This document shows positions 1-64,000 of a stretch of 64,000 nt of DNA, piece by piece. How positions within the stretch are numbered: position 1 is the stretch's first letter; each line of letters opens with the position of its first letter. Made by a program: the position numbers and the translations under genes. The notes under the pieces were generated by a model. That model did not search any database, was not told where the DNA came from, and saw only the letters and a list, made by a program, of their open reading frames with translations. The stretch covers positions 114,226 through 178,225 of the forward strand of contig CADAKI010000001.1 in NCBI GenBank assembly GCA_902788485.1, given 5' to 3'. This stretch comes from an uncultured Pseudomonadota bacterium (GTDB taxonomy: Bacteria > Pseudomonadota > Alphaproteobacteria > Rs-D84).

Positions 1-840
1 TAAAATCAAAAACATAACATTTGATTCAACCTGTAATGCGCCAACAAACCCACGATTTAAATCACGCCAATCACGCACCACAAAACCATCCGGCAACAAC
101 CGTCCCAACGCATCACGCACCGTATTCGTATCATCGGCATTTTTCAAAAACAAATCTATATGCGTGACCGATTTTCCAATATTCAAATATTTCTGGGCCG
201 TCGCAAGATTCATAAATACATACCCCGAATCATATTCGTACATCCCCATAAAAAACGCGGTTTTTACCGGATACGACACAATTCGTGGCATCGAACCAAA
301 CGGCGTTGGTGTTGCCGCATTTGCCGACACCAACGATACATCCGTCCCCAACGACGCATTTAATGCACGCGACAAACTAGCCCCCATAACCAATTCGCCA
401 TCTTTTATTTCATCCAACGCCTTGCCATAAAAACGCGCCCCGTCCGATGTTTTTGAAATCAAATCAGACATATTTATTCCGCGAATCATCGCCCCAGAAT
501 TTTTGCCACCATGCGTCACCATCACCTGGCCTTCGGCAATCGGAACAATAGAAACGGTATTTGCCGCAACAATTTTATTTTGCCGCATTTTATCAATTAA
601 ATAATCATAATCAGAAATCGTGCCATCTTGGTGATACACAACAACATGTCCGTTCATACCAATAATGCGCCCCAACAACACATCATGAAAACCGCCCATA
701 ACAGACATCACAACAATCAGTGTCGCCACCCCCAACATAATTCCAATCAACGACACCCATGACACAACAGAACCAAAACCGCGCTTTTTCGCCCACAAAT
801 AACGATACGCAACCTTTTTTTCTAATTTTGAAAACAACAT
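1..840 (-). CDS. Lipoprotein-releasing ABC transporter permease LolC/E-like (FtsX/MacB family), N-terminal 280 aa; the gene runs off the window start
   Basis: Minus-strand reading frame is open from the ATG at 840 to position 1 (not in the ORF track because it has no stop). Translation MLFSKLEKKVAYRYLWAKKRGFGSVVSWVSLIGIMLGVATLIVVMSVMGGF... matches the LolC/LolE N-terminus, first TM and periplasmic domain. Confidence 0.8.
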   Translation of the reverse strand, partial: MLFSKLEKKVAYRYLWAKKRGFGSVVSWVSLIGIMLGVATLIVVMSVMGGFHDVLLGRIIGMNGHVVVYHQDGTISDYDYLIDKMRQNKIVAANTVSIVPIAEGQVMVTHGGKNSGAMIRGINMSDLISKTSDGARFYGKALDEIKDGELVMGASLSRALNASLGTDVSLVSANAATPTPFGSMPRIVSYPVKTAFFMGMYEYDSGYVFMNLATAQKYLNIGKSVTHIDLFLKNADDTNTVRDALGRLLPDGFVVRDWRDLNRGFVGALQVESNVMFLIL

Positions 841-857
841 ATCAAAACAACCCTTGT

Positions 858-2177
858 TTAATTATTCAAAAATTCCCGCAACGCATTTCCCGACAATCCA
901 ACATTAGAATTTACGCCCGCCGCATCTGAATCAACCACAGATATAATTCTGGGCGACATAAACACAACCAATTCTGCGAATGGACTGACCAATGTTTCCG
1001 GCGTTGTCACAAACGAGTGTGTTGGAATACCGATAATCACATAATTATCACCAACACTGGACGGGATATTAAACGATGTTAATTCGCCATATTTTGTTGT
1101 CAGAACGATTTTTGCATCAATCTTTTGATACCCACCGTAATCGCCATATTTTCCCGTGGCACCGACAACCAAATCTGTTTCCAATCTATCTTCTTTACTG
1201 CATTGACCGATATCAAATTTAGATTGCCATCCGTTTGGAATCGAAAAAGTTCCCTGGGAAATCAAAACAACATTTGATTGTTGTGCCAAAAATTCTTGTA
1301 ATGTTTTCGTGTTTATTTCCGGCCCAACAACCAACGCACGCCCAACAACACCCGGCACAGACATTTTTATATTTTGTTTTCCAAACGCCGGCAATAAATT
1401 CATCCAAATAATCGGGTTGTCTGTTTTTGGATACACGCGATACACATCCATATCCCATGCCAGCATATATTTTTTCGATGCGATATCCGCGATTATGCGC
1501 GACACTTCACGTTCGGTTTGCCAATCACCTTCGAATACAACGGTTTTATCCGACCAATTCACCAACAAATTCCGCACATCCGCGCCATGCATTGCATCCA
1601 ATAACGCCATAATAATCGATTGGTCTTTAGGCATCTTAATCATCCATTTTGCACGATGTTTCAAATGAATTTCCGCCGTCGTTTCATCATAAGAATAATA
1701 TGCACGCCCCATTTTAGAAATCAAATCAACCGTATCTGACAAAGTCCCTGACGCAACATCGCCCGATATTTTTTCAACCAACTGTTCATCCATAACAATC
1801 GCGACATCGGTGCCATCCAACAATTTATTTAACGCCGCCGCCACCGTCATATCTTTAAATTTATACCCCGACACAGACAATTCAGGCAACGGGTCCCCAA
1901 CCCCCAACCGCACAATTTCGATTTTTTCCGCCGGCACAACCGATACAACCGATTGATTATTCCAATCAACCGTGCACCGCATAGGCAATTCAACCGAAAA
2001 CCGTTGTGCTGTATCCGTCGTCAACGCCGCCTTTTTTGGAAAAATAGGCACAGATTTTTCATTTATCACACTGTTTTCAACAACCGTGATTGTATCATAT
2101 TGCGGAATGTTGTCATTTGTGTTTTGGCATGCCGCACACAAAACAACCATAACAAACCCAATTAAAATTTTTTTCAT
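858..2177 (-). CDS. Outer-membrane lipoprotein with a secretin-like C-terminal domain (type IVb pilus PilN/BfpB/TcpC-like)
   Basis: Start at the ATG at 2177, preceded by GGAGG. Signal peptide MKKILIGFVMVVLCAAC carries a lipobox Cys. C-terminus ...ETLVSPFAELVVFMSPRIIS resembles the secretin signature (..ELLVFITPRIV). Size 440 aa. Confidence 0.55.
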   Translation of the reverse strand: MKKILIGFVMVVLCAACQNTNDNIPQYDTITVVENSVINEKSVPIFPKKAALTTDTAQRFSVELPMRCTVDWNNQSVVSVVPAEKIEIVRLGVGDPLPELSVSGYKFKDMTVAAALNKLLDGTDVAIVMDEQLVEKISGDVASGTLSDTVDLISKMGRAYYSYDETTAEIHLKHRAKWMIKMPKDQSIIMALLDAMHGADVRNLLVNWSDKTVVFEGDWQTEREVSRIIADIASKKYMLAWDMDVYRVYPKTDNPIIWMNLLPAFGKQNIKMSVPGVVGRALVVGPEINTKTLQEFLAQQSNVVLISQGTFSIPNGWQSKFDIGQCSKEDRLETDLVVGATGKYGDYGGYQKIDAKIVLTTKYGELTSFNIPSSVGDNYVIIGIPTHSFVTTPETLVSPFAELVVFMSPRIISVVDSDAAGVNSNVGLSGNALREFLNN

Positions 2178-2208
2178 TTTGTGCCTCCTTCCTGTGGCTG
2201 TCATTTAA

Positions 2209-2529
2209 CTAAATATTCATCAATTTTTCAAATTCTTCCAATGTCATTTCGTAAATAGGCTTTTCCGTTGGCGTCACCAAACCTTTGACAGATTCAAATC
2301 GTTCTTCGAAAATTTTTATCACCCGCGCCACATCGGCCCCCACCGGACCGGCCTGTTGTAATCGACGACCATATTCAACAATGTATTCCAACACATCGGC
2401 AATAAAGAATCGACCAACATAGTTATCCATGTCGATACCGCCCTTTTGCACACATATAGCCGCCATTATTGCCAATGTCTGATTGTAAAAATTTGCCAAC
2501 TTGATAAAATTTTGAACTGTAATCGCCAT
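2209..2529 (-). CDS. Hypothetical 106-aa cytoplasmic protein, co-directional and immediately upstream of the secretin gene
   Basis: ORF with no recognisable motifs; 4-nt gap to the secretin gene. Confidence 0.4.
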   Translation of the reverse strand: MAITVQNFIKLANFYNQTLAIMAAICVQKGGIDMDNYVGRFFIADVLEYIVEYGRRLQQAGPVGADVARVIKIFEERFESVKGLVTPTEKPIYEMTLEEFEKLMNI

Positions 2530-2605
2530 ATGATTTTCCCTTACCTATTTTTTTACATTATAAAAACTATTGCCCACCGAACGCAAATGAATTATAATAT
2601 AAAAC

Positions 2606-2986
2606 ATGAAAATAAAACAAATTGCATTATTACTTGCTTTGACGGCATGTGCATCCGCCAACCGGGGCAATATTGATGACGCAACCATTTTGAATTGGGA
2701 AAACGACGCCGTCACAACCGAACAATTTGTTCGCGACCATAAATCATGCCTGGGAATCCGTTCCAATGATTACGCACCGCGTTCACGTATTGCACGATTA
2801 TTATTACCAAATCAAAACGACCAAATGCCGAATTGGGACGGCATATGGGTCACATTTCAATCAAATGAATACCGCGATGTCGGTCAACGCGCATTGATGT
2901 CTGTTCCCCGGAACAAGGCATCCAAAACCGTCGGTGCATATCGTCGTTGCATGTTGCGCCGTGGGTATTTATTGCGCGCGATGTAA
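2606..2986 (+). CDS. Hypothetical lipoprotein (126 aa)
   Basis: Signal peptide with lipobox MKIKQIALLLALTACAS. Confidence 0.5.
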   Translation: MKIKQIALLLALTACASANRGNIDDATILNWENDAVTTEQFVRDHKSCLGIRSNDYAPRSRIARLLLPNQNDQMPNWDGIWVTFQSNEYRDVGQRALMSVPRNKASKTVGAYRRCMLRRGYLLRAM

Positions 2987-3031
2987 AAATATTTTTTTCA
3001 CCCCTTTTTTATCCATCAAAAATATGTTATA

Positions 3032-3721
3032 ATGCGTGATATGAGGCGCTCTATTTATTTTTGGATATGTTTTTGCATTGCCATAATAATGGCGATATAT
3101 TTTGCATCACGAATAATAATGGTTGCGATGGGACATGGCGCCGCGTCTAAATTACACAAAACCCAAATTGTATCTGATGCCGAAAACAAAGATATGACGG
3201 CATTATCTGCCGCCGTTGCATTACCAAAAAACACACATATTTACAGTGTATCTTTGAACGACATCAATGAAAATTTGTTATCTGTGCCTGGTGTAAAAAA
3301 TGCCGCCACCCGCCGATTACCAAATGGGAATTTAATCATACATGTATCACACCATCATTTTGTTGCCACATGGACCGATGGCGAAAACTATTTTCCATTA
3401 TCTGACGACGGAACAATCGCGAATAATCCATCCGAAACACGACCTGATACCGCACTGTTATTCCGCGGCCCGGTCCCGACCGACATCACCGAAATCACAA
3501 ATGCCGCAAATGATATGATTTCCGAAATCGACTATATTGAATGGATTGAAAATCGCCGTTGGGATATACACACAAATGGTGGCATCACAATAAAATTACC
3601 TGAATCCGGTTTTGCATCTGCAATCGCTGGTTTAATAACATTGAACAAAAACAACAACATTTTGGGACGCGACATTCGTGTTATTGATATGCGCGACCCT
3701 GCACGCATTTTGGTTAAATAA
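3032..3721 (+). CDS. ftsQ: Cell division protein FtsQ
   Basis: N-terminal TM, then a POTRA/FtsQ-type periplasmic domain; sits immediately upstream of the ftsA homolog (conserved dcw order). Confidence 0.75.
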   Translation: MRDMRRSIYFWICFCIAIIMAIYFASRIIMVAMGHGAASKLHKTQIVSDAENKDMTALSAAVALPKNTHIYSVSLNDINENLLSVPGVKNAATRRLPNGNLIIHVSHHHFVATWTDGENYFPLSDDGTIANNPSETRPDTALLFRGPVPTDITEITNAANDMISEIDYIEWIENRRWDIHTNGGITIKLPESGFASAIAGLITLNKNNNILGRDIRVIDMRDPARILVK

Positions 3722-3724
3722 AAA

Positions 3725-5497
3725 ATGAATTTATCGGACTCTTGCTTTTTATGCCTTGATATCGGAACATCTTGCACCCGTGGTGTCGCACATCGTATTC
3801 GAAATGGGAAAATTGCAAAATCCGCAACCGCAATGTGCGACAATTTTAACCAACAATTCGCAATAAAATCTGTGATTGATAACTTGGAACACGAAATCGG
3901 CACCCATTTCGAAGACGCATACATCACCGGCAATTTTGGTAAATCTGAATTTTTACGCCCGCGCCAAAGCACATTGTGGAACAACGAACATAAAATCACA
4001 GAATCCGACATCCGTGTCCAAATTTCTAAAATAGAATTTCCAGATGGCTTTTCACCAATTCATATAATCCCATTACAATATGACACACCATCTGCACGCA
4101 AAATTGCAACGCCGATTGGTTATACCGACCATCAATTATTATCAACATTTGGCGTGATATGTTATGAAAACACCCGATTGAACGAAATTGTATCATTATT
4201 ACACAAGGCGCACATCCAATACAACGGCATGTTTGACCCGGGATATTTATTGGCACAAAACTTGCGCAAACCGGGTGAAACAATATTGTTGATTGACCTG
4301 GGGGCTGAATTTTCATCTATATCAATATGGAACAATCGTGGTGTGTTGTGGCACAAAAAATTACCGATTGGCATGTCCAATATAACAATGGATTTATCAA
4401 AATCATTAAACATCGATTTTGACGAGGCCGAAAGAATAAAACGCCAAACCGCAAATTTAATTCCACGCGCAATGGACCGTATGACGCCGGCCGATACCGC
4501 ATACGATTTCACCCGTGGCGATGTGAACGATATTGTTGTCCCAGATATTGTTGATATAATCGGACAAATTAAATCCGCATCCATGGACGCCGTATCAAAA
4601 TTATTACCCACCCGTATAATTGTCAGTGGTGGCGGCACACAAATTGACGGCGTTGTTGATTTCATAGGAAACGCATTTGCCATACCCGCCGAAAATCATC
4701 ATGCCGACGCAACAATAACCGCACTGTCTGATTATATATGGAACTCTGCGGCAAACGCCCGCGCGGCATACGCACAAAAAATGGCGCGTCATGAAAAATA
4801 CATAAACAAAATAAAAAAATTATTTACCACGCACCCCAAAAAGAAAAAGCCAAAATTTATACCAATCGCACCATCAACATTATGTTTTAATATGTATTCA
4901 CCTGCGACATATAAATTATTTGATGACGCGGGCATATCGACAATTCATGTTGATATAATGGACGGTTTTTATGTATCACGCGTGGCGGGTGGCATACATG
5001 AATTAAAAACAATTCGCGCAAACACACGCGCGCACCTGCATGTTCATTTAATGACCGAAAACCCGGCTGTATGGGCGGCCAACGCAATCCAGGCGGGCGC
5101 CGACACAATTATATTATCATTAAACACATCTGGGGTTCGGGCGGCTCTGCGCGGCATACGCGCAACCGGGCGCCGTGCCGGCGTTGCGATAAATCCCGAT
5201 ATTCCATTATCAACATTGGTGCCATTACTGCGCGATATTGACGAGGTTATGGTAATGGCGGTCCAACCGGGCGCCGCGGGTCAAGAATTCGACACATCTG
5301 TTCTGCAAAAAATTTTGGCCCTGGCCACAACACGCAAAAAACACGGATTAAAATATATTATATCTGTGGACGGCGGCATAAATGAAACAACCGCACAAAA
5401 ATGTTGGGACGCCGGCGCCGATTTATTGGTCAGTGGTTCTTATTTACAACATGCCCACGATTTTGCATTGGCTGTTCAAAGTTTATTAAAAAAATAA
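3725..5497 (+). CDS. ftsA: FtsA-like actin-family division protein (about 375 aa) fused in frame through a KKKKPK linker to a complete ribulose-phosphate 3-epimerase (Rpe) domain
   Basis: N-terminal part aligns with FtsA blocks (LCLDIGTS.., IIPLQYD, LLIDLGAEFSSISIW, IIVSGGGTQIDG). C-terminal 215 aa aligns with Rpe (IAPSTL..HVDIMDGFYV..HLMT..AVQPGAAGQEF..SVDGGI). No stop codon or obvious start separates them. Confidence 0.7.
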   Translation: MNLSDSCFLCLDIGTSCTRGVAHRIRNGKIAKSATAMCDNFNQQFAIKSVIDNLEHEIGTHFEDAYITGNFGKSEFLRPRQSTLWNNEHKITESDIRVQISKIEFPDGFSPIHIIPLQYDTPSARKIATPIGYTDHQLLSTFGVICYENTRLNEIVSLLHKAHIQYNGMFDPGYLLAQNLRKPGETILLIDLGAEFSSISIWNNRGVLWHKKLPIGMSNITMDLSKSLNIDFDEAERIKRQTANLIPRAMDRMTPADTAYDFTRGDVNDIVVPDIVDIIGQIKSASMDAVSKLLPTRIIVSGGGTQIDGVVDFIGNAFAIPAENHHADATITALSDYIWNSAANARAAYAQKMARHEKYINKIKKLFTTHPKKKKPKFIPIAPSTLCFNMYSPATYKLFDDAGISTIHVDIMDGFYVSRVAGGIHELKTIRANTRAHLHVHLMTENPAVWAANAIQAGADTIILSLNTSGVRAALRGIRATGRRAGVAINPDIPLSTLVPLLRDIDEVMVMAVQPGAAGQEFDTSVLQKILALATTRKKHGLKYIISVDGGINETTAQKCWDAGADLLVSGSYLQHAHDFALAVQSLLKK

Positions 5498-5526
5498 AAA
5501 ACAACACAAGATTTGTGTTGTTTTTT
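5498..5526. terminator. Bidirectional rho-independent terminator
   Basis: caacacaag-att-tgtgttg hairpin followed by T6, between convergent rpe-fusion and tsaE. Confidence 0.6.
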
Positions 5527-5579
5527 ATCGCGACGGAGCCGCAGGCGCAGACGGATTTATTACATATACTCCCATACGA

Positions 5580-5990
5580 TTATTTAATCTCAACCTTTCT
5601 GCCCATATCACAATCAACACCACAATTTGAAATATAAACATGTATCGTATTCGGTGGCAACATCGCCGATGCAACATCCGGCCATTCTATCAATGTAATA
5701 TCATTTTGAATTGCATGATCCAAACCGATTTCAATCAATTCCGATGCATCGGTAATTCTGTATAAATCAAAATGAGAAATTCCATCATAATTTTGCACAA
5801 TTGTAAATGTTGGCGATGGCACAACGGTATTTTCACCGCGTAATTGTTGAATTATTGCACGCGCAATCTCTGACTTTCCCATACCCAAATCACCATGCAA
5901 CGCAACCGTCACCGGCGCATGCAAAGTTTTTGCAAATTCGCGCGCCCAACAACGTGTTGCATTTACATCTGGTAAAATAACTTCACTCAT
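5580..5990 (-). CDS. tsaE: tRNA threonylcarbamoyladenosine biosynthesis ATPase TsaE (YjeE)
   Basis: 136 aa with P-loop GDLGMGKSE and YjeE-family layout. Confidence 0.75.
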   Translation of the reverse strand: MSEVILPDVNATRCWAREFAKTLHAPVTVALHGDLGMGKSEIARAIIQQLRGENTVVPSPTFTIVQNYDGISHFDLYRITDASELIEIGLDHAIQNDITLIEWPDVASAMLPPNTIHVYISNCGVDCDMGRKVEIK

Positions 5991-6000
5991 ATTTTTCGCC

Positions 6001-7998
6001 CTATTCTAATAACAACAAATCATCTTGCATTTTATTTATAGTGTCACGAATTGCCGCCGCTTCTTCAAACTCTAAATTTTCCGCGCATTTTTTCATGCGT
6101 TTTGTCAACGCCGCAATCTCTTTCTTCAAAGACGCCGCATCCCATGCACCATCCGCATTATAAACAAATTTGCGTTTCTTGTCCACCTTTTCATCTTTGT
6201 CAGCAACCTCGGCAAATACGGCCTTGGTAACAGTTTTCGGCACAATACCATGTTCGGCATTATACTTCATTTGAATTTCGCGACGACGCGCGGTCTCGTC
6301 TAATGCCTCGCGCATAGATTCTGTGATATTATCTGCATACAAAATAACACGTCCATTTGCATTTCGTGCCGCACGCCCAATCGTCTGAATCAACGACCGA
6401 GTCGAACGCAAAAAACCTTCTTTATCGGCATCCATAATCGCGACCAATTCGCATTCCGGCACATCCAACCCTTCGCGTAATAAATTGATACCAACCAACA
6501 CATCATATTTACCCAATCGCAAATCACGCAATAATTCAATGCGTTCCAATGTTTCAATATCACTGTGCAGATAACGCGCCCTGACCCCATTTTCGTTTAA
6601 GTAATCATTTAATTGTTCTGCCATTTTTTTGGTCAATGTCGTGACCAGCGCACGCCCCTTGATTTTTTTCAGTGTTTCCAACAAATCATCAACCTGATGC
6701 TCGATTGGGCGCACTTCGCAAATTGGGTCTAATAACCCGGTGGGACGAATAACCTGCTCTGACACAACACCACCTGATTGTTCCAATTCCCATTGTGCCG
6801 GTGTTGCCGACACAAAAATGGTTTGTGGACGTAATTTATCCCACTCTTCAAAAGTCAACGGCCGATTATCAATACACGCCGGCAACCGAAACCCATAATG
6901 CGACAGATTTTCTTTACGCGCCCGGTCCCCACGCGACATCGCACCAATTTGTGGCACGGTCACATGAGATTCATCAATAAACAAAACCGCGTCCCGTGGT
7001 AAATATTCAAACAAAGTCGGTGGCGGTTCACCCGGGGCACGCCCAGTCAAATATCGCGAATAATTTTCAATGCCACGACATGTTCCGGTTGATTCCATCA
7101 TTTCAATATCGAAATTCACGCGTTCACGCAGACGCTGTTCTTCGACATATTTCATATTATCGTGAAAATATTTCAACCGTTCGTCTAAATCATGACGGAT
7201 GTTATCAATCGCACTCAACACAGAAGGCATCGGCGTTGCATAGTGAGTATTTGGATACACCACCACCCGGTCCAATTTATGTAATTTTGCACCGGTCAGC
7301 GTATCAAATTCCCATATCTCCTCAATTTCATCGCCCCAAAAAGAAATTTTCCACCCCATGTCCGCCAAATGCGACGAGAACAAATCCAACACATCGCCAC
7401 GCACACGAAATTCACCGCGTGTTGGCGCAACATCATTTCGTTTATATTGAATATCAACCAAAGAACGAACGACATCTGCCACCCCGATTTTATCACCAAC
7501 ATTTAACGGTAAACGCATGGATGAATATTGTTCCGGCGACCCCATACCATAAATTGCCGAAACCGAAGACACAACAATAACATCGCGTTCTTCCAACATG
7601 GCGCGTGTTGCACTGTGTCGCATACGGTCCAACTGTTCATTTATTGCGGCATCTTTATCAATATATGTGTCGGTGGTGGGGATATATGCCTCGGGCTGGT
7701 AATAATCATAATAAGACACAAAATATTCAACATGATTATGCGGGAAAAACGCCTTCATTTCTGTATATAATTGCGCCGCCAGAATTTTATTCGGCGCCAT
7801 CAACAACGCCGGTCGCGACAATTCCGCGATAACATTTGCCATTGTAAATGTTTTACCCGACCCGGTGACACCTAATAAAACCTGGGACCGACGCCCAGAA
7901 TTGACACCATCAACCAATTCACGAATTGCGGTTGGCTGGTCCCCCATTGGGGCATAATCAGATTCAAGATTAAATATACTTTTTTTGTTCACAAACAT
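6001..7998 (-). CDS. uvrB: Excinuclease ABC subunit B
   Basis: 665 aa; Walker A GVTGSGKTF, helicase motifs, C-terminal UVR coiled coil. Confidence 0.95.
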   Translation of the reverse strand: MFVNKKSIFNLESDYAPMGDQPTAIRELVDGVNSGRRSQVLLGVTGSGKTFTMANVIAELSRPALLMAPNKILAAQLYTEMKAFFPHNHVEYFVSYYDYYQPEAYIPTTDTYIDKDAAINEQLDRMRHSATRAMLEERDVIVVSSVSAIYGMGSPEQYSSMRLPLNVGDKIGVADVVRSLVDIQYKRNDVAPTRGEFRVRGDVLDLFSSHLADMGWKISFWGDEIEEIWEFDTLTGAKLHKLDRVVVYPNTHYATPMPSVLSAIDNIRHDLDERLKYFHDNMKYVEEQRLRERVNFDIEMMESTGTCRGIENYSRYLTGRAPGEPPPTLFEYLPRDAVLFIDESHVTVPQIGAMSRGDRARKENLSHYGFRLPACIDNRPLTFEEWDKLRPQTIFVSATPAQWELEQSGGVVSEQVIRPTGLLDPICEVRPIEHQVDDLLETLKKIKGRALVTTLTKKMAEQLNDYLNENGVRARYLHSDIETLERIELLRDLRLGKYDVLVGINLLREGLDVPECELVAIMDADKEGFLRSTRSLIQTIGRAARNANGRVILYADNITESMREALDETARRREIQMKYNAEHGIVPKTVTKAVFAEVADKDEKVDKKRKFVYNADGAWDAASLKKEIAALTKRMKKCAENLEFEEAAAIRDTINKMQDDLLLLE

Positions 7999-8039
7999 AA
8001 ATATAATACAGTATAATCAAAATACAAGGGAAAGTAGAG

Positions 8040-10514
8040 ATGAATATTAAATCACGGCACCGTCGCCGCCTGTTTTGGACAACCGTTGTATTATTGGGCA
8101 TGGCACTCATTGGATTGATATGTATTCCGCCATTGTTAAATTTGAATAAAATGCGCCCCGTATTACAGGAAAAATTACAAACCCAAACGGGCATGCCGGT
8201 AAAAATCAACGGCAATGTAAATTTCAGTTTACTTGGGTCTGGCACGATTGTTGCACACAATGTTGAAATTCAAAACGGCAAAATCGACACGGTTTCTTTT
8301 TCTGTGCCATTTAAACAGATTTTTGATTTAACCCACGCAACATTAAACCCTGGCATCAACATCAACAACGGAAACATAAAAATTTATGATTTGTTTCCTG
8401 GGGCGATAACAAACACAATAAATATATATAATACGAACCTGGATTTTATGAATCACGAATACAAAATTGTTCGTGGCACTTTATCAAACAATAAATTTAC
8501 CGGCCAAATTCGCACCCCTCAACATAAATACGATATAAATTACGACAATGGTGAATTTGTTATTATAAACAGTAACGACAACTTGCACATCCGCGGCACA
8601 TTATTTCCCGACGGTGGGGCTGCGGGCGAAATGTCAATCAGTACCCCCGACATAAACAAATGGTTTGAATTTGAAAATCCAAAAATCAACGAGCCCGTAT
8701 CATTATCAATGGAATTTAATTGGGATGGCGGATACGGATTTGATTTCACAAACATTGTTGCAAACAATTACACCGGCAACATAAAATTATTACCCAACGG
8801 ATATAAACACATAAACTTTTCATCCGAAAATGCAAAATTGGATTTATCTTTTATTGCACACGACAAAAGCATGTTAAACAACACGGATTTAACATTGGAT
8901 TTATCGGGTCAAATAAAATTCCAAGACAACACTTTTTCAACCGTAAAAATAAACGCATCTGGAAAAAACAACACATTGGAATTGAAACATGTTGTAATTG
9001 ACCACATTGAATTAACCGGCGGCACATATGATAACGACGGACTGCACAACACAAAATTACATATAAACAACATGGGTGAAAAATTTAACTGTAAATTTTC
9101 CGGCACACCACAAAAATGGGAATGTAAAAATTTTAACTATGGCGATATATCCGGCGAAATTACATCAGACAATGGCATATTCCATATCACCGCGACATCC
9201 ACGGGACCAATGCCAAAAATACAAACGATACGCAAATTAATATCACGCATTGGCGACAATGGCACCATTGATTTCACATTTTCTGATATGTCCGGAAACA
9301 TGGTTGTGACACCCAAACAGATATTACCAAAATTCAATTTTGCAAACAACACAACATTACGCGATTTAAATATCGACATAAAATTCTTGCCAGAATTTAT
9401 GTCAACAACACGCGGCACATATACATATAAAAACAACAAAAAAACATTTATTCCACAAAACAAACAATGGACATTAGAAATCGATGAAAACAAATTCGTA
9501 ATCACGGGTGTAAATTTCAAACAATGGTTGCCGGGTATGGATTTACAATTTTTGAACGACATGGCATACGCGGTATCTGGGACATTTAATAACGATACAA
9601 TCGGTGATTTAAACATAATGATTGGCGACAAAATACTATCCGGCACCGCGACGAAATCCGGCATAACATTGGACATCGATGTTTTGAACCTGGATAATTT
9701 TATCAGTCCGATATACCGTGAAAAATATTCCGAAGAAAAATTTTTAACCAATCATCCATTGGCGACATTGTTTGATTTACCAATAAACATTTCGTTATCT
9801 GCGAACACAATGATTTTAGAAAACACAAAATACAGAAATTTTGTATATTCGTTAAAACCCAACATCCAGGTATTTTCAATATCTGATGCCAGTCGCGGCA
9901 ATATGTTGACCATCATAGAAAAGAAAAAATTTGATTACGATATTTCTATTCAATTAAACAAATTCCAAGTGACGGGCGAATTGTTAAAATTCGACGCCCC
10001 ATTTAACATCCGCAATTCCACCATCACGGCCGAGGTTAAATTACACACATCGGGTCAAACCGCAAATGATTTGGTATATAATTTATCTGGCGATATTGAT
10101 GCGATATTGACAGGCGGCACAATATCCGGCATCGGGTTCGATGCGTTTTATGCCGCATCCGAAAATTTAACAATATTAAATGCCGAATATGCATTGGGCG
10201 CCGCATTAGAATCCGGCAAAACACGATTAAAGAAATTAAAAATTACCGGCACATATAAAAACGGCAATTTTGAAACAACAAAACCATTTACGATATCAAT
10301 GGCACATGTCGATGGTGTTGGCGCATTATTTATCAACAATCGTGTTATGACCGGAACATTTGAATTTGTCTTGCGTGGCACGGCACCAAAACCGGCATCG
10401 ATTGAAATGACACTAACCGAATCCGGTCGTCGCCAATATTCAATCACAGATATCATAAACAACCTGGACATTGGATACATGCGTGCATTTACCAAAACAA
10501 ATAATAAATTCTGA
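8040..10514 (+). CDS. AsmA-family outer-membrane biogenesis protein
   Basis: 824 aa; N-terminal membrane anchor RRRLFWTTVVLLGMALIGL, then a long repetitive beta-rich periplasmic region typical of the AsmA family. Confidence 0.6.
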   Translation: MNIKSRHRRRLFWTTVVLLGMALIGLICIPPLLNLNKMRPVLQEKLQTQTGMPVKINGNVNFSLLGSGTIVAHNVEIQNGKIDTVSFSVPFKQIFDLTHATLNPGININNGNIKIYDLFPGAITNTINIYNTNLDFMNHEYKIVRGTLSNNKFTGQIRTPQHKYDINYDNGEFVIINSNDNLHIRGTLFPDGGAAGEMSISTPDINKWFEFENPKINEPVSLSMEFNWDGGYGFDFTNIVANNYTGNIKLLPNGYKHINFSSENAKLDLSFIAHDKSMLNNTDLTLDLSGQIKFQDNTFSTVKINASGKNNTLELKHVVIDHIELTGGTYDNDGLHNTKLHINNMGEKFNCKFSGTPQKWECKNFNYGDISGEITSDNGIFHITATSTGPMPKIQTIRKLISRIGDNGTIDFTFSDMSGNMVVTPKQILPKFNFANNTTLRDLNIDIKFLPEFMSTTRGTYTYKNNKKTFIPQNKQWTLEIDENKFVITGVNFKQWLPGMDLQFLNDMAYAVSGTFNNDTIGDLNIMIGDKILSGTATKSGITLDIDVLNLDNFISPIYREKYSEEKFLTNHPLATLFDLPINISLSANTMILENTKYRNFVYSLKPNIQVFSISDASRGNMLTIIEKKKFDYDISIQLNKFQVTGELLKFDAPFNIRNSTITAEVKLHTSGQTANDLVYNLSGDIDAILTGGTISGIGFDAFYAASENLTILNAEYALGAALESGKTRLKKLKITGTYKNGNFETTKPFTISMAHVDGVGALFINNRVMTGTFEFVLRGTAPKPASIEMTLTESGRRQYSITDIINNLDIGYMRAFTKTNNKF

Positions 10515-10530
10515 TACAAAAACAATACAA

Positions 10531-10563
10531 AAAAAACACTCGCAGAAATCGCGAGTGTTTTTA
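10531..10563. terminator. Bidirectional rho-independent terminator
   Basis: acactcgc-agaaat-gcgagtgt hairpin flanked by A-run and T-run, between convergent asmA and aspS. Confidence 0.6.
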
Positions 10564-10570
10564 TATTGGT

Positions 10571-12352
10571 TTAATTTTTCTTGCGGATTTGAATATGCAC
10601 ATCACGCAACTGTTGTTCAGAAACCTCGTTCGGTGACCCCATCAACAAATCTTGACCGCGTTGATTTGCCGGGAACGCAACGATTTCACGAACACTGTCG
10701 CCGATGCCCAAAATTTCCGACACCACGCGTTCAATACCAAACGCACAACCACCATGCGGTGGCGCACCATATTGAAACGCGGTGTATAATCCTGAAAAGT
10801 TTTTCTCGACCGCCTCTAATGGATAACCGGCAATTTCGAAACATTTTTTCATGACTTCTGGATTGTAATTACGCAATCCCCCACTGCAAATTTCCATCCC
10901 GTTCAAAACCATATCAAATTGTGCTGCCTTGATAGAAAACGGGTCACGCGTTGACAATTCATCCACAGAATCTATCAACGGATACGAAAACGGATTATGC
11001 GTAAATTTCGGCGCCCCACCACGGTCTTCATCCGGTTCAAAGAACGGGAAATTATCGACCCAGCAAAATGCGAAATCACGCGGTTTTACCAATCCCAAAT
11101 CTGCACCCAATTTATTGCGCAATTTGCCAGACGCCTTTGCCGCGTTATCCACCATGTCGCAAACAAAGAATACGGATGAATTATCGCCCGCAATGTCGCG
11201 CAATTTTGCGATACGCGCCGCATCCAATTTCTTTGCAACGGGCCCTTTGGCATCATTACCGGCAAAAACGATATATCCCAATCCGCCCAATCCTAATTCT
11301 CGTGTTGCATATTCGCCCAATTTATCAAACCAAGAACGCGGCTTGTCTGCGGTATTTGGTGCCGGCACCGCACGCACCACGGCACCCGATTCAATCGCAT
11401 TTGCAAATATTCCAAATTCAGACCCGCGGAAAATTTCCGTCACATCCGAAATTAAAATTGGATTACGCAAATCGGGTTTATCGCACCCATATTTCAACAT
11501 TGCATCATCATACGAAATATGTGGTATTGTCGGATACACATTGGCGTCGGGGGCAAATGTTTTAACCAATTCCGGCATAATTGCCTCACCCACGGCCTGG
11601 ATATCTGGGACATCAACAAAAGACATTTCCATATCCAACTGATAAAATTCTAACAACCGGTCGGCGCGTAAATCTTCATCACGAAAACATGGCGCGATTT
11701 GAAAATACCGGTCAAATCCCGACACCTGTAATAATTGTTTAAACATTTGTGGTGCCTGGGGCAACGCATAAAATTTACCATGATGCAGGCGACTTGGCAC
11801 CAAAAAACTGCGTGCACCTTCGGGTGAATCCGCGGTCAACAACGGTGTTTGAAATTCAGAAAATCCCAAATCCCACATTTTGTCACGCAACCACTTCATC
11901 ATTTTATTGCGCATCAAAATATTATAGTGTAATTTTTCACGCCGCAAATCCAAGAACCGATATTTATAACGCAATTCTTCGGATGTTTCATCATCGCCAA
12001 ACACCTGGAAAGGCAAAACATCGGCATTGGTTAAAATTTTGACGTCCGCTGCCGCCGCCTGGATTTCAATGTGTCCGGTTGGGATTTTATCGTTTATCGC
12101 ATCCGACGCCCGCGCAACAACCTGGCCCGTGATTTGCACCACGGATTCCGGACGAATGCGTTCCAACACTTCATCCCCACCATCAAACACACATTGTGTA
12201 ATACCATAATTATCGCGCAGGTCCACAAACAACAACGACCCATGGTCGCGTTTGCGATGCACCCACCCCGCCAAAGTCACGGTTTCACCAACATTTGAAA
12301 TATTTAATTCGCCGCATGTATGCGTTCTGTATTTAGATTTCAATGATAACAT
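10571..12352 (-). CDS. aspS: Aspartyl-tRNA synthetase
   Basis: 593 aa; class II aaRS motifs, OB-fold N-terminus, GGxxIER motif 3. Confidence 0.95.
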   Translation of the reverse strand: MLSLKSKYRTHTCGELNISNVGETVTLAGWVHRKRDHGSLLFVDLRDNYGITQCVFDGGDEVLERIRPESVVQITGQVVARASDAINDKIPTGHIEIQAAAADVKILTNADVLPFQVFGDDETSEELRYKYRFLDLRREKLHYNILMRNKMMKWLRDKMWDLGFSEFQTPLLTADSPEGARSFLVPSRLHHGKFYALPQAPQMFKQLLQVSGFDRYFQIAPCFRDEDLRADRLLEFYQLDMEMSFVDVPDIQAVGEAIMPELVKTFAPDANVYPTIPHISYDDAMLKYGCDKPDLRNPILISDVTEIFRGSEFGIFANAIESGAVVRAVPAPNTADKPRSWFDKLGEYATRELGLGGLGYIVFAGNDAKGPVAKKLDAARIAKLRDIAGDNSSVFFVCDMVDNAAKASGKLRNKLGADLGLVKPRDFAFCWVDNFPFFEPDEDRGGAPKFTHNPFSYPLIDSVDELSTRDPFSIKAAQFDMVLNGMEICSGGLRNYNPEVMKKCFEIAGYPLEAVEKNFSGLYTAFQYGAPPHGGCAFGIERVVSEILGIGDSVREIVAFPANQRGQDLLMGSPNEVSEQQLRDVHIQIRKKN

Positions 12353-12621
12353 TTGTTTACACCCTTTGTTTTGATTGGATGCCGAAAAACCAGAATTTTT
12401 GGCACCAAACGATTATTATTTTCCGGGGCGCGAAATACCCGCGCGGTGCCACCCGAATTTATCACTTAGTCACACTGGGTTTTGACATCTCCATGGTTGT
12501 CAGTCACTTCATCGACGCCGTCCCCATAAAATATACGTTTATGATATAATCAAAAATCCCCATTTGCAAGATAATTTACCAAACACTTGATTTTTTGTAT
12601 TTATTGATATAGCATTTATCA

Positions 12622-12795
12622 TGCACGGGGAGTCCCCGAGCTGGAGATTTACACTCCACGTCAAACGAGTCCGGAGGGACTAAAAATACTCCAACCTTGG
12701 TTGGAGGGTGTGAATATATTGAATAAGCACGCTATTTCGTTTGACATAGTTGTAAAACTCCAACCACTATTTTTAGTGGTGTTTTTATTTTTCTA
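12622..12795 (+). ncRNA. Candidate structured small RNA (identity unknown)
   Basis: Putative promoter TTGATT-17-TAGCAT at 12587-12615. About 170 nt with no plausible ORF, containing several perfect hairpins (cggggag/tccccg, gtcc-GGAG-ggac, ctccaacc-tt-ggttggag). Ends in a terminator hairpin ccactatttttagtgg plus T-run at 12765-12795. Confidence 0.3.
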
Positions 12796-12813
12796 AAAAC
12801 CAAGAGTACAACT

Positions 12814-13182
12814 ATGCGACGCTTACCAAAAAGGTTTTACCAAGGCGATACCGTATCTGACCCCGCAAACCAAGAACCATTAAAAATAATGAATAAACTT
12901 TTGTCAGAAATTCGCGCCCAAATTCCGAACCAATCTGCGGTGGCACAATTTGATAAAATACACGATAAAATCATAAAACAATTTTTAATGTCTTATCCGT
13001 TCAAACTGCGCAAAATGACCGATGAATTTCCATTTCAATTAAATATGACTATCGCAATCACATGCGCAAACAAAAAACAAAAAATCAAAAGCAAAAAAAT
13101 CTATAATGATTTGGACACGATAAATAAAATCGCAGTAGAAAATATTTATAAATTTACGCACTTAAAAAAGGTTGGTTTTTAA
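12814..13182 (+). CDS. Hypothetical 122-aa protein
   Basis: ORF followed by a clean terminator. Confidence 0.4.
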   Translation: MRRLPKRFYQGDTVSDPANQEPLKIMNKLLSEIRAQIPNQSAVAQFDKIHDKIIKQFLMSYPFKLRKMTDEFPFQLNMTIAITCANKKQKIKSKKIYNDLDTINKIAVENIYKFTHLKKVGF

Positions 13183-13196
13183 ACCAACCTTTTTAT
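13165..13196. terminator. Bidirectional rho-independent terminator
   Basis: aaaaaaggttggtttttaaaccaacctttttatt: stem ggttggt/accaacc between A- and T-runs. Confidence 0.6.
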
Positions 13197-14794
13197 TATC
13201 TATTATGTTGCACTTTTTTCAACACACCACGATTGACCAAATGTGCGCGTTGCTGCGCCCGGGTTGCGTGTTCAAATTTGCTGTGATGACCCAAATCGCC
13301 ACCACGTGCATTGACGCGTTCGCGTGCCATTTTTTGAACACCAATACCGCGTTCACCGGCGGCATTGATAACATTTAATAATTCAGATTGCTGGGCCGCG
13401 GACAATTTTTGATTACCGTTCACGGCCAAATTCAACACATCAATATTAAACCCATATTCACGATAAATGAAATAAGTATACGCAACGCGTTCAACACTGA
13501 TTGAATCATTTAACACCAAATTACCATTTTTTACCTGGTTATTTAATTTGGTCATAACATCATTTTTATTTTTTTCGCCGGCGATAATATCCATTGCCGA
13601 ATTGCAATAATTATTCATCGCATCTATATACGCCGTATCAAACGCAACCGGCGCATCATACGATTGAATTGTTTTATTCGCATCGTTTTTCACAACCACA
13701 CGCGCCTGTTTAACCGTTTTGACTTCTTTTATTTCTTTTTTCTGCGGTTCTGGCGAATTTTTGGTTGTTTTTACACCCAACGCAGAAATTCCGACCCCCA
13801 ACAAAGCCATGCCAATAACCGGCAACGCAACACGCGCAATAGTTTTGAACCAATGTTTTTTATCGGCATTTTCTGATTTTTTATTTTCGCGCATTTTACG
13901 ACGTTCGGATTTTTTTGTTTCAAAATCTTGTTTCAAATTTTGTAATTTAACCGTCACATCACTATAAAAATTAGACACCGCCCCAACAACATTTTGAATT
14001 TTTTGTTCACGACGCGATGCGCGTTCTTGGCGACGCGTCACCCGTTCTTGACGACGGTTATTGCGTTGTTGTGTTTTTTCCGCGCGTTTTTGTTCACGCA
14101 ACTGACTTGCCGTCATTTTGTCCGCACCAGGCATCGTCACAACAACCGTTTGTTTTTTCAAATCATTAATTCTTTGTTCCAAAATATATTTTGCACGCGA
14201 TGCGACATCACCATCAACACACGGATAACAAACCCCAGATATAAATTTCAGACACGATTCCAAATCTTCATCCGCCACCACAACATTACCATTGGTAATT
14301 CCGCGAGCATACGCATACGCACACGCACGATATTGTTCGATTTTTTTATTATACCACGGCGCGCGTTTTCCATCAGAAACCTTGTCAGAAACATTTTTAT
14401 AATATTCGCGCATTTTATCCATATCATGCCGCGACAATTTCTGCACATTTGTTTCAATCGGCGACAAAACGCGTTGCAAGAACCGACGAGTGTTATACTG
14501 TTCAACAAAATAAAACACATCAAAATCCGCATACTTTTGCAAATCATTTAATAATCTTTCACGACGCATTTGTTCAAAATTATCAACCAACAACGCAAAA
14601 TATTTAACATCATCACTGGAAATATTTTGCATATTTGATTGATACATATATAAATATTCATCTGCATTACGCATGGCATCATTATACATGCGCCGTACAC
14701 GACGGGCACCACAGTTATCCGCCAAACGCAATTTTGCAAACCGATAATTACGAATAATTTTTAAAATTTTTTTCTTGTCTAATTCTGTCAGCAT
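13196..14794 (-). CDS. Hypothetical 533-aa bitopic membrane protein with a very basic coiled-coil segment
   Basis: Start at the ATG at 14794 (RBS AGAGGG). Central RRQERVTRRQERASRREQK segment, single TM FKTIARVALPVIGMALLGVGISALGV, C-terminal 230-aa domain; no recognisable family. Confidence 0.45.
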   Translation of the reverse strand: MLTELDKKKILKIIRNYRFAKLRLADNCGARRVRRMYNDAMRNADEYLYMYQSNMQNISSDDVKYFALLVDNFEQMRRERLLNDLQKYADFDVFYFVEQYNTRRFLQRVLSPIETNVQKLSRHDMDKMREYYKNVSDKVSDGKRAPWYNKKIEQYRACAYAYARGITNGNVVVADEDLESCLKFISGVCYPCVDGDVASRAKYILEQRINDLKKQTVVVTMPGADKMTASQLREQKRAEKTQQRNNRRQERVTRRQERASRREQKIQNVVGAVSNFYSDVTVKLQNLKQDFETKKSERRKMRENKKSENADKKHWFKTIARVALPVIGMALLGVGISALGVKTTKNSPEPQKKEIKEVKTVKQARVVVKNDANKTIQSYDAPVAFDTAYIDAMNNYCNSAMDIIAGEKNKNDVMTKLNNQVKNGNLVLNDSISVERVAYTYFIYREYGFNIDVLNLAVNGNQKLSAAQQSELLNVINAAGERGIGVQKMARERVNARGGDLGHHSKFEHATRAQQRAHLVNRGVLKKVQHNR

Positions 14795-14948
14795 AACAAC
14801 CCTCTGTAATAAACATAAAACCCAAGATATACCCCAAATCACAAATTGTCAACAACAAATAATCATATTAAATAAAATAAAACCACCAAGTGGTGGTCTT
14901 TTATAAATGAAAATTCGTGGTCCACCACACAAAGCCCTTGGCAAAGTG

Positions 14949-14967
14949 TGGTAGCGGGAGAGGGACT
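14949..14967 (-). repeat. 19-bp exact duplicate of the 3' end (acceptor/T-stem plus CCA) of the tRNA at 15114-15190
   Basis: tggtagcgggagagggact is identical to 15114-15132. An inverted T-arm-like fragment (gtcggccccgggggtcctcgtccc, 15043-15066) lies between the two copies. Confidence 0.7.
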
Positions 14968-15077
14968 GTATAATCCCATTGCTTTGCAATGGGCCCCTTT
15001 CCAAATCGCAACGGTTTCGCTGTGTTATACTTGCGAAACCTGCTATTTTGTCGGCCCCGGGGGTCCTCGTCCCTTTG

Positions 15078-15106
15078 TTAAAAAAAAAACGACCCTTGTG
15101 GTCGTT
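15078..15106 (-). terminator. Rho-independent terminator downstream of tRNA(CAU)
   Basis: Minus-strand aacgaccacaagggtcgtt hairpin followed by T10. Confidence 0.6.
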
Positions 15107-15113
15107 ATTATTT

Positions 15114-15190
15114 TGGTAGCGGGAGAGGGACTCGGACCCCCGACACGTGGATTATGATTCCACTGCTCTAACCAGCTGAGCTATCCCGCC
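15114..15190 (-). tRNA. tRNA with CAU anticodon (elongator Met or Ile2-lysidine; not distinguishable by eye)
   Basis: GGCGGGATAGCTCAGCTGGTTAGAGCAGTGGAATCATAATCCACGTGTCGGGGGTCCGAGTCCCTCTCCCGCTACCA; cloverleaf folds. T-loop is UCCGAGU rather than the canonical UUCGAAU. Confidence 0.7.
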
Positions 15191-15277
15191 AAGTAGACGC
15201 ATTATAACAGAGTTTTTTTTAATTGCAATTATTTTTAATTCGTTTTAGTTTTATTATAAAACAAAAGGAAAAATCAT

Positions 15278-15910
15278 ATGAAAATCTTTGAAAAACGCCC
15301 ACATGGCAACGGTCACATGTATGTTTATTTGTGTGGCATAAAAATTATGTCTTATAAACCCGACCAATTCATAAACGGCGAAAATAATGTCATCGACATA
15401 CCGAAAAATGCGGCGTTTAAAATACAAATCGTTGGAAATAATAACAAAATCACAATGGCTGATACGACATATAACCCACATGCGGAAATAAAAATTGGCA
15501 CCGGTGGCGCAACCCATAATTGTGAAATTAAAATTGGAAAAAACCTGCACGTGGGCAGTATGGAATTTGTCACCCCAATCCAAGAAGATGGGATGAAAAT
15601 CGAAATTGGTGATGACACCATGTTTTCGGTTGGGACAAAGATTTTGCCGTCTGATTCACATGCCATATTTGACGAAACGGGGCGTGTTCGCAATATTGGT
15701 AAATTTATAAAAATCGGCAATCATGTATGGGTTGGCGCAAATGTGACAATTTGTAAAAACACCGAAATTGCCGATGGATGCATGGTTGGCACCGGCAGTG
15801 TGGTTGCCGGCAAATTCACCGAACCAAATTGCGTAATTGCCGGAAATCCGGCACGTGTTGTGCGTCACAACATAAAATGGGATGTGCATTTACCCAAAGA
15901 ATTTTTATAA
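15278..15910 (+). CDS. Hexapeptide-repeat (left-handed beta-helix) acetyltransferase
   Basis: 210 aa; repeated [LIV]G.. hexapeptides (IGNHVWVGANVTI, IADGCMVGTGSVV, VIAGNPARVV) typical of sugar or xenobiotic O-acetyltransferases. Confidence 0.6.
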   Translation: MKIFEKRPHGNGHMYVYLCGIKIMSYKPDQFINGENNVIDIPKNAAFKIQIVGNNNKITMADTTYNPHAEIKIGTGGATHNCEIKIGKNLHVGSMEFVTPIQEDGMKIEIGDDTMFSVGTKILPSDSHAIFDETGRVRNIGKFIKIGNHVWVGANVTICKNTEIADGCMVGTGSVVAGKFTEPNCVIAGNPARVVRHNIKWDVHLPKEFL

Positions 15911-15959
15911 CCATAAAATTGTTGATTTTTATCACGAAACCGATATAATGTGCGCAATC

Positions 15960-16033
15960 GCCCTAATAGTCTAGTGGTAAAACACGTCCTTGGTAAGGAC
16001 GAGTCGCAAGTCCGATTCTTGCTTAGGGCACCA
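15960..16033 (+). tRNA. tRNA-Thr (GGU)
   Basis: GCCCTAATAGTCTAGTGGTAAAACACGTCCTTGGTAAGGACGAGTCGCAAGTCCGATTCTTGCTTAGGGCACCA; anticodon loop TTGGTAA. T-loop UCCGAUU is again non-canonical. Confidence 0.7.
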
Positions 16034-16143
16034 CACTTTGCCATTTGAAATAATTTATATTCGTAATACATACAAAAACACCCGTAAAAACCGACAAATA
16101 ATTCAATTTGTATTTATCCCCAAAATATGATACCATTACACCC

Positions 16144-16719
16144 ATGATGAAAAAGATTTTGTTTTTAATTGCAATTATTTTGCCAACTACCGTGATGGCA
16201 GAATCTTGTTTTTTACCCGAAACCAACCCGTTCATGGGTAAATATCAAAACCAGATGTTTTATGGCATCGGCCAAGGATTCGATACCGGTATTTTATTAC
16301 CGCCACCGGTTCGCCCGGTCCCGTTCTATATTGGGACAATCACATATTCGCAACCGACAACATTTTTCCGTATTCCGGCGCGGCGCAATTTGAACATTTC
16401 GCAAACACTGGGACTGTATCAAAAATACGGATGGAAATGGCAAAACTATACAATTCCTATCGTTTACGCAACCGAAGATATCGCCCTGTTCCGGTATCAT
16501 GATTTATATGCCGGTGTTGGCGCGGGTGTCGGACTCCAGGCCAAGGAAAACAAACGCCTGGGCGCAAAATTGGTATTTCAATTCAAGGTGTCAATCGGTT
16601 ATAACATCACAGATGAATGGGCGACTGAATTTTTCATCCAACATTTTTCAAACGCAAACACGGCGGACGACAACCACTCTTACGCATTTTACGGATTGGG
16701 TTTAACGCATAATTTTTAA
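16144..16719 (+). CDS. PagL-like lipid A 3-O-deacylase / small outer-membrane beta-barrel
   Basis: Signal peptide MMKKILFLIAIILPTTVMA, catalytic-looking FIQHFSNAN (HxSN) near the C-terminus, terminal aromatic ..GLGLTHNF. Confidence 0.5.
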   Translation: MMKKILFLIAIILPTTVMAESCFLPETNPFMGKYQNQMFYGIGQGFDTGILLPPPVRPVPFYIGTITYSQPTTFFRIPARRNLNISQTLGLYQKYGWKWQNYTIPIVYATEDIALFRYHDLYAGVGAGVGLQAKENKRLGAKLVFQFKVSIGYNITDEWATEFFIQHFSNANTADDNHSYAFYGLGLTHNF

Positions 16720-17382
16720 TTACCAATCTATTGGTTGAAAACCGTGTTGGATTAAATACTCATTTGCCTGGGAAAAATGTTTACATCCAAAAAATCCACG
16801 ATATGCCGACAATGGCGACGGATGCACAGATTTCAAAATTAAATTTTGTGACGCGTCCACAAACGCGGCTTTCTTTTGGGCATAAGACCCCCACAACATA
16901 TACACAATATTTTTGCGCCGTGCCAATGCCGCAATCACCGCATCGGTAAATTGTTCCCACCCACGCCCCGTGTGCGACGCCGCCAAATGTGCACGAACCG
17001 TCAATGTAGAATTTAACAACAAAACCCCTTGTTTTGCCCAATGTGTCAAATCACCGTGTGTGGATGACGGGCGCCCCAAATCAGATTCTATTTCACGATA
17101 AATATTTTGCAACGATGGTGGCAATGTCACGCCATCCGGCACCGAAAAACACAATCCCATGGCCTGGCCCGGTTCGTGATATGGGTCTTGACCAATAATA
17201 ACAACACGCACATCGTCAACCGGACATAAATTAAACGCACTGAAAATATTGCGCGCCGCAGGATAAATTGCGCGTCCCGATAAATATTCCGCACGCACAA
17301 AATCGGTCAAATTTCGAAAATAATCTTTATCAAATTCCGGCGCCAATTCGCGTTTCCAAGATTCTTCGATTTTTACATCCAT
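16720..17382 (-). CDS. ung: Uracil-DNA glycosylase
   Basis: GQDPYHEPGQAMGLCFSV and HPSPLS motifs. Confidence 0.9.
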   Translation of the reverse strand: MDVKIEESWKRELAPEFDKDYFRNLTDFVRAEYLSGRAIYPAARNIFSAFNLCPVDDVRVVIIGQDPYHEPGQAMGLCFSVPDGVTLPPSLQNIYREIESDLGRPSSTHGDLTHWAKQGVLLLNSTLTVRAHLAASHTGRGWEQFTDAVIAALARRKNIVYMLWGSYAQKKAAFVDASQNLILKSVHPSPLSAYRGFFGCKHFSQANEYLIQHGFQPIDW

Positions 17383-17421
17383 TTTATTATCCTCTTTATA
17401 AAATTGATTTGTATGAAATTA

Positions 17422-18092
17422 TCACAAGCAATCATCCATAATAATCAATTTATTTTGTGCTGCTTTCCAAAGTACAACATCAATATACCCGCGTGGCAAA
17501 TTTGTTTCGCGCACCAAACAATCAAACATCGCATCACAGTATTTTTTAATCTGTGGATTTAATTTTTGATTATCTGCAACAACTGAACCTTGTACTCTGA
17601 ACTCTGAACTTTGCATCGCGAACGCGATGCCTAATCTTTGAATCCACACATCGTATTTAACAACATTTTCACCCAAATTCCGTGCCAAATGGTTTGCAGT
17701 AATTTTTCCAATATGCGGTAAATTTTGCAAAAATTTTAATTTATCATCTAATGTTTTTTGCGCATAATATTCCGCACAATATTTATCACGATTTTGCCAT
17801 ATTTTATAAATCGCATTGATTTTATTTTTGTTGTTAAATTTACCCAACAACGCGTCCACACCCGCACCCGCGCGCAACATTTTACAAATATCAAAATGAA
17901 TTTTCTTCGCGGTTTTTTGTGAAAATCCACCCGCCAAAATCACATAAGAACACGCATCTGCAAACGCATCCGGCGCAAACCGTTTGGGCCGCGCCAGATT
18001 TTCGCGTATTTCATCAAAAGATTGGTCGTCTGAATCCAACCCGCGTTCCCGCAAAGTTTTTTCCAACCCCAAAAACCAATCCGCCGAAAACA

Positions 18093-18093
<1 letters not shown>
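17422..18093 (-). CDS. HhH-GPD superfamily DNA glycosylase (AlkA/MagIII-like)
   Basis: Helix-hairpin-helix LQNLPHIGKITANHLARNLG. Carries an in-frame palindromic-element copy at 17583-17643. Confidence 0.5.
17583..17643. repeat. Palindromic element copy PE-1 (RPE-like), in frame inside the glycosylase gene
   Basis: ctgaaccttgtactctgaactctgaactttgca plus central palindrome tcgcgaacgcga; reads as GIAFAMQSSEFRVQGS in the gene frame. Confidence 0.6.
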
Positions 18094-20513
<2,420 letters not shown>

Positions 20514-20528
20514 CTACCCAAACCATAG

Positions 20529-20544
20529 CAATTTGTGCTATAAT
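20529..20544 (+). promoter_or_regulatory. Extended -10 promoter (TGcTATAAT) upstream of the 189-aa ORF
   Basis: aatttgTGcTATAATtttc about 45 nt upstream of ATG 20587; RBS aagga. Confidence 0.4.
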
Positions 20545-20586
20545 TTTCAAGGAAAAAGGGCAAAAATTTACACAAAAGGACACATT

Positions 20587-21156
20587 ATGAAATTCAAACT
20601 GATTTATTTTGGCGATATTTTTGTCAACCCTAAAAAACGCGCACAACATATTGCCGACATCCGCATGCAATTTCACCCACAATTAAAAAAATTACTGGAA
20701 CACAGCCCGTGGGATAACTTGACAAAATATATGTTGCCCAACGCATCAAAAAGCCCACTAATTACCCGCCATGTTGGTGGTATTGATTGGAACCCGATTA
20801 TCAGTCCGAACCTGAACATGATTGCGGAATTGGACATTTTGATGTTGCACCCGGAAATCGTTGGGGTTGCACACAGCGACATCGATAACCGTATAAAAAC
20901 ATTGATGGACGGCCTGCGTTGCCCACAAAACGAACATGAAATTGGCGCAAACACACCAAACAATATCGGGCCAATTTACACACTGCTGGACGACGACCAT
21001 TTGGTGACAAAATTGACCGTCAACACATCGCATTTACTGGCACAAAATATGTTTCCAACCGGTTTTAACCCAACCAAAGATTCAATATTTATGTTGATTG
21101 ATGTAAATGTCCGTATTACAACCGGAACATTGGAAAACCTGCCGTTTATGGTATAA
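20587..21156 (+). CDS. Hypothetical 189-aa protein
   Basis: Start at ATG 20587, in frame with the listed ORF 20407..21156. Confidence 0.45.
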   Translation: MKFKLIYFGDIFVNPKKRAQHIADIRMQFHPQLKKLLEHSPWDNLTKYMLPNASKSPLITRHVGGIDWNPIISPNLNMIAELDILMLHPEIVGVAHSDIDNRIKTLMDGLRCPQNEHEIGANTPNNIGPIYTLLDDDHLVTKLTVNTSHLLAQNMFPTGFNPTKDSIFMLIDVNVRITTGTLENLPFMV

Positions 21157-21194
21157 TCACGACAGCCCACAGGCGCAGACGGATAAACCCTGAT

Positions 21195-21222
21195 AAAAAA
21201 AATCCCCAAACGGGGATTTTTA
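21195..21222. terminator. Bidirectional terminator hairpin atccccaaacggggat flanked by A8 and T5
   Basis: Exact reverse complement of the hairpin at 22601-22626. Confidence 0.65.
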
Positions 21223-22491
21223 TATTGATATCGCCTCGCCGGCTTCGCGTTGTCGTGCCAACAATGCCGCCTTGCGTTTTGCTTCTTTTTCTTGGGCGCG
21301 TTTTAAATTTGCATTTGCGTTCTCAATGGCTTCCCTCATTTTAACCTTAACCTCACCTTTTTTAAACACACCGGCCTTACCAACTTCTTGTTCGCCAATT
21401 TCATACGCCGCAATCACCTCTAATGCACTTTGCAGCATTGAATTTATCGATGCCACCGCCGCGCGTTCATCATCATATTTTCTCAACAACCGGGCGCGCA
21501 ATTCTTTTTCGTGTTCGTAATTATCACGATATTGGTCACGCGATTGTGTTAATTTGAAATTATCCGATAATAATTTTTCATTTGCATTTATCAAATCTAT
21601 ATTTTGTTGTTCCAAAGTATTTTCATAATTTGTCACATATTGTGCATCACCCGACCCAACAACATTATCAAAATCATATTTTTCTTTGGCGATTTCTTGC
21701 CATTGATTTAACAATTTATAAAATTCTTTATTTACTTCTTTATCTTTTATTGCCTTACTCAATTCTGGACTTAAATCACGCCCATCCAATACAGTTCTAA
21801 TAAGAGACCCTGGTTTACTTAATATAACGCCAACATTATCTGTATTTGGCACATCTTTGTTTAATTCCACATCCAAATCTTCATCGGTTTTTGCAAATAC
21901 ATCATTTATAATTTTCAACGCATTGTCTTGTGTTTCTGCAAAATAAATCATTTCCAAAATATCGTCTGTTGTTGCATTTTGATTATTTGCCAACATTGTC
22001 GCAATATCTTTATAAACAGACATCCGTTTTTTCGGTATTTGCAATCCATATTTTTCTGCACACGGACGTTTATAATCAGATGTTGATTTCAAAATTTTTA
22101 ATGCATCATAAACCAAATCTTTATCTTTAAATTTATTCAAACGATTTAAAAACATTTGCGAATACGATGTATTGTCATACCCCCGCGAATCACCATCGTT
22201 TTTCGGATAAAAAACCTGCTCTGCGACAAATTTTACCGTATTTTTCACATCATCCGTGGCACTTGGATTTTTATGCAATTCAAACATAAATCCTAACACA
22301 TCCTCCACAGATTTTGATTTAATTTTTCTGTGCACTTGTAAAAATTCTTGAAAATTTGCATCTGGATTAAAACCCGTTTCAACCGCTTCCTGCCAAAATC
22401 CTTTATAATCTTCGTAATACAAATGCCACTCTTTACGCAAATCTATATATGCACGAACAAATGTTTCCAAATCAAATATAAAATCCGCCAT
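21220..22491 (-). CDS. Hypothetical 423-aa cytoplasmic protein with a C-terminal coiled coil (possible secreted effector or cargo)
   Basis: No signal peptide; C-terminal K/E/R-rich heptad region; no recognisable family. Confidence 0.45.
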   Translation of the reverse strand: MADFIFDLETFVRAYIDLRKEWHLYYEDYKGFWQEAVETGFNPDANFQEFLQVHRKIKSKSVEDVLGFMFELHKNPSATDDVKNTVKFVAEQVFYPKNDGDSRGYDNTSYSQMFLNRLNKFKDKDLVYDALKILKSTSDYKRPCAEKYGLQIPKKRMSVYKDIATMLANNQNATTDDILEMIYFAETQDNALKIINDVFAKTDEDLDVELNKDVPNTDNVGVILSKPGSLIRTVLDGRDLSPELSKAIKDKEVNKEFYKLLNQWQEIAKEKYDFDNVVGSGDAQYVTNYENTLEQQNIDLINANEKLLSDNFKLTQSRDQYRDNYEHEKELRARLLRKYDDERAAVASINSMLQSALEVIAAYEIGEQEVGKAGVFKKGEVKVKMREAIENANANLKRAQEKEAKRKAALLARQREAGEAISI

Positions 22492-22600
22492 GAAAAAACT
22501 CCATTTTACTTACGCGATATATTATACCACAAATCATACACAAAAACAAAAAGATTCTTGTCCATATTATGGATAATTCATCAATTGAACTTTGAAAATT

Positions 22601-22626
22601 AAAAAATCCCCGTTTGGGGATTTTTC
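22601..22626. terminator. Bidirectional terminator hairpin atccccgtttggggat flanked by A6 and T5
   Basis: Inverted twin of 21195-21222. A palindromic-element arm fragment ttgaactttgaaaatt lies immediately 5' of it. Confidence 0.65.
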
Positions 22627-22663
22627 CGGGCCCCGCGAAATTCCACCAGAATTTCGTGGGTAC

Positions 22664-23734
22664 TCAACCCAACATCATTGTAATTTGGTCTTGCATTTGA
22701 AATGTTGCCAACACAACCCACGCGATAATCACCGACACCAATAAAATGCCCACACTGTTTAACGCACTTGATAACGATTCCATTTTATTCACAGAATTTT
22801 GCAAATAATCCCGTGCAACATTTGAAATATTTAAACTAAAATCGTTCATATCAGAATAAATTGTTAAATCGCCAATCAATTCATTGTTTGGAAAATTGCG
22901 TCCCGTATTCGCCAACGCGACACCCAAATTATCACCATTTGCAATATATCGCAACGCCGATTCCAAAATATCACGCAAATACCTGTTTGAATTGTCCGCC
23001 AATATACGCATCGCATCCGGCACAGACACCCCGGCCGCAACAAAAGCCGACAAAGACATCATCCACCCAACCGACACATGAATTTTATAAATATTCCACG
23101 GCGCAATATTATCAAATTTTGTGCGCAACCATCCCGTCCAATTTGGCAATGATAACCACACCAATAAACACAATCCAACAAAAACACCTGCAATAATATG
23201 CCAATATTTTATTGAAAATTCTGACACCAAAATCAATAAATTTGCCGCCCCCGTCCATTGAACATTTGGTCCGGCAACCGATGCCAACGGCGGCACCAAA
23301 TAAACACCAACCATAATAATAATTGCAAATGTCAAAACCAACAAAAACAACGGATACGCGATTGCATTACGCATCGCCCGTTTAATTTTATTTATACCAA
23401 CAACAACCGTTTCCAAATTTTCCAACGAAACGATTAAATCTGACACATTTGCAGATGTCAATAACAGCGTCTCGTTTTCTGGCAACCATCCACGCGTTGC
23501 ATCTGCAAAAGACAAACCTTGTTCCAAACCTTTTTGCCATTGACGCATGGCGATTGCATAGGGTTCATCGGGCTTTTTACCATTATGCGATTCAATTTGT
23601 TCAATCCGCCCCAACGCATCCATCAAAGAAAAATTATTACGCAACAAAGACGCCAATTTGCGTATCAATGCCAAACGACGTTCTGTATTCCATTTGAATA
23701 CCATTTTTGCATATAATAATTCTAAATTTTCCAT
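22664..23734 (-). CDS. GspF/PilC-family inner-membrane platform protein (type IVb PilR/BfpE/TcpE-like)
   Basis: 356 aa; cytoplasmic N-domain, three hydrophobic segments and T2SS-F-like architecture; immediately downstream of the GspE-family ATPase. Confidence 0.6.
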   Translation of the reverse strand: MENLELLYAKMVFKWNTERRLALIRKLASLLRNNFSLMDALGRIEQIESHNGKKPDEPYAIAMRQWQKGLEQGLSFADATRGWLPENETLLLTSANVSDLIVSLENLETVVVGINKIKRAMRNAIAYPLFLLVLTFAIIIMVGVYLVPPLASVAGPNVQWTGAANLLILVSEFSIKYWHIIAGVFVGLCLLVWLSLPNWTGWLRTKFDNIAPWNIYKIHVSVGWMMSLSAFVAAGVSVPDAMRILADNSNRYLRDILESALRYIANGDNLGVALANTGRNFPNNELIGDLTIYSDMNDFSLNISNVARDYLQNSVNKMESLSSALNSVGILLVSVIIAWVVLATFQMQDQITMMLG

Positions 23735-23739
23735 TTTAT

Positions 23740-25374
23740 TTAATATTCCCCTGGCCTATCCAGTAAACCAACCCATCGTTCTAATTCATCAACACCAATA
23801 ATACCTTTTAACATCAATTCCGCCGCAGATTCTTTCAATGTGCGACCATCCATTTCTTCCAACCAATATTTCACCGCCAAATCGGTATTGCCCGAAATCG
23901 CTAGTCGTAAAAATTCACTGTTTGTGATAATGATTTCGCCGGCCTTGATACGCCCCAATGTACCCGAACCATTACATTCACTGCATCCCGGACCACGGAT
24001 AAATGTTTGCTTTAATCCGATTTCACCAAATGCATCCATAACACGCGAATATGCCGGATGTTCCGGATGATTTGATAACGCCTCGCGACAATGTGGACAT
24101 AATTTTTTAAACAAACGCATTGAAACCAAACCACGCATCAATGTTTCTTCTTTTAACTTGAACGCTTCGACCCCCATATCCAACAAACGCGTCAACGCCG
24201 CCATCGCAGAATTCGCATGTAATGTCGTCCACACATTATGCCCCGACAACGCACCACGCACCGTCAATTGTGCCGCGGCCAGTGTTCGAATTTCCCCAAC
24301 CATAATTGTATCCGGGTCACTGCGTAATGCGGCGGCCAACGCCTCGGTATATTTTTCATCGCGTTGTTCTTCGTTCATCGCATTGACGACCGGCATTTGA
24401 TGCGCACCAAAAATTTTTTGTTCGACCGGATTTTCCACCGTAATCATATTGATTTCGTAATTGCGTTCTTTCAACATCATTGACATATTTCGAACCAATG
24501 TTGTTGATTTACCTGAACTGGTTGGACCGGCAACAATCACCAACCCAGTTGGATACGCACGCAGCCGTTCCAACAATTTACGTTCATATTCGCCAAATTC
24601 TTGTTCGGTTTTTATACCTTCGGATGGGTTATCATATAATAATCGCATAACGACATAACGCGTTCCATATGCGATTGGATTAAATTGCATACGAATACTG
24701 GTGACACCATCTGGTAAAAACAAATCACGCGTTCCACGCAATGGGGTGCGACCATCTTTTTGTGCCGATTGATATTCATTTTGTGCATAGTTTGCATTTG
24801 AAATATCCGCCGACGCAAACGCCGCACGCACAAACGATTCACCCCACCCGGCATTATATTCCAATACGGGTTGCATACTGCCATCGATACGAAAATAAAT
24901 TGTTGTTTGGTCAGAAACCTCGATATGCACATCCGACACCTTTTGTGCCGCCGCCCGTGCGATAATATCGACAAAATCTTTCTGCATTTGGTTATCGAAA
25001 TCCGCATGGTTATGAACACCACCACCCAAACGCTCTTCGTATGTTTTATAAATCGCCGAAACCAAACCCAAATCAGAATAAAACGGTGTTTTCATCACCA
25101 TATTGCGTTCACGCAGCAAATCCAAAAACGCCAACACGCGCCCATCATATTTATGCGTGCGCGATATAATAATTTCACCACCTGAAAAATATGCGACCAA
25201 ACTTTGGACATCACGCGACAATTGCAACCGCGCACCCGTCGCCGTCAACAACCGATTACCATTAGAATACAAATAATCCACAATTTCTTTGATTTCTGCA
25301 TTTTCCATTGCCACCGGCACAGACGGTGTTTTTGAAAAATTTGCCTCGTCAAAATTTTTATTATCTTTACTCAT
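23740..25374 (-). CDS. GspE/PilB-family secretion ATPase (type IVb PilQ(R64)/BfpD/TcpT-like)
   Basis: 544 aa; Walker A VIVAGPTSSGKSTTL, Asp and His boxes (TLHANSAMAALTRLLDMGV), C-terminal tetracysteine CPHC...CSEC zinc motif. Larger than VirB11 and carries the Cys motif VirB11 lacks. Confidence 0.8.
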   Translation of the reverse strand: MSKDNKNFDEANFSKTPSVPVAMENAEIKEIVDYLYSNGNRLLTATGARLQLSRDVQSLVAYFSGGEIIISRTHKYDGRVLAFLDLLRERNMVMKTPFYSDLGLVSAIYKTYEERLGGGVHNHADFDNQMQKDFVDIIARAAAQKVSDVHIEVSDQTTIYFRIDGSMQPVLEYNAGWGESFVRAAFASADISNANYAQNEYQSAQKDGRTPLRGTRDLFLPDGVTSIRMQFNPIAYGTRYVVMRLLYDNPSEGIKTEQEFGEYERKLLERLRAYPTGLVIVAGPTSSGKSTTLVRNMSMMLKERNYEINMITVENPVEQKIFGAHQMPVVNAMNEEQRDEKYTEALAAALRSDPDTIMVGEIRTLAAAQLTVRGALSGHNVWTTLHANSAMAALTRLLDMGVEAFKLKEETLMRGLVSMRLFKKLCPHCREALSNHPEHPAYSRVMDAFGEIGLKQTFIRGPGCSECNGSGTLGRIKAGEIIITNSEFLRLAISGNTDLAVKYWLEEMDGRTLKESAAELMLKGIIGVDELERWVGLLDRPGEY

Positions 25375-25378
25375 GTTA

Positions 25379-26107
25379 TTACCGACTGGATATATTTAAA
25401 TTTTGTGTTTCGCCATCTTTGCTGAACACAACACCATCTTCCAAAGATATCGATTTCACAGTAAACCCGTTGATTTTTTTACCAACACTAACGCGTTTTG
25501 TTTGACCTGTTTCCAAATCAGACAATGTTGCCTGTAATTGATTTCCGGCCCCCATAACATTTACCAATTTATACATTGACGCAATATCTTCATCGTATTC
25601 TTCGCGTTGCTTTTTTTGTGCCACAGGTTTCTTTTTTGGTGTTGCCGCCGCCACATCTGATGTATCACCCGATTCTGCGGCCTCGGTTGCCGCCGCAATC
25701 GCGCGTTTTTCTTGTTCTATTTTCGCGGCCTCGGCCTCTAGGCGCGCTTTTTCATTTTGCAAAATTTGTTGTTCTTGCTCGGCGCGTCCCGACAGTGTAT
25801 CCATTTCCATTTGCAGTTTAATTTTTTCCGCCGCCAATCTGTCCAAATCTAAATCCAGTTGTGCGCGTTCTTTTTCTAACTCCATCAAAACTTTTTCTTG
25901 TTCCAAATCCGTAATTTGTTGAAACACCGTTCCATCAACATTATATGCACCAACCGCCATTGCAGACACATCATCCGCGACATCTGATTCCACATCCTCG
26001 ACGAATTCATCGGTTAAAATTTCATCATCAACCGCCCACGCATTTGGCACAACCAAAAACGCAAACAAAACGAACAACACACCAAATAATTTATTTTTAT
26101 TTTGCAT
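25379..26107 (-). CDS. Periplasmic coiled-coil protein with a PilP-like C-terminal beta domain (BfpU/PilP-type assembly component)
   Basis: Signal peptide, long coiled coil, C-terminal YKLVNVMGAGNQLQATL..VGKKINGFTVKSISLEDGVVFSKDG resembling the PilP secretin-binding domain. Confidence 0.5.
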   Translation of the reverse strand: MQNKNKLFGVLFVLFAFLVVPNAWAVDDEILTDEFVEDVESDVADDVSAMAVGAYNVDGTVFQQITDLEQEKVLMELEKERAQLDLDLDRLAAEKIKLQMEMDTLSGRAEQEQQILQNEKARLEAEAAKIEQEKRAIAAATEAAESGDTSDVAAATPKKKPVAQKKQREEYDEDIASMYKLVNVMGAGNQLQATLSDLETGQTKRVSVGKKINGFTVKSISLEDGVVFSKDGETQNLNISSR

Positions 26108-27452
26108 AGATTATAACCTCATAGTTCCAATTTCGTGTAACCACATTCCACGCACAACGCGTGATATAAAAACCACCAAAATCTTCAAACATTTTTGTAA
26201 ATTGCATTGGCAATAATTTTGAAGACACTTCGACCTCGACAACATTTAATTGTGCGACATCAACCCCATTTGTAATTGTATCAACAACAATTTCTGTTTT
26301 TACATCCATATTCATTGATTGAAACAAACTGACCACATTTCTTTCAACGGTTGCGGCATCACGCGCATCCATTGACGCCGCACGCGCAACATCCGGCAAA
26401 GACACCGACACACTCAACATGTTATCGTTTATTTCTGTGATTGTTGCACCCGGCAGAAAATCCGCCGCCATATCATAAAAAGTATCCAACGAACCGAATT
26501 TTCTGTTAAATTCCGCGGTGGCAGTTGTTTCATCACACGACACATTTGATTGCACCCACCCAGTAATCGGTTGCATTAAAAATCCGACCGCCTGATAACA
26601 TTGTTTTGCGCGTTGTTCCGGCACCGGCAAAGAATTATATGGCAACACCAACGGTTGAACATCGGGTTGTTTTTTGATATCAAACTGTTTGTCCAACTCT
26701 TTATTTTTTTCATCAATCTGGCGATTGTATTCATCAATCACAGATTTATCAATCACGGCCGGCCTTTTTGCCGTCATTTTATGAATTGGTTCATTAAACA
26801 ATAAATAAATTCCCGCAAAAAAAGCACACAATAAAACGACAGAAAACAATCTGGCGCGCCACAAATTTATTGCACGCAATTTATATTTTGCTTTGCGTGG
26901 CAAAACACTTGCCAAATCTTTTTCCATCGCACGCGGTATTGCCCATGCGTTTGGCGCAATAAACGCCGACCAATCCGGTATTTTTGAAAACCGTGCATAT
27001 TCGGCGCGCGCATCTGATTCATTATTAAACAGTTTATCCGCCAAAATAATTCCATTACGCACCGCCAACAAATAATATTTTTTATCAACAAAAAACACCG
27101 CCAAAAACGAAGAATATTCACTAAACGCGTCAACAATTTCGGCGGCGGCGGACGGCATACCCGACGCATATTGACGTGCCCGCGGTGCCAACCCAATCAT
27201 AGACCGATATTCAACATACAATTTCGCACGGGTATTTGAATTACGTGCCAACACACCGGCATATCCGCGTGATGTATAACCAACCGCCACCGGTTGCCAA
27301 AACAATCCGGCCGCAAAACGCCGCTTGTTCACGCGAAAAACTTCACTGAAAGTATTATCACGATTTTTCGAAAAATTTCCAAATATCCAACCCATTGAAA
27401 AATTCATCTCTCCTGTTTTATAATTATAACAAAAAAATACAATCTTTGGCAA
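26097..27452 (-). CDS. Bitopic inner-membrane assembly protein (R64 PilO / BfpC / TcpR-like)
   Basis: 451 aa; about 190-aa cytoplasmic domain, single TM LFSVVLLCAFFAGIYLLF, about 230-aa periplasmic domain; its place in the operon matches pilO/bfpC. Confidence 0.45.
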   Translation of the reverse strand: MPKIVFFCYNYKTGEMNFSMGWIFGNFSKNRDNTFSEVFRVNKRRFAAGLFWQPVAVGYTSRGYAGVLARNSNTRAKLYVEYRSMIGLAPRARQYASGMPSAAAEIVDAFSEYSSFLAVFFVDKKYYLLAVRNGIILADKLFNNESDARAEYARFSKIPDWSAFIAPNAWAIPRAMEKDLASVLPRKAKYKLRAINLWRARLFSVVLLCAFFAGIYLLFNEPIHKMTAKRPAVIDKSVIDEYNRQIDEKNKELDKQFDIKKQPDVQPLVLPYNSLPVPEQRAKQCYQAVGFLMQPITGWVQSNVSCDETTATAEFNRKFGSLDTFYDMAADFLPGATITEINDNMLSVSVSLPDVARAASMDARDAATVERNVVSLFQSMNMDVKTEIVVDTITNGVDVAQLNVVEVEVSSKLLPMQFTKMFEDFGGFYITRCAWNVVTRNWNYEVIIYAK

Positions 27453-27483
27453 ACAGATAATAATGCCACCACCAAAAATTTAA

Positions 27484-27813
27484 TTATTTTTTATTGCCAC
27501 AATCATAAACCCGTGCCGTCATTATATATTTATATTCCGGCCCAAACACCGCCCCATCAATCTTAACGGCATCATCGCGTTCCAACCAAAAATAATTTCC
27601 CGATTTGTTTTGTGCCACAATACGATTTTTTAAATACCGAACGGCATCATCATGGGAATACAAAGACACATCAACATCCATCTTATATAAATACATACAA
27701 TTTGTTGGTTGTGTATCTAATTGTATCAACGAATCCGCACCTGCATCAACCTTTACGGTATTTGTGCACGCCGAAAGACACAACAATAATAAACCAAATA
27801 TTTTTTTCATCAT
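27484..27813 (-). CDS. Small lipoprotein (109 aa), first gene of the pilus-like operon
   Basis: MMKKIFGLLLLCLSAC lipobox; 15 nt downstream of the lpxC stop. Confidence 0.5.
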   Translation of the reverse strand: MMKKIFGLLLLCLSACTNTVKVDAGADSLIQLDTQPTNCMYLYKMDVDVSLYSHDDAVRYLKNRIVAQNKSGNYFWLERDDAVKIDGAVFGPEYKYIMTARVYDCGNKK

Positions 27814-27828
27814 CCCCCCACTTTTTTA

Positions 27829-28761
27829 TTATATAATTTCATAATTTTCCGGGTCAGAAAATAGTTTCCGCAACACCAAATTATTCAACGCATGACTGCC
27901 CTTAAACGACACCAAATCACCAATAATATAACCACCAGATGTGAACATATCACCCAACGCGTCAATCAATTTATGCCGCACGAATTCATCCCGCCAATAA
28001 ATATTATTTAACACACCATCACCCGCCGCATTTACCGCAATAACATTATGCTCGTTCGCACCAAAACCCATACCATGCTTTTTTAATGTTTCCCACTCTG
28101 AAATTTTGCCAAATGTTCGTGCACGCGCAACATCATGCAAAAACACATCGCGCGATTTTTTTGTTCCGTCAAACGAATAAGAAAATGTTTGCGACCCAAT
28201 AATTTTTTCCGGGTATTCTAATGTAGCCATAACATTTAACCCACGCCCGTTATTTGGTGATAATTTAACAAAACCATTTGTTTTCCGCCCGGCGATTTTA
28301 TTTATTATCCAAAATTTCAACCTTTCAAAAAATGGGATATTTTTCCGTGCATCGCGTGACGACACAACAATTTCGCGTTTAACAATAATTCGTTTTGGTT
28401 TGGCACCAATCACACCAACCGATAAAAATTTTTCTAAAAATTTATATGCACTGCCGTCCAGTATCGGGACCTCGGGCCCATTTATTTCAATAATCGCACT
28501 GTCCACACCAACAATCATCAACGCCGCCATTAAATGTTCGATTGTTTGCACATGTGCACCCGACATATCACCAATGGTTGTATTGCGAAATTTTGTTTCA
28601 CCAACATTAGAATAAATTGCCGGTATATCAAAATTTTTATCTAAATCAACACGATGAAAAATAATCCCCGGCACATCACTTGGTTTTATCACTATCCGCA
28701 CAGGTGCGCCTTTATGAATCCCCACACCACGAAATTCAATTTTTTTCTTGAAAGTCGCCAT
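27829..28761 (-). CDS. lpxC: UDP-3-O-acyl-N-acetylglucosamine deacetylase
   Basis: 310 aa; FRGVGIHKGAPV, HRVDL and IEHLMAAL motifs. Confidence 0.9.
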   Translation of the reverse strand: MATFKKKIEFRGVGIHKGAPVRIVIKPSDVPGIIFHRVDLDKNFDIPAIYSNVGETKFRNTTIGDMSGAHVQTIEHLMAALMIVGVDSAIIEINGPEVPILDGSAYKFLEKFLSVGVIGAKPKRIIVKREIVVSSRDARKNIPFFERLKFWIINKIAGRKTNGFVKLSPNNGRGLNVMATLEYPEKIIGSQTFSYSFDGTKKSRDVFLHDVARARTFGKISEWETLKKHGMGFGANEHNVIAVNAAGDGVLNNIYWRDEFVRHKLIDALGDMFTSGGYIIGDLVSFKGSHALNNLVLRKLFSDPENYEII

Positions 28762-38710: not shown

Positions 38711-38852
38711 AAAATTCCCGGCCTTTTTGATAAAAAATGTCAAAAAAGCCGGTATTTTTTGCATAAATTGTATTTTGAATTTTGTACTCTGTATTTTTAA
38801 TGAATTTTCCCGGCATTTTTAATAAAAATGTTAAAAAAAGCCGGGAAATTTT
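38711..38852. repeat. Two tandem ~50-bp large-loop hairpin repeats (period about 91 bp)
   Basis: aaaaattcccggcctttttgataaaaaatgtcaaaaaagccggtatttttt and gaattttcccggcatttttaataaaaatgttaaaaaaagccgggaaatttt. A palindromic-element-arm-like tgtactctgta sits between them. Confidence 0.6.
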
Positions 38853-38928
38853 CCGACAAAAATTATTCTACAACAAATATAATCTGCCTGCGCCCCATAG
38901 TCGCAGCTCTGCGGAACACAGAGACGGA

Positions 38929-40545
38929 TTATTCTAAATACAAAAGTTTTTCCAATTTTTCATTTATTTCGGTAATTTTTTTCTTTATATCACTCAATTC
39001 TTCATTTGTGTAATTTTCGCCGTTTATCATACCCTGCATTTTTATCTTTAATTCTTGTTCCAATGCCGCCCGATACCGTTGCAGTTTTAACGACACAATA
39101 AATTTTTCCGCCGCACGCGCATCCCAACCTAAATCAGGCGCCGTTTCATCAAACGAAATATTTAAACTGGATAAAAAATCAGAATATTGACTGGCAATAT
39201 CAGGGAAATTATTCACAATATAAACCAATGTATTTTTCGTAACCAAATCCGTATCAGGCAATTTTATTTTTGGCGCATCTGATTTTTTCCAAGACCGCCA
39301 CTGTTGAAATTCGCGTTTTTTATATTCTTGTTCGATTTCATATTGTAATTTTTTGTCGGTAATTTTCTTTAATTCGGTATCTAAAAATTTTTCCGCCTGG
39401 GCGCGCCCACCGGGTGTTGATACCAAAAAATTTTGATTTACCCAATTCCATAAAAAATCAATCAGTGGTGTGGCATCATCAATAATTTTACGCATTGCGG
39501 TATCGCCGGCACCTTTTAAAACCTCGTCCGGGTCTTTGCCACCCACGACAAACGCAAATCGCACATCAGAATTATCGCGCACAAACGGTAAAACAATGGA
39601 TGCCGCCCGCGCCGCCGCTTTTTGTCCGGCATTGTCGCCATCAAAACAAAATGTGATATTTCTATTTGATTTACATAAAATTGCAATATGGTCTTCGGTT
39701 AATGCGGTACCCAAAGGTGCCACAGTTTCACCAAATCCATGGCATTGCATTTGGATTGCGTCGATTTGACCCTCGACAACAATACTGCGATTTTTTTTAT
39801 AAATTTCATCGCGTGCAAAATTAAATCCGAAAACAGTTTTCCGTTTATGAAATAATTCCGTATCGGTTGTGTTTATATATTTAGGTTCAGATCCGTCAAG
39901 ACTGCGCCCAGAAAACGCAACAACTTTTCCTTTTGCATCAAAAATTGGAAACATTAATTTATGGCGGAAAAAATCATACATTCCATATTCGCCACGCCGA
40001 ACCAGTCCCGTCGCCAACAAATTTGTTTGTTTTATATCGACAAATTTTGATGAAATTAAATTGTTTTTTGGTGCATAACCAATGCGATATTTTTTTATCA
40101 TATCATCGGAAAACCCGCGCCCGCGCACATAACTTAACGCGTCCGCACCCATGGGTTCAAATAATAATTTTTGATATTCTTTTGTGGCGCGTTCCATAAT
40201 TTCAAAATAAGAATCTTCTAAACGCACCCTTTCCGGGGATTTTTGTTTATATTCCGGCATTTTCATACCCGCCATATCGGCCAATTCACGTATCGCCGCC
40301 GGATATTCCAAATGTTCGGTATTCATCACAAATGAAATAATATCGCCGTGTGCGCCACATCCAAAACAATGATAAAAACCTTTTTCTTCGGCAACAGAAA
40401 AAGATGGTGTTTTTTCATTATGAAACGGGCAACATCCCCAATAATTTTGACCCTTTTTAACCAATGGCACCCGACGGCCAACGATGTCCACAATAGACAA
40501 TCGCATGCGTAATTCATCAACAAAATTATTATCAAATTTTGCCAA
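38929..40545 (-). CDS. dnaG: DNA primase
   Basis: Zinc-finger CPFHNEKTPSFSV..CFGCGAHGD, Toprim domain; 538 aa. Confidence 0.9.
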   Translation of the reverse strand: MAKFDNNFVDELRMRLSIVDIVGRRVPLVKKGQNYWGCCPFHNEKTPSFSVAEEKGFYHCFGCGAHGDIISFVMNTEHLEYPAAIRELADMAGMKMPEYKQKSPERVRLEDSYFEIMERATKEYQKLLFEPMGADALSYVRGRGFSDDMIKKYRIGYAPKNNLISSKFVDIKQTNLLATGLVRRGEYGMYDFFRHKLMFPIFDAKGKVVAFSGRSLDGSEPKYINTTDTELFHKRKTVFGFNFARDEIYKKNRSIVVEGQIDAIQMQCHGFGETVAPLGTALTEDHIAILCKSNRNITFCFDGDNAGQKAAARAASIVLPFVRDNSDVRFAFVVGGKDPDEVLKGAGDTAMRKIIDDATPLIDFLWNWVNQNFLVSTPGGRAQAEKFLDTELKKITDKKLQYEIEQEYKKREFQQWRSWKKSDAPKIKLPDTDLVTKNTLVYIVNNFPDIASQYSDFLSSLNISFDETAPDLGWDARAAEKFIVSLKLQRYRAALEQELKIKMQGMINGENYTNEELSDIKKKITEINEKLEKLLYLE

Positions 40546-40548
40546 TTA

Positions 40549-42819
40549 TTATTTTCCTTTTTTTGCCGGTTTCCGTGCATTTACAGCCGGTTTTTTATTA
40601 TTTATCAATTCGATTGCCGCGTCCAATGTTGGTTGCGATTTTACCGACACATTTACACAACCCGATGATATATATGGTCCATATCGACCGGTTGCATAAT
40701 ATAAAATCTTTTGTTTTGTTGCGGGGTTTTCACCCAATTCAACCGCAACCCGACCCGCCGATTTTTTATCCAATAAATCTTTGGCAATATCCACCGTCAT
40801 TGTATCAACAGTATAACCTTTGGCCGATGCATTTTTTGCACCATCAGATACATATGGTCCAAATTTTCCCGTCGGATAAAAAGTCAAATTATCACCCAAA
40901 TCAATCGGAGAATTTGGCTGATTTACTGCATTTACATCGTTTTCTGGCGCGGCGTTTCCATCACCAATTTTAACCGTATAATCGCATGTCGGATAATTAC
41001 TGCACCCAATAAACGCACCGTATTTTGATAATTTTATCCCCAACGCACCACCACATTTTGGACATTTTGTTTGACCGTCCGGGAACAGGTGATGCGTCAT
41101 AAATTCATTTATTACATCAATAATTTCCGATGTTTTAATAGAACGCGCGGCCTCAATCGTTTCGTTTGTTGGTGTCCAAAATTCATTTAACGCGGTAATT
41201 TTTTTCATTTTACCATTTGAAACATCATCCAAAGTATCTTCGGTTTTGGCGGTAAAATTCACATCAACCAATTCGGTAAAATATTTTGATAAATATGCCG
41301 AAATAATCCACCCCGCCGATGTCGGATGAAAACGATGTTGTTTATCTTGTTCGACATAACTGCGGTCAACGATAGTTGACATAATTGTTGCATATGTTGA
41401 CGGGCGCCCTATTCCCAATTCTTCCAATTTTTTAACCAAAGTGGCCTCGGTAAATCGGGCGGGCGGTGTTGTGAAATGTTGTTCAGGATTAAATTTCACG
41501 ATATTTAATTTATCGCCAACATTTAACGGTGGTAATTTTTCATTATCATCCGTTGTGTCATCGTCACGTGATTCGTTATAAATATGTAAGAAACCATCAA
41601 ATGTGCATGTGGTGCCAATACTGTGGAAAATTGCATCCGCGGTATCCGGTTTAATATCAACAACAACCGAATCAAATTCTGCGTTTATCATTTGGCAAGA
41701 AACCGTGCGCCGCCAAATTAAATCATACAATTTTTGTGCATCCGTATCTAACCCGGTTGCCGGCGCATTAAAATGCGTTGGACGAATTGCCTCGTGTGCT
41801 TCCTGGGCGTTTTTAGATTTTGTCACATAAACATTTGGTGATTTAGGCAGATATTTTTCCCCATATGTTTTTTCAATATATTTGCGGATTTCACCAACGG
41901 CCTCGGCCGATAAATTTGTGGCGTCTGTTCGCATATATGTAATTAAACCTTGTTCATACAAATGTTGCGCGACCGACATAGTGCGTTTTGATGAAAACCG
42001 TAATTTACGCGATGCCTCTTGTTGCAGTGTACTTGTGGTAAATGGTGCAAACGCGCGCCGTGATGTTTTCTTTTTTTCAACATTTATAACCGCGGCAGAA
42101 ATTTCAGGTTTTCCCAAATCCGCCAAAATTTTATCAATGGTTTCTTTATCTTTGATGGTTTGCTTATCAATTTTTTCATTTTTATATTTAATCAAACTGC
42201 TATTGAACTTTGCACTTTGAACTTTGCACTCTGCTTGCAAAGACCAATATTCGACTGGACGAAATGCCTCTATCTCGCGTTCGCGGTCAACGACCAATTT
42301 TACCGCAACCGATTGTACGCGACCCGCCGACCGCCCCAGGTTTCGCCGCCATAACAAAGGCGATACACCAAAACCAATTAAGTAATCCAGTGCCCTGCGC
42401 ACAATATACGCATCAACCAAATTAGAATCGATTTCCCTGGGTTCTTTTATTGCCGCCATAACAGCATTTTTTGTAATTTCATGAAATGCGACACGATAAA
42501 CCGGTTTTTTACCCAACACGCGCCGTGATTTTAATATATCCAACAAATGCCACGCGATGGCCTCGCCCTCGCGGTCCGGGTCCGATGCCAAATACACTGC
42601 GTCGGCTTGCTTTACCAAATCAATAATCAATTTTAATTGTTTTTCTTTGCCCGGCATAATTTGCCATTTCATTTTGAAATTGTCAGATGTATCAACACTG
42701 CCATTTTCGGGCACCAAATCACGCACATGACCGACCGATGCAACGACACGCCATGGTGCACCCAAATATTTTTCAATCGTTTTTGCTTTCGATGGTGATT
42801 CTACAATCAATAAATTCAT
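40549..42819 (-). CDS. topA: DNA topoisomerase I
   Basis: 756 aa; Toprim, active-site region, C-terminal Zn-ribbon CPKCGG. Carries a palindromic-element heptamer array in frame at 42204-42233. Confidence 0.9.
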   Translation of the reverse strand: MNLLIVESPSKAKTIEKYLGAPWRVVASVGHVRDLVPENGSVDTSDNFKMKWQIMPGKEKQLKLIIDLVKQADAVYLASDPDREGEAIAWHLLDILKSRRVLGKKPVYRVAFHEITKNAVMAAIKEPREIDSNLVDAYIVRRALDYLIGFGVSPLLWRRNLGRSAGRVQSVAVKLVVDREREIEAFRPVEYWSLQAECKVQSAKFNSSLIKYKNEKIDKQTIKDKETIDKILADLGKPEISAAVINVEKKKTSRRAFAPFTTSTLQQEASRKLRFSSKRTMSVAQHLYEQGLITYMRTDATNLSAEAVGEIRKYIEKTYGEKYLPKSPNVYVTKSKNAQEAHEAIRPTHFNAPATGLDTDAQKLYDLIWRRTVSCQMINAEFDSVVVDIKPDTADAIFHSIGTTCTFDGFLHIYNESRDDDTTDDNEKLPPLNVGDKLNIVKFNPEQHFTTPPARFTEATLVKKLEELGIGRPSTYATIMSTIVDRSYVEQDKQHRFHPTSAGWIISAYLSKYFTELVDVNFTAKTEDTLDDVSNGKMKKITALNEFWTPTNETIEAARSIKTSEIIDVINEFMTHHLFPDGQTKCPKCGGALGIKLSKYGAFIGCSNYPTCDYTVKIGDGNAAPENDVNAVNQPNSPIDLGDNLTFYPTGKFGPYVSDGAKNASAKGYTVDTMTVDIAKDLLDKKSAGRVAVELGENPATKQKILYYATGRYGPYISSGCVNVSVKSQPTLDAAIELINNKKPAVNARKPAKKGK
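42204..42233. repeat. Palindromic element arm copy PE-2 (tgaactttgcactttgaactttgcactctg), in frame inside topA
   Basis: Reads as ECKVQSAKFNSS in a variable TopA region, in the same frame and orientation as PE-1. Confidence 0.55.
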
Positions 42820-42822
42820 TGT

Positions 42823-43971
42823 CTAACTTCCTTTGGCAGATAATTGTTGGTCTTTATTTATATGTGCATTTTGGCATAATCCAAACCCAAACATCAGTGA
42901 AAGTAAACTGCTGCCACCGAAAGACATCAACGGCAACGGCACACCAACGGTTGGTAATAAACCCAACACCATGGATATATTTATAAAATAATAAACGAAA
43001 AAGTTCAACATAAAACCAAAACACACCAATTGCCCAAATCTGTTCTTGCATGTTTTTGCGCACCAAAACAGCACCAAAATAATCCATGTATATATCATCA
43101 ATAATAAAAACGCGCCGATGAAACCAAATTCTTCACCCAGCATAGTAAATATGAAATCGGTCTGTTTTTCGGGTAAAAAAGATTGTTGTGATTGTGTGCC
43201 CGACATATAACCTTTGCCGAAAATACCGCCCGAACCGAACGCAATTTTCGCCTGGTTTATTTGATATCCGGCACCTTTTGCATCATGGTCAGGGTCCAAA
43301 AAAGTAATAATACGGTCTCGCTGATAATCGTGTAATCCACCAAACCACACAACCGGCGCCGCCATAACACCCAAAATTGCAACGATGATAAACCACTTTT
43401 TTTGTGCGCCAACAATATAAAATATACCAAACATAATCATCAACATCGACAAAGCCGTCCCCAAATCAGGTTGCACAACAATCAATGCAAACGGTATAAA
43501 TGTCATACACACCGGCGCAATATAGTTTTTACTTTGCGTCAATTCCACCGAATTCATCCATGCGAAATATCGCGCCAACGCCAAAACCAATGCGATTTTA
43601 ATAAACTCGGACGGTTGAATATTTATAAATCCCAAATTTAACCACCGTTGTGCCCCCATACCAACATCGCCAACAAATGTCACCAAAACAATTAAAATAA
43701 ATGCAATGGTGTAAATTAAATATGCGGACTTTAACCACAATTTAATACTGGAAAACGCAACCCAGAAAAATACAACAAAACCCAATAAAATTTTTATCAA
43801 TTGTGGCCCGGCAAATGGTTGCCAATGCCCCCCACCCGCCGAAAATAACACCATGACAGATATGGCCAAAACAATGCACATAGGTAAAAATAATCCCCAC
43901 AAAAACCGTGACAATTTTTCACCGATTGTCATCATATCTGCATTTGAAACGCGTGTTTGGTGTATCATCAT
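42823..43971 (-). CDS. rodA: SEDS-family peptidoglycan glycosyltransferase RodA
   Basis: 382 aa, about 10 TM, FtsW/RodA motifs; immediately downstream of PBP2. Confidence 0.8.
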   Translation of the reverse strand: MMIHQTRVSNADMMTIGEKLSRFLWGLFLPMCIVLAISVMVLFSAGGGHWQPFAGPQLIKILLGFVVFFWVAFSSIKLWLKSAYLIYTIAFILIVLVTFVGDVGMGAQRWLNLGFINIQPSEFIKIALVLALARYFAWMNSVELTQSKNYIAPVCMTFIPFALIVVQPDLGTALSMLMIMFGIFYIVGAQKKWFIIVAILGVMAAPVVWFGGLHDYQRDRIITFLDPDHDAKGAGYQINQAKIAFGSGGIFGKGYMSGTQSQQSFLPEKQTDFIFTMLGEEFGFIGAFLLLMIYTWIILVLFWCAKTCKNRFGQLVCFGFMLNFFVYYFINISMVLGLLPTVGVPLPLMSFGGSSLLSLMFGFGLCQNAHINKDQQLSAKGS

Positions 43972-45749
43972 TTATCACCCTGTAATAATGTTTTCATAAC
44001 CGCTGCGACGGTTCGTGCGGCGGGGCCACTGCCGCCGGAATGTTCGGTAATAACACATACCGCATATTTTGGCGCATCCAATGGCGCATAACCAACGAAT
44101 AAACCGTGGTTTCGTTTATTCCACTCTAACTGTGATGCAGACAACACGCCCGTTGCGCGTTCGGCTTTCGATATATTGCGCACTTGGGATGTGCCGGTTT
44201 TTCCCGCCATTTTTGCACCATCAATATTTATCGCACTGCCCGATGCGGTTCCACCCGGTTGTGTCACCTGTTCCAAACCATGTTGTACAAATTTGATGTT
44301 TTTTTCACTTAATCCCAACGATTTGAATTTTGGTTTTTCATCACTGTAAATCAATCGTGGCACAACAATTTTATTCGACATCGCACGCGCAATCATAATC
44401 GCCAGTTGCAGACAGTTTGTTAAAATAAATCCCTGACCTATTCCAGAAATCACCGTGTCGCCATGTACCCATTGTGCGCCCACATGTTTTTCCTTCCAAT
44501 ATTTATCAGGTATATTTCCCGCCATTTCTTTTGGAAAAATATCCGTCATATATTTTTCGCCCAGCCCCAATCGTAATGCCATTTTGCGTATAACATCAAT
44601 ACCAATTTTTAACGCCAATCGATAAAAATAAATATCACACGAATGTGCCAACGCGCCCGCCAAATTTACGGTCCCATGACCTTTGTGTTCCCAACAATGA
44701 TATCTGCGGTCGCCGTAATCCCAATATCCCGGGCAATAAACAGTTTCATCCGGGGTGACGGCACCCGATTCCAATGCCGCCAATGCGACAACAATTTTAA
44801 ATGTGGAACCCGGCGGAAATAACCCCTCGACAGTTTTATTCACAAATGGTTTTGTATAATCAGACATCAGTTTTTCAACATATTCATCGGCGTCATCTGA
44901 TGTAAATTTACCCGCATCAAACCCCGGTGCCGATGTCATTGCCAAAATATCACCTGTTTCGATATCCAATGCGACACCACATCCGGCATTATGCTGAATC
45001 AGTGTATCATACAACACGCGTTGCGCATCCCACCGCACAGTTGTTTTAATATCCACCCCCGGCGTTGGTTGAATAAATTGTTCTTCGTCTTCGCCGGTAA
45101 TGCGTCCCACCGCGTTTGACAACATAACCGTTTGTCCGGGTGTGCCGGCCATGTCATCATTAAATCGTTTTTCCAAACCGGTAATTCCGGTGGTAAAAAA
45201 TGGTGCGTTCGCAACCGGATTTTTCGGTGCACCAACATAACCAAAAATATGTGCCCCAGATTCGCCCATTTCATATACGCGTGAAAACCCGGATGAAATA
45301 TGAACGCCGGGCAAATTTTTCGCACTAACCCGTGCCAAGTTTTTCCAATCTGTATGTTCAGAAATCAATACCGGTTGAAATTTTTGCTGTTTTCTAATTT
45401 GTGCCCAAATTCGTTTAAGTGTTTTTTCGCGCAATTTCAAATCCGCAGTCAGTGTGTTTAATAATTCATCCAAATTATCTGTTTCTTCGGGGACGACATA
45501 AATTCGATAAATTGGCGCATCGTGTGATATAGGTATTCCTTCGCGTGATAAAATCTTTCCGCGTTCCGGCATATTGATTTGAATACGAAAAGAATTATTT
45601 TCAGATTTCTTTTTATAATCGCGATAATTAAACACCTGCATTTGCAGCATGCGCAACACTAAAACCGATGTCAAAACCGCACCCGTTGTTAAAAACAGTG
45701 CACTGCGTCGGTCAAATGTATGTCCAACCTCGATATCAATCATCGCCAT
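43968..45749 (-). CDS. mrdA: Penicillin-binding protein 2 (elongasome transpeptidase)
   Basis: 593 aa; N-terminal anchor, SxxK (PGSTFKIV), SxN and KTG motifs. Confidence 0.85.
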   Translation of the reverse strand: MAMIDIEVGHTFDRRSALFLTTGAVLTSVLVLRMLQMQVFNYRDYKKKSENNSFRIQINMPERGKILSREGIPISHDAPIYRIYVVPEETDNLDELLNTLTADLKLREKTLKRIWAQIRKQQKFQPVLISEHTDWKNLARVSAKNLPGVHISSGFSRVYEMGESGAHIFGYVGAPKNPVANAPFFTTGITGLEKRFNDDMAGTPGQTVMLSNAVGRITGEDEEQFIQPTPGVDIKTTVRWDAQRVLYDTLIQHNAGCGVALDIETGDILAMTSAPGFDAGKFTSDDADEYVEKLMSDYTKPFVNKTVEGLFPPGSTFKIVVALAALESGAVTPDETVYCPGYWDYGDRRYHCWEHKGHGTVNLAGALAHSCDIYFYRLALKIGIDVIRKMALRLGLGEKYMTDIFPKEMAGNIPDKYWKEKHVGAQWVHGDTVISGIGQGFILTNCLQLAIMIARAMSNKIVVPRLIYSDEKPKFKSLGLSEKNIKFVQHGLEQVTQPGGTASGSAINIDGAKMAGKTGTSQVRNISKAERATGVLSASQLEWNKRNHGLFVGYAPLDAPKYAVCVITEHSGGSGPAARTVAAVMKTLLQGDK

Positions 45750-46194
45750 GCACCCTTTTTAAAAATCGAGTTATTGGCAAATATAATGCCACAACCCAAA
45801 TAAATACCCATAAACACCGTCCAATCATAATCCACGATAAATTTGTAATCATCAATATAAATAATGCCGCACCCATAAAAATCATAAATGATACAAGTGC
45901 ATTTTTATCAGCATGTTGCAAATCCAAGAAATATTGAAAACCATTGATTGCATACGCAATACAATATGCGCATGTCCAAAATAATTTTGTATCCATATTA
46001 TAATCAATTAAAAAACAAAATATAATCGCCATCAATGGCATCCAATTTATTGGACGCACAAAAGAATAATAAAAAATCGGTATAATCGCCAAAATTCCAC
46101 CCGGATTAAAAATATGTATCTGTAATCGCCACAATATAATCACCGCCAAAAACGGCGACACATCACGCAACCAAGAAACAAAATTTTTCATCAT
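45736..46194 (-). CDS. mreD: Rod shape-determining protein MreD
   Basis: 152-aa polytopic membrane protein between mreC and mrdA. Confidence 0.6.
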   Translation of the reverse strand: MMKNFVSWLRDVSPFLAVIILWRLQIHIFNPGGILAIIPIFYYSFVRPINWMPLMAIIFCFLIDYNMDTKLFWTCAYCIAYAINGFQYFLDLQHADKNALVSFMIFMGAALFILMITNLSWIMIGRCLWVFIWVVALYLPITRFLKRVHGDD

Positions 46195-47051
46195 TTGTAT
46201 TCGTTATTATTATCAAATTCTAAAACCTTGACACGGGAAACGGCGTCCGGCCGCAACACAGACACATCCGTATCATTTTTCATTGTGCCAACCAAAATAC
46301 CATTTGGCAAAACGCCACTGATATTACTGGTTATAACCGTCATGCCACGCGCAGGTTTAAATTCAGGCCGACTGAACAAACCGATTTCCGGGGTTGCCGA
46401 ACCGTCACCCGATAAAAAACCATAAACCTCGTCCCCGGCAATACGAACAGCAATATTACTGTCGGCATCGTTCAATGCGCGTACGCGTGAAAATTCGCCA
46501 CCGACATCCACAACCATGCCCGCCATGATACCATCAATCGATACAACCACCATACCGCGTTTAATACCGTCAAACACACCCTTGTTTATTAAAAAATTAC
46601 TGTGATGCAGTGCCACCGTATCATGAATAACATCCGCCATAATAACATTTTGTGGTGTTGCATGCACGATATCCAGTTCTGATTCCAATCGTTTGTTTTC
46701 CGCCATGGCAACCGTGCAATTATTTTGGTTTTCGCGTAACGCATCCAATTCCGCGCGTAATTTTTCGTTTTCTGCGCGTAAATTTGATAAATCATAAATG
46801 TTTTCAACCGATTCACCCAACGCGCGCACCGGCCAAGTAATAACATTTCCGACAAAATGCGCCACCGGTAAAATAACATGTCCCGCCCAATTTATCAGGT
46901 AAAAATCCGGCTTTGCGACCAACATATAAATAAATACTATTGGCACGGCAGCGGCGGCCGCCACCGATTTTAATAATTTTCCTGTGCGCAAAGATAGTGT
47001 GTTTTTATTCATTTTCACCGTAAGTTTAATGTCTAACAAATCAATATTCAA
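46191..47051 (-). CDS. mreC: Rod shape-determining protein MreC
   Basis: 286 aa; N-terminal anchor, coiled coil AENEKLRAELDALRENQ, beta domains. Confidence 0.75.
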   Translation of the reverse strand: MNIDLLDIKLTVKMNKNTLSLRTGKLLKSVAAAAAVPIVFIYMLVAKPDFYLINWAGHVILPVAHFVGNVITWPVRALGESVENIYDLSNLRAENEKLRAELDALRENQNNCTVAMAENKRLESELDIVHATPQNVIMADVIHDTVALHHSNFLINKGVFDGIKRGMVVVSIDGIMAGMVVDVGGEFSRVRALNDADSNIAVRIAGDEVYGFLSGDGSATPEIGLFSRPEFKPARGMTVITSNISGVLPNGILVGTMKNDTDVSVLRPDAVSRVKVLEFDNNNEYK

Positions 47052-47152
47052 TAAAAACTTGATTTTTCTTTTTTATATGCCAAAATAGTGGCATGAACCG
47101 TCTGAAATGGCAATGGCATTGCCATCAAGACATGAAACAAAAAGGATAAAAA

Positions 47153-47356
47153 ATGCCAAAATTAAAAACAAAGTCATATTTGAAAAAACGTGCATCTATG
47201 ACTGCAACTGGGAAAATCCGTGTTGCCAGAAATGCTCACAAAAAATTACTGCGTCATAAATCCAAACGCGCGAATAACGCCGGGTCTAAACCACAGTATT
47301 TGAACGAAAACATGATGGGCCAGGCGAAAATATTGGCGCCATACGGTTTGAAATAA
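47153..47356 (+). CDS. rpmI: 50S ribosomal protein L35
   Basis: MPKLKTKSYLKKR.., 67 aa, immediately followed by rplT. Confidence 0.85.
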   Translation: MPKLKTKSYLKKRASMTATGKIRVARNAHKKLLRHKSKRANNAGSKPQYLNENMMGQAKILAPYGLK

Positions 47357-47368
47357 TAGGGGGCAATT

Positions 47369-47737
47369 ATGGCAAGAGTAAAACGTGGAACAACAGTTAA
47401 ACAAAAACATAATAAAATTTTGGCGCGCGCCAAGGGTTATTTGGGCCGTCATCATTCAACATACCGTGCGGCACGCGAAAAAACAGAAAAGGCGGGTCAG
47501 TATGCATATCGCGACCGTCGCGTCAAAAAACGCGAATTTCGTGGTTTGTGGATTGTCCGTATCAACGCCGCGGTGCGCAATAACGGTTTAACATATTCTC
47601 AATTTATGAATGGCCTGCGCAAGGCGGGCGTCGCCCTGGACCGCAAGGTTTTGGCCGAAATGGCGTTTGTGGGTGATGAAAACTTCACAAAATTGATTGA
47701 TACTGCAAAACGATTTATTGGTGGGGATAAAAAATAA
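47369..47737 (+). CDS. rplT: 50S ribosomal protein L20
   Basis: [28 protein letters not shown] motif. Confidence 0.9.
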
Positions 47738-47819
47738 TCCTTGGCGGATATCTATTGTTTTGTAATAATAAAGCCGTCAAGTATTTGGCGGCTTTTTATA
47801 TTTAATGAAAGGTTATGTT

Positions 47820-48776
47820 ATGCAGGAACAAATTAAAAACATCAATAGTTTGGAAGAATTACAAGAATTATACACATCTGTATTCGGTAAAAACGGAACC
47901 ATGACGGCAAAATTAAAAGAAATGTCCAAAATGGAACCAACCGCGCGTGCCGAATTAAATAAAGAAAATGCGGCGTTGCGTGATACGTTCAAAATCCGTC
48001 AATCTGAATTAGAAACCGCGGCATTGAACCAAAAATTAAAAACCGAATATATTGATGTGACATTGGATGTGGAACCCAAAAATCGTGGGACACTTCATCC
48101 ATTGACCGAAACTTTATTACAGGTTGGAACAATTTTAGAATCGTTGGGTTTTGAAATGTGGACCGGGCCCGAGGTTGAAGATGATTGGCATAACTTTACC
48201 GCGTTAAATACACCGTCATATCATCCGGCCCGTGATATGCAGGACAGTTTCTTTTTGGACAATGGTAATGTATTGCGCACACAAACATCTGCGATTCAAA
48301 TTCGCGCGATGGAAACGCATGGCGTGCCAATTAAAATGTTTGGTGTGGGGCGCACGTATCGCAAAGAAATGGATGCAACACACAGCCCTATGTTTGGTCA
48401 AATCGAGGGGTTATATGTTGATAAAATTGACACTCATATAACCATGTCTGATTTGGTTGCGACAATTCGTACGGTTTTAGAAAGATTCTTTGAAAAAAAA
48501 TTAGAAATGCGTATTCGTCCATCATACTTTCCATTTGTTGAACCAGGGATAGAGGTTGATATTAAATGGGGCGATAAATGGTTGGAAATCATGGGGGCCG
48601 GTATGGTGCATCCAAATGTATTGCGTAATTGTGGTGTGAACCCGGATGAATTTCAGGGCTTTGCATTTGGTTTTGGTTGGGATAGACTCGCAATGTTGAA
48701 ATACGGACTGAACGATATTAGAAAGTTTTATGACGGCGATGTGCGCTGGTTAAAAAATAGTGGTTTTGATGCTTAA
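47820..48776 (+). CDS. pheS: Phenylalanyl-tRNA synthetase alpha subunit
   Basis: Class II motifs; aligns with E. coli PheS throughout. Start at ATG 47820 with RBS aaagg. Confidence 0.9.
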   Translation: MQEQIKNINSLEELQELYTSVFGKNGTMTAKLKEMSKMEPTARAELNKENAALRDTFKIRQSELETAALNQKLKTEYIDVTLDVEPKNRGTLHPLTETLLQVGTILESLGFEMWTGPEVEDDWHNFTALNTPSYHPARDMQDSFFLDNGNVLRTQTSAIQIRAMETHGVPIKMFGVGRTYRKEMDATHSPMFGQIEGLYVDKIDTHITMSDLVATIRTVLERFFEKKLEMRIRPSYFPFVEPGIEVDIKWGDKWLEIMGAGMVHPNVLRNCGVNPDEFQGFAFGFGWDRLAMLKYGLNDIRKFYDGDVRWLKNSGFDA

Positions 48777-48788
48777 AGGAATGCAGAA

Positions 48789-51107
48789 ATGAAATGGACA
48801 TATGAATGGTTGCGCGAATATCTGGATACAGATTATACAGCCGAACAAATAGAGGAAACTTTAAATCGTATTGGTTTAGAGGTTGAAGAATTTTTCCCTG
48901 CGGTACCACCGATTGCGGCAAAAATTGTTGAATGTCGCCCACATGAAAACAGCGATCACTTGCATGTATTAATGGTTGACGATGGGTCCGGCAAATTGCG
49001 CCAGGTTGTATGTGGCGCGCCAAACGCACGCGCAGGGTTAATATCTGCGCTGGCGCGGCCAGGATGTGTTGTTGGCGGTGTTGAAATTCAACCTGGAAAA
49101 CTGCGTGGGGTTGTATCAAACGGCATGATGTGCAGTGAACACGAATTGGGAATTGGTGATGATGATGATGGCATTATGGAATTGCCAGATGATACAAAAA
49201 TTGGCGATGCAATCGCAGGCACCAATGTCAGCAGTGTTTTTGACACCGGAATCACGCCAAATCGCCCTGATTATTTGGCGGTGCGTGGGATTGCACTGGA
49301 TTTGGCGGCATGTTCCGTTGGGCGTTATATCGCAAAAACACCGATTACATTGGCGGAAAAACCGGGCGCACGCAGTGTGCAATTAATGTCTGACCGTTGT
49401 CCAACATATCGTATGGCGGAAATTCATGGTATAAAAAATGCGCCGTCAAACGCGAAAATTGCAAATCGGCTGTCTGCGGCGGGTATTAATCCGAAAAACG
49501 CGTGTGTGGATGCAACAAATTATATCTGTTATGATATGTCGCAACCCCTGCATTGTTTTGATGCAGACAAAGTCGATGGTCCAATCATCGTCCGCACGGC
49601 ACAAAATGGCGAGAAATTTACCGACCTGTTTGGTGCCACACACGAATTGACCGACAAAGATTTGGTTATCGCCGATATGTCGGGTGTTTTGGCACTGGCG
49701 GGAATTATTGGTGGTGCGCGTGCAATGACCACGGATGACACAAAAAATATTATTTTAGAATCTGCGTATTTTGAACCGGTGGGTATTCGTAAAACCGCAA
49801 AACGGTTGGGATTGTCAACCGATGCATCGTATCGATATGAACGCGGTATTGACCCAAATGTATCGGGACCCGCACTGGCGGCGGCGGCGCAAATTATAAT
49901 GGATGCATGTGGTGGTGAAATTGTGTCGGTTGTGAACGCCGGACGCACAGAATTTACACCGAACAAAATTGCATATAATCCGGCATTTTGCCTGCAACGG
50001 ACGGGTGTTGATATGCCGATTGATGCCCAACGCGAAATCCTAGAATCTTTACAGTTCGGTGTTGCCACCGGCAAAGGCGGCATTTGGACCATAACCCCAC
50101 GCAGTGCACGTGTTGATATGACGGCGCCTGAAAACATTGTGTCTGATTTAATCAGAATTTATGGTTATGATAAGGTGGGATTGTCAGGGATTGTTGAAAC
50201 AAAAAATGAAAACACCGATAAAATAGAATCGCGCGGATGCGTTGGATTAAAACGCCGTCTGGCAAATATGGGATTAAACGAAAACATATCGTTTGGTTTT
50301 GGTAATTCTAAAATAGACGGTATGTTGACCGACAAACCGATTATTCCGGTATCAAACCCAATCACGGTTGAATTTGATTGCATGCGGAATAATTTACTGG
50401 GGAATTTGTTGATTGCATTGACGGGCAACATCAAACGCGGATATCCAAATGTCGCAATGTTTGAATTGGGAACGGTATTCGATGGTGATATGCCGGGCGA
50501 CGAACATACGCAAATATGTATTGTGCGTTCGGGCGCAACATCGCCAAAACATTGGATGAAGCGCAATCGATACGTTGATGTGTTTGATGTAAAATCTGAT
50601 GTTTTGTCATTGATTGGAAATCAAAAATATACAATCGAAACAACCGACGCACCGAAATGGGCGCACCCATATAAATATGGCCGGATTACCCAAGGCCCCA
50701 AAAAGATTGCGGAATTTGGCGAATTGCATCCCAATATTGCGCATGCGTTGCACATCAAATCACCAACGGTTGTCGTGATTATTGATGATATAAAAAATCT
50801 GCCGGATGCGCCAAAACATGCAAAAACACCGATAACAGAATTTCAACCAATCACGCGTGATTTTGCGTTTGTGACGGAATCCAAATTCCCAGCGGAAAAA
50901 TTAGTAATGGCGGCGCGCGGTGTGGATAACCGTATTGGCGATGTGACAATATTTGATTCGTTCGATATGGGCGATGGAACAAAATCTGTGGCATTTACAA
51001 TCACGATTTATCCAACATCAAATATGGGCGATGCCGAATTGACCGAATTACAGAACAAGGTAATTACCGCGGTGACAACAAAATGCCACGCAACCCTACG
51101 CGCTTAA
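48789..51107 (+). CDS. pheT: Phenylalanyl-tRNA synthetase beta subunit
   Basis: 772 aa; N-terminal tRNA-binding OB fold, B3/4, B5 and FDX-ACB domains. Confidence 0.9.
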   Translation: MKWTYEWLREYLDTDYTAEQIEETLNRIGLEVEEFFPAVPPIAAKIVECRPHENSDHLHVLMVDDGSGKLRQVVCGAPNARAGLISALARPGCVVGGVEIQPGKLRGVVSNGMMCSEHELGIGDDDDGIMELPDDTKIGDAIAGTNVSSVFDTGITPNRPDYLAVRGIALDLAACSVGRYIAKTPITLAEKPGARSVQLMSDRCPTYRMAEIHGIKNAPSNAKIANRLSAAGINPKNACVDATNYICYDMSQPLHCFDADKVDGPIIVRTAQNGEKFTDLFGATHELTDKDLVIADMSGVLALAGIIGGARAMTTDDTKNIILESAYFEPVGIRKTAKRLGLSTDASYRYERGIDPNVSGPALAAAAQIIMDACGGEIVSVVNAGRTEFTPNKIAYNPAFCLQRTGVDMPIDAQREILESLQFGVATGKGGIWTITPRSARVDMTAPENIVSDLIRIYGYDKVGLSGIVETKNENTDKIESRGCVGLKRRLANMGLNENISFGFGNSKIDGMLTDKPIIPVSNPITVEFDCMRNNLLGNLLIALTGNIKRGYPNVAMFELGTVFDGDMPGDEHTQICIVRSGATSPKHWMKRNRYVDVFDVKSDVLSLIGNQKYTIETTDAPKWAHPYKYGRITQGPKKIAEFGELHPNIAHALHIKSPTVVVIIDDIKNLPDAPKHAKTPITEFQPITRDFAFVTESKFPAEKLVMAARGVDNRIGDVTIFDSFDMGDGTKSVAFTITIYPTSNMGDAELTELQNKVITAVTTKCHATLRA

Positions 51108-51109
51108 TT

Positions 51110-51197
51110 CCAAAGTTCAAAGTGCAGAGTTCAAATTGCAATAAATGAATTATTATTATTCATTATCTGAACTTTGCACTTTGAAAATTGCACTTTG
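51110..51197. repeat. Full-length palindromic element PE-3 (intergenic)
   Basis: Left arm ccaaagttcaaagtgcagagttcaaattgca, AT-rich palindromic centre aatgaattattattattcatt, right arm tctgaactttgcactttgaaaattgcactttg. Confidence 0.65.
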
Positions 51198-51199
51198 TT

Positions 51200-51460
51200 T
51201 TACAATGCCCGTTTCAAAAATTCGATAATTTCATTGTCTGATAATTTTAATACACGCAACCAACGAATAGTTTCCATAATATCCAGCCGTCGTTCGTATG
51301 TTTCAACGCGCCCAACACAACAATGTGTCACGCGCATTTTTTGTGCCAATTCGCGTTGGGTTAAACCGCGTTGTTTCCGTAATTCAACCATGCGGTCAAT
51401 CATATCGCGGTATTTGTCCTGAAAAATGGTCTTTTTATTAAAAATAAATTTTTTATTCAT
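51200..51460 (-). CDS. XRE-family (Cro/C1-type HTH) transcriptional regulator
   Basis: 86 aa; HTH LTQRELAQKMRVTHCCVGRVE. Confidence 0.7.
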   Translation of the reverse strand: MNKKFIFNKKTIFQDKYRDMIDRMVELRKQRGLTQRELAQKMRVTHCCVGRVETYERRLDIMETIRWLRVLKLSDNEIIEFLKRAL

Positions 51461-51486
51461 GATATCATTTTGATATCATATAACCC

Positions 51487-51515
51487 CTGAACTCAAATTG
51501 AGAACAAGGTATAAT
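51487..51515 (+). promoter_or_regulatory. Promoter module copy 1 (CTGAAC-17-TATAAT) with 11-bp palindrome ctcaaattgag in the spacer
   Basis: Near-identical to the module at 51780-51808; the palindrome is a candidate operator for the adjacent XRE regulator. Confidence 0.45.
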
Positions 51516-51558
51516 ACCTAGGTGTCAGGAAATAAAGGGGTTTGTATGAAAATATATT

Positions 51559-51621
51559 TTTACATGAAATAAAAGATGGTTGCATGGAATAAAAAGAGAT
51601 TACATGAAATGTAAAACAAGG
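51559..51621. repeat. Three tandem 21-bp iteron-like repeats (TTRCATGRAATRWAAARNNNN)
   Basis: ttacatgaaataaaagatggt / tgcatggaataaaaagagat / tacatgaaatgtaaaacaagg; further degenerate copies up to about 51700. Confidence 0.5.
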
Positions 51622-51779
51622 TTATATAAAAAATTTTTATTGTATTTATGTTAAATAAAATGATGTTACATAAAAACTCAATATGAGTTGCATTTTGTTA
51701 AATAAAATATTTTTTCTGATTTTCTTATTCGCTTATTAACTTGTTCGCTTGCAACAGCATTTATGATATCAAAAATACC

Positions 51780-51808
51780 TTGAACTCAAATTGAGAACAC
51801 GGTATAAT
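51780..51808 (+). promoter_or_regulatory. Consensus sigma70 promoter TTGAAC-17-TATAAT (module copy 2) driving the OMP gene
   Basis: Perfect spacing, same ctcaaattgag palindrome in the spacer; 26 nt upstream of ATG 51834. Confidence 0.6.
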
Positions 51809-51833
51809 GTCTATAGACAAAAAAGTGGAAAAT

Positions 51834-52616
51834 ATGAAAAAATTACCTTTGTTTATTTTTTGTATAATGTATATAACCCCAATAATGGCGGACGGCAAGT
51901 AGTATCCAATAAACAATCAAACTGTTAATAATGTGTATAAAAAACAAGATAAAGCAAAATACGATAACGATTCATTAAATACCAGAAAACAAAAATATAA
52001 AGATTTATCTAGTCGTCGATACGACACCAAAAAATATGAAACCAAACAACATCATAACAATGATGATATGAATATTTATATTGGCGCAAATATAAATTAC
52101 AATGTTATGTCTTATAATTCAGAAATGAGTTTACCGTATACAAAATTTCCTGAATCTTACTGGGGTGCTGGTGCGGAGTTAGGAATAAAATTTGGTGAAA
52201 AAAATAATAAATGGAACTGCGGTTTGCTTATAGCGTATGATTATTTATATGATAAAGAAATATACACGCTTGATTATCCAATTGCAAAAATTGGTTTTTC
52301 AAGTATAGGCATTGGTTTTGATAATTATATAGAAATATCAAATCAAGATAACAAAAGAACAGATTTTGTTTTAGGTGTTGGTATTGCGAAAGCAACAGAA
52401 AGGGCGTCTATAGATATTCCTGGATTTTATGATTTTTCTGGATATCACGAAAGTGAGTCTTTAAAAGATAATGTTTTTTTATTAAAACTTGGTGTAAACA
52501 CACAAATGACAGAAAATATGGATTGGTATATGAGTGCCAGATTTTTTATCCCTAAAAAAGACACAGGTATAGATTTTGTATCATCTGTTCAAACCGGAAT
52601 AAAGTTTAATTTTTAA
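51834..52616 (+). pseudogene. Outer-membrane beta-barrel (OmpA/Omp25/OmpW-like) gene interrupted by an in-frame TAG at 51900-51902, right after the signal peptide
   Basis: MKKLPLFIFCIMYITPIMADGK-TAG-YPINNQTVNNV-YKKQDK... is a single frame. C-terminus ..GIKFNF has the terminal aromatic of beta-barrel OMPs. Downstream ORF 51933..52616 has no signal peptide on its own. Confidence 0.55.
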
Positions 52617-53263
52617 CACTTTTTATCCGCTGCATTGCAAATATCAAACAATGGGCATGTTTCACATTTTGGGCGCAGTGCCGTGCAAGTATATCGCCCA
52701 AACAACACCATCACATGATTTGTAATTGCATGATATTTTGATGGGATTTTTTTGCGTAATTTTTCTTCGACTTTTTCCGGTGTATTGTCCGCCGCCCCAA
52801 CCCAACCATACCGATGAGCCAATCGAAACACATGCGTATCCACACCGATATTTGGTGCGCCCCATAAAACATTTGTTATAACATTTGCGGTTTTTTGACC
52901 AATGCCCGGTAATTTCATCAATTCATCACGTGTGTGATATTTATTTGGAAATTTCCAATCGGTGCCCTGCCCATCCGCCAAAATTTCCGCCAATTTGATG
53001 ATACTGTTTGCCTTGTTATTAAAAAAAGAAATAACCCGTATATGTTGCTTTAACCCATCAATCCCCAATTCCAACATTTTATTTGGTGTTGGCGCAATAC
53101 GGAATAATTCCGGTGTCACCTCGTTCACTTTTTTATCTGTTGCCTGGGCCGACAAAATCACCGCCACCGCAAAAGTGAAATCATTCACCGAATACAATTC
53201 CGACCGAATATTCATATTCAGATTTTGTGGAACGATTTCAAAAAACTTTTGCGGTGTTATCAT
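52613..53263 (-). CDS. nth: Endonuclease III
   Basis: HhH-GPD motif plus C-terminal 4Fe-4S cluster CTALRPKCETCPLFDIC. Confidence 0.9.
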   Translation of the reverse strand: MITPQKFFEIVPQNLNMNIRSELYSVNDFTFAVAVILSAQATDKKVNEVTPELFRIAPTPNKMLELGIDGLKQHIRVISFFNNKANSIIKLAEILADGQGTDWKFPNKYHTRDELMKLPGIGQKTANVITNVLWGAPNIGVDTHVFRLAHRYGWVGAADNTPEKVEEKLRKKIPSKYHAITNHVMVLFGRYTCTALRPKCETCPLFDICNAADKKC

Positions 53264-56200
53264 TTATGCTTTTTTGATATCTATTGCGAACGGATGACCT
53301 TCGATTTCGGTTGTAAATTGTGATGCCGCACCATGTGCCAAATCAACAATCAATGCATCGCGCATAATGCGGGCGTTATGCGTTGCAACCGCCGCAACGA
53401 TTTCATCATCACCCGAATAGACCATTTTTATTCTGTCCGACACATCCAGGCCGGCGCTTTTGCGCGAATCTTGGATGAAACGCAACGCATCGTTTGCCAA
53501 ACCCTCTTGTACCAATTCTGGCGTAATGGATGTATCCAGTACAACAACCATTGTGTTGTCTGGCAACGCGGCACCGGTGACACCATCGCGCACCGTCAGA
53601 CGATTTTCAAATTCATCTGCGTTTAATTGATATTCGCCGACAATCAATTTATCGCCATCAATTTTATAATTGCCTTGTTTAACGGCCGGCACAATTTCAC
53701 GCAACGCCGACCCCAAACGCGCGCCAATTTTCGGTGTGATTAAATACACAAACAAATCAGCAACCGTTGCAATATCCGCAACAAAATTAACAGATTTAAC
53801 ATTTAATTCATCACGAATTATGTCGTTGTATTCTTGCATATTTCCGCCGGCAATTGTGATTTGTTTCAACGGCAAACGATTACGCAGTTTGCATTGTTCG
53901 CGCAACTGTTTTCCGACCGACACAATCGATTGCACGCGGCGCATATCATCGACAATTTTGCGGTCAATGTTTTTTGCCACCGGCCAATCAGTTAAATGCA
54001 CAGATTCCGCACCGGTTAAATTTTTATAGATATATTCGGAAATAAACGGTGCGAACGGCGCCAACAATTTGCAAAATTCCGTCAACACATAATACAGTGT
54101 GTTAAACGCGTCCCTTTCTTCGTCCCAGAAACGCGCGCGTCCACGACGAATGTACCAGTTATTTAAAACATCCAAGAAACGCACAAATTCTTTGACGGCA
54201 ACATCCGGTTTATATTCGTCCAGTGCATCTGTTGTAATACGCACAACCTCGTTCAATTCGGCAACAATGTATTTATCCAACGGATTTGTTGATGTTGCAT
54301 CCGCCACCGCCGTAATATTTCCGGCATTTGCATACAATGTGAAAAAGTGATACGCGTTCCACAACGGTGTCAAAATAGTTTTGATTGTATCACCAAAAAC
54401 TTTGCCTTCTTTATCAACACCAACGGGTTCGGCCTTCATAAAATTACTGCCCAGTATGAATAGACGGATTGCGTCTGCGCCGTATGTTTCCAATTGTTCT
54501 GTTGGGTCAACAAAGTTTTGTAATGATTTTGAAAACTTGCGTTTGTTTTCATCAACAATCATACCGTTTGCCGATACAACGCGGAAAGCCGGTTTATCAA
54601 ATAACGCCACCGCGATAACCATCAACGCATAAAACCAGCCGCGTGTTTGGTCTTGCCCTTCGATAATATAATTTGCCGGGAAAGTTTTTTCGAACACGTC
54701 TTTGTTTTCAAACGGATAATGCAACGATGCAAATGGCATAGACCCCGATTCCACCCAGCAATCCAAAACATCCGTTATGCGGTGCCAACCGTCGCGTTCC
54801 AACGCGTCCAATGTTGGACGATGCAAATCATTTATTTTAACGCCGAAGAATTCTTCTAATTCGGCAATAGACCCAAATATTTTGTATTCGCCGTCCCGTT
54901 CCCAAATTGGTAATGGCACGCCCCAGAATCGATTGCGCGAAATACCCCATGGACGCGCATTTTCAATCCATGACATAAAACGATTACCGGCCGATGTCCA
55001 TGTGGTGTCGTTTTTTGTAATCTCGACCAAGCGTTCACGAATTTTTGGCACATCGATATACCATGCGTCGGTTGCACGATAAATCAGTTTTTCATGACTG
55101 CGTGGGCCAAACGGATAACTGTGCTTGTGCTGGTCTTTTTTAACCAAGCGACCCGTGCTGCGCAAGTGGTCTATGATTTTGGGGTTTGCGACGAATATAT
55201 TTTCACCCGCCCAATCACGCACCGTTGAATCAAAATTACCATAATCATCAACATTTAAAATGATTGGGAATTGTGGGTCAATCGCACGCGCAACAATATA
55301 GTCATCTTCGCCATATGCCGGTGCAATATGCACGATACCGGTACCGTCACTGTCGGATACATAATCACCTGAAATCACGGTATATAACCCATGTCCCGCC
55401 GCCGCCAAATCGGTATAATATGGGAATAACGGTTTATAATGCATACCAACCAATTCAGATCCCATAACCGTTCCCAAATTTTCAGAGTTTGCAAAAATCT
55501 TGTCATACGCTTTGACGCGCGATTCTGCCAACACATAAACATGCCCGTCATCGTGGCGCATACGAACATAGCGCATATTATTGTTCACCGCCAACGCAGA
55601 ATTCGCCGGCAATGTCCATGGTGTTGTTGTCCATGCAATCGCCCGATCGCCATTTTCCATTTCGAACCAAACCGTCACCGTATCATCAACGATATCTTGA
55701 TATTCACTTGATGCCTCGGAATTAGACAACACTGTTCCCAATTTCCAATCATATGGATTGACCTTGAAATCTTTATATAATAACCCTTTGTCGTATAATT
55801 GTTTCAATCCCCAAATCACAGATTCCATAAAATTTTTGTCCATGGTGCGATAACCTTTTTCATCACCACCATCAACCCAACGACCAATGCGTTCAAAATA
55901 ACGCAGCCACTCGTTCGAATATGTCATAACATCATTGCGACACAAATCGCAAAATGTTTCGATACCGTTTGTCGCAACAATATCTTTGGCACTGCGTCCT
56001 TGCTTTTTTTCCACCGAATTTTCCGCCGGCAACCCATGGCAATCCCACCCCAGTTCGCGTTCCACATATTCGCCACGCATGGTGTGGTATCTGCATACCA
56101 TATCTTTGACCGCCGATACACCCAAATGTCCCCAGTGTGGCAATCCGTTGGCAAACGGTGGGCCGTCATAAAAAGAAAACGGATGTCCCAACTTTGTTTT

Positions 56201-56302
56201 ATTCAAAGATTTATGGAAAATATCATCGCCGCGCCAAAATTCGATTACTTGGTGTTCTGTTGCCGAAAAGTCGGCCTTGGGTTCTGTTTTCGGGTATGCC
56301 AT
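53264..56302 (-). CDS. ileS: Isoleucyl-tRNA synthetase
   Basis: 1012 aa; HIGH-type PFANGLPHWGHL and KMSKS-type KFSKSL motifs, editing domain. Confidence 0.95.
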   Translation of the reverse strand: MAYPKTEPKADFSATEHQVIEFWRGDDIFHKSLNKTKLGHPFSFYDGPPFANGLPHWGHLGVSAVKDMVCRYHTMRGEYVERELGWDCHGLPAENSVEKKQGRSAKDIVATNGIETFCDLCRNDVMTYSNEWLRYFERIGRWVDGGDEKGYRTMDKNFMESVIWGLKQLYDKGLLYKDFKVNPYDWKLGTVLSNSEASSEYQDIVDDTVTVWFEMENGDRAIAWTTTPWTLPANSALAVNNNMRYVRMRHDDGHVYVLAESRVKAYDKIFANSENLGTVMGSELVGMHYKPLFPYYTDLAAAGHGLYTVISGDYVSDSDGTGIVHIAPAYGEDDYIVARAIDPQFPIILNVDDYGNFDSTVRDWAGENIFVANPKIIDHLRSTGRLVKKDQHKHSYPFGPRSHEKLIYRATDAWYIDVPKIRERLVEITKNDTTWTSAGNRFMSWIENARPWGISRNRFWGVPLPIWERDGEYKIFGSIAELEEFFGVKINDLHRPTLDALERDGWHRITDVLDCWVESGSMPFASLHYPFENKDVFEKTFPANYIIEGQDQTRGWFYALMVIAVALFDKPAFRVVSANGMIVDENKRKFSKSLQNFVDPTEQLETYGADAIRLFILGSNFMKAEPVGVDKEGKVFGDTIKTILTPLWNAYHFFTLYANAGNITAVADATSTNPLDKYIVAELNEVVRITTDALDEYKPDVAVKEFVRFLDVLNNWYIRRGRARFWDEERDAFNTLYYVLTEFCKLLAPFAPFISEYIYKNLTGAESVHLTDWPVAKNIDRKIVDDMRRVQSIVSVGKQLREQCKLRNRLPLKQITIAGGNMQEYNDIIRDELNVKSVNFVADIATVADLFVYLITPKIGARLGSALREIVPAVKQGNYKIDGDKLIVGEYQLNADEFENRLTVRDGVTGAALPDNTMVVVLDTSITPELVQEGLANDALRFIQDSRKSAGLDVSDRIKMVYSGDDEIVAAVATHNARIMRDALIVDLAHGAASQFTTEIEGHPFAIDIKKA

Positions 56303-56465
56303 ATTATTTACCTTTTGTGTTTTTTATATTAAAAACGGGCGCACATGCGCCCAGGCCATACGCCAAAGCGCACCGCCGATTATTTAATAATAATTATTGT
56401 TTTTTTGTTCATAACCAAAATATTAGTATATGTTTTTGCCCATTTCCAGTATTTTTTATAAAAAA

Positions 56466-56493
56466 TTGACATCTGTGTCATGTGTGCTATGTT
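56466..56493 (+). promoter_or_regulatory. Putative promoter TTGACA-16-TATGTT for the small membrane protein gene
   Basis: Perfect -35; followed by RBS AAGGTG and ATG 56514. Confidence 0.4.
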
Positions 56494-56513
56494 TTATATG
56501 TAAAAGGTGCAAT

Positions 56514-56825
56514 ATGAAGAAATCTAAAAATAAAAATCTGCAACAAATAAAAATAGAAAATTTCTTGATGGTGTCCACTGGCACGGCGGCGGGCGCGGTA
56601 TTGGCATTTATGATATCGTGGACCGTGCCGGTGACATCCGTGTTTGCTGCGAAAAAATCACATCAAAAATCTGGCAAATTTGGCGCGTTGGATTTTTTGT
56701 CTGCGTACGAGGCATGTTATCGTGATTCAATATATGATTTATCACAAATACCGTTCACGGCATATAATTGCTGTAAAGAACGCGCCAACCAACGCATCCA
56801 AGAATACCAATCAAAACAGAAATAA
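56514..56825 (+). CDS. Hypothetical 103-aa membrane protein
   Basis: TM FLMVSTGTAAGAVLAFMISWTV; no recognisable family. Confidence 0.4.
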   Translation: MKKSKNKNLQQIKIENFLMVSTGTAAGAVLAFMISWTVPVTSVFAAKKSHQKSGKFGALDFLSAYEACYRDSIYDLSQIPFTAYNCCKERANQRIQEYQSKQK

Positions 56826-56881
56826 AAAACAAATCTTGCCTTGAAAACAGCGAATATTTATTTTATACTGACACTCGCAAT

Positions 56882-56957
56882 GCCGGAATAGCTCAGCTGG
56901 TAGAGCATCTCATTCGTAATGAGGGGGTCGCAGGTTCAAGTCCTGTTTCCGGCACCA
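56882..56957 (+). tRNA. tRNA-Thr (CGU)
   Basis: GCCGGAATAGCTCAGCTGGTAGAGCATCTCATTCGTAATGAGGGGGTCGCAGGTTCAAGTCCTGTTTCCGGCACCA; canonical TTCAAGT T-loop. Confidence 0.8.
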
Positions 56958-56967
56958 CGAATAATTG

Positions 56968-57003
56968 TTAGCCCACACAAAAAAGTGTGGGCTTAAAATT
57001 TTT
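56968..57003 (+). terminator. Rho-independent terminator after tRNA-Thr
   Basis: agcccacac-aaaaaa-gtgtgggct followed by T-rich run. Confidence 0.6.
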
Positions 57004-57097
57004 CAGTGCCGCGGCGTAGCCCCTGTATTCAACGAAAAATATTTTAGTTGTTTTTACAATTTATTCTTTGAATTAAAGAACTGGCGAAGACGGGCAT

Positions 57098-57130
57098 AAA
57101 AAAACAGGGATTTTTGTCCCTGTTTTTTAT
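57098..57130. terminator. Bidirectional terminator downstream of mnmG
   Basis: aaaaaaacagggatttttgtccctgttttttat. Confidence 0.6.
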
Positions 57131-57134
57131 GTTT

Positions 57135-58784
57135 TTATTTATTCCCTGATTTAATTTTTCGCAAAACAACCATAATGCCGGCGGGGGTCATACCCGGTAT
57201 ACGCGACAATGCCGCGATGTTTTCCGGGCGCGTGCGCGTCAATTTTTCAATCAATTCGTTGGTCAGTCCCGGCAAATTATAATCCATATTGGCCGGTATT
57301 TTTATATCCATATCACGCGCGACAGCCGCCATTTCCCGCGCGTTGCGTTCGATGTATCCGGCATACATTTTGTCGTTTTCGCGAATTTCGTCGGCATGCA
57401 CCGCATATAATTTTTCAAAATCATCGGGTGATATCAAACCCAAATCTACACCCGTTTGCCCTAACCGCGCCACCGCATTATCCGCGCGCAGGTTTAATCG
57501 GTATTCCGCGCGTGATGTGAACATACGGTATGGCTCGTCCACACCAAGTGTTGTAATATCATCGATTAAAACACCAATCATAGAATTTATGCGTGTCAAT
57601 GCCAAAATCCCCAGATTTAATGCATATGCGGCGGCATTTGCACCCGCAACCATGCCTTGGGCGGCGGCTTCTTCATATCCAGATGTGCCATTGATTTGAC
57701 CCGCGAAAAATAATCCCGCGATATCTTTGGATTCCAATGTAGATTTTAATTTGCGTGCATCGATTGCATCGTATTCAATCGCATAACCATACCGCGCAAT
57801 GCGCGCATTTGCCAAGCCCGGGATGGTGCGAATCCATTTATCTTGGATATCGGCGCCAAACGAAGTCGAAATGCCATTTGGATAAATTAAATCACTGTTC
57901 AATCCCTCGGGTTCTAAAAAGACATGATGTGATGTGTGTTCGGGAAACCGCATAACTTTATCTTCCAAACTGGGGCAATAGCGCGGGCCGGTACCATGTA
58001 TGTCGCCATTATACATTGGGGCGTGTTCAATGTTTTTACGAATAATGTCGTGCGTTTCGCCCGTTGTATGCGTGATATAGCATTTTTCATTATAATTGTT
58101 ATTTTCATCGCCAAACATAAACCAATCGTGCGGATTGTCGCCGGGTTGTTCCTCTAACCCGGAAAAATCAATAGATTCGCGATATATACGCGCGGGTGTC
58201 CCGGTTTTTAACCGCATTAAATCAAACCCCGCATCGCGTAAAACACCGGAAATAAGTGTATCGTTTTCTTGGTATTCGCCGTCATCCATCAATCGGCCAG
58301 ATGGAATTTTTTCCGCACCCCGTGTCACCAACCCATGCATAAAGGTTCCGGTTGTTAAAATAATTGCGCGCGCGCTGAATGCATTGTTTACGGTCTTTTT
58401 TTGTAAATCTAAATCAAAAACTTTTTCAAAAACAACGGTTAAATTTGGCGTGTTTTGTAATATTTTCATTACCGCCGCATGATATAAATCACGGTCAATT
58501 TGTGCGCGCAATGCGCGTGTTGCCGCACCATGTGTCGCGTTCAGGGTGCGAAAATGAATACCCGCCACATCCGCCGCCCGTGGCATGACACCACCCAATG
58601 CCGCGATTTCAGATACCATTTGTGATTTACCCGGGCCACCGATTGATGGATTGCAACTCATTGCGCCAATATCAGATTCACGCATTGTTATCAATAAAGT
58701 GCGCGCCCCACGAAGCGCCGCGGCGCCCGCGGCCTCTACCCCGGCATGTCCCCCACCAATAACAATCACATCATATTCGGTCAC
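57135..58784 (-). CDS. mnmG: tRNA uridine 5-carboxymethylaminomethyl modification enzyme MnmG (GidA)
   Basis: FAD-binding N-terminus MTEYDVIVIGGGHAGVEAA; 549 aa. Confidence 0.9.
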   Translation of the reverse strand: MTEYDVIVIGGGHAGVEAAGAAALRGARTLLITMRESDIGAMSCNPSIGGPGKSQMVSEIAALGGVMPRAADVAGIHFRTLNATHGAATRALRAQIDRDLYHAAVMKILQNTPNLTVVFEKVFDLDLQKKTVNNAFSARAIILTTGTFMHGLVTRGAEKIPSGRLMDDGEYQENDTLISGVLRDAGFDLMRLKTGTPARIYRESIDFSGLEEQPGDNPHDWFMFGDENNNYNEKCYITHTTGETHDIIRKNIEHAPMYNGDIHGTGPRYCPSLEDKVMRFPEHTSHHVFLEPEGLNSDLIYPNGISTSFGADIQDKWIRTIPGLANARIARYGYAIEYDAIDARKLKSTLESKDIAGLFFAGQINGTSGYEEAAAQGMVAGANAAAYALNLGILALTRINSMIGVLIDDITTLGVDEPYRMFTSRAEYRLNLRADNAVARLGQTGVDLGLISPDDFEKLYAVHADEIRENDKMYAGYIERNAREMAAVARDMDIKIPANMDYNLPGLTNELIEKLTRTRPENIAALSRIPGMTPAGIMVVLRKIKSGNK

Positions 58785-58794
58785 TGTGTTCCCT

Positions 58795-58868
58795 TTTTAA
58801 TTTTCAAAGTTCAATTTATGTGTCCGCCGTCGGCGGACGGCATTATTTGATATTTGTACTTTGAACTT
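58795..58868. repeat. Full-length palindromic element PE-4 (intergenic)
   Basis: Arm caaagttcaa, GC-rich palindromic centre gtccgccg-t-cggcggac, arm ttgtactttgaactttgtactctga. Confidence 0.65.
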
Positions 58869-58878
58869 TGTACTCTGA

Positions 58879-59607
58879 TTAAAACCGTCCCATACCACCG
58901 TTTACATGAATAGTTTGCCCGTTAATGTATGATGCCGCGTCAGATGCCAAAAATACACAAGTCGCCGCGATGTCATCGGGTTCGCCAAAACGTCCCGCCG
59001 GTATTTGTTCCAGATATTTCTTTTTCAACTCGTCCGGCAAAACATCGGTCATTGGTGTTTTTATAAATCCCGGTGCAATCGCGTTCGCGGTAATGCCGCG
59101 GGATGCAACCTCGGCGGCGATAGATTTTGTCATTGCAATCAATGCGCCCTTGGATGCGGCATAGTTTGCCTGACCCGCGCCACCAACCGTACCAACGATA
59201 GACGCCATATTTATAATGCGTCCAAATTTTTGTTTCATCATCGGCATGATTGCCGCCCGGCATGTTTTGAACGCCGCACGCAGGTTGGTGTTTATAACAT
59301 CATCAAATTGTGCATCGGTCATACGCATCAATAATGTGTCCGCCGTAATACCCGCATTATTAATCAACACATCAATGCGTCCGCATTTTTCAAGTGTTGC
59401 CATAACCAAATCGACACCCGCATTTTCCGCCGCCAAATCACACGGTATTTTGATATAAGAATCATCAAATTCGGTGTTCAATTTGGCAATATTGCGACCC
59501 GATACAACAACCGTCGCGCCCGCGTTTTTCATGGCGTGCGCAATCGCACCGCCAATGCCACCGGTTGCACCGGTTATCAAAACAACTTTGTCATTTAATT
59601 CAAACAT
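58879..59607 (-). CDS. fabG: 3-oxoacyl-ACP reductase
   Basis: SDR family; VLITGATGGIGGAIA motif, catalytic YAASK; 242 aa. Confidence 0.85.
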   Translation of the reverse strand: MFELNDKVVLITGATGGIGGAIAHAMKNAGATVVVSGRNIAKLNTEFDDSYIKIPCDLAAENAGVDLVMATLEKCGRIDVLINNAGITADTLLMRMTDAQFDDVINTNLRAAFKTCRAAIMPMMKQKFGRIINMASIVGTVGGAGQANYAASKGALIAMTKSIAAEVASRGITANAIAPGFIKTPMTDVLPDELKKKYLEQIPAGRFGEPDDIAATCVFLASDAASYINGQTIHVNGGMGRF

Positions 59608-59627
59608 ATTTTGCTCTCCATGTTTTT

Positions 59628-60485
59628 TTAGTATTGTCTGTGCAGCATTCTTTTCATTTGTGCCGCGTGTTCTGCACGAATTTTTTCAACATCTTGTGGA
59701 TAAATATTGCAAATAAATTTACCATTTACATCCAATAATTTTACCGCGACATATTGCAAGTTTGCCATTTGTTGTGCGCGTTGTTTTGCCATGTCCACGG
59801 TTTGGTTTTTGTTCATTGTCACCGTCACAATTTTTGACAAAATCATCGGGTCAACATTTGGTATTTGTGGTGCGTCATCATGTTCATCATTTGTATCTTT
59901 GTCATCCAATATGATTTGATTTTGTTTGTTATTTTTGAATTTCAAACCAAATTTTTTCATAACAATATTATTCAACACAGACGCATCACACCCAATTTCT
60001 ATATTTGCAAAAACATCGGGTTTGTTGCGCATGGTCAATTTTACCAAAGTATATTTTTTAAATAAACTGCGGACAGAATAAATCACATCATCTGCGAACA
60101 CATTTGGTTTAACGCATAATTCAACCGCCATATGTTTGGAGTGTTCAAATTCTGCGATTTTGCCGATATATGTATTGCCCTGGATGGTATATGTGCGCCA
60201 ATTCAGATTATTCTGTTTTTTAACAATCGGTTTTTTTGCATTTTCGTATTTTAATAAAACAGTTTTATTTTTAACCTGTATAGAAATATCGCGTTCAAAT
60301 TCGTGTGACAACCATTTTGCGATTTGCCGCCCATATGTTAAATTGATTCCAGGATACGCAATAAAAACGACCGGTTTATTGTGTTTGTTTGAAACCTTCG
60401 CCGTCCCCGCCAACATATCGTGCCAAACGATTTCATATGTTACAGAATTTTTTGCTTTAGATTTTTGTGTTAAATATTTTTTCAT
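59628..60485 (-). CDS. Hypothetical 285-aa protein inserted between fabD and fabG
   Basis: No recognisable motifs; co-directional, with 3-nt and 20-nt gaps to its neighbours. Confidence 0.45.
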   Translation of the reverse strand: MKKYLTQKSKAKNSVTYEIVWHDMLAGTAKVSNKHNKPVVFIAYPGINLTYGRQIAKWLSHEFERDISIQVKNKTVLLKYENAKKPIVKKQNNLNWRTYTIQGNTYIGKIAEFEHSKHMAVELCVKPNVFADDVIYSVRSLFKKYTLVKLTMRNKPDVFANIEIGCDASVLNNIVMKKFGLKFKNNKQNQIILDDKDTNDEHDDAPQIPNVDPMILSKIVTVTMNKNQTVDMAKQRAQQMANLQYVAVKLLDVNGKFICNIYPQDVEKIRAEHAAQMKRMLHRQY

Positions 60486-60488
60486 AAA

Positions 60489-61364
60489 TTAAACCTCTAA
60501 CTTTTTAACACTAATTTTATCTGTTGTGCGCGAAACCAGTCCCGATAACACATTTCCCGGGCCGATTTCGGTTGCGTCTGTGATACCCAAATTCACCATT
60601 TCCAAAACACTTTCGCGCCACCGCACGGTATGTGTCATTTGATAAATCAATGCTTCTTTGATATCATCTGGATTTTCAATAACAGAACAAGTTTTATTAG
60701 AAATCCATTTTGCATTTGGTTGTTTAATTTCAACCCGGTCAAATTCTGCGCGCATGGCATCCGCCGCAGGTTCCTGAACCCGACAATGCACCGGCGCAGA
60801 AAGCGCAAGTGGCATAACGCGTCGTGCGCCCGCGTCGCGTAATTTTTCAGACGCCATATCAACCGCATCGCGTAATCCCGAAATCACAACCTGGCCCGGG
60901 CAATTATCATTTGCAATATCACAACCGGATTCATCACAAATTTTACGAACAACATCCGTATCCAATCCCAACACAACAGATGTTAAACCCGCACCAACCG
61001 GCACCGCCGTCTGCATCGCATTACCACGCGCACGCAATAATTTTGCGGTGTCTGCCAAACTGATAGCACCCGCAACACATAACGCGGTATATTCACCCAA
61101 TGAATGCCCCGCAACATATTCCGCCAACGGCAAACCCGATGCGCGATACATTGCGACCGATGTTGCCATAATTGCCGGCTGAACATTGCGTGTTAATGTT
61201 AATTCTTCCATTGGACCATTAAAAATAATGTTTGATAGTTTTTCACCCAACGCAGAATCTACTTCATCAAACACAGCACGTGCCGCGGCATTATTTTTAT
61301 ATAATTCCGCACCCATACCAACAACCTGTGCGCCCTGACCCGGAAATACAAATATCGACGACAT
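60489..61364 (-). CDS. fabD: Malonyl-CoA:ACP transacylase
   Basis: GQGAQ and GHSLGEY active-site motifs. Confidence 0.9.
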   Translation of the reverse strand: MSSIFVFPGQGAQVVGMGAELYKNNAAARAVFDEVDSALGEKLSNIIFNGPMEELTLTRNVQPAIMATSVAMYRASGLPLAEYVAGHSLGEYTALCVAGAISLADTAKLLRARGNAMQTAVPVGAGLTSVVLGLDTDVVRKICDESGCDIANDNCPGQVVISGLRDAVDMASEKLRDAGARRVMPLALSAPVHCRVQEPAADAMRAEFDRVEIKQPNAKWISNKTCSVIENPDDIKEALIYQMTHTVRWRESVLEMVNLGITDATEIGPGNVLSGLVSRTTDKISVKKLEV

Positions 61365-61427
61365 ATTTTTTACCTTTATTAAAACTTATCAAAATTATAG
61401 AAAAAATCGGCGAAAAATCAAATAAAA

Positions 61428-61967
61428 TCAATTATGCATAGAAAATTCGCAACCGCAATATTTTTGCCGATAAAATTCAGATTCGTGGTTGATTTTTTGG
61501 CGTAATTTTTCGTCCCAATTTATTGGCATATAAATAATTTCACCACACGATTGTTCTGCGGCGGCGTCAACCTGAGCTTGGTCTTTGAATCGTGACACAC
61601 CGAATACAGATGCAATCGCGTTATATCCATTTTTGATTGCAAATTCGCGCGCGAACGCAAAACGAAACGCAAAACATTTACTGCATCGCGGACCGCGTTC
61701 CGGGGCGGATTCCAATCCGGCGACCTGTGCCAGCCATGCGTCATGATTATAATCGCCGATCGCATATTTCACACCCAGTTTTTCACAGTATTTAATTTGT
61801 TCGGCCAGGCGCTTTTGATATTCGGTATCGGGATAAATATTTGGGTTATAAAATAAAACAATAAAATCATCAACGTTTGGGACTGCACCATCCGCCAACT
61901 GCTTTATTGCGCCCGCCGAACACGGTGCGCAACAAGACATCAAAACCAATTTGTATTTATCGTTCAT
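61428..61967 (-). CDS. queH: Epoxyqueuosine reductase QueH (DUF208)
   Basis: LMSCCAPCS and CxxC..C cysteine pattern; 179 aa. Confidence 0.75.
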   Translation of the reverse strand: MNDKYKLVLMSCCAPCSAGAIKQLADGAVPNVDDFIVLFYNPNIYPDTEYQKRLAEQIKYCEKLGVKYAIGDYNHDAWLAQVAGLESAPERGPRCSKCFAFRFAFAREFAIKNGYNAIASVFGVSRFKDQAQVDAAAEQSCGEIIYMPINWDEKLRQKINHESEFYRQKYCGCEFSMHN

Positions 61968-62679
61968 TTTGTCCCAAAAATTTTATCAGTTTTGGATTGA
62001 TTTTGTCAGAATTATCCAACCAATTATTCAAAATATTTTTTGTGATTGGTAAATCATTTTTGTTGATATACCTGATGGTTGTATGCGCATGGGTGGTTGT
62101 GAACACATCGCGCAAAGACCCCATCATCACCCCCATTGTATCATGTGTCATATACGCCGGATTATACAACATTTGTTCATAATATGTTGATTCTTTTGTG
62201 TTTGTATCAAAAACCTCGCGTGTTAATAAAACGCAATTCAAATATTTGAAATCTAATTTTTGTAATCGTTGAATAAAATCAACAACATCAACATTTTTAG
62301 GCAGATTTTTGACCGATGCGCGTTTTGTAATTGCATATTTTTCAATATATGAATAACGCACAATCGTGTCGTGTTTTGGCGAAACCGTCCGTTTTTTTAT
62401 CAATACAGAATTAATTTTTTCCAACGGGATTTTTCCATCGACAATATCAAAATAAAATTCAACTGTCTGACCATCTGGCCAAATGTCGGCACGCGGGCCA
62501 TGTTCAAAAAATTTAATTTCTTGGAAAGCAATTTTTTCAAAATTCGATAATTCATTTTTGTTCGACGCGGTTGCCAATTTTTTTATTGCATGTTGTTTTT
62601 GTACAAATACCGCACCATCAAACAATCCATGTTTGTCGCCGTTTGGCATTACACCAAAAATTTTATATTTTGTTGCCAT
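61957..62679 (-). CDS. Hypothetical 240-aa protein
   Basis: Probable start MATKYK at 62679; overlaps the queH start by 11 nt. Confidence 0.4.
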   Translation of the reverse strand: MATKYKIFGVMPNGDKHGLFDGAVFVQKQHAIKKLATASNKNELSNFEKIAFQEIKFFEHGPRADIWPDGQTVEFYFDIVDGKIPLEKINSVLIKKRTVSPKHDTIVRYSYIEKYAITKRASVKNLPKNVDVVDFIQRLQKLDFKYLNCVLLTREVFDTNTKESTYYEQMLYNPAYMTHDTMGVMMGSLRDVFTTTHAHTTIRYINKNDLPITKNILNNWLDNSDKINPKLIKFLGQNER

Positions 62680-62686
62680 ATTAAAA

Positions 62687-63241
62687 TTAGTCCTTTTGTC
62701 GTTTAATAAAAAATTCTTGAATAACCCGTGGTAATGCACCGGTGTCGCGTGGCCAAATTTGTTTCAAAGCCCGGTTCATAATAATATCGCGTTTTGGGTT
62801 CGGACTGACAACGGTGGCCTGATTTTCTTGCCATGTTTCTTCCTTGTTTGTTCCGAAAACAACGCCATATTTTGTTCGTGTGATAACCTGGGTCAATACT
62901 TTTGTTAAATTTGTATTTGTTGTTGGGACACCATACACATCTCTATAATTTCGTTGCAATATATTGCGAATATCGCGATCTGTTTTCACACTATCATCGA
63001 CATAGATATTTAATACTTTATTTTTGCCGGCGAAATTATAATGTGTTTTTGCGCGCAAATCATAAACACATTTTGTCCGCATCAGTGATATTTTTGTGAC
63101 TTTATATAAATTTTGTTTTGATATAATTTGTGCAAACTCATCCGCAGACACATTTTCTGGTAAATCTATATTTTGTGCCTCACATGAATTTACCGAATAA
63201 ATTTTACAAGAATATTTGTATGTGATTTTATGTCTGGGCAT
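62687..63241 (-). CDS. Hypothetical 184-aa protein
   Basis: Start MPRHKITYKY with RBS aaggat. Confidence 0.4.
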   Translation of the reverse strand: MPRHKITYKYSCKIYSVNSCEAQNIDLPENVSADEFAQIISKQNLYKVTKISLMRTKCVYDLRAKTHYNFAGKNKVLNIYVDDSVKTDRDIRNILQRNYRDVYGVPTTNTNLTKVLTQVITRTKYGVVFGTNKEETWQENQATVVSPNPKRDIIMNRALKQIWPRDTGALPRVIQEFFIKRQKD

Positions 63242-63257
63242 GGGTGTATCCTTTTTT

Positions 63258-63614
63258 TTATTTTTGATGTTCGCCAAAGAAAGCCAAAATATTCGCCGGT
63301 ATCGCACCATTACGCATCAAATTTTCATCAACCTTGGTACATAAAGAACCACAACCAATTCTGTCAATTTTCAACATTGCGTGTTTTTTACCAACGATTG
63401 GTGAACCGTATTTTTTGTTTAAATCGACACATTGGGTGTATTTTAATATTCTAATTTTTTTCCATTTTTTGTCTGTGCAACCGTTTATCGCCGCCGCCAA
63501 AGAATCCAAATTTCCATCCCACTGCGACACAACAACATTTTGACCGTTTTCCAATATTGCACGCACAGAATAATAAATTTCTTCACGATGTCTTAAATTT
63601 TTTTTCTCAACCAT
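63258..63614 (-). CDS. Hypothetical 118-aa protein
   Basis: ORF in the same operon. Confidence 0.4.
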   Translation of the reverse strand: MVEKKNLRHREEIYYSVRAILENGQNVVVSQWDGNLDSLAAAINGCTDKKWKKIRILKYTQCVDLNKKYGSPIVGKKHAMLKIDRIGCGSLCTKVDENLMRNGAIPANILAFFGEHQK

Positions 63615-63617
63615 ATT

Positions 63618-63986
63618 TTACCCTTTATATTCAGAACCAATTTTATATGTATCATCTAATTCAATAATTTTTGTGGCGTCCACGCCAATACCTAATTCAT
63701 GCGCACTGCACATCATACCGTTTGATTTTACACCACCAACATTACGCGCCACCAACGGCTTTTTTTCGCCGGGCAATACGCATCCAATCGGTGCAAACAC
63801 ACCGATTAAACCCGTGTGAACATTTGGTGCGCCACATACAACCTGCAATTTTTCGGTACCTGTATCAATGGTTAAAACATTTAAATCACCGCGTGATTCA
63901 TGTGGTTTTACATTTATAATTTTGGCAACCATTGGCACAACAGTTTCTTTTTTTGCAGAATATTTTTCTGTGATGTCGCGCACCAT
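63618..63986 (-). CDS. tRNA-binding OB-fold protein (CsaA / PheT-N-terminal-domain-like)
   Basis: LQVVCGAPNVHTGLIGVFAPIGCVLPG..GVKSNGMMCSAHELGIG parallels the PheT N-terminal tRNA-binding domain in this same window. Confidence 0.6.
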   Translation of the reverse strand: MVRDITEKYSAKKETVVPMVAKIINVKPHESRGDLNVLTIDTGTEKLQVVCGAPNVHTGLIGVFAPIGCVLPGEKKPLVARNVGGVKSNGMMCSAHELGIGVDATKIIELDDTYKIGSEYKG

Positions 63987-64000
63987 ATCATCATCAATAC

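Follow-up and report, generated by a model that had tools for sequence, protein, structure and literature searches.

The gene immediately 5′ of lolCE in the 64,000-nucleotide stretch of DNA analyzed here (the window) encodes a lipobox-bearing homologue of the secretins in which both gate loops are reduced to stumps, and both this loss and the position next to lolCE are conserved. The host, which we take to be Candidatus Enterousia (order Rs-D84), is a gut alphaproteobacterium with a small genome. The explanation that we favor, and to which we give about an even chance, is that the protein forms a gate-less, lipid-anchored secretin ring in the outer membrane, delivered there by the Lol system, and that this ring most likely serves as the filament passage for a distant PilO-PilP-ATPase-platform cluster.

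A lipoprotein gene beside lolCE

The secretin-like gene and its neighbors comprise the following features.

1..840 (−): lolCE, lipoprotein-releasing ABC permease; 5′ part, running past the window edge, with lolD next in relatives
841..857 (−): 17-nt spacer separating the secretin-like gene from lolCE
858..2177 (−): coding sequence for the secretin-like lipoprotein (439 aa and a stop codon); at its longest, the ORF reaches 2204
2127..2177 (−): signal peptide with lipobox (..VVLCAAC); the candidate acylated Cys is residue 18
2184..2189 (−): putative ribosome-binding site AGGAGG, 6 nt 5′ of the ATG at 2177, from reading of the sequence
2209..2529 (−): orf106, 106 aa, conserved 5′ partner without a signal peptide, predicted to fold as a three-helix bundle

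Counted from its first ATG, the open reading frame (858..2204, stop codon at 860-858) has 448 aa. The ATG at 2177-2175 is the likely translation start and gives 439 aa, as in most homologues. Residue numbers used here are those of the 440-residue query (858-2180), from which 1 is subtracted to count from Met. As the earlier note had described, the product combines a lipobox with a secretin-like C-terminus: MKKILIGFVMVVLCAAC, at the N-terminus, forms a signal peptide with a Cys at its end, and the C-terminal strand reads ..FAELVVFMSPRIIS. The lipobox Cys is kept in 30 of 30 close homologues, and 24 of the 35 distant family members conform to a strict PROSITE-style lipobox pattern, from which the window copy departs solely by a Cys at position −3. 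Further, searches yielded 1228 homologues, with the frame intact in more than 1200 sequences, and median amino acid identity over 80 species was 74% (range 72-91%), compared with 53% for FtsQ; these values mark it as a genuine gene under selection. Its conservation over the 80 species is similar to that of lolCE and higher than that of FtsQ/FtsA. Every annotated name that we saw in the family is "hypothetical protein."

The adjoining permease gene was identified by TIGR02212 (E 1.5e-60, over the 280 codons inside the window; ATG at 840), and this match, together with the ORF coordinates, bears out the arrangement given in the earlier note, namely a co-directional lolCE 17 nt downstream and a 106-aa gene upstream. 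To determine how widely this arrangement is kept, we searched a collection of species genomes with a narrower family alignment, which returned 339 matching stretches, from Enterousia only, and the order orf106-secretin-lolCE was present in all 80 of the Enterousia species examined. The neighbors in Enterousia are housekeeping genes (lolCE, ftsQ/A, uvrB, and a tsaE-like gene), and no pilus genes occur within 10 kb in any of the 80 loci, nor in most distant loci. The order secretin-lolCE-lolD is also kept in three relatives at 35-39% identity (loci L083-L085), in which lolCE and lolD lie directly 3′ of the secretin-like gene, with overlap in two. Because the genes share a strand, are separated by 17 nt with no terminator-like site found in 841..857, and keep their order across lineages, the secretin-like gene is probably co-transcribed with lolCE/lolD; a promoter scan around the gene region gave only chance-level results. 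The description of the gene as a split-off orphan in the earlier note therefore holds insofar as the gene is unlinked from the ATPase and platform cluster and misleads insofar as its place beside lolCE is fixed, in all 80 species and in the relatives at 35-39% identity.

The 5′ partner is conserved as well. A gene of the orf106 type precedes the secretin-like gene in every lineage examined, and in distant relatives the preceding proteins are longer and acidic, with a C-terminal domain to which orf106 is homologous. No family for orf106 was found in Pfam, NCBIfam, or PHROGs, and its AlphaFold model had no PDB match below E 1. In addition, an HTH_3 (Xre-type) protein is encoded near the secretin-like gene in five lineages, and a homologous bitopic membrane protein is encoded 3′ of it in four distant lineages. 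These conserved neighbors hint at an independent module.

Secretin homology and loss of the gates

Direct family searches with the secretin-like protein (Pfam, NCBIfam, PHROGs, PDB) yielded a weak, sub-threshold STN match as their sole return. The earlier note had looked to a match with PF00263 (Secretin) for confirmation and had counted the lack of one against a secretin; Pfam gave no match at E≤1, whether with the protein itself or with the 35 members of the family. NCBIfam likewise returned nothing at E≤1 for the protein, including TIGR02520 (PilN) and the MshL model TIGR02519; PHROGs gave no match, and neither phmmer with the protein nor the family profile found a secretin in the PDB. The family could nevertheless be connected to secretins by more distant comparisons. 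In a full-library search, 25 of the 27 distant matches carry PF00263 and are bona fide secretins, and a profile of the family aligned with these canonical relatives over residues 9-416 at a probability of 100% (hhalign, E 3.3e-45). Comparable profile alignments were obtained with pIV as a reference (hhalign, E 1e-31) and with the C-terminal half of BfpB (E 1.4e-19), and BLASTP of the protein against a PF00263-positive plasmid secretin gave E 5e-12. The canonical relatives themselves find BfpB as their best sequence match in the PDB (E 3.9e-39) and score on both TIGR02520 and TIGR02519. We also considered whether the protein is a PilO paralogue, as the best plasmid match, from Methylibium, occupies the position that PilO has in the window; this was rejected because that match carries PF00263 and because the secretin-like ORF has no similarity to the PilO of the window.

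Consistent with the profile alignments, the AlphaFold model of the protein (pLDDT 87.5, pTM 0.78; a single chain) resembles secretins. The top 25 Foldseek matches in the PDB are all secretin chains of full length (E 8e-10 to 1e-5), with BfpB at rank 1 (9u5s_A, E 7.7e-10), and ranks 26-30 are secretin N-terminal domains (E up to 1e-3); pIV is also among the fold matches. A non-secretin predicted fold, which the earlier note had named as the other finding that would count against it, is contradicted by the BfpB match. Global TM-scores against solved secretins are low, at 0.15-0.25. From the predicted secondary structure and hhalign, set against the published description of BfpB (PMC12531336), the predicted layout is a lipobox, a linker of ∼60 residues, N0, N3, and a secretin domain, with no N1/N2 or S domain.

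1947..2126 (−): linker from lipid anchor to N0 (residues 19-78), compared with the LG domain of BfpB (PMC12531336)
1656..1946 (−): N0-like domain (residues 79-175); weak STN match
1470..1655 (−): N3-like domain (residues 176-237), from hhalign and AlphaFold
933..1469 (−): reduced secretin domain (residues 238-416), with outer strand 1, lip hairpin, helix, and six more strands
1176..1205 (−): Gate 1 stump, QCSKEDRLET, 10 residues (29 in pIV and BfpB)
1089..1094 (−): Gate 2 stump, KY, 2 residues (14 in pIV, 25 in BfpB)

The strands predicted between residues 238 and 416 (238-251, 271-276/281-285, 302-322, 338-347, 352-362, 365-375, 379-386, and 403-416) correspond to strands of pIV, which we used as a structural ruler for the gate and hinge positions. 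In this alignment, G325 of the secretin-like protein falls on hinge G267 of pIV and the last strand is also aligned, with a 19-residue gap over pIV 276-294 (Gate 1) and a 14-residue gap over pIV 321-334, the segment defined as Gate 2 in PMC8563730. The AlphaFold model keeps the strands and places tight turns at both gate positions. The reduction is uniform across the family: in 35 of 35 diverse members Gate 1 has 8-10 residues (median of 30 in canonical relatives), Gate 2 has 0-3 (median of 21), and the conserved loop that precedes the last strand has 4-17 (median of 30), so that 75-94 residues follow hinge 1 up to the C-terminus compared with a median of 138. Both gates, and also the loop motif that is most conserved in the domain, are gone, and this absence of ∼55 residues is why the Pfam, NCBIfam, and PDB sequence models miss the family. 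The type IVb lipidated secretin of the earlier note thus stands as a secretin-homologous lipoprotein whose closest known structure is BfpB; it does not stand as a standard secretin, since the gate loops and that loop motif are deleted. No relevant account of gate-less secretins turned up in a literature search.

Two cysteines accompany the stumps. Cys327 (codon 1202-1200), inside the Gate 1 stump, and Cys69 (codon 1976-1974), in the linker, are invariant across members down to 20% identity. Linker residues 21-38 are disordered, and residues 43-73, which include Cys69, are almost invariant within the genus. If paired, the two cysteines would connect the Gate 1 stump with the N-terminal linker, an arrangement that fits the geometry of BfpB poorly.

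The secretin of the bundle-forming type IVb pilus of EPEC, BfpB (PDB 9U5S; PMC12531336), shares with the secretin-like protein an acylated or acylatable N-terminal Cys, a linker before N0, and an N0-N3-secretin order without N1/N2, S domain, or pilotin. BfpB differs in its full central gate (29 and 25 residues in Gates 1 and 2 compared with 10 and 2), its PF00263 match, its location in the bfp operon, and its binding of BfpG, and no BfpG/TcpQ-like partner was found for the secretin-like protein. Compared with BfpB, the linkage to lolCE and the pair of Cys69 and Cys327 are particular to the present family. R64 PilN (TIGR02520) and MshL (TIGR02519) are also lipoprotein secretins, and R64-type PilO and PilP occur in the window; in R64-type loci, unlike here, pilN usually lies directly 5′ of pilO. 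HxcQ of Pseudomonas aeruginosa is a self-piloting liposecretin, which carries its own lipid anchor and reaches its destination by the Lol pathway without a pilotin. It resembles the secretin-like protein in this anchor but serves type II secretion, has a normal gated secretin domain, and is encoded inside the secretion operon. The phage f1/M13 protein pIV (PDB 7OFH; PMC8563730) shares the minimal N0-N3-secretin layout, the short lip, and the lack of an S domain but possesses both gates, which the secretin-like protein lacks in its wild-type form. In the secretin structures solved for type II and type III secretion systems, type IV pili, and phage, Gates 1 and 2 close the channel (PMC12531336, PMC8563730), and small Gate 2 deletions in pIV give leaky, non-functional channels (PMC8563730).

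The distant pilus cluster and competing explanations

Approximately 20 kb from the secretin-like gene, the window holds a set of type IVb pilus genes.

22664..27813 (−): R64-type type IVb cluster that lacks a secretin gene, encoding a 109-aa lipoprotein, PilO, PilP, ATPase, and platform

The span 22664-27452 has matches to PF00437 (T2SSE), PF00482 (T2SSF), PF06864 (PilO), and TIGR03021 (PilP), the last above its cut-off. The slot usual for pilN, 5′ of this PilO-P-Q-R cluster, holds the gene for the 109-aa lipoprotein and lpxC, not a secretin. In the nearest canonical relatives, the gene order is secretin, small protein, ATPase, platform. Two signal-pattern scans of all window ORFs of at least 40-50 aa gave no credible prepilin candidate, and no prepilin peptidase was found in the window. 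That the secretin-like protein serves this secretin-less cluster is plausible. In the mechanism that we propose, it would descend from BfpB/PilN/MshL-like secretins of type IV pili, having retained the eight wall strands (outer and inner) together with the lip and the helix that follows it, while the two gates and the conserved loop ahead of the final strand were cut to tight turns. The prolipoprotein would be made, acylated, and then passed to the outer membrane by LolCE/LolD, where it most likely oligomerizes into a channel without a conventional central gate; in Enterousia, this channel would most likely be the outer-membrane passage for the filament of the pilus cluster. Against this pilus-channel explanation, a pore without gates should make the outer membrane leaky. 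The secretin models are blind to the family, a pairing of Cys69 with Cys327 is difficult to reconcile with BfpB, no pil genes lie nearby, the gene has conserved neighbors of its own, global TM-scores are low, and neither pilin nor prepilin peptidase is found in the window.

A less probable explanation, which we hold tentatively, is that this secretin-derived lipoprotein belongs not with the pilus cluster but with a module of its own, consisting of the HTH_3 regulator, one or more orf106-type cytoplasmic partners, the secretin-like protein, and either the bitopic membrane protein or LolCE/D. Such a module might act in uptake or export, as a standing pore in the outer membrane, or in lipoprotein and envelope biogenesis. 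The recurrence of the 5′ partner in every lineage, of the HTH_3 protein in five, of the bitopic protein in four distant ones, and of lolCE-lolD on the 3′ side in Enterousia and three others favors it, as do the absence of adjacent pil genes in the 80 Enterousia loci, a conservation like that of lolCE and above that of FtsQ/FtsA, and the report that Rs-D84 is transporter-poor (PMC12306168). Conversely, we know of no mechanism by which a signal-less cytoplasmic three-helix protein would be coupled to an outer-membrane ring, the fold of orf106 has no informative match, the canonical relatives nearest to the family are pilus secretins inside their clusters, and the Enterousia pilus cluster would be left without an outer-membrane conduit.

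The remaining explanations fare worse. The earlier note had assumed an ordinary gated type IVb secretin (PilN/BfpB), which would merely have diverged too far for Pfam, and the lipobox, the N0-N3-secretin order, the C-terminal strand motif, and BfpB as top structural match agree with this; we consider it very unlikely, because the 75-94 residues after hinge 1 (compared with 138), the clean gaps exactly at the gates, and the tight turns of the AlphaFold model leave too few residues for gate loops. Equally improbable is an origin from a mobile element or a filamentous phage with a pIV-like protein, whether domesticated or still in an element. Here, pIV is among the fold matches, a related short-gate subfamily occurs on a plasmid of Erythrobacter aureus (NZ_CP031358, 334348-335481) and next to UvrD/HerA-like genes on another contig, and relatives have an Xre-type HTH gene near by; yet the Enterousia copy sits among housekeeping genes at the same position in 80 species, integrase, repeats, and phage genes were not seen, and PHROGs gave no match. 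The least credible explanation is a decaying, now functionless secretin relic. Although the hallmark loops are lost, the host genome is reduced, and the gene lies apart from pilus genes, the conservation already contradicts decay, with more than 1200 intact frames, 72-91% identity over 80 species, fixed stump lengths, and Cys69 and Cys327 invariant down to 20% identity.

A gate-less secretin-like family in Enterousia and relatives

If the protein forms a pore, this pore would be permanently open or shut by an element distinct from the two usual gates. A candidate closure is the near-invariant N-terminal segment, which a Cys69-Cys327 disulfide may fasten to the Gate 1 stump. It is possible, albeit doubtful, that this widespread and strongly conserved family represents a new type of outer-membrane conduit working with the orf106-type protein, the HTH_3 regulator, and LolCE/D, and not simply as an exit for pili. 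It might then, for example, serve for uptake or export through a large pore in gut alphaproteobacteria that have reduced genomes and few transporters; standard transporters for sugars, amino acids, and peptides are reportedly lacking from Rs-D84 genomes, and type IV pili were reported only in UBA9783, with none described for Rs-D84 (PMC12306168).

Overall, both gates have been cleanly removed from a secretin that is conserved like LolCE over at least 80 species, which raises the possibility that the double-walled barrel can be sealed in another way or, alternatively, that these bacteria tolerate or exploit an open pore. The family also marks an annotation blind spot, as the whole of it is invisible to Pfam, NCBIfam, and PDB sequence searches, and it offers a first lead to surface machinery in Candidatus Enterousia (Rs-D84), an abundant uncultured gut lineage.

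The lolCE locus and its conservation

Three genes read in one direction on the minus strand, namely a 106-aa ORF (orf106), the secretin-like ORF and the 5' part of lolCE:

2529 to 2209, minus strand: orf106 (ORF call)
2204 to 858, minus strand: secretin-like ORF, 448 aa at its longest (ORF call)
2189 to 2184, minus strand: AGGAGG, 6 nt ahead of the ATG at 2177 (read from the DNA)
860 to 858, minus strand: stop codon of the secretin-like gene (read from the DNA)
840 to the window edge, minus strand: lolCE, 5' 280 codons (TIGR02212, E 1.5e-60; MacB_PCD)

Counted from the ATG at 2177 the protein has 439 aa, as do most homologues (residue numbers below follow a 440-residue query; subtract 1 to count from Met). 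The signal peptide at the N-terminus, MKKILIGFVMVVLCAAC, closes with a Cys retained in 30/30 close homologues; the strict lipobox rule is satisfied by 24 of the 35 distant family members, and in the window's protein lipobox position -3 is, unusually, a Cys. A 17-nt gap separates the stop codon from the lolCE ATG, no terminator-like site was found between the two genes, and their arrangement suggests that the secretin-like gene is probably co-transcribed with lolCE/lolD. The lipobox signal peptide, the co-directional placement 17 nt upstream of lolCE and the preceding 106-aa gene are thus as the earlier note described them, and its observations, as opposed to its interpretation, were confirmed on every point.

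The nearest loci are in MAGs labelled Candidatus Enterousia, gut bacteria of the order Rs-D84 with genomes of ∼0.75–1.0 Mb (PMC12306168), or uncultured Alphaproteobacteria. No Pfam domain is present in any of the homologues listed, among 1228 in the database, and the few that have a source name are all called 'hypothetical protein'. Because the gene is conserved across 80 species-level genomes (median identity 74%, compared with 78% for lolCE, 53% for FtsQ and 57% for the FtsA-like protein), it is clearly functional.

The order orf106, secretin-like gene, lolCE was found in 80/80 Enterousia species loci, and PilO, P, Q or R was absent within 10 kb in all 80. In three lineages with only 35–39% identity (L083–L085), lolCE and then lolD directly follow the secretin-like gene, with a start/stop overlap in two of the three. 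More distant members (L086–L088 and L092–L094) have something other than lolCE downstream, in four cases a homologous bitopic membrane protein (L086 4952–5809, L088 2678–3226, L093 1636–2397 and L094 11348–12337). In this protein the N-terminal part is variable or Pro-rich, a single transmembrane helix is present, and the C-terminal domain bears an RCG...C motif. The gene directly upstream is an orf106 relative every time; orf106, a predicted three-helix bundle without an informative fold match, is equivalent to the C-terminal domain found in acidic proteins of 147–514 aa, which are longer and have no signal peptide. In five lineages a double-HTH_3 protein of ∼330–350 aa is encoded further upstream. 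In L092 (10001–11725, 574 aa; genome or contig P0131), an orf106-like segment of ∼145 residues precedes the lipoprotein signal peptide in frame (lipobox at residue 153–163), which points either to a gene fusion or to a wrongly called start. Because of this conservation, the position that the earlier note took for an orphan split from its assembly cluster is ancient and fixed rather than the product of a recent separation.

Other genes nearby include a divergent 126-aa putative lipoprotein (2606–2986, plus strand; LTAC lipobox; no family) between orf106 and ftsQ, 68–97% conserved in 79/80 related loci, and, after ftsQ, a 590-aa ORF (3725–5497, plus strand) conserved at full length in 68 related loci. 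Judged on translation only, the latter seems to join an FtsA-like N-terminal part to a C-terminal part resembling ribulose-phosphate-3-epimerase.

Remote homology to secretins

Pfam returned only a sub-threshold STN match (E 0.003) for the secretin-like protein; PF00263 and NCBIfam gave none, and phmmer against the PDB gave no match. PF00263 was likewise absent from 35/35 diverse family members, whose profile (A2) found no secretin in the PDB. A search of 1.84 billion representatives yielded only 135 clusters, the weak tail of which consists of genuine secretins (PF00263 in 25/27) aligning to query residues ∼100–337. Profile-profile comparison of A2 with these tail secretins (A3) gave a probability of 100% (E 3.3e-45, residues 9–416), and among solved structures A3 came closest to BfpB (E 3.9e-39).

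The AlphaFold model on A2 is confident (pLDDT 87.5, pTM 0.78). Its best 25 PDB fold matches are full-length secretins, led by BfpB (9u5s, E 7.7e-10) and followed by PilQ, InvG, GspD and pIV, and ranks 26–30 are secretin N-terminal domains. Global TM-scores to solved secretins are low (0.15–0.25), pointing to a domain arrangement in the monomer model that differs from that in assembled rings. The layout (lipobox, ∼60-residue linker, N0 at 79–175, N3 at 176–237, secretin domain at 238–416) matches that of BfpB, described as LG-N0-N3-secretin (PMC12531336). Overall, secretin identity stands on remote homology and fold but not on direct PF00263, NCBIfam or PDB sequence matches, and the homology is solid.

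Loss of the gate loops

M13/f1 pIV served as the ruler, and the residues G267, G297, D321, N335, E185 and R337 named in PMC8563730 are reproduced by its mature numbering; hhalign with pIV as master gave E 1e-31.

Correspondence of pIV and the secretin-like protein (hhalign, pIV master)
Hinge 1: pIV ISVG267; secretin-like protein FDIG325
Gate 1 tip: pIV 276–294; 19-residue gap
Hinge 2: pIV G297; D336
Gate 2: pIV 321–334; 14-residue gap
Loop before the last strand (GVPFLSKIPLIGLLF motif): pIV 34 residues; 16
Last strand: pIV STLYVLVKATIV; AELVVFMSPRII

Segment lengths, as residues between identical alignment columns (35 family members; canonical median; pIV; BfpB)
Gate 1: 8–10; 30; 29; 29
Gate 2: 0–3; 21; 14; 25
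Last loop: 4–17; 30; 33; 29
Hinge 1 to C-terminus: 75–94; 138; 135; 142

The secretin-like C-terminus described in the earlier note is present, and the last strand aligns with that of pIV. AlphaFold places tight turns at both gate stumps with the flanking strands retained, and the lip-plus-helix region, with an invariant Trp259, spans ∼50 residues (pIV 55). On these segment lengths and the retained lip-helix region, the family has kept those parts of a secretin that build the walls and face the membrane but not those that close it; the gate deletions are solid, and secretin models miss the family because the gate loops are gone.

Cys69 and Cys327 are invariant (35/35), and since Cys327 lies two residues past hinge 1, the pattern suggests a disulfide joining the N-terminal linker to the Gate 1 stump. 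R/K248 (27/35) and E/D366 (33/35) correspond to the wall-to-wall salt bridge E185–R337 of pIV (PMC8563730) and are possibly a swapped version of that pair.

A second, short-gate subfamily (L002 8770–9903 on Erythrobacter aureus plasmid NZ_CP031358; L090 3702–4919 in P0233, another genome or contig with a relative) shares 40% identity within itself and matches the Enterousia family with an hhalign probability of 98%. Its members have retained the Gate 1 stump Cys, and each directly follows a 1230–1304-aa protein without a Pfam family.

The pilus cluster and a candidate role

The pilus cluster, with lpxC upstream and a 423-aa acidic protein following it, reads in order:

27484 to 27813, minus strand: 109-aa lipoprotein (LSAC lipobox), directly upstream of PilO
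minus strand: PilO, PF06864 above cut-off
minus strand: PilP, TIGR03021, 37 bits against a cut-off of 34.65
down to 22664, minus strand: T2SSE ATPase and T2SSF platform protein (family matches)
21220 to 22491, minus strand: 423-aa acidic protein immediately after the platform gene, coiled-coil-looking, no signal peptide

No family was found for the 423-aa protein, nor a Pfam or NCBIfam family for the 109-aa lipoprotein, which holds the slot occupied in R64 by pilL/M/N. The cluster is a type IVb set of the R64 type from which pilN is missing, and the 64-kb window yielded no prepilin-like ORF. Elsewhere in the window, an 807-aa VirB4/CagE_TrbE_VirB-like ATPase (33684–36107, minus strand; PF03135, E 4.5e-11) and two following ORFs without family (33071–33691 and 32419–33129) are possibly what remains of a type IV secretion system in this ∼0.9-Mb genome. 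Both the secretin-like gene and the pilus cluster have many outer-membrane biogenesis genes around them (AsmA-family protein, lpxC, lpxK and a DUF374 acyltransferase-like gene; 8040–10514, plus strand, and 27829–30441, minus strand).

The earlier note's type IVb lipoprotein secretin is supported by the lipobox, the layout and BfpB as best match, but the protein departs from the BfpB and PilN families in HMM matches, gate loops and operon position. BfpB and PilN, which are self-piloting lipoprotein secretins, are the most similar to it in proposed working. The searchable literature yielded no account of a gate-less secretin, though as negative evidence this is weak.

With the gates deleted throughout the family, a normally gated secretin is unlikely; so are a decaying relic, given the conservation of the gene, and, in this lineage, where the locus is fixed, an origin from a phage or mobile element. 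A more serious, though still doubtful, alternative is that the family acts in a conserved module of its own, with orf106-type partners and Lol, independently of pili. The closest canonical relatives are in-cluster pilus secretins, in the order secretin, small protein, T2SSE, T2SSF (Methylibium plasmid RPME01 and P0204, a further genome or contig). Because of this pilus-secretin ancestry and the lack of an in-cluster secretin, we give about even chances to a role in the pilus machine. The lipobox-bearing protein would be exported and acylated, and LolCE/LolD, encoded alongside, would sort it to the outer membrane. There, the retained wall strands would allow oligomerisation into a secretin-type ring lacking gates, which may serve as the outer-membrane exit of the PilO-P-Q-R machine in Enterousia.

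Follow-up and report, generated by a model that had tools for sequence, protein, structure and literature searches.

A lineage-wide fusion of FtsA with ribulose-phosphate 3-epimerase in Candidatus Enterousia and the order Rs-D84

In Candidatus Enterousia and the order Rs-D84 of gut Alphaproteobacteria, all of them uncultured MAGs, the division protein FtsA and ribulose-phosphate 3-epimerase (Rpe) are encoded as a single polypeptide. No earlier description of this stable FtsA-Rpe architecture was found, and it appears to be new as well as lineage-wide: a literature search turned up no paper that joins FtsA with ribulose-phosphate 3-epimerase or describes an FtsA-Rpe fusion, and FtsA, FtsZ and the fusion go unmentioned in the article text of the Enterousia/Rs-D84 papers that were found (including PMC12306168). 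The explanation that we favor, and regard as reasonably likely when taken as a whole, is a genuine, anciently fixed single chain in which FtsA is followed by an internal amphipathic and polybasic membrane tether and then by Rpe, whose barrel also serves as a structural element.

The fusion was located in a 64-kb window, which is the whole stretch of DNA that was analyzed (64,000 nt). Its ORF (3725..5497, + strand) has no internal stop and specifies one 590-aa product plus the stop codon; the single ORF, together with Pfam and NCBIfam domains of both halves, bears out the in-frame ftsA::rpe fusion that had been proposed in a sequence-only reading of this DNA. The ftsQ gene (3032..3721, + strand, 229 aa; Pfam FtsQ_DivIB_C at 40.9 bits plus a weak POTRA_1 match) ends 3 nt before the start of the fusion, and the gap from the ftsQ stop to the fusion start lies mostly between -4 and +15 nt across loci; the two genes are likely to be co-transcribed or translationally coupled. 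Downstream, the opposite-strand tsaE of the sequence-only reading is in place, and so is a likely terminator. A hairpin with a 17-bp stem and U/A-rich flanks (5493..5529, no strand assigned), seen as a terminator-like site in a scan and on inspection of the sequence, separates the fusion from the convergent tsaE gene (5580..5990) and is likely a bidirectional terminator for the pair. Type IV pilus/T2SS-like genes are also encoded in the window. The public annotation of the fusion protein is 'ribulose-phosphate 3-epimerase' only. An AlphaFold model of the 590-aa chain has a pLDDT of 91 and a pTM of 0.62, at which the geometry between the domains is not confidently predicted.

Relatives were checked for separate ftsA and rpe genes and for a hidden stop or frameshift. 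Every one of 90 related loci has one uninterrupted ORF of 564-623 aa directly after ftsQ (80/80 in the GTDB loci, 90/90 in the full locus set), and at least 120 protein clusters of ~590 aa, drawn from NCBI, JGI, ENA and Logan and 55-99% identical, contain both domains. GTDB contigs, at one genome per species, yielded 295 candidate stretches, and the best 80 of the 295 are all full-length. In deep relatives the FtsA part is only 25-30% identical, the length of the fusion is kept and the full Rpe part is present in all. The ftsQ-fusion unit also occurs in the deep lineages that were inspected (in L087, one of them, Pfam does not recognize FtsQ in the upstream gene), and the gene order in one deep lineage is ftsL(?)-ftsI-ftsQ-fusion. 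The barrel is neither split off nor missing in any of ~20 deep 50%-identity clusters or of the 90 loci; a search with a profile built from aligned divergent fusions recovered only P0144 itself and ordinary FtsA.

The C-terminal half (aa 378-590; 4856..5494, + strand) is a complete Rpe (beta/alpha)8 barrel by Pfam, NF004076 and Foldseek. Ribul_P_3_epim (PF00834) matches aa 382-574 over profile positions 3-197 of 198 with 146 bits (cutoff 21.1), and the rpe profile NF004076 matches aa 381-587 with 173.3 bits, over the subfamily cutoff of 165; under the more stringent equivalog TIGR01163 it scores 158, short of the 212.6 required. Foldseek aligns the barrel with 2fli (TM 0.92, rmsd 1.5 A, 36% identity over 211 columns) and then with many other Rpe structures. 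All 118 Enterousia clusters are invariant at S384, H408, D410, M412, H441, M443 and M511, and likewise at P515-G516, G519-Q520, D549-G550-G551 and G571-S572, residues that, by the roles assigned in work on 2fli, make up the His-Asp-His-Asp metal/acid-base tetrad, the three-Met cushion, the strand-1 Ser and the phosphate-binding Gly loops. The complete barrel, the tetrad, the cushion and the phosphate loops are common to this domain and to canonical Rpe (S. pyogenes, PDB 2fli), whereas the fused form lacks a separate start and is joined covalently to FtsA by way of a basic linker; it also carries FYVD[KR] after MDG, and PGAAGQ, where canonical Rpe commonly has FVPN and PGFGGQ. In Enterousia, in which the non-oxidative pentose-phosphate pathway is without transaldolase (PMC12306168), the fused domain is probably the source of the Rpe activity of the cell.

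In Enterousia, purifying selection acts on the two halves with equal strength: dN/dS is 0.07-0.13 in FtsA and 0.06-0.12 in Rpe, with 0.10-0.23 in the linker. In an AT-rich sublineage with genomes of 24-26% GC, carried on contigs such as Ga0119809_1000035 and ERZ27279278 k119_45647, the Rpe active site has decayed, and in one branch the FtsA ATP site as well: the clusters P0134 (14 member sequences, 10 of them full-length) and P0295 (4 sequences) lack S384, H408, D410, D549 and the phosphate loops, and the FtsA motifs along with them. To judge from these residues, the barrel of the AT-rich sublineage is a pseudo-enzyme. The proteins are still 589-590 aa long and syntenic, and the predicted structure of a member has the same architecture (pLDDT 87, from an alignment dominated by Enterousia sequences). 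A single pairwise comparison gives a dN/dS of 0.35 for the FtsA-like and 0.21 for the Rpe-like part, by the Nei-Gojobori method, which is biased in a gene of 20-25% GC such as this. A barrel that stays in frame and under purifying selection after its active site has decayed has most likely become structural as well.

A rival notion is that the spacer between neighboring ftsA and rpe genes was deleted in a shrinking genome. In a neutral 'Rosetta-stone' fusion of this kind the halves would remain independent, the barrel would have no role in division and the variants that lack catalytic sites would be on their way out. The Enterousia genomes are strongly reduced, at less than 1 Mb (PMC12306168), and this favors accidental fusions; each half keeps its own catalytic motifs and the two evolve at similar rates, like a pair of independent proteins; and the model shows no confident contact between the domains. 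However, a neutral fusion accords poorly with the lack of any fission or barrel loss down to 25% identity of the FtsA part, with a linker whose length is narrowly held, and with a site-less barrel that stays full-length at a dN/dS of 0.21 in precisely those AT-rich genomes in which deletion pressure is presumably highest. We consider neutral fusion unlikely, although of the rival explanations it survives best.

The segment that joins the two halves begins with a long helix in the AlphaFold model (aa 343-367; 4751..4825, + strand), at whose C-terminal end lies a candidate membrane-targeting amphipathic helix, EKYINKIKKLF (aa 357-367; 4793-4825, + strand). The hydrophobic moment of this stretch, 0.73, ranks 10th among 580 11-residue windows (~98th percentile), and R346, Y349, R352, R355, I363, L/I366 and F367 of the long helix are conserved. 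Next comes a polybasic flexible segment, TTHPKKKKPK (aa 368-377; 4826..4855, + strand), which has the lowest pLDDT of the model (65-76) and is K/R-rich across 77 homologues. In 139 fusion proteins the linker has a median moment of 0.72, a median net charge of +11 and a length of 16-35 aa (median 31); the moment of the C-terminal helices of standalone FtsA is 0.69, so that the fusion linkers are equally amphipathic. The flexible spacer before the helix is ~10-13 aa shorter than in canonical FtsA. The statement in the sequence-only reading that the protein lacks the usual membrane-targeting tail is not borne out: an amphipathic helix and a polybasic run are present inside the linker, family-wide. 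Amphipathicity alone is not specific, since hydrophobic moments as high as that of the linker helix, or higher, also occur in helices on the surface of the Rpe barrel. The FtsA membrane-targeting helix nevertheless appears to be retained within the linker, internal rather than C-terminal, and we infer that it binds the membrane. If the internal helix and its Lys/Arg run do so, the Rpe barrel would sit at the inner membrane face beside FtsA.

One gene might also yield two proteins, an ordinary FtsA and a free Rpe, by cleavage in the Lys-rich linker or by an internal start for Rpe. The flexible, low-confidence KKKKPK sits exactly behind the amphipathic helix, and an ATG in frame with the Rpe core precedes it (M353; 4781..4783, + strand) and could serve the second route; this ATG was overlooked in the sequence-only reading, which saw no start codon in a sensible position before that core. 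Yet the M353 position is R, H, Q, A or S in homologues and has no SD-like sequence, so that ATG 4781 is unlikely to be an internal start. Near the junction, ATG 4892 (M390) alone encodes a conserved Met; its invariance in 77/77 homologues marks it as part of the barrel structure, and a product started there would be incomplete, because M390 follows beta-strand 1 with its substrate-binding Ser. The homologue alignment of the junction contains no conserved internal start, a separate Rpe from either ATG is rejected on these grounds, and a specific protease or cleavage motif is not evident. Nor would separate expression require that the reading frame be retained throughout the lineage. Production of two proteins is accordingly improbable.

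The FtsA actin-fold part (aa 1-342; 3725..4750, + strand), most of which is modeled at a pLDDT >90, is a divergent member of its family. FtsA PF14450 (Pfam) matches aa 189-326 with 47.9 bits, against a cutoff of 31.8, and the NCBIfam ftsA profile TIGR01174 matches aa 44-340 with 87.7 bits, under the equivalog trusted cutoff of 175.85; PRK09472 scores 23.7 bits, under its cutoff of 409. The top Foldseek matches are all FtsA (3wt0/3wqt/1e4g/7q6f, TM 0.66-0.76 on the target), with PilM at 0.55, and identity to the solved FtsA proteins is only ~15%. Residues of the phosphate-1 (DxG; D12/G14), phosphate-2 (DxGxxT/S; D191/G193) and adenosine (GGG; G302/G303) motifs are kept in 117-118 of the 118 Enterousia clusters; at all of the FtsA and Rpe residues that were checked in these clusters, there are just two substitutions, each in a single cluster. 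In the sequence-only reading the 'adenosine' and 'phosphate-2' labels were swapped relative to the standard actin/ASKHA names, by which DLGAEF is phosphate-2 and SGGG adenosine. Its 'reduced 1C region' gives way to a full 1C (SHS2) subdomain (aa ~72-148; 3938..4168 approximately, with inferred boundaries; + strand), the insertion that FtsA has where actin has subdomain 1B; it has the order strand-strand-strand-helix-strand in the predicted structure, and 350-385 columns align to FtsA crystal structures. The SHS2_FTSA profile gives a weak match in 5/18 family members, clear matches in the deep relatives P0145 and P0147, and a weak one in P0143. The FtsA part has ~20 residues fewer than gammaproteobacterial FtsA, and the gap is mostly in 2B. 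In FtsA generally, 2B binds the C-terminal peptide of FtsZ and 1C brings in later divisome proteins. For the FtsZ-binding residues of 2B, E. coli R300 falls opposite a variable position and E303 opposite D277 in a weak alignment (~15% identity) that is not reliable at this point.

The fusion has in common with canonical FtsA (E. coli, Thermotoga maritima, S. aureus; PDB 7q6d, 1e4g/4a2a, 3wqt) subdomains 1A, 1C, 2A and 2B, the phosphate-1, phosphate-2 and adenosine motifs, a gene placed right after ftsQ and an amphipathic basic helix behind the core; it differs in that the helix lies inside the chain, with an enzyme domain of 213 aa behind it, and in that no ftsZ lies next to it. Might the N-terminal half be some other ASKHA/actin-fold protein, PilM-like or a pentulose kinase, with no part in division? 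The score under the FtsA equivalog cutoff, weak PilM_2 and MreB matches and the pilus/T2SS-like genes of the window could be read in this way, and joining a kinase to an epimerase would be sensible for metabolism. PilM (PDB 5eox, 2ych) shares the FtsA-like fold, a 1C-type subdomain and weak profile matches, but its structure and profile scores are lower, it has no membrane helix, and it is encoded with pilNOPQ rather than after ftsQ. The best profile and the best structure are both FtsA; the FtsA/PilM-specific 1C subdomain, present in the model and in the structural alignment, excludes sugar kinases; the gene starts within a few nt of ftsQ in all 90 loci, and follows ftsI and ftsQ in the deep lineage mentioned above; and the tail is similar to the membrane-targeting helices of FtsA. 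A sugar kinase or PilM is rejected on the structure, the ranking of the profiles and the gene context, and a non-division identity for this half is very improbable. An assembly, binning or sequencing artefact, such as a stop or a frameshift overlooked where the two domains meet (4830-4900), has only the a-priori rarity of such a fusion in its favor and can be dismissed: the same continuous ORF recurs in the 90 loci and the 120 or more clusters, in independent NCBI, JGI, ENA and Logan assemblies that include a closed circular genome of 958,618 bp (OZ007020.1, which carries L056), with a junction, FIPIxPSTLCF, that is invariant or nearly so among homologues.

The ftsQ-ftsA-ftsZ gene order of canonical FtsA is not encountered in the window or in the 90 loci. 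As the sequence-only reading had it, no ftsZ follows ftsQ-ftsA: a tblastn search with an E. coli FtsZ query found no FtsZ-like sequence in the 64-kb window, and the same kind of search found no ftsZ within 10 kb of the fusion in the 90 loci (~1.7 Mb in total), in every one of which ftsQ adjoins.

The single-chain explanation can be put together as follows. In an ancestor of the lineage, rpe would have landed after ftsA in the usual position of ftsZ, and the stop codon and the spacer were then probably lost. In Candidatus Enterousia the result would be expressed as an ftsQ-ftsA::rpe unit, and the FtsA half would still be a membrane-associated, actin-like divisome protein. The former C-terminal membrane-targeting helix would survive inside the chain as an in-plane amphipathic helix, strengthened by the Lys/Arg run, and the Rpe barrel would be held at the inner membrane face beside FtsA. 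By now the barrel is most likely a structural part too, contributing, for example, to stability or oligomerization. Rpe enzymes are obligate oligomers. More tentatively, and as a possibility that we would not press, the barrel may have been co-opted as a self-associating divisome module, with barrel-barrel and FtsA-FtsA contacts building a membrane scaffold that outlasts the loss of both catalytic sites in the 24-26% GC sublineage; such a scaffold might compensate for a reduced or FtsZ-poor divisome, and in Enterousia might also couple pentose-phosphate flux to the division site.

Metabolic enzymes that moonlight in division are known: UgtP of B. subtilis, OpgH of E. coli, and KidO and GdhZ of Caulobacter are free proteins that bind FtsZ reversibly in response to metabolites. 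The fusion resembles them in that an enzyme of central metabolism, or its derivative, is physically tied to the division machinery; it differs in that its link is covalent and to FtsA instead of FtsZ. Among ties between metabolism and division of the kind that those proteins represent, covalent coupling would be the most extreme.

Few cytoskeletal proteins of bacteria have been studied as much as FtsA, whose C-terminal amphipathic helix is taken to mark where the protein ends. The Rs-D84 fusion amounts to an experiment of nature across a whole lineage: an oligomeric enzyme of 24 kDa has been placed behind that helix and kept there down to ~25% identity of the FtsA part; it bears on how much freedom the membrane tether of FtsA has, and on whether a metabolic enzyme can turn into a structural part of the divisome. 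Because the protein is annotated as an epimerase and nothing else, surveys that go by name would score these genomes as FtsA-less, and pathway reconstructions would overlook the tether of Rpe to a division protein. The fusion bears, finally, on how genome-reduced gut symbionts divide.

The fusion is encoded by a stop-free open reading frame of 590 codons (3725..5497, + strand). Pfam matches PF14450 (FtsA) at amino acids 189-326 (47.9 bits, over the cutoff) and Ribul_P_3_epim at amino acids 382-574 (146 bits, profile positions 3-197 of 198). The NCBIfam rpe subfamily model NF004076 passes its cutoff of 165 with 173.3 bits over amino acids 381-587. With the frame uninterrupted and both domains matched by Pfam and NCBIfam, the in-frame ftsA::rpe fusion of the sequence-only reading is confirmed. 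The preceding ftsQ (3032..3721, +; FtsQ_DivIB_C and a weak POTRA match) ends 3 nt before the fusion ATG. A hairpin with a 17-bp stem (5493-5529) lies between the fusion and the convergent tsaE (5580..5990).

Among 5.8 billion proteins searched, 739 matched. The best 120 of these contain both domains, at 99% to 55% identity, and nearly all are ~590 aa long; two, of 554 and 441 aa, appear to be truncated. Among GTDB contigs (one genome per species), 295 candidate stretches encode a relative, and in the best 80 of these the match is essentially full-length (residues 1-5 to 585-590). The records come from MAGs of the gut and rumen, many of them under the name Candidatus Enterousia; locus L056 lies on a closed, circular 958,618-bp chromosome. 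Enterousia has been placed in order Rs-D84 of the Alphaproteobacteria; its genomes are reported to be mostly below 1 Mb, to lack respiration, and to encode a non-oxidative pentose-phosphate pathway without transaldolase; the same paper mentions neither FtsA, FtsZ nor the fusion (PMC12306168). The fused frame is complete in all 90 fetched loci (564-623 aa), so that the comparison of orthologous loci favours the fusion; ftsQ stop and fusion start are mostly -4 to +15 nt apart (outliers, -38 to +54 nt). The outer neighbours tsaE, uvrB and asmA are rearranged in ~15 of 80 loci, so it is ftsQ-ftsA::rpe that forms the conserved unit. One contig (L036, CAVGNU010000015.1) is titled 'Bacteroides fragilis isolate ... 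cleanbin', yet bears a fully syntenic Enterousia-type locus with a fusion 58% identical; it is probably mis-binned or mislabelled. When the FtsA part alone was searched against 1.84 billion 50%-identity representatives, fusion-length proteins (552-623 aa) reached down to 25% identity, each with a full Rpe part (local hmmsearch), and ordinary FtsA (400-420 aa) appeared only below ~80 bits. The ftsQ-fusion unit is kept in the deep relatives with readable contexts except at locus L087, where Pfam finds no FtsQ in the gene 5' of the fusion; one deep lineage has the order ftsL?-ftsI-ftsQ-fusion-rpmB. Locus GC spans 24% to 49%. The fusion is old.

An AlphaFold2 model (77-sequence alignment, mean pLDDT 91) predicts an actin-like part (aa 1-342) with a strand-helix-strand subdomain (~aa 72-148), a long helix (aa 343-367), a basic stretch of low confidence (aa 368-380) and a (beta/alpha)8 barrel (aa 381-590); the pTM is 0.62, and the placement of the FtsA domain against the Rpe domain is therefore predicted without confidence. 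The protein had been described as lacking the FtsA membrane-targeting tail. That description is not supported: residues 357-367 (EKYINKIKKLF) are amphipathic and have a basic flank. Their hydrophobic moment is 0.73 (~98th percentile of the fusion's 11-residue windows); that of the E. coli FtsA helix is 0.78. FtsA core and Rpe start are separated by 16-35 aa (median 31) across 139 fusion proteins, and this segment has a median best moment of 0.72 and a median net charge of +11. The tails of 103 standalone FtsA proteins have a median best moment of 0.69; in most of those inspected the best-moment helix lies at the extreme C-terminus, and their motifs (IKKIRNFISDFF, KIKKIINWIKNNF) are similar to the fusion's KIxKLF. 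Conserved linker positions are R346, Y349, R352, R355, I363, L/I366 and F367, followed by a K/R-rich stretch (368-377) and then by the invariant F378-I-P-I-x-P-S-T-L-C-F. The membrane-targeting tail is most likely still there, but internal. Because surface helices of the barrel are as amphipathic as EKYINKIKKLF, we infer membrane binding by this helix from its position, motif similarity, polybasic flank and conservation.

In 118 full-length clusters of the first protein search (presumably Enterousia), FtsA D12, G14, D191, G193, G302 and G303 are conserved in 117-118. Rpe S384, H408, D410, M412, H441, M443 and M511, together with P515-G516, G519-Q520, D549-G551 and G571-S572, are conserved in all 118; we take the roles of these Rpe residues (metal and acid-base tetrad, Met cushion, phosphate loops) to be those mapped from work on 2fli. 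When the window is compared with relatives (Nei-Gojobori), dN/dS lies at 0.07-0.13 in FtsA and 0.06-0.12 in Rpe, with the linker at 0.10-0.23; purifying selection is thus equally strong on the FtsA and Rpe halves. The data show a single polypeptide in which both folds are complete; its sites are intact in Enterousia, its gene is tightly coupled to ftsQ, and it is conserved throughout the lineage. In the reading we favour, the FtsA half would act as an actin-like divisome protein associated with the membrane. The amphipathic helix that it has kept and its Lys/Arg run would lie in the plane of the inner leaflet, and the barrel, tethered at the membrane beside FtsA, would supply Rpe activity. Since Rpe enzymes are obligate dimers or hexamers, the barrel may also link FtsA molecules, a role possibly outliving catalysis. 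As to origin, rpe probably came to adjoin the 3' side of ftsA, in the usual slot of ftsZ, stop and spacer then probably being lost in the lineage ancestor; no intermediate was found among the relatives examined.

The alternative that survives best is a neutral Rosetta-stone fusion with independent halves, which we judge unlikely. Most of the deep relatives retain the Rpe tetrad. Cluster P0133 (L090, locus GC 24%) has lost H408, H441, D549 and the PGxxGQ loop and kept its FtsA motifs. The P0143/P0144/P0151 clade (L083, L084 and L086 for P0143 and P0151; GC ~49%) presents the reverse pattern: the FtsA phosphate-1 Asp is lost (LDIG to IYFG/IYPG), D191 is replaced too, and all Rpe catalytic residues are retained. 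The sister clusters P0134 and P0295 (75% identical; L081/L082 and L088/L089; locus GC 25-26%) have lost Rpe S384, H408, D410 and D549, both Rpe phosphate loops, and the FtsA nucleotide motifs. In this 24-26% GC sublineage (P0133, P0134, P0295), whose genomes are probably the most reduced of the group, the frame is still 575-590 aa and syntenic. The P0134 cluster comprises 14 sequences, of which 10 are full-length (589 aa), and is seen on contigs as long as 198 kb; P0295 comprises 4. Their loci are syntenic with the window (~440, ~107 and ~126 aa genes, then ftsQ, fusion, tsaE), the P0134 locus L081 running on with uvrB, asmA and aspS. The active-site-less variant has the same predicted architecture (pLDDT 87, from an alignment dominated by Enterousia sequences). 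P0133 and P0134 cluster on a crude NJ tree, a grouping that may reflect a single loss event or long-branch attraction. Between P0134 and P0295, dN/dS is 0.35 for the FtsA-like half, 0.29 for the linker and 0.21 for the Rpe-like half. Retention, in frame and under purifying selection, of a 210-residue domain without its active site argues, if thinly (a single pair compared, for a gene of 20% GC), that the barrel serves the protein beyond catalysis.

Production of two proteins from the one gene, through linker cleavage or internal initiation, is a very doubtful proposition. The sequence-only reading saw no sensibly placed start codon before the Rpe core and put the first in-frame ATG at 4892; it overlooked an in-frame ATG at 4781-4783 (M353), 25 codons 5' of the core. 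That codon has no SD-like sequence, and homologues have R, H, Q, A or S in its place. M390 (ATG 4892) is invariant in 77 of 77 homologues and is therefore a barrel residue, not a start codon. More improbable still is a PilM-like or kinase identity, instead of FtsA, for the N-terminal half. TIGR01174 (ftsA) aligns with amino acids 44-340 at 87.7 bits, below its equivalog cutoff of 175.85. In Foldseek searches of the PDB, FtsA structures (3wt0, 3wqt, 1e4g, 7q6f, 7q6d) rank first, with target-normalised TM scores of 0.66-0.76 over 350-385 columns, and PilM scores 0.55. The barrel superimposes on S. pyogenes Rpe (2fli) with TM 0.92, rmsd 1.5 A and 36% identity. In sequence alignment, amino acids 87-339 pair with residues 100-372 of solved FtsA proteins; the fusion is ~20 residues shorter over this span, with gaps mostly in 2B, and an earlier suggestion of a reduced 1C is therefore unsupported. 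The fusion is not an artefact, a reading of vanishing probability: its homologues originate from NCBI, JGI, ENA and Logan assemblies.

The break in ftsQ-ftsA-ftsZ order noted earlier is present in the window and in every relative examined: tblastn with E. coli FtsZ found no match in the 64-kb window, and the 90 fetched loci have none at E <= 1e-3. Reduced Alphaproteobacteria, Rickettsiales among them, commonly have their division gene clusters broken up, and the broken order is accordingly unremarkable. An elongasome cluster occupies 42823-47051 (-): mreC (46191..47051), an unassigned ORF of 152 aa where mreD would be expected (45736..46194), a transpeptidase of the PBP2 type (43968..45749) and rodA (42823..43971). 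Because mreC, PBP2 and rodA are there, the organism very likely makes peptidoglycan and, despite its reduced genome, retains rod growth on that basis.

A divergent gene block adjoins ftsQ in the window (858-2986) and recurs in nearly all the deep lineages examined (L081, L083, L086, L087, L088 and L090). It encodes a ~435-448 aa protein (858..2204, -), a ~102-107 aa protein (2209..2529, -) and, just before ftsQ, a ~124-127 aa predicted lipoprotein (2606..2986, +), replaced in L087 by a 282-aa gene. Beyond a weak STN match in the first, none matched a Pfam family; the linkage of these genes to ftsQ-ftsA::rpe is constant. ABC_tran and MacB_PCD/FtsX genes lie on the same strand as the first two. 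Elsewhere in the window, type IV pilus/T2SS-like genes (T2SSF, T2SSE ATPase, PilO-like) and a VirB4/TrbE-type ATPase (21220-27452 and 33684-36107, -) may be relevant to an attached or host-dependent lifestyle. An isoleucyl-tRNA-synthetase-like protein with a C-terminal DUF5915 (53264-56302, -) is, at 1012 aa, unusually long for such a genome size. Most genes are on the - strand, and GC skew is negative nearly throughout, turning positive only at ~48-52 kb, at pheS/pheT (+).

Both domains belong to well-known families, and the fusion sequences are already public, but mis-named; the novelty lies in the architecture, in an FtsA tether placed internally, and in a variant retained without active sites. 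No description of an FtsA-Rpe fusion was found in an incomplete coverage of the literature that included the Enterousia/Rs-D84 papers. NCBI and JGI label the fusion and its homologues P0001, P0009, P0011, P0060, P0143 and P0151 only 'ribulose-phosphate 3-epimerase'. Under that name the fusion presumably entered the published pathway reconstruction as its Rpe; and because it is named only as an epimerase, annotation-based surveys would score the genomes that carry it as lacking FtsA.

Follow-up and report, generated by a model that had tools for sequence, protein, structure and literature searches.

Probable in-frame loop replacement by one arm of a dispersed heptamer repeat in an Ogg2-like DNA glycosylase gene of Candidatus Enterousia

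The window, as we call the whole 64,000-nucleotide stretch of DNA analysed here, carries on its minus strand (17422..18093) a gene for a 223-aa protein that, judging from its modelled fold, is predicted to be an Ogg2-like DNA glycosylase of the HhH-GPD fold. The start of this ORF overlaps the stop codon of gyrB (18093..20492), and ung (16720..17382) comes next. The gene had been labelled an HhH-GPD glycosylase from its letters alone. In sequence searches the label failed: no Pfam family matched at E ≤ 1, the HhH-GPD model PF00730 included, the best NCBIfam match (E 0.075) lay far under the cut-off, and a profile search of the PDB gave no match. By structure, on the other hand, the label held. 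The AF2 model of the protein (pLDDT 89.8) retrieved MjOgg with Foldseek (3knt/3fhf; E 6e-4, TM 0.62-0.66, probability 1.00), followed by Tm1821 Ogg, MutY, EndoIII and AlkA, and in the ortholog alignment the HhH motif LPHIGKITANHLARNLG precedes an invariant K146-Y147-D148. This agrees with the two-domain, all-helical architecture typical of the superfamily, in which a Gly/Pro-rich loop and a catalytic Asp come after the helix-hairpin-helix. The models thus support the assignment at the level of the fold, which is invisible to sequence models. All 1696 homologs belong to uncultured gut or rumen Alphaproteobacteria, where the gyrB-gene-ung order is always kept, and the species-representative genomes carrying them are those of Candidatus Enterousia; a widespread glycosylase-fold family is therefore missed by the current Pfam and NCBIfam models. 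Members of Candidatus Enterousia, which is placed in the order Rs-D84, have genomes of about 0.75-1.0 Mb and probably depend on a partner (PMC12306168). On its other side, gyrB is bordered in all relatives, L001/L003 among them, by genes resembling those of a T2SS or a type IV pilus (PilO-like, T2SSE, T2SSF; 21220-27452 in the window).

Within the glycosylase ORF lies a heptamer array (17583..17615, minus strand) of four 7-nt units and a partial fifth, which on the plus strand are ctgaacc (17583-89), ttgtact (17590-96), ctgaact (17597-603), ctgaact (17604-10) and ttgca (17611-15). The unit consensus is YTGNACT on this strand and AGTNCAR on the gene strand, where the array runs CAAAGTT CAGAGTT CAGAGTA CAAGGTT CAG and is translated as Q161-S170 (QSSEFRVQGS). 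The four-unit array is abutted by an exact 18-nt palindrome, GCATCGCG-AA-CGCGATGC (17613..17630; 7-bp stem, 4-nt loop), which overlaps the codons G155-I-A-F-A-M160-Q161 and the last partial unit. Translation across the array gives ..WIQRLGIAFAMQSSEFRVQGSVVADNQ.., and the frame stays open over the 223 aa. Direct reading of the window therefore agrees with the sequence-only reading as to the sequence, the coordinates and the open frame. The derived cassette that separates array-bearing from ancestral alleles comprises 17566..17631 on the minus strand (residues 155-176, GIAFAMQSSEFRVQGSVVADNQ), and the patch delimited by the closest pair of alleles, L231 and L002, corresponds to 17566-17617. The last 13 nt of the interval first assigned to the element (17631-17643) are conserved host codons, W-I-Q-R-L-G, and fall outside the derived segment. 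Just upstream of the hairpin, the host sequence ATTCAAAG(A/G) at 17632-17643 (W-I-Q-R codons) looks like a heptamer unit and, in the predicted fold, pairs with the first array units with the help of G-U pairs; it may bear on how the array was acquired.

Such arrays are far from random. The two-unit pattern YTGNACTYTGNACT, with at most one mismatch, has 15 matches in the 64-kb window against 0.24 expected, and 19 arrays of at least three units were found in 1.49 Mb of the window and related loci against none after shuffling. Two familiar signals were considered and set aside. A promoter made of TTGAAC and ATAAT has the wrong spacing by hand, and a scan of the locus gave nothing special; an alphaproteobacterial LexA box, GTTC-N7-GTTC, was dismissed by reasoning only, as a 7-nt period does not yield the needed spacing. 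A terminator scan flags 17613-17630 on the plus strand, with the tail CTAATCTTTG; this strand is antisense to the gene and has no plus-strand gene upstream.

To place the array in an evolutionary frame, the gene was compared with its orthologs. The ancestral loop, WIQRLG-V-L-Y-G-G-N-[PS]-A-L-x-x-K-I-D-N-G-K-L, is present in 70 of the 88 orthologs with DNA, and the array is confined to the closest relatives; as had been proposed, it is derived. Intact arrays are found in the window, L001, L003-L006, L010, L013-L016, L228, L230 and L231, decayed ones in L012, L229 and L232, and the site, the frame and the unit number (four plus CA) are identical in the window and the 13 other intact alleles. The event had been pictured as an insertion of about 60 bp or 20 aa, which the alignment does not bear out: 27 ancestral nucleotides are replaced by 39-45, a net gain of 4-6 aa (+12 to +18 nt). 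Nor is the element complete at this site, since one arm only is present and the second arm is absent from all 17 array alleles. Orthologs outside the array-bearing group carry a different peptide, and the QSSxFxVQ peptide is always accompanied by the nucleotide repeat or a decayed copy of it, so that the observation named beforehand as refuting the sequence-only reading was not made. In the AF2 model of the window protein, the segment joins helix 149-160 to helix 180-197; the model of the array-less ortholog P0016 has the same two conserved helices and a connector shorter by 5 residues. The array is thus read in frame, as first described, in a helix-helix connector with lower model confidence (pLDDT 82 and 73 in the connector versus 89 and 92 in P0016), and the models indicate that the fold is unaffected by it.

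The most informative comparison is that of L231, which has the array, with L002, which does not. The two alleles are 97-100% identical over more than 150 nt on each side, whereas identity drops to 0.17 in the 30-nt block holding the segment. The unalignable stretch begins with the third base of the Ala159 codon and extends as far as the codon that follows D-N, its boundaries are sharp, and there is no target-site duplication or other signature of transposition, which speaks against the original view of an inserted element. Array and array-less alleles are interspersed in two clades, in the GyrB tree as well as in the gene tree. Because the L231 and L002 alleles are almost the same apart from one cassette with sharp limits, both states appear to spread by short-patch recombination; and since the alleles are clearly homologous, excision cannot regenerate the ancestral loop and the flanks are highly conserved, we infer that lineages living together exchange the cassette through homologous recombination over short patches. 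It would have arisen in the first place by a replacement event rather than by transposition.

The heptamers belong to a repeat family that is dispersed in Candidatus Enterousia, and the description of heptamer arms around a variable centre proved accurate for it, full copies being present at 51107-51197 and 58803-58878 of the window and in L226, L037, L014 and L056. Intergenic copies follow the order (AGTNCAR)n, ATAATGAAT, variable centre, ATTCATTAT, (YTGNACT)n and form a long hairpin; the junctions flanking the centre are ATAATG(AAT) on the left and (ATT)CATTAT on the right, and the centre itself is either AT-rich or a GC-rich hairpin. This arm-centre-arm design is common to the window and L014, L037, L056/L073, L196, L199, L223, L226 and L227, and intergenic copies are often flanked by, or lie between, ordinary terminators. 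The window has five array loci, the glycosylase and four others, with further loci in relatives. A complete palindromic element (51107..51197) stands directly after the pheT stop codon, with a left arm at 51107-51141, an AT-rich centre with ATGAAT..ATTCAT and a right arm at 51167-51197 (RNA fold -30.4 kcal/mol, z -5.16). Another (58803..58878; -21.3 kcal/mol, z -4.77), between two same-strand genes, has a short left arm, a GC-rich central hairpin GTCCGCCG-TC-GGCGGAC (58822-58838) and a right arm (58854-58878) reading TTGTACT TTGAACT TTGTACT CTGA. A degenerate three-unit array, TTGAATT TTGTACT CTGTATT (38775..38795, plus strand), sits between the terminator hairpins of convergent genes. These hairpins, two near-identical long-loop structures (CCGGC-N-TTTTT-N-ATAAAAA..AAAAAGCCGG) within 38705-38835, flank the degenerate heptamers between convergent ychF and dnaG, and similar paired terminators are seen in L233, L207 and L225.

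Array number differs strongly among relatives, with five in the 22 kb of L196, four in the 12 kb of L226 and none in L195. The pheT-nth spacer contains the heptamer palindrome in the window and several arrays in L196; in L195 and L197 it has an ordinary terminator instead, joined in L195 by a remnant of 1.5 units. In the window about 1.4 kb (51200-52612) separates the pheT-proximal element from nth, and the spacer of relatives measures 50-200 nt; a further array is seen in the nth-pheT spacer of relatives.

A metagenome scan with an arm plus the ATAATGAA junction as the query gave 30 matches, of which about 13 were true family loci and about 12 came from an unrelated marine coding gene of 31% GC; L204 and L219 were unrelated contigs of 57-58% GC. 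In these two, a short AGTGCAG/AGTTCAA array with the ATAATGAA junction (L204 2291-2312, L219 2548-2569) lies directly upstream of a four-helix-bundle gene (MKHENLQLRTKQFALKV...) and overlaps its start. A viral origin was also considered and rejected: three tandem AGTKCAR units matched 76 viral contigs, but a permuted control unit matched 35, so tandem heptamers are generically common there and the matches make no specific link. The viral contigs (L084-L159, such as L084, L099, L118, L132 and L144; 20-71% GC) have tandem AGTTCAA/AGTGCAR arrays, some with an inverted partner array nearby, and 76 against 35 is roughly a twofold excess over one control. The idea of an uptake sequence was dropped, as no 7-12-mer is over-represented in the window and single units are not enriched outside arrays. 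Rfam, at the gathering threshold, identified only four tRNAs in the window and no known RNA family; a literature search for the unit strings returned chance primer-like matches only, and papers on Enterousia make no mention of repeats.

Single arms of about four units are also read in frame at no fewer than four other sites, in TopA, Nth (two sites) and MnmE. In the window, a second four-unit array (42203..42230, minus strand) lies inside topA (40549..42819) and is read as ECKVQSAKF, replacing AECAAHGTNF of array-less orthologs. The window TopA has EYWSLQAECKVQSAKFNSS where most orthologs have EYWSLGAECAAHGTNFNSN; 28 nt were overwritten with no change of length, a further departure from the expected 20-aa insertion. 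The array falls on a beta-hairpin tip of topoisomerase I. It is intact in the window and L196, decayed in L197 and L233, and absent from L195. In the endonuclease III (Nth) of L196, an internal array converts ADGQG to CKVQSAKCKVQS (+7 aa), and a second, C-terminal array puts the stop codon inside the ATAATGAA junction; the same C-terminal fusion is found in the Nth of L213 and L225 (L196 824-1510 and 1653-1673, L213 2048-2075, L225 5242-5269). MnmE carries QSSEFKVQSSNNE in five loci (L201 2766-2800, L210 978-1005, L218 2895-2922, L222 6140-6167, L224 1371-1398). In MnmE GTPase genes of genomes with 42-47% GC, the array and junction stand in frame (..HVIDGQSSEFKVQSSNNEIIVVNKSDL..). A TsaE-like ORF at L015 20326 is a possible case of an N-terminal array.

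Every genuine in-ORF array has AGTNCAR as its sense strand, and the unit itself offers the reason. As three units make 21 nt, all three frames give the same cyclic peptide, S-[SAT]-[KE]-[FC]-[KR]-V-Q, and in this orientation its seven codons are free of stops, whereas TTGAACT or CTGAACT arrays, the opposite orientation, read TGA.

We then considered how the array evolves within the gene. In ten alleles, the fixed positions of the unit (C, A, A, G, T) are nearly invariant even at third codon positions, with alignment columns 6, 9, 12 and 27 at 10/10 and columns 18 and 30 at 9/10, whereas the degenerate R and N positions vary even at first or second codon positions, which yields S/T/A, E/K, F/C and R/K. 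Third-position identity is 0.72-0.75 in the array versus 0.56-0.60 in the flank, the latter taken on the downstream side only, since a 6-nt shift in three alleles makes the upstream side unreliable. At the R positions most alleles carry either A throughout or G throughout, which suggests homogenisation or re-conversion more than independent point mutation. The glycosylase and topA arrays of the same or a closely related genome differ at the variable positions, so inter-locus homogenisation, or concerted evolution within a genome, finds no support in them; and in several lineages the array has simply decayed, so that its maintenance is not universal.

The hairpin beside the array turned out to be of a different nature from that first supposed. 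It had been taken for the inserted centre of the element, yet its gene-proximal half, the 5' half on the gene strand, consists of host codons for the conserved peptide G-[IV]-A-[FY]-A, altered so as to pair with a few new bases. A hairpin occupies the same place in 14 of the 17 array alleles, and its stem takes no fewer than three unrelated forms: GCATCGCG/CGCGATGC in L228 and the window; GCATTGCA/TGCAATGC, with TT between, in L001, L003, L010 and L229, and its variant GCATTGCG/TGCAATGC, with a G-U pair, in L005; GCGTTGCA/TGCAACGC (TA between) in L232; GTCGC/GCGAC in L015; and TTGTTTTTGC/GCAAAAACAA (ACA between) in L004, TGTTTTTGC/GCAAAAACA in L014 and GATTTTGC/GCAAAATC in L016, the last three alleles having two extra codons. 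On average, the longest perfect stem measures 7 in array alleles and 3.8 in the 70 array-less ones (Mann-Whitney p 1.4e-6, the sequences not being independent). In 12 gap-free alleles 90% of cells pair, against 51% at most in slid controls, and three pairs have double-sided changes, with a weak shuffle control (84/500 for percent paired). Residues 156 (I/V) and 160 (M/I or T) change in concert, giving either an A-T or a G-C pair, I156 occurring with M or I160 and V156 with T160, and G-U intermediates are seen on the sense strand. The stem stays perfect despite a decayed array in L229 and L232; no hairpin is present in L231, the array-bearing recombinant whose left breakpoint falls within the stem. 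In the array region the sense RNA folds at -21.5 kcal/mol (z -2.74), an array-less ortholog having a z of +0.18. The hairpin could be kept by selection on structure or by templated quasi-palindrome correction.

From these results, the reading that we favour, with modest confidence, is that the feature is a tolerated, repeat-derived loop replacement, in which one arm of a lineage-specific dispersed repeat is read in frame. A block of about four units would have replaced the connector codons between two conserved helices of the Ogg2-like glycosylase, and likewise codons of TopA, Nth (at two sites) and MnmE. Rather than by cut-and-paste transposition, the block would have entered by illegitimate, conversion-like recombination over a short patch, although no donor-recipient event was seen. 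The array allele would then pass among related strains and species in the form of a short cassette exchanged by homologous recombination, its units being re-homogenised against other arrays or decaying by point mutation, and the adjoining locus-specific hairpin being kept by compensatory change or templated palindrome correction, while the glycosylase presumably does no more than tolerate a loop longer by 4-6 aa. Most likely, the element is selfish or neutral at the glycosylase site: the decayed arrays of L012, L229 and L232 in the glycosylase gene, and of L197 and L233 in topA, count against an obligatory function. The longer, covarying hairpin, perfect even beside decayed arrays, is nevertheless not predicted by a purely neutral passenger model and hints at selection at the nucleic-acid level.

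The main competing explanation, which we hold to be possible though on the unlikely side, starts from this last observation and takes the array and hairpin as a functional cis-element within the coding sequence, the peptide being a by-product. Such an element might act in the RNA, by governing its stability, its processing or the binding of a protein, or as a DNA site, for instance with heptads bound cooperatively by a ribbon-helix-helix type protein or with cruciform or topology sites at gene ends. Conservation that tracks the nucleotide motif regardless of codon position fits it well, as do the hairpin recurring in most array alleles with compensatory changes, G-U intermediates and pairing-obeying residues, the sense-strand fold that the array-less ortholog lacks, and the hairpins and terminators that adjoin intergenic arrays too. 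It agrees poorly with the several lineages in which the array has decayed, with the majority of orthologs that have none, and with L231, where the array does without a hairpin; moreover, many intergenic copies are placed between convergent terminators and should see little transcription, no Rfam family or binding protein was identified, and the covariation statistics are weak.

A bolder idea, which we put forward only tentatively, would make of array and hairpin a nucleic-acid module able to copy itself into protein loops, without a transposase, through templated conversion of short patches, and kept by selection at the DNA or RNA level. If this were true, the coding of the Ogg-like glycosylase, Nth, TopA and MnmE would be constrained more by pairing and a 7-nt motif than by the protein, and the pairing of their codons would be what makes residues 156 and 160 covary. 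Such 'overprinted' cis-elements would form a new class and give repeats a new way of remodelling proteins in reduced genomes.

Transposition of the MITE or RPE type, in which a trans-acting transposase inserts a complete palindrome in frame and the copy later erodes to one arm, seems improbable to us. Full palindromic copies do exist, their number varies between related genomes as described above, and in-frame insertion of a MITE has a precedent (PMC10969869). A MITE, however, has terminal inverted repeats and a target-site duplication, whereas the coding copies have a single arm, none of the 17 glycosylase alleles retains a second one, and the L231/L002 pair is free of a duplication. Host sequence was replaced rather than interrupted, to the point that TopA kept its length, the centre of the element is not conserved, and no transposase or Y1/HUH gene was present among about 200 Pfam-annotated neighbour genes at about 12 loci.

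An adaptation at the protein level, with the QSS[EK][FC][KR]VQ loop selected for its effect on the glycosylase and the nucleotide periodicity secondary, might account for a peptide that is kept in frame in many alleles and comes after the helix following the catalytic Asp148 region. We regard it as very improbable, for the same nucleotides recur in non-coding DNA and in four unrelated proteins, synonymous sites at fixed positions are invariant while amino acids vary at degenerate ones, and most orthologs lack the loop. A contingency locus, switched on and off by slippage of a 7-nt unit that is not a multiple of three and varies in number at intergenic sites, is scarcely credible with imperfect units, 14 of 14 intact in-ORF alleles sharing unit number and open frame, no frameshifted allele seen, and the essential topA among the hosts.

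The loop replacement that we favour makes these bacteria well suited to studying how essential proteins are remodelled by selfish or structural DNA, and the otherwise near-identical array and array-less alleles allow the neutrality of the segment to be tested. Several known systems resemble parts of it. The uptake sequences USS and DUS of Pasteurellaceae and Neisseria are, like the Enterousia heptamers, short motifs that occur as inverted pairs and also in coding DNA; they occur as single motifs at a density of about one per kb, their inverted pairs form terminators, and within coding regions they prefer variable protein segments. They differ in that single Enterousia units are not enriched outside arrays and that the window has no over-represented k-mer. 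The omega protein of pSM19035, of the ribbon-helix-helix type, binds contiguous 7-bp operator or centromere units in direct and inverted orientation; the contiguity and the two orientations are shared, but the omega heptads are plasmid regulatory and partition sites with another consensus, whereas the Enterousia copies are often chromosomal and intragenic. REP/BIME elements, and REPINs with their RAYT transposases, are likewise short intergenic repeats that form hairpins; they are found at the 3' ends of genes or where two genes converge, and their copy number varies between relatives. Their stem, however, is conserved, RAYT-recognised and extragenic, whereas the Enterousia centre is variable, the arms are unit arrays, copies also lie inside genes, and no RAYT/Y1 transposase appears among the Pfam-annotated neighbours at about 12 loci.

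Closer in their units are the STRR heptanucleotide arrays of heterocystous cyanobacteria, reportedly described by Mazel et al. in 1990, with CCCCAGT and others as unit sequences. In both families, tandem units of 7 nt are scattered over many unlinked loci within one lineage, as found here where shuffled sequences give none; they differ in unit sequence and in phylum, and to our knowledge neither an arm-centre-arm palindrome nor the in-frame replacement of a protein loop has been described for STRRs. STRRs have been used as fingerprinting targets (PMC5088731).

The closest parallel in outcome is the Rickettsia palindromic element, and the comparison drawn in the sequence-only reading was apt; judging by the design of the element, the sequence family is probably a different one, as was remarked there. 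RPEs are dispersed palindromic repeats of about 100-150 bp that occur in frame in unrelated genes, where their peptide is tolerated in the protein structure, and also in intergenic DNA (PMC10969869). RPE-1 to RPE-10 and the Enterousia family have in common that a dispersed palindromic repeat stands in frame in unrelated housekeeping genes of a reduced-genome alphaproteobacterium and encodes a tolerated conserved peptide, with further copies in intergenic DNA. RPEs, however, are pure insertions that add tens of residues and are not built of short tandem units, whereas the coding copies in Enterousia consist of about 28 nt of one arm and replace host codons at a cost of 0 to +7 aa. The Enterousia unit is stop-free and translatable in every frame, the loop is replaced, the allele appears to circulate as a cassette, and the locus-specific hairpin, made partly of host codons, appears co-adapted with pairing covariation at two residues; it is by this design that the heptamer family is set apart from the RPE families. 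The observation that led to this work is thus confirmed and its interpretation partly right: the element is RPE-like in outcome and differs in its structure and, it seems, in the way it spreads. Genes colonised in frame by palindromic repeats have been a peculiarity that marks out Rickettsia, and Enterousia, from the gut and the order Rs-D84, adds an independent case.

What the first reader, a model, noticed from the sequence alone, without database searches (positions are those of the whole stretch)
22664..27813. Type-IVb-pilus-like assembly core (R64 thin pilus / BFP / TCP gene order) transcribed directly downstream of lpxK-lpxC in a reduced alphaproteobacterial genome
Five co-directional, tightly packed minus-strand genes encode, in order: a small lipoprotein; a bitopic inner-membrane protein of 451 aa; a periplasmic coiled-coil protein with a PilP-like C-terminal domain; a GspE/PilB-family ATPase with Walker A, His box and a C-terminal CxxC...CxxC zinc motif, which excludes VirB11; and a GspF/PilC-family platform protein. 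This is exactly the pilO-pilP-pilQ-pilR order of the IncI1 R64 thin pilus, the bfpC-U-D-E order of BFP and the tcpR/S/T/E order of TCP. The cluster contains no pilin, no prepilin peptidase and no secretin. The only secretin candidate is 20 kb away at 858-2177. The first gene starts 15 nt after the lpxC stop, so the module looks co-transcribed with lipid A genes. Type IVb machinery is not a described feature of Rickettsiales/Holosporales-like genomes, which carry rvh-type T4SS (virB3/virB4 are present at 33684-36448). This could therefore be an undescribed pilus or secretion apparatus, or a degenerate one.
Basis: partly seen in the sequence, partly recalled or inferred. Interest (0 to 1): 0.72.

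Follow-up and report, generated by a model that had tools for sequence, protein, structure and literature searches.

The report
Scattered type IVb pilus machine, Enterousia
The five genes are real, and four of them form the conserved, selection-maintained core of a type IVb pilus assembly machine in Candidatus Enterousia, a gut bacterium with a genome under 1 Mb; its outer-membrane pore lies 20 kb away and, in relatives, its pilin genes sit at a third site.

Summary
Five packed minus-strand ORFs (22664-27813) lie 15 nt downstream of lpxC.

Four are homologous to the type IVb (R64/PAPI-1/BFP) assembly core:
- PilO2 (Pfam PF06864, above cut-off)
- PilP (TIGR03021, just above cut-off)
- an ATPase closest to BfpD (E 2e-77; GspE 2e-44)
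- a GspF-type platform

The host is not Rickettsiales/Holosporales-like. It is Candidatus Enterousia (order Rs-D84), a gut alphaproteobacterium with a genome under 1 Mb.

The block is core genome, not a remnant. It keeps the same context in 78 of 84 loci, and dN/dS is 0.06-0.34.

Pilin-like genes with class III signals (SG|RS[LM]IE) occur at another locus in related genomes. I found none in this window or its flanks. No prepilin peptidase or PilT was found in any sequence held.

The small lipoprotein travels with lpxC, not with pilO, so its membership is doubtful.

Verdict: a new, dispersed member of a known kind, of moderate interest.

The parts
26097..27395 (-). PilO2/BfpC-type bitopic inner-membrane assembly protein. 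It is 432 aa from the ATG at 27395; an alternative TTG at 27452 gives 451 aa.
   Evidence: Pfam PAP_PilO PF06864 scores 40.6 bits against a cut-off of 26.7. A profile of the family hits the PilO2Bp N-domain 4byz at E 9e-4. It is 25% identical to Bosea PilO2, E 6e-17. It has a single hydrophobic span at residues 177-203. NCBI names relatives 'type 4b pilus protein PilO2'.
25379..26107 (-). PilP-like periplasmic protein: signal or anchor, acidic and coiled-coil linker, then a C-terminal PilP domain.
   Evidence: NCBIfam TIGR03021 pilP_fam scores 37.0 bits against a cut-off of 34.65 over residues 115-227. An N-terminal hydrophobic segment spans residues 5-28. There is no significant PDB sequence match. 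dN/dS is 0.11-0.17.
23740..25374 (-). Type IVb extension ATPase (BfpD / R64 PilQ type).
   Evidence: Pfam T2SSE scores 219.7 bits. The best PDB match is BfpD 8dze at E 1.9e-77 over residues 37-529, against GspE at 1.9e-44. It is 33-35% identical to ATPases of PilO2-containing plasmid clusters. Walker A, Walker B, the His box and CPHC...CSEC are present. dN/dS is 0.06-0.09.
22664..23734 (-). GspF/PilC-family inner-membrane platform (R64 PilR / BfpE type).
   Evidence: Pfam T2SSF scores 80.1 bits with two stretches. It is 30-31% identical over its full length to the platform genes of the Bosea and E. coli T4b clusters. It has 3-4 hydrophobic segments.
858..2177 (-). Compact 439-aa outer-membrane lipoprotein secretin (BfpB/PilN/TcpC type). 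It lies 20 kb from the core and directly upstream of lolC/E-like and lolD-like genes.
27484..27813 (-). Small conserved lipoprotein (109 aa, two conserved Cys). It occupies the position TcpQ/BfpG has in reference clusters, but its membership of the pilus module is doubtful.
   Evidence: It has a lipobox and is conserved in 78 loci. It has no Pfam or NCBIfam family. It shows no similarity to TcpQ proteins or to any PDB chain. It always co-occurs with lpxC, with a median gap of about 20 nt, and is absent upstream of pilO in L019, L056, L058, L066 and L079. dN/dS is 0.17-0.34.
27423..27452 (-). Promoter-like site (TTGCCA, 18 nt, TG-TATAAT) in the 88-nt spacer between the lipoprotein gene and the pilO ATG.
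   Evidence: It matches 11 of 12 consensus positions with an extended -10. The number of such sites in the region equals the shuffle expectation, so this is only a candidate.

Best explanation
The cluster is the inner-membrane and periplasmic core of a functional type IVb-class pilus (or pseudopilus) assembly machine. It belongs to the core chromosome of Candidatus Enterousia (Alphaproteobacteria, order Rs-D84).

Inferred mechanism, from homology to BFP, R64 and TCP systems: the BfpD/PilQ-like hexameric ATPase drives the GspF-type platform. The platform extracts processed pilins from the inner membrane and adds them to the base of a growing filament. The bitopic PilO2-like protein and the PilP-like protein link this motor across the periplasm to the secretin. 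The filament leaves the cell through the compact lipoprotein secretin encoded at 858-2177.

Unlike the plasmid and island systems, the genes are scattered among housekeeping genes:
- the secretin sits next to lolCD-like genes;
- the core sits behind lpxK-lpxC;
- in related genomes, a 152-154-aa pilin lies behind dnaX (or next to uvrC), with three 405-451-aa pilin-like proteins nearby.

The most likely role is adhesion to a partner cell or gut surface in an organism thought to depend on partners. That role is inferred, not shown.
For: Homology of four genes to the T4b core:
- PF06864 and TIGR03021 both score above their cut-offs.
- BfpD is the best solved relative of the ATPase.
- Identity to PilO2-containing plasmid clusters with the same gene order is 25-35%.

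Secretin identification.

Core-genome status:
- Relatives occur in 266 species-level genomes, all Enterousia or uncultured gut Alphaproteobacteria.
- The order duf374-lpxK-lpxC-lipoprotein-pilO-P-Q-R-(hyp189)-gyrB is kept in 78 of 84 loci.
- GC content is the same as in the flanks.

Purifying selection: dN/dS is 0.06-0.09 for the ATPase and 0.10-0.28 for pilO, pilP and pilR. For comparison it is 0.12-0.19 for lpxC and 0.04-0.05 for gyrB.

Substrates exist in the genus:
- ORFs with a class III signal occur in L019, L066 and L079.
- 1382 relatives were found. G(-1), R(+1) and E(+5) are invariant in 119 of the 120 listed, and nearly all have two Cys.
- Sources name them 'Tfp pilus assembly protein PilE' or 'type II secretion system protein'.
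- There is a weak PilS_N hit.
- The pilin locus is conserved.

Lifestyle context: Rs-D84 genomes are under 1 Mb, lack standard transporters, and are proposed to depend on a partner (PMC12306168).
Against: - No pilin was found in this genome's own sequence as far as I could read it: the window, about 10 kb to its left and about 10 kb to its right in a same-species contig.
- No A24 prepilin peptidase and no PilT-type retraction ATPase were found in any of the roughly 90 loci held. Whole genomes could not be scanned.
- The pilin-like proteins have a 5-6-residue leader and Arg at +1. Neither is typical of T4b pilins. They reach no curated pilin model above threshold.
- The link between the pilins and this machine rests on co-occurrence in the genus and adjacency in only two loci (L066, L079).
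- The PilP assignment is marginal.
- No expression data exist and no filament has been observed.
Confidence: 0.75

Rival explanations
1. The same machine works mainly as a T2SS-like secretion device. A short pseudopilus pushes one or more proteins through the secretin instead of building a long adhesive pilus, as TCP does for TcpF and CFA/III does for CofJ.
For: The ATPase's best NCBIfam model is GspE. NCBI names one pilin relative 'type II secretion system protein'. No retraction ATPase was found. The pilin leader is short, as in pseudopilins. The secretin is compact.
Against: All Gsp equivalog scores are far below cut-off: 220 against 630 bits. BfpD matches the ATPase much better than GspE does. 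No GspC, L, M or G-K homologues reached threshold. PilO2 and PilP are T4b-specific parts. No candidate cargo is encoded next to the machine.
Confidence: 0.12
2. The machine is a DNA-uptake (competence) pilus. It would supply DNA or nucleotides to a metabolically reduced cell.
For: A DprA gene lies about 6 kb upstream of the cluster in L031. One pilin gives a weak ComGE hit. Reduced-genome bacteria often keep pili for DNA uptake (general knowledge, not tested here).
Against: DprA is widespread and not diagnostic. No ComEC or ComEA was seen in the sequence held. No retraction ATPase was found. The closest homologues are adhesive or conjugative T4b pili.
Confidence: 0.08
3. The cluster is a pseudogenised or orphan remnant of a once-complete T4b system and no longer assembles anything.
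For: The cluster contains no pilin, peptidase or secretin. No peptidase or PilT was located anywhere in the sequence held.
Against: The reading frames are intact in about 80 species-level genomes. dN/dS is 0.06-0.34, comparable to lpxC. All ATPase catalytic motifs are kept. A conserved secretin and a large pilin family exist in the genus. Genomes under 1 Mb with about 90% coding density do not retain 5 kb of dead genes (PMC12306168).
Confidence: 0.03
4. It is the thin-pilus module of an integrated conjugative element, as in R64 or PAPI-1, working with the nearby virB3/virB4 genes in mating.
For: PilO2-type pili are typically carried on plasmids or ICEs (PMC3984277). virB3/virB4 lie 6-9 kb away.
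Against: The block is flanked by lpxC/lpxK and gyrB in the same order in 78 of 84 loci from different species. Its composition is not deviant. No relaxase, shufflon, PilV or integrase is adjacent. The only integrase seen lies beyond the other end of the window.
Confidence: 0.02

Closest known systems
R64 thin pilus / PAPI-1 / Burkholderia Tfp7 'PilO2' variant of type IVb pili (pilN-O-P-Q-R...)
   Same: It has a PF06864 PilO2 protein, a TIGR03021 PilP, a GspE-family ATPase and a GspF-family platform in the same order. It also has a lipoprotein secretin (PMC3984277).
   Different: It is chromosomal core genome, not a plasmid or island. The secretin is unlinked, only 439 aa, and not recognised by Pfam Secretin. 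No TcpQ/PilL partner, PilT, PilU peptidase, lytic transglycosylase or PilV/shufflon is nearby. Identity is only 25-35%. The genus's pilins have 5-6-residue leaders and Arg at +1.
Bundle-forming pilus of EPEC (bfpG-B-C-U-D-E)
   Same: BfpD is the best solved match for the ATPase (E 1.9e-77). BfpB is the best structural match for the secretin. The order small protein, (secretin), bitopic protein, periplasmic protein, ATPase, platform is the same.
   Different: The small protein here is a lipoprotein with no similarity to TcpQ proteins, BfpG's homologue family. BfpG itself was not compared; it is not a lipoprotein and has an N0-like fold (PMC12531336). No BfpF retraction ATPase, BfpP or bundlin was found. 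The genes are scattered.
Type II secretion system (GspD-GspM)
   Same: It shares the GspE/GspF/secretin triad, the Zn-binding tetracysteine motif in the ATPase, and short-leader pilin-like proteins.
   Different: All Gsp equivalog models score far below cut-off. There are no GspC, GspL or GspM. PilO2 and PilP are present instead.
Type IV pili of ultra-small epibiotic bacteria (Patescibacteria/Saccharibacteria)
   Same: This is a functional analogy only. A pilus machine is retained in a genome under 1 Mb of an organism thought to depend on a partner (PMC12306168; the role of pili in Saccharibacteria is from my own knowledge, not tested here).
   Different: Those are T4a-like systems in Gram-positive-type envelopes without secretins. 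This one is a T4b-type machine in a diderm with LPS genes.

Membership tests
Type IVb pilus, R64/PilO2 variant | Bitopic PilO2/BfpC-family protein (Pfam PF06864) with a cytoplasmic actin-like N-domain | tested here: met
   PF06864 scores 40.6 bits against a cut-off of 26.7. The family profile matches the PilO2Bp N-domain 4byz at E 9e-4. There is one TM span.
Type IVb pilus, R64/PilO2 variant | PilP-family periplasmic protein (TIGR03021) | tested here: met
   It scores 37.0 bits against a cut-off of 34.65, which is marginal. No BLAST or PDB support was found.
Type IVb pilus, R64/PilO2 variant | GspE-superfamily extension ATPase of the BfpD/PilQ type with an intact catalytic and Zn motif | tested here: met
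   BfpD matches at E 1.9e-77 against GspE at 1.9e-44. Motifs are confirmed. Identity to T4b plasmid ATPases is 33-35%.
Type IVb pilus, R64/PilO2 variant | GspF-family platform with two T2SSF domains | tested here: met
   Pfam T2SSF scores 80.1 bits with two stretches. Identity to reference PilR is 30-31%.
Type IVb pilus, R64/PilO2 variant | Lipoprotein secretin (PilN/BfpB/TcpC) | tested here: met
Type IVb pilus, R64/PilO2 variant | TcpQ/BfpG/PilL-type secretin partner | tested here: not met
   The 109-aa lipoprotein shows no similarity to TcpQ proteins. No TcpQ hit was found in the window or loci.
Type IVb pilus, R64/PilO2 variant | Type IVb prepilin (long leader, about 180-200 aa, PilS/bundlin/TcpA type) | tested here: inconclusive
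   None was found in the window or its flanks. Relatives encode 152-154-aa pilin-like proteins with a 5-6-residue leader, G(-1), R(+1), E(+5) and two Cys. They give only a sub-threshold PilS_N hit, E 0.0038.
Type IVb pilus, R64/PilO2 variant | Prepilin peptidase (A24 family) | tested here: inconclusive
   No tblastn or Pfam hit was found in the window or in about 90 related loci, about 1.6 Mb in total. Whole genomes could not be scanned with the tools left.
Type IVb pilus, R64/PilO2 variant | Carriage on a conjugative plasmid or ICE with a PilV shufflon (typical, not universal) | tested here: not met
   The chromosomal context is conserved in 78 of 84 loci. No PilV hit was found.
Type II secretion system | GspE/GspF equivalogs plus GspC, L, M and pseudopilins G-K | tested here: not met
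   GspE scores 220.6 bits against a cut-off of 630. GspF scores 55.6 against 424. No other Gsp component was detected.
Tad/Flp pilus | TadA-type ATPase, TadB/C, RcpA, Flp pilin | tested here: not met
   The TadA-family model scores 38.5 bits against a cut-off of 373. No Flp-like ORF was found.
Type IVa pilus | PilB equivalog, PilMNOP, PilQ, PilT | tested here: not met
   PilB scores 188.8 bits against a cut-off of 675.65. PilM_2 gives only a sub-threshold hit (21.3 bits against a cut-off of 27), on the FtsA-like ORF at 3725-5497. No PilT was found.
VirB11 (T4SS ATPase) | VirB11 equivalog | tested here: not met
   It scores 52.7 bits against a cut-off of 249.95. The N-terminal domain and tetracysteine motif are of GspE type.

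The most novel reading that the evidence does not exclude
Candidatus Enterousia, and perhaps all of order Rs-D84, has fixed a dispersed type IVb pilus in its minimal core genome. The pilus would use non-canonical Arg(+1), short-leader pilins and three giant pilin-like tip proteins. It would serve as the organelle that attaches these bacteria to, or lets them feed from, a partner cell in the gut. That would make it a Gram-negative counterpart of the pili that epibiotic Saccharibacteria need. Possibly the prepilins are processed by something other than a classical A24 peptidase.
Probability: 0.25. Interest if true: 0.7.

Novelty: new member of a known kind. Interest (0 to 1): 0.45.

Why it matters
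Rs-D84/Enterousia bacteria are widespread in ruminant, horse, chicken and human guts. Their genomes are under 1 Mb, and the one comparative paper I could read reports no pili or flagella for them (PMC12306168).

A strongly conserved envelope-spanning pilus machine in such a genome is a concrete candidate for how these uncultured cells contact a partner or host. It gives targets for metatranscriptomics, FISH combined with cryo-ET, and enrichment: the pilin, the secretin and the ATPase.

It also shows that type IVb 'PilO2' machinery, usually seen on plasmids and islands, can become a scattered, vertically inherited core trait. In that form its secretin is so compact that standard domain models miss it.

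Tried and rejected
- Sequence searches of the 439-aa lipoprotein against PDB found nothing, either alone or as a shallow profile. hhalign against single reference secretins also found nothing.
- AlphaFold on a shallow alignment gave pLDDT 43. Only after the library-wide profile search did the deeper alignment give clear results.
- The small lipoprotein gave no Pfam or NCBIfam family, no PDB match and no similarity to TcpQ.
- Pilin motif scans of the window at two stringencies, plus a scan of unassigned ORFs, found nothing. The small ORFs in 30.4-32.1 kb are not pilins.
- Extending about 10 kb left (L085) and about 10 kb right (L093) found no pilin or peptidase.
- tblastn with reference A24 peptidase, PilT, PilV, pilins, TcpQ and lytic transglycosylase against all held loci gave no true hits. 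The PilT queries hit only the extension ATPase itself, and the secretin queries hit only the second secretin in L031.
- The downstream 423-aa ORF (21220-22491) was considered as a module member and rejected. It occurs in only 9 close relatives.
- The promoter and terminator scan is at chance level and cannot settle the operon structure.
- Literature searches found no description of type IVb pili in Enterousia, Rs-D84 or RF32.

Full report
**Observation**

The five minus-strand ORFs are present exactly as described:
- 27484-27813: 109 aa, lipobox LSAC.
- 26097-27452: 451 aa from a TTG start. Gene callers prefer the ATG at 27395, giving 432 aa.
- 25379-26107: 242 aa.
- 23740-25374: 544 aa.
- 22664-23734: 356 aa.

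The lipoprotein ATG lies 15 nt after the lpxC stop. pilO and pilP overlap by 11 nt, and the next two gaps are 4 and 5 nt. lpxC, lpxK and a DUF374 gene lie upstream. virB3 and virB4 are at 33684-36448.

The ATPase has Walker A (GPTSSGKST), Walker B (IMVGEIR), a His box (GHNVWTTLH) and CPHC...CSEC. The PilO-like protein has one membrane span. The 242-aa protein has an N-terminal signal or anchor. The platform has 3-4 hydrophobic segments.

**What the genes are**

- The 432/451-aa protein matches Pfam PAP_PilO (PF06864) above the gathering score: 40.6 against 26.7 bits.
- A profile of its relatives finds the crystal structure of the PilO2Bp N-domain, 4byz. That protein defines the R64-thin-pilus variant of type IVb machines (PMC3984277).
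- The 242-aa protein passes NCBIfam TIGR03021 (PilP) narrowly: 37.0 against 34.65 bits.
- The ATPase's best solved relative is the type IVb ATPase BfpD, at E 1.9e-77 over nearly its full length. GspE follows at E 1.9e-44.
- Every equivalog model for GspE, PilB, ComGA, PilT, TadA and VirB11 scores far below its cut-off.
- Against plasmids, the best matches (33-35% identity) are ATPases in PilO2-containing clusters of Bosea and E. coli, and bfpD.
- Those clusters read TcpQ, secretin, PilO2, PilP, ATPase, platform, then a PilT-like ATPase, with an A24 peptidase, a lytic transglycosylase and pilins in one or both.
- The platform is 30-31% identical to theirs, and PilO is 25% identical to the Bosea PilO2.

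**Whose genome**

The ATPase sequence occurs exactly on ENA ERZ28613628 scaffold_12, a 382-kb rumen metagenome scaffold. A scan of one genome per species found PilO relatives in 266 genomes. The 80 loci kept are titled Candidatus Enterousia or uncultured (Alpha)proteobacteria, one of them 'uncultured Rickettsiales bacterium'. They come from rumen, colon, chicken, horse and human gut, and include a circular 958,618-bp MAG.

Enterousia belongs to order Rs-D84. These genomes are under 1 Mb, lack respiration and standard transporters, and are thought to depend on a partner. The comparative paper I could read reports no pili for them (PMC12306168). The 'Rickettsiales/Holosporales-like' label is therefore wrong, although the reduced-genome context is right.

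**Not a remnant, not a mobile element**

The order duf374-lpxK-lpxC-lipoprotein-pilO-pilP-ATPase-platform, then a conserved 189-aa gene on the opposite strand and gyrB, is kept in 78 of 84 loci. GC content matches the flanks.

Pairwise dN/dS against eight relatives:
- ATPase: 0.06-0.09
- pilP: 0.11-0.17
- pilO: 0.15-0.28
- platform: 0.10-0.22
- lipoprotein: 0.17-0.34
- for comparison, lpxC: 0.12-0.19 and gyrB: 0.04-0.05

The downstream 423-aa ORF occurs only in nine close relatives and is not part of the unit.

**The secretin**

The ORF at 858-2177 is a 439-aa lipoprotein that is 74-100% identical across Enterousia. It is annotated everywhere as hypothetical, with no Pfam domain.

Direct sequence searches failed, and a shallow-alignment model was poor. 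A profile search of 1.84 billion representative proteins then found 148 relatives. I scanned ten 571-845-aa hits from the weaker end of that list against Pfam. All ten carry Pfam Secretin above cut-off, some also STN, and two a C-terminal TcpQ domain.

A profile-profile comparison of the 439-aa family with these secretins gave 99.96% probability and E 3.4e-39. It aligned residues 73-421 through the whole secretin domain to the C-terminal ELV..PR.I motif, with several deletions in the barrel.

The secretin gene is followed by lolC/E-like and lolD-like genes just beyond the window's left end.

**Pilins**

I found no class III signal sequence in the window at two stringencies, nor among the unassigned ORFs. 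I found none in the 10 kb to the left, and none of the genes called in the roughly 10 kb to the right resembles a pilin or peptidase.

The same scan over all related loci found clear candidates:
- A 152-aa protein in L066 and L079 (MKTESG|RSLIEVIG...).
- A 154-aa protein in L019 (MIQESG|RSMIEMLG...).
- Three 405-451-aa proteins with pilin-type N-termini in an operon in L066 and L079.

The small pilin family has 1382 detectable relatives. In 119 of the 120 listed, G(-1), R(+1), S(+2) and E(+5) are invariant behind a short leader, and nearly all have two Cys, consistent with a pilin-type disulfide. Some sources call them PilE or 'type II secretion system protein'.

Curated models give only sub-threshold hits: PilS_N at E 0.0038, plus N_methyl, ComGE and GspH/I/J.

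The usual context is rluD, two small genes and the three giant pilin-like genes on one strand, with a 103-aa gene, dnaX, the pilin and ompA on the other. In the L019 type the pilin lies next to uvrC. In L066 and L079 this locus lies 2-8 kb from pilO.

The genus therefore has plausible substrates. I could not locate this genome's own copy.

**What is missing**

No A24 peptidase, PilT, PilV, TcpQ or lytic transglycosylase was detected in about 1.6 Mb of related loci or in the neighbourhoods fetched later.

**The small lipoprotein**

It is conserved, with a lipobox and two invariant Cys. It has no detectable relative among Pfam or NCBIfam families, PDB chains or TcpQ proteins.

BfpG and TcpQ, which occupy this position in reference clusters, are not lipoproteins (PMC12531336).

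The lipoprotein is glued to lpxC, with a median gap of about 20 nt. pilO follows after a median of about 97 nt, 88 nt in this window, and that spacer contains a promoter-like site. In the five loci where pilOPQR has moved (L019, L056, L058, L066, L079), neither lpxC nor the lipoprotein is upstream.

It may therefore belong to the lipid A operon, or it may be a pilotin-like partner. I cannot tell which.

**Mechanism**

By homology with BFP, R64 and TCP machines, I infer the following. The ATPase powers the platform to lift processed pilins out of the inner membrane into a filament. PilO2 and PilP scaffold this motor and connect it to the secretin, through which the filament exits.

What is shown: the homology, the conservation, the selection, and the presence of a secretin and of pilin-like genes in the genus. 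What is inferred: assembly, the identity of the filament subunit, and function.

Adhesion to a partner cell or surface is my preferred role, given the proposed lifestyle. Secretion through a pseudopilus and DNA uptake remain possible; dprA is nearby in L031.

**Novelty**

The components are recognisable, and NCBI already labels relatives PilO2. This is therefore a new member of a known kind.

It has variant features worth recording:
- vertical core-genome inheritance in a minimal genome;
- genes dispersed among housekeeping operons;
- a compact secretin missed by domain models;
- Arg(+1) short-leader pilins.

I found no paper describing it.

Noticed in passing
window 3725-5497 (+): A single 590-aa ORF combines an FtsA domain (N-terminal part) with a ribulose-phosphate 3-epimerase domain (C-terminal part). 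Gene callers also call it as one gene. This is an unusual fusion, or a missed frameshift or stop.
   Followed up: no
L085 15177-17708 (about 4-7 kb left of the window start, same scaffold): A tyrosine-integrase gene (502 aa) and a REP_ORF2-G2P rolling-circle replication protein (weak Pfam hit) lie just past the lolCD-like genes. This looks like a small integrated element.
   Followed up: no
window 30923-30955 and 32010-32042: A 33-nt direct repeat (94% identical, 1087 nt apart) lies beside tRNA-Met (30613-30689). It brackets a 127-aa membrane-anchored ORF (31132-31515). It could be att-like scars of an insertion.
   Followed up: partly
L031 48-848 and 3042-4064: One Enterousia relative carries the C-terminal part of a second, canonical Pfam-Secretin protein next to rpsT, and a dprA gene, 6-9 kb upstream of its pilO cluster. 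The window shows neither.
   Followed up: partly
L066 2056-5929 and 8031-8486; L079; L019 19996-20457; L089/L090: The pilin-like family has a conserved SG|RS[LM]IE N-terminus (119 of the 120 listed): Arg at +1, a 5-6-residue leader and two Cys. Three 405-451-aa pilin-like proteins sit in an adjacent operon, and the pilin is co-oriented immediately behind dnaX. I believe Arg at +1 is unusual for type IV pilins, but I did not check the literature.
   Followed up: partly
window 21220-22491 (-): A 423-aa coiled-coil protein with no family sits between the platform gene and gyrB. It occurs only in nine close relatives. Other species have different or no inserts at this spot, with gaps of 0.7-5.4 kb.
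   Followed up: partly
window 32419-36448 (-): virB3 and virB4 are followed by two conserved ORFs of 206 and 236 aa with no family. No other T4SS genes are nearby.
   Followed up: no
window 858-2177 versus canonical secretins: The compact secretin aligns to canonical secretin domains with several deletions, of about 21, 12 and 6 residues, inside the barrel region. Whether the gate is shortened was not analysed.
   Followed up: no

Follow-up and report, generated by a model that had tools for sequence, protein, structure and literature searches.

Genes and features of the pheT-nth interval

Analysis of the window, by which we mean the whole 64-kb stretch of DNA under study, revealed a regulator gene of the XRE family and, divergent from it, the interrupted reading frame of an outer-membrane protein (OMP), both lying between the housekeeping genes pheT and nth. 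The features of this interval are the following, with the strand in brackets:

48789-51107 (+): pheT, phenylalanyl-tRNA synthetase beta subunit, the left housekeeping flank (772-aa ORF; domains of an orthologue)
51111-51197 (no strand): long imperfect hairpin separating the stop codons of the convergent genes pheT and XRE (inverted repeat, each arm 43 nt)
51200-51460 (-): XRE-family HTH regulator of 86 aa, divergent from the cargo gene and resembling restriction-modification (R-M) controller (C) proteins (Pfam)
51458-51520 (+): module 1, two TGATATCA palindromes, CTGAAC, a 17-nt spacer with CTCAAATTGAG, and TATAAT (conserved across loci)
51521-51758 (no strand): AT-rich inter-module spacer that starts with a ribosome-binding site remnant and ATGAAA (51531-51555) and holds 20-bp tandem repeats (51560-51616)
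51759-51833 (+): module 2, TTGAAC, a 17-nt spacer with CTCAAATTGAG, TATAAT and the 5' untranslated region, directly upstream of the OMP gene
51834-51899 (+): translated remnant of the OMP gene, the predicted signal peptide MKKLPLFIFCIMYITPIMA (51834-51890) followed by DGK (translation, ORF list)
51900-51902 (+): premature amber codon, TAG in place of a conserved Trp codon TGG, G-to-A at 51901 (orthologue comparison)
51903-52616 (+): untranslatable remainder of the OMP gene, a linker of about 55 residues rich in Lys, Asn and Tyr, a predicted 8-stranded barrel (about 52068-52613), GIKFNF and TAA (AlphaFold2, Foldseek)
52029-52034 (+): A6 tract, intact in the window; in two other samples it has independently become A5, shifting the frame
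52613-53263 (-): nth, endonuclease III, the right housekeeping flank (HhH-GPD, E = 1.5e-22; EndIII Fe-S domain)

The orthologue of pheT at locus L002 carries the Pfam domains tRNA_bind, B3_4, B5 and FDX-ACB. At the other end of the interval, the stop codons of nth and the OMP gene overlap within TTAA (52613-52616). The hairpin behind pheT has a folding energy of -30.4 kcal/mol (z = -5.2 relative to shuffled sequences) and is probably a bidirectional terminator; an Rfam search of positions 50900-52700 returned only spurious sub-threshold matches to generic miRNA hairpins at this site. The divergent 86-aa XRE-family HTH gene described in an earlier note on this DNA is borne out by two Pfam matches above cut-off, HTH_31 (27.6 bits, cut-off 27) and HTH_3 (25.3 bits, cut-off 23). 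Its product also weakly matches C.AhdI (E = 0.024), C.Esp1396I (E = 0.032) and the PADLOC Control_protein model (E = 8.6e-4).

Module 1 comprises the TGATATCA pair (51460-51478), CTGAAC (51487-51492), CTCAAATTGAG (51492-51502) and TATAAT (51510-51515), and module 2 comprises TTGAAC (51780-51785), CTCAAATTGAG (51785-51795) and TATAAT (51803-51808). The TGATATCA palindromes of module 1 abut the XRE start codon (CAT, 51458-51460); the conserved palindromes lie within the divergent promoter and form a candidate operator. The two copies (51468-51520 and 51761-51813) are 83% identical over 53 nt, lie 293 nt apart and have in common an exact 16-mer, AACTCAAATTGAGAAC, that occurs nowhere else in the window. 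The duplication of a promoter module 293 bp apart had already been noticed, but its extent is larger than described, about 100 nt, since it includes a degenerate ribosome-binding site and ATGAAA (51531-51555 compared with 51819-43). The description of the promoter as perfect does not hold: TTGAAC agrees with TTGACA at four of six positions, giving 10/12 overall, and the upstream copy reads CTGAAC. Promoter-like sites in the region are no more frequent than in shuffled sequence (12 versus 11.3), and we take the promoter as real because of its conservation across loci and not because of its match to the consensus. Module 1 is orthologous to the single module found at loci L002, L020 and L023-L028, and 13 of the 16 modules keep TATAAT at a constant distance even though it was not part of the search pattern.

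The region between the modules is AT-rich, as the earlier note had stated, with a G+C content of 0.24-0.31 over 51450-52650 compared with 0.40-0.50 in most flanking windows. Its three tandem repeats, starting at 51560, 51580 and 51600, exist as claimed but have a period of 20 nt and not 21 (Tandem Repeats Finder, TRF; 2.5-2.8 copies), and their pattern gives three matches where 0.16 would be expected by chance. The copy number varies between strains, the window lacking one unit, L006 lacking 42 nt and L019 lacking 62 nt, and the entire inter-module spacer is absent from L002. Depending on the locus, the two modules lie 256 to 326 nt apart (256, 282, 292, 293, 321, 325 and 326); DNA looping between the modules was considered and rejected on account of this variation and the absence of helical phasing. 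In the proposed model, a dimer of the XRE protein would bind both the CTCAAATTGAG palindrome and the TGATATCA repeats, and would in this way repress the promoter of the cargo gene and control that of its own gene.

An amber codon in a predicted beta-barrel gene

Translation of 51834-52616 on the forward strand gives MKKLPLFIFCIMYITPIMADGK, a stop, YPINN...GIKFNF and a final stop. From the ATG at 51834 to the TAA ending at 52616 this is a single frame, as the earlier note had read it, whose sole internal stop is the TAG at 51900-51902, three codons past the predicted signal-peptide cleavage site. The predicted Sec signal peptide thus lies upstream of the TAG, and the ORF called from the GTG at 51933 (227 aa, same frame) lacks a signal peptide, confirming that it carries no export signal. 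The intact OMP is 260 aa long, and the interrupted Trp codon is its codon 23. No second lesion is present, the frame 3' of the TAG being fully intact; Pro5 in the signal peptide was considered as a second lesion and rejected, as the intact allele P0081 has Pro5 too.

The OMP remains below every Pfam and NCBIfam cut-off (OMP_b-brl, 12 versus 28.7 bits; OMP_b-brl_2, 13.2 versus 27), although 10 of its 32 relatives match OMP_b-brl at E <= 0.01. Owing to these sub-threshold matches, its fold was established by structure prediction. The AlphaFold2 model has eight strands, with an overall pLDDT of 72 and values of 80-93 over most barrel blocks. Its best Foldseek matches are the OmpA transmembrane domain (9fzc/1bxw), Ail (3qra), OmpX (1qj9) and NspA (1p4t), with a probability of 1.00 and E-values of 4e-9 to 9e-7; OmpW is also among the best matches. 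The protein is thus predicted to be an 8-stranded antiparallel barrel of the OmpX/OmpA type, belonging to a small uncharacterised family. A signal peptide of the MKK...A type opens all 32 aligned members, and the terminal Phe of GIKFNF, the beta-signal for BAM, is invariant. Clustering at 50% identity among 1.84 billion proteins yields 57 representatives. A scan of JGI metagenomes found no OMP relatives, and a scan of GTDB species representatives, which did not return the window's own genome, found a single distant one, in the rumen metagenome-assembled genome RUG13870. Members of the family are confined to a clade of uncultured Alphaproteobacteria associated with the gut.

When the codon at 51900 was compared among orthologues, as the earlier note had proposed, every orthologue found (L001, L017, L018, L019, L002 and L003) read TGG. 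The Trp is present in proteins P0001, P0002, P0003 and P0081 and is conserved across 54-99% protein identity, and TGG is found also in alleles 99% identical to that of the window, the nearest being L001. The amber codon is therefore best explained as a single G-to-A transition at 51901 and not as recoding. The change amounts to one base, and the source is a metagenome-assembled genome, whose consensus can pick up minority variants; both points would suit a sequencing or consensus error in an organism that really has TGG and an intact gene. Against this, a separate 91-kb ENA contig assembled with MEGAHIT, which cannot contain the window, agrees with it at 100% identity through 5.2 kb, the TAG included, and the allele recurs in NCBI, Logan and ENA records of differing sizes. 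The exact 227-aa ORF is found on four to five contigs of these collections, and a single sample or animal may be the source of them all. Position 51901 lies outside any homopolymer, and 22 of 1,304 positions differ between the window and L001, which indicates real strain divergence with 51901 as one of several ordinary substitutions. Because two or more separate assemblies share the identical allele, it is unlikely to have been created by an assembler, and the sequencing error suggested in the earlier note loses ground; a base-calling error or a consensus drawn from a minority variant we consider improbable.

A second inactivating change was found in L017 (ERR12352550) and L018 (ERR12353622), where the A6 tract at 52029-52034 is reduced to A5 and the ORF is split by the frameshift into 61 aa plus 182 or 169 aa; this is a homopolymer-length difference in Logan assemblies, and both samples come from one study and may represent a single strain. 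Since the frameshift arose independently in otherwise the same allele, the gene appears to have been knocked out at least twice. Over longer distances (L002 and L003), its dN/dS of 0.33-0.40 points to purifying selection on a normally functional gene. Among the 99% identical alleles there are only one or two synonymous differences, so that relaxed selection and positive selection for loss look alike. Together, the TGG in orthologues, the dN/dS and the second knock-out support the earlier note's suggestion of a recently inactivated surface protein.

Two independent off-alleles in a gene otherwise 99-100% identical, one of them in a homopolymer, at a locus of variable surface proteins, could also be taken as reversible "off" states of a phase-variable contingency locus. 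However, TGG-to-TAG is a point substitution with no simple-sequence repeat at its site and therefore no mechanism for high-rate reversal. Only the separate frameshift allele falls in a repeat tract, whose six A residues are short for slipped-strand switching, and the 20-bp repeats sit between the promoter modules and not between -35 and -10 or in the coding sequence. We regard phase variation as very unlikely.

Readthrough of the amber codon by a suppressor tRNA or a near-cognate Trp, Gln or Tyr tRNA would give a low amount of full-length OMP, making the allele leaky instead of null. Bacteria show low-level natural UAG readthrough, and the downstream frame is perfectly intact, with no further lesion. 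In a young mutation, however, such a frame is expected with or without readthrough. The stop is conserved in no relative, TAG terminates two other genes of the window at normal operon junctions where the start of the next gene follows, and the base after the TAG is a U, which favours termination in E. coli. The tRNA scan of the 64-kb window yielded four tRNAs (two Met, two Thr), none a suppressor; neither recoding machinery nor a recoding signal (suppressor or Pyl tRNA, downstream structure) was found in the window, and Rfam returned no recoding element. The unconserved stop, the ordinary use of TAG and the lack of a suppressor tRNA in the window speak against the programmed readthrough that had been proposed, and we give this explanation hardly any weight.

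Taken together, these comparisons point to an ordinary loss of function, which makes the OMP gene effectively a young pseudogene. Ribosomes would stop after 22 residues (the signal peptide plus Asp-Gly-Lys), in which case the barrel is not made; reinitiation further along would give a product with no export signal, unable to get to the outer membrane. In annotation, the ORF of 227 aa called from GTG 51933 should be treated as part of an OMP pseudogene of 260 aa, and as the amber codon is not recoding, no new question about the genetic code is raised.

Probable exchange of the XRE-to-OMP block

Sequence identity changes abruptly at the borders of the block that runs from the XRE gene to the OMP gene (about 51180-52620). 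Between genomes the block is 96-100% identical, while its pheT, nth and ileS flanks differ by 10-20% and identity outside the block is 80-92%; relative to close loci, pheT is 86-96% identical and the island 96-100%. Compared with L017 and L018, identity is 60-72% over the hairpin at 51111-51197 and jumps to 96-99% immediately to its right, marking the hairpin as the left edge of the island. Relative to L019, dS is 0.007 for the OMP gene and 0.67 for the adjacent nth. The XRE gene itself is 96-98% identical at the nucleotide level in 14 loci, regardless of flank divergence. These differences between block and flanks point to recent horizontal exchange, in which the whole XRE-to-cargo block would have passed between related species by recombination.

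Other strains have different cargo in this slot behind the same modules, either a gene for a 121-aa lipoprotein or one for a 202-aa short OMP, and module 2 is conserved before all three types of cargo. Module 2 and roughly the first 15 nt of coding sequence are common to the lipoprotein and long-OMP alleles, so the breakpoint between these alleles falls inside the signal-peptide region. The possibility that module 2 travels with each cargo gene was rejected, as module 2 has diverged in the short-OMP allele alone. The OMP gene holds the same position between pheT and nth in relatives down to 47-54% identity and so is not itself foreign to the lineage, and no OMP paralogue was found in the 64-kb window.

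Searches of phage and plasmid DNA with the 1.5-kb block gave no match, and IMG/VR does not contain the operator module; these results lend no support to an origin from a phage or plasmid. A foreign cassette with regulatory or replication functions had also been suggested. The identity of the block relative to its flanks agrees with a horizontally exchanged regulatory cassette, but not with replication, as there is no rep gene and the copy number of the repeats is variable.

The same operator/promoter module is found elsewhere before type II R-M genes, secreted-protein genes and others. XRE homologues with 76% identity adjoin type II R-M genes with the same module. Homologues in L020, L021, L024 and L026 lie beside MTase_II (1e-111) and REase_II (2e-129). 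This recurrence of the XRE gene and module beside R-M and secreted-protein genes resembles an R-M controller (C-protein) cassette.

Reading of the locus and comparison with known systems

With considerable confidence, we conclude that the window carries an amber null allele of a long-form 8-stranded OMP in a strain-variable cargo slot between pheT and nth, beside an XRE regulator; it is an ordinary pseudogene within a variable surface-protein locus. Pressure from phages or hosts may have led to repeated exchange or inactivation of its surface-exposed cargo. A wider interpretation is tentative, and we are inclined to doubt it: the XRE gene and module would form a portable "expression dock" in this clade of gut Alphaproteobacteria, driving R-M genes or those of surface and secreted proteins (OMPs, lipoproteins, Cys-rich secreted proteins) and moving between species by recombination without an integrase. 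The duplicated module and decayed spacer would then be a scar of exchange, and the OMP knock-outs a result of selection, for example on a phage receptor. The locus offers a natural example of a surface-protein allele that is near-identical (dS 0.007) across genomes whose neighbouring gene has a dS of about 0.7 and that appears inactivated at least twice, with a regulator/operator cassette otherwise found with R-M systems reused for envelope proteins. It could help in studying selection on envelope proteins in uncultured gut and rumen Alphaproteobacteria.

The three direct repeats with a 20-nt period (51560-51616) recall an iteron-type origin of replication. Unlike such an origin, they have no rep-like ORF adjacent and lie among housekeeping neighbours, and the array is variable and absent from L002.

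The OMP resembles the OmpA transmembrane domain, OmpX, Ail, NspA and OmpW (Pfam OMP_b-brl, PF13505, and relatives) in its Sec signal, its predicted barrel of about 180 residues and its C-terminal Phe. However, it is only 13-17% identical to solved structures, and the long form has a linker of about 55 residues rich in Lys, Asn and Tyr between signal peptide and barrel that these proteins lack. In contrast to intact 8-stranded barrels, the window gene is truncated at codon 23, so that no exported protein would result.

As with the C proteins C.PvuII, C.AhdI and C.Esp1396I, the regulator is a small protein with an XRE-type HTH, and palindromic repeats stand directly upstream of its own start. 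The layout at this start would fit a leaderless mRNA of the kind that C genes often have, and C homologues are also known with non-R-M genes (PMC2632904). TGATATCA and CTCAAATTGAG differ in sequence from the canonical C-box (PMC2632904), and they are not placed at the usual 17-18 nt from the ATG. Unlike in C systems, the window has no R-M genes, the neighbours being pheT, the OMP gene and nth; the OMP gene takes the place of the cargo, and the regulator is transcribed divergently from it instead of being co-transcribed upstream of an endonuclease gene.

In host-associated bacteria such as Neisseria (opa/por) and Helicobacter (hop), surface-protein genes are lost by nonsense or frameshift mutations or swapped by recombination. 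The window locus differs from these in that no repeat-mediated switching is evident for the TAG, the OMP locus is single-copy in the window and the organism is uncultured. It resembles them in that a surface barrel carries independent natural inactivating mutations and alleles are replaced between conserved flanks, indicating recombination between strains or species.

An amber codon in a conserved tryptophan position

Translation of 51834-52616, the gene of an outer-membrane protein (OMP) between pheT and nth, gives MKKLPLFIFCIMYITPIMADGK, TAG (51900-51902), YPINNQ...GIKFNF and TAA. The TAG is the sole interruption, in agreement with the earlier note, which had read signal peptide and barrel as one frame split only by this codon. 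The mechanically called open reading frame (ORF; GTG 51933, 227 aa) lies in the same frame and has a hydrophilic N-terminal start, and therefore lacks an export signal, as the note had also said. A protein search returned five relatives, and in all three that share the long N-terminus a Trp stands at the position of the TAG:

P0001, 99%: MADGKWYPINN at the TAG-equivalent site
P0002, 79%: MANGKWYPTNN at the TAG-equivalent site
P0003, 54%: NADKKWYSQNN at the TAG-equivalent site

The codon in the DNA of these three is TGG. Compared base by base with the 99% allele (locus L001), the window shows 22 differences over 1304 positions, one of them at 51901 (A in the window, G in L001). The TAG is thus a single G-to-A transition within a conserved Trp codon, and the amber codon is very probably an ordinary, recent nonsense mutation. 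The OMP frame is closed at codon 23, and the allele is young.

The main rival to a nonsense mutation is a base error at the TAG, which we consider unlikely. The 227-aa ORF is called only if the TAG blocks the upstream frame; its exact sequence occurs on four to five contigs (NCBI, Logan, ENA), the longest of 382 kb. A 91-kb MEGAHIT contig (ENA ERZ27280412) matches the window at 100% identity throughout the 5.2 kb compared and, by its coordinates, cannot contain the 64-kb window, so the TAG is present in at least two separate assemblies. This argues against an assembler artefact and makes the sequencing error raised earlier less likely, with samples that are possibly not independent.

A conserved recoding site is ruled out by the TGG of the relatives and by the use of TAG as a normal terminator here. 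It ends two other genes in the window, with the ribosome-binding site and ATG of the next gene after each. The four tRNAs in the 64-kb window (Met x2, Thr x2) include no suppressor, and Rfam gave no relevant match around the locus. The programmed readthrough suggested earlier is not supported on these grounds, and we regard it as highly improbable that the amber codon is read through.

A second knock-out is found at two loci, L017 (ERR12352550) and L018 (ERR12353622), where the OMP gene is the same allele at 99.4% identity, with TGG. The A6 tract at window positions 52029-52034 is A5 in both, which shifts the frame past ...RRYDTK and terminates it at a TGA. Among four distinct lineages with the allele, two are thus disrupted (window; L017/L018) and two intact (L001, L019). 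We give very little credence to phase variation of the OMP.

The AlphaFold2 model of the OMP, built from a six-sequence alignment, has eight long beta-strands and an overall pLDDT of 72, with 80-93 across most barrel blocks and the first ~55 residues disordered. Its best PDB matches (Foldseek) are the OmpA transmembrane domain, Ail, OmpX, NspA and OmpW. The family is small (only 57 relatives among 1.84 billion representative proteins in a full HMMER profile search), and all aligned members share the MKK...A-type signal peptide start and the terminal Phe. Pfam OMP_b-brl is matched at E <= 0.01 by 10 of 32 members, and the window OMP falls under every curated family cut-off. Compared with two more distant loci, the OMP gene has a dN/dS of 0.33 (L002) and 0.40 (L003); values for pheT, XRE and nth are 0.08-0.12. 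The gene is thus under purifying, though relaxed, selection over longer distances, and is therefore normally a working gene whose stop is recent. Together with the lost Trp codon and the second knock-out, this bears out the recently inactivated surface protein of the earlier note.

Promoter modules and spacer repeats

The features upstream of the OMP gene are:

51111-51197: imperfect hairpin of 87 nt separating the stop codons of pheT and XRE, two convergent genes
51200-51460, minus strand: XRE regulator gene, 86 aa, reaching the HTH_31 and HTH_3 Pfam cut-offs, as expected of the divergent gene described earlier
51468-51520 and 51761-51813: promoter module copies, 53 nt each, 83% identical, 293 nt apart
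51560, 51580 and 51600: three tandem repeats with a period of 20 nt, not the 21 bp first proposed

The two modules share an exact 16-mer absent elsewhere in the window. The duplication claimed earlier therefore stands, but the promoter is not perfect: TTGAAC-17-TATAAT matches 10 of 12 consensus positions, and the upstream copy reads CTGAAC. Promoter-like matches in the region show no excess over shuffled sequence, and the case for a real promoter rests on conservation rather than on consensus match. The AT-rich stretch is real, with G+C of 0.24-0.31 across 51450-52650 against 0.40-0.50 in most flanking windows.

L002 has only one module, within an 82-nt intergenic region, and module 1 can be aligned to it from end to end, decayed ribosome-binding site and ATGAAA included. 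Module 1 is thus inferred to be the native XRE/cargo intergenic region, the cargo being the gene in the slot behind the modules; a past cassette exchange appears to have left module 2 and the AT-rich spacer behind as a scar. The copy number of the 20-bp unit differs between strains, and the module spacing therefore ranges over 256-326 nt, without helical phasing. The units behave as a variable-number repeat and no rep gene is present, so the iteron or replication-like reading is rejected.

Several ~20-bp spacer units (window 51545-51710) hold the mini-ORF ATG-AAA-TAA (Met-Lys-stop) or close variants, and unit 3 is an inverted repeat, TTACAT-GAA-ATGTAA, with no function evident. Repeated copying of the start region, with its ribosome-binding site and ATGAAA, may have given rise to the units.

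A recombining, cargo-variable slot

Identity between the window and each of L017, L018 and L019 is 96-99% in XRE and 98-100% in module 2 and OMP, versus only 80-92% in pheT, nth and ileS. Against L019, dS is 0.007 for OMP, 0.17 for XRE and 0.67 for the adjacent nth. A block of ~1.4 kb (about 51180-52620) therefore appears to have been shared far more recently than its flanks. Its left edge coincides with the pheT-XRE hairpin (-30.4 kcal/mol, z = -5.2), which probably terminates transcription in both directions; the block has neither an integrase nor a boundary of repeats. Phage and plasmid searches with the XRE-OMP block gave no match. What survives of the foreign regulatory or replication-like cassette proposed earlier is thus an exchanged regulator/operator block.

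In the hairpin, 7- and 14-nt tandem units (CAAAGTT / AGTTCAAAGTGCAG) are mirrored across both arms; L002 retains only a recognisable right arm.

In L006-L008, L010 and L015, whose flanks are 94-98% identical to the window, the slot holds a gene for a 121-aa lipoprotein (MKKILLLLPIITLAAC...), and in L009 and L011-L013 a 202-aa short-form OMP. At these replaced-cargo loci, homology to the window is lost ~15 nt into the coding sequence and regained at the nth stop. The more distant L003 and L004 (the latter from rumen MAG RUG13870) also encode an OMP between pheT and nth, without an XRE gene. The locus is thus a slot that recombines and varies in its cargo, beside a regulator and operator cassette that is conserved. 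The pattern of knock-outs and swapped alleles is consistent with phage or host selecting on a protein exposed at the surface; the substitutions are so few that neutral decay may also account for it.

Smaller differences adjoin the slot. The OMP stop (TAA 52614-52616) overlaps the convergent nth stop (TTA 52613-52615, + strand) in TTAA 52613-52616, so no intergenic terminator separates them; at lipoprotein-cargo loci, cargo and nth are 46 nt apart. In L019 (2102-2416), L009 (17-331) and L011 (484-798), nth and ileS are separated by a 104-aa ORF without Pfam match, a second small presence/absence difference; the window lacks this ORF, and its nth and ileS adjoin directly at 53263/53264. Some relatives have an extra small gene between pheT and XRE, encoding in L002 (3593-3946) a lipoprotein-like product of 117 aa starting MKKQNLLWLLTVAMMMGGCGKK and in L014 (705-1016) a 103-aa ORF, which shows further cargo variation on the regulator's other side. 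The pheT-OMP intergenic region of L003 (440-694), without XRE, has two GC stems with T runs, resembling terminators, and a further ~150 nt that are unexplained.

The portable regulator and its relation to controller proteins

A search with the XRE protein found many near-identical copies in uncultured 'Alphaproteobacteria bacterium' MAGs. Homologues at 76% and 65% identity, retrieved by protein similarity alone, carry the same module (CATGATATCATTTTGATAYCA, 9 nt, TGAACTCAAATTGA, 7-8 nt, TATAAT). In L020 it faces a methyltransferase/endonuclease pair of type II (PADLOC MTase_II 1e-111, REase_II 2e-129); in L023, a 213-aa protein without signal peptide. A DNA-pattern scan of metagenomes added five module loci, two with a restriction-modification (R-M) pair, two with Cys-rich secreted proteins and one on a short contig; IMG/VR gave no match to the pattern. 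TATAAT, which was not included in the search pattern, stands at the fixed distance in 13 of 16 modules. Regulator and promoter module therefore seem to be portable.

The R-M pair (L020 813-2928; L024 4307-6449; L026 272-2387) comprises an EcoRI-methylase-like methyltransferase of 340-349 aa and an endonuclease of 367-394 aa with GmrSD_N (DUF262-type) and HNH domains, a conserved type II pair that the XRE/operator module would control as well. The L020 copy sits in the pheT-nth slot too, with its regulator/cargo unit inverted relative to the window. The Cys-rich secreted proteins (L025 980-1750, 256 aa; L027 778-1599, 273 aa) have a repeat motif of the TGYTFxGW type and make up another class of cargo behind the module; the XRE homologues paired with them are 80 aa long.

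An XRE dimer would bind the CTCAAATTGAG palindrome within the 17-nt spacer of the cargo promoter, hence repress it, and would also bind the paired TGATATCA palindromes abutting the XRE ATG. The latter arrangement would allow for a leaderless mRNA under autoregulation, a feature reported for many controller (C) proteins of R-M systems (PMC2632904).

The locus is of interest mainly because an allele is shared across species, inactivation has recurred and a C-like cassette has been put to use for envelope proteins. As modelled, the window protein resembles the small barrels of the OmpX, Ail and OmpA-TM type; unlike these, its family is uncharacterised. The XRE would work similarly to an R-M controller protein, and its 76% homologue is positioned as one. 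Unlike C proteins, it has no R-M genes beside it in the window, and its similarity to characterised C proteins is weak, so we refrain from classing it with the C proteins; C homologues beside non-R-M genes are already documented (PMC2632904).
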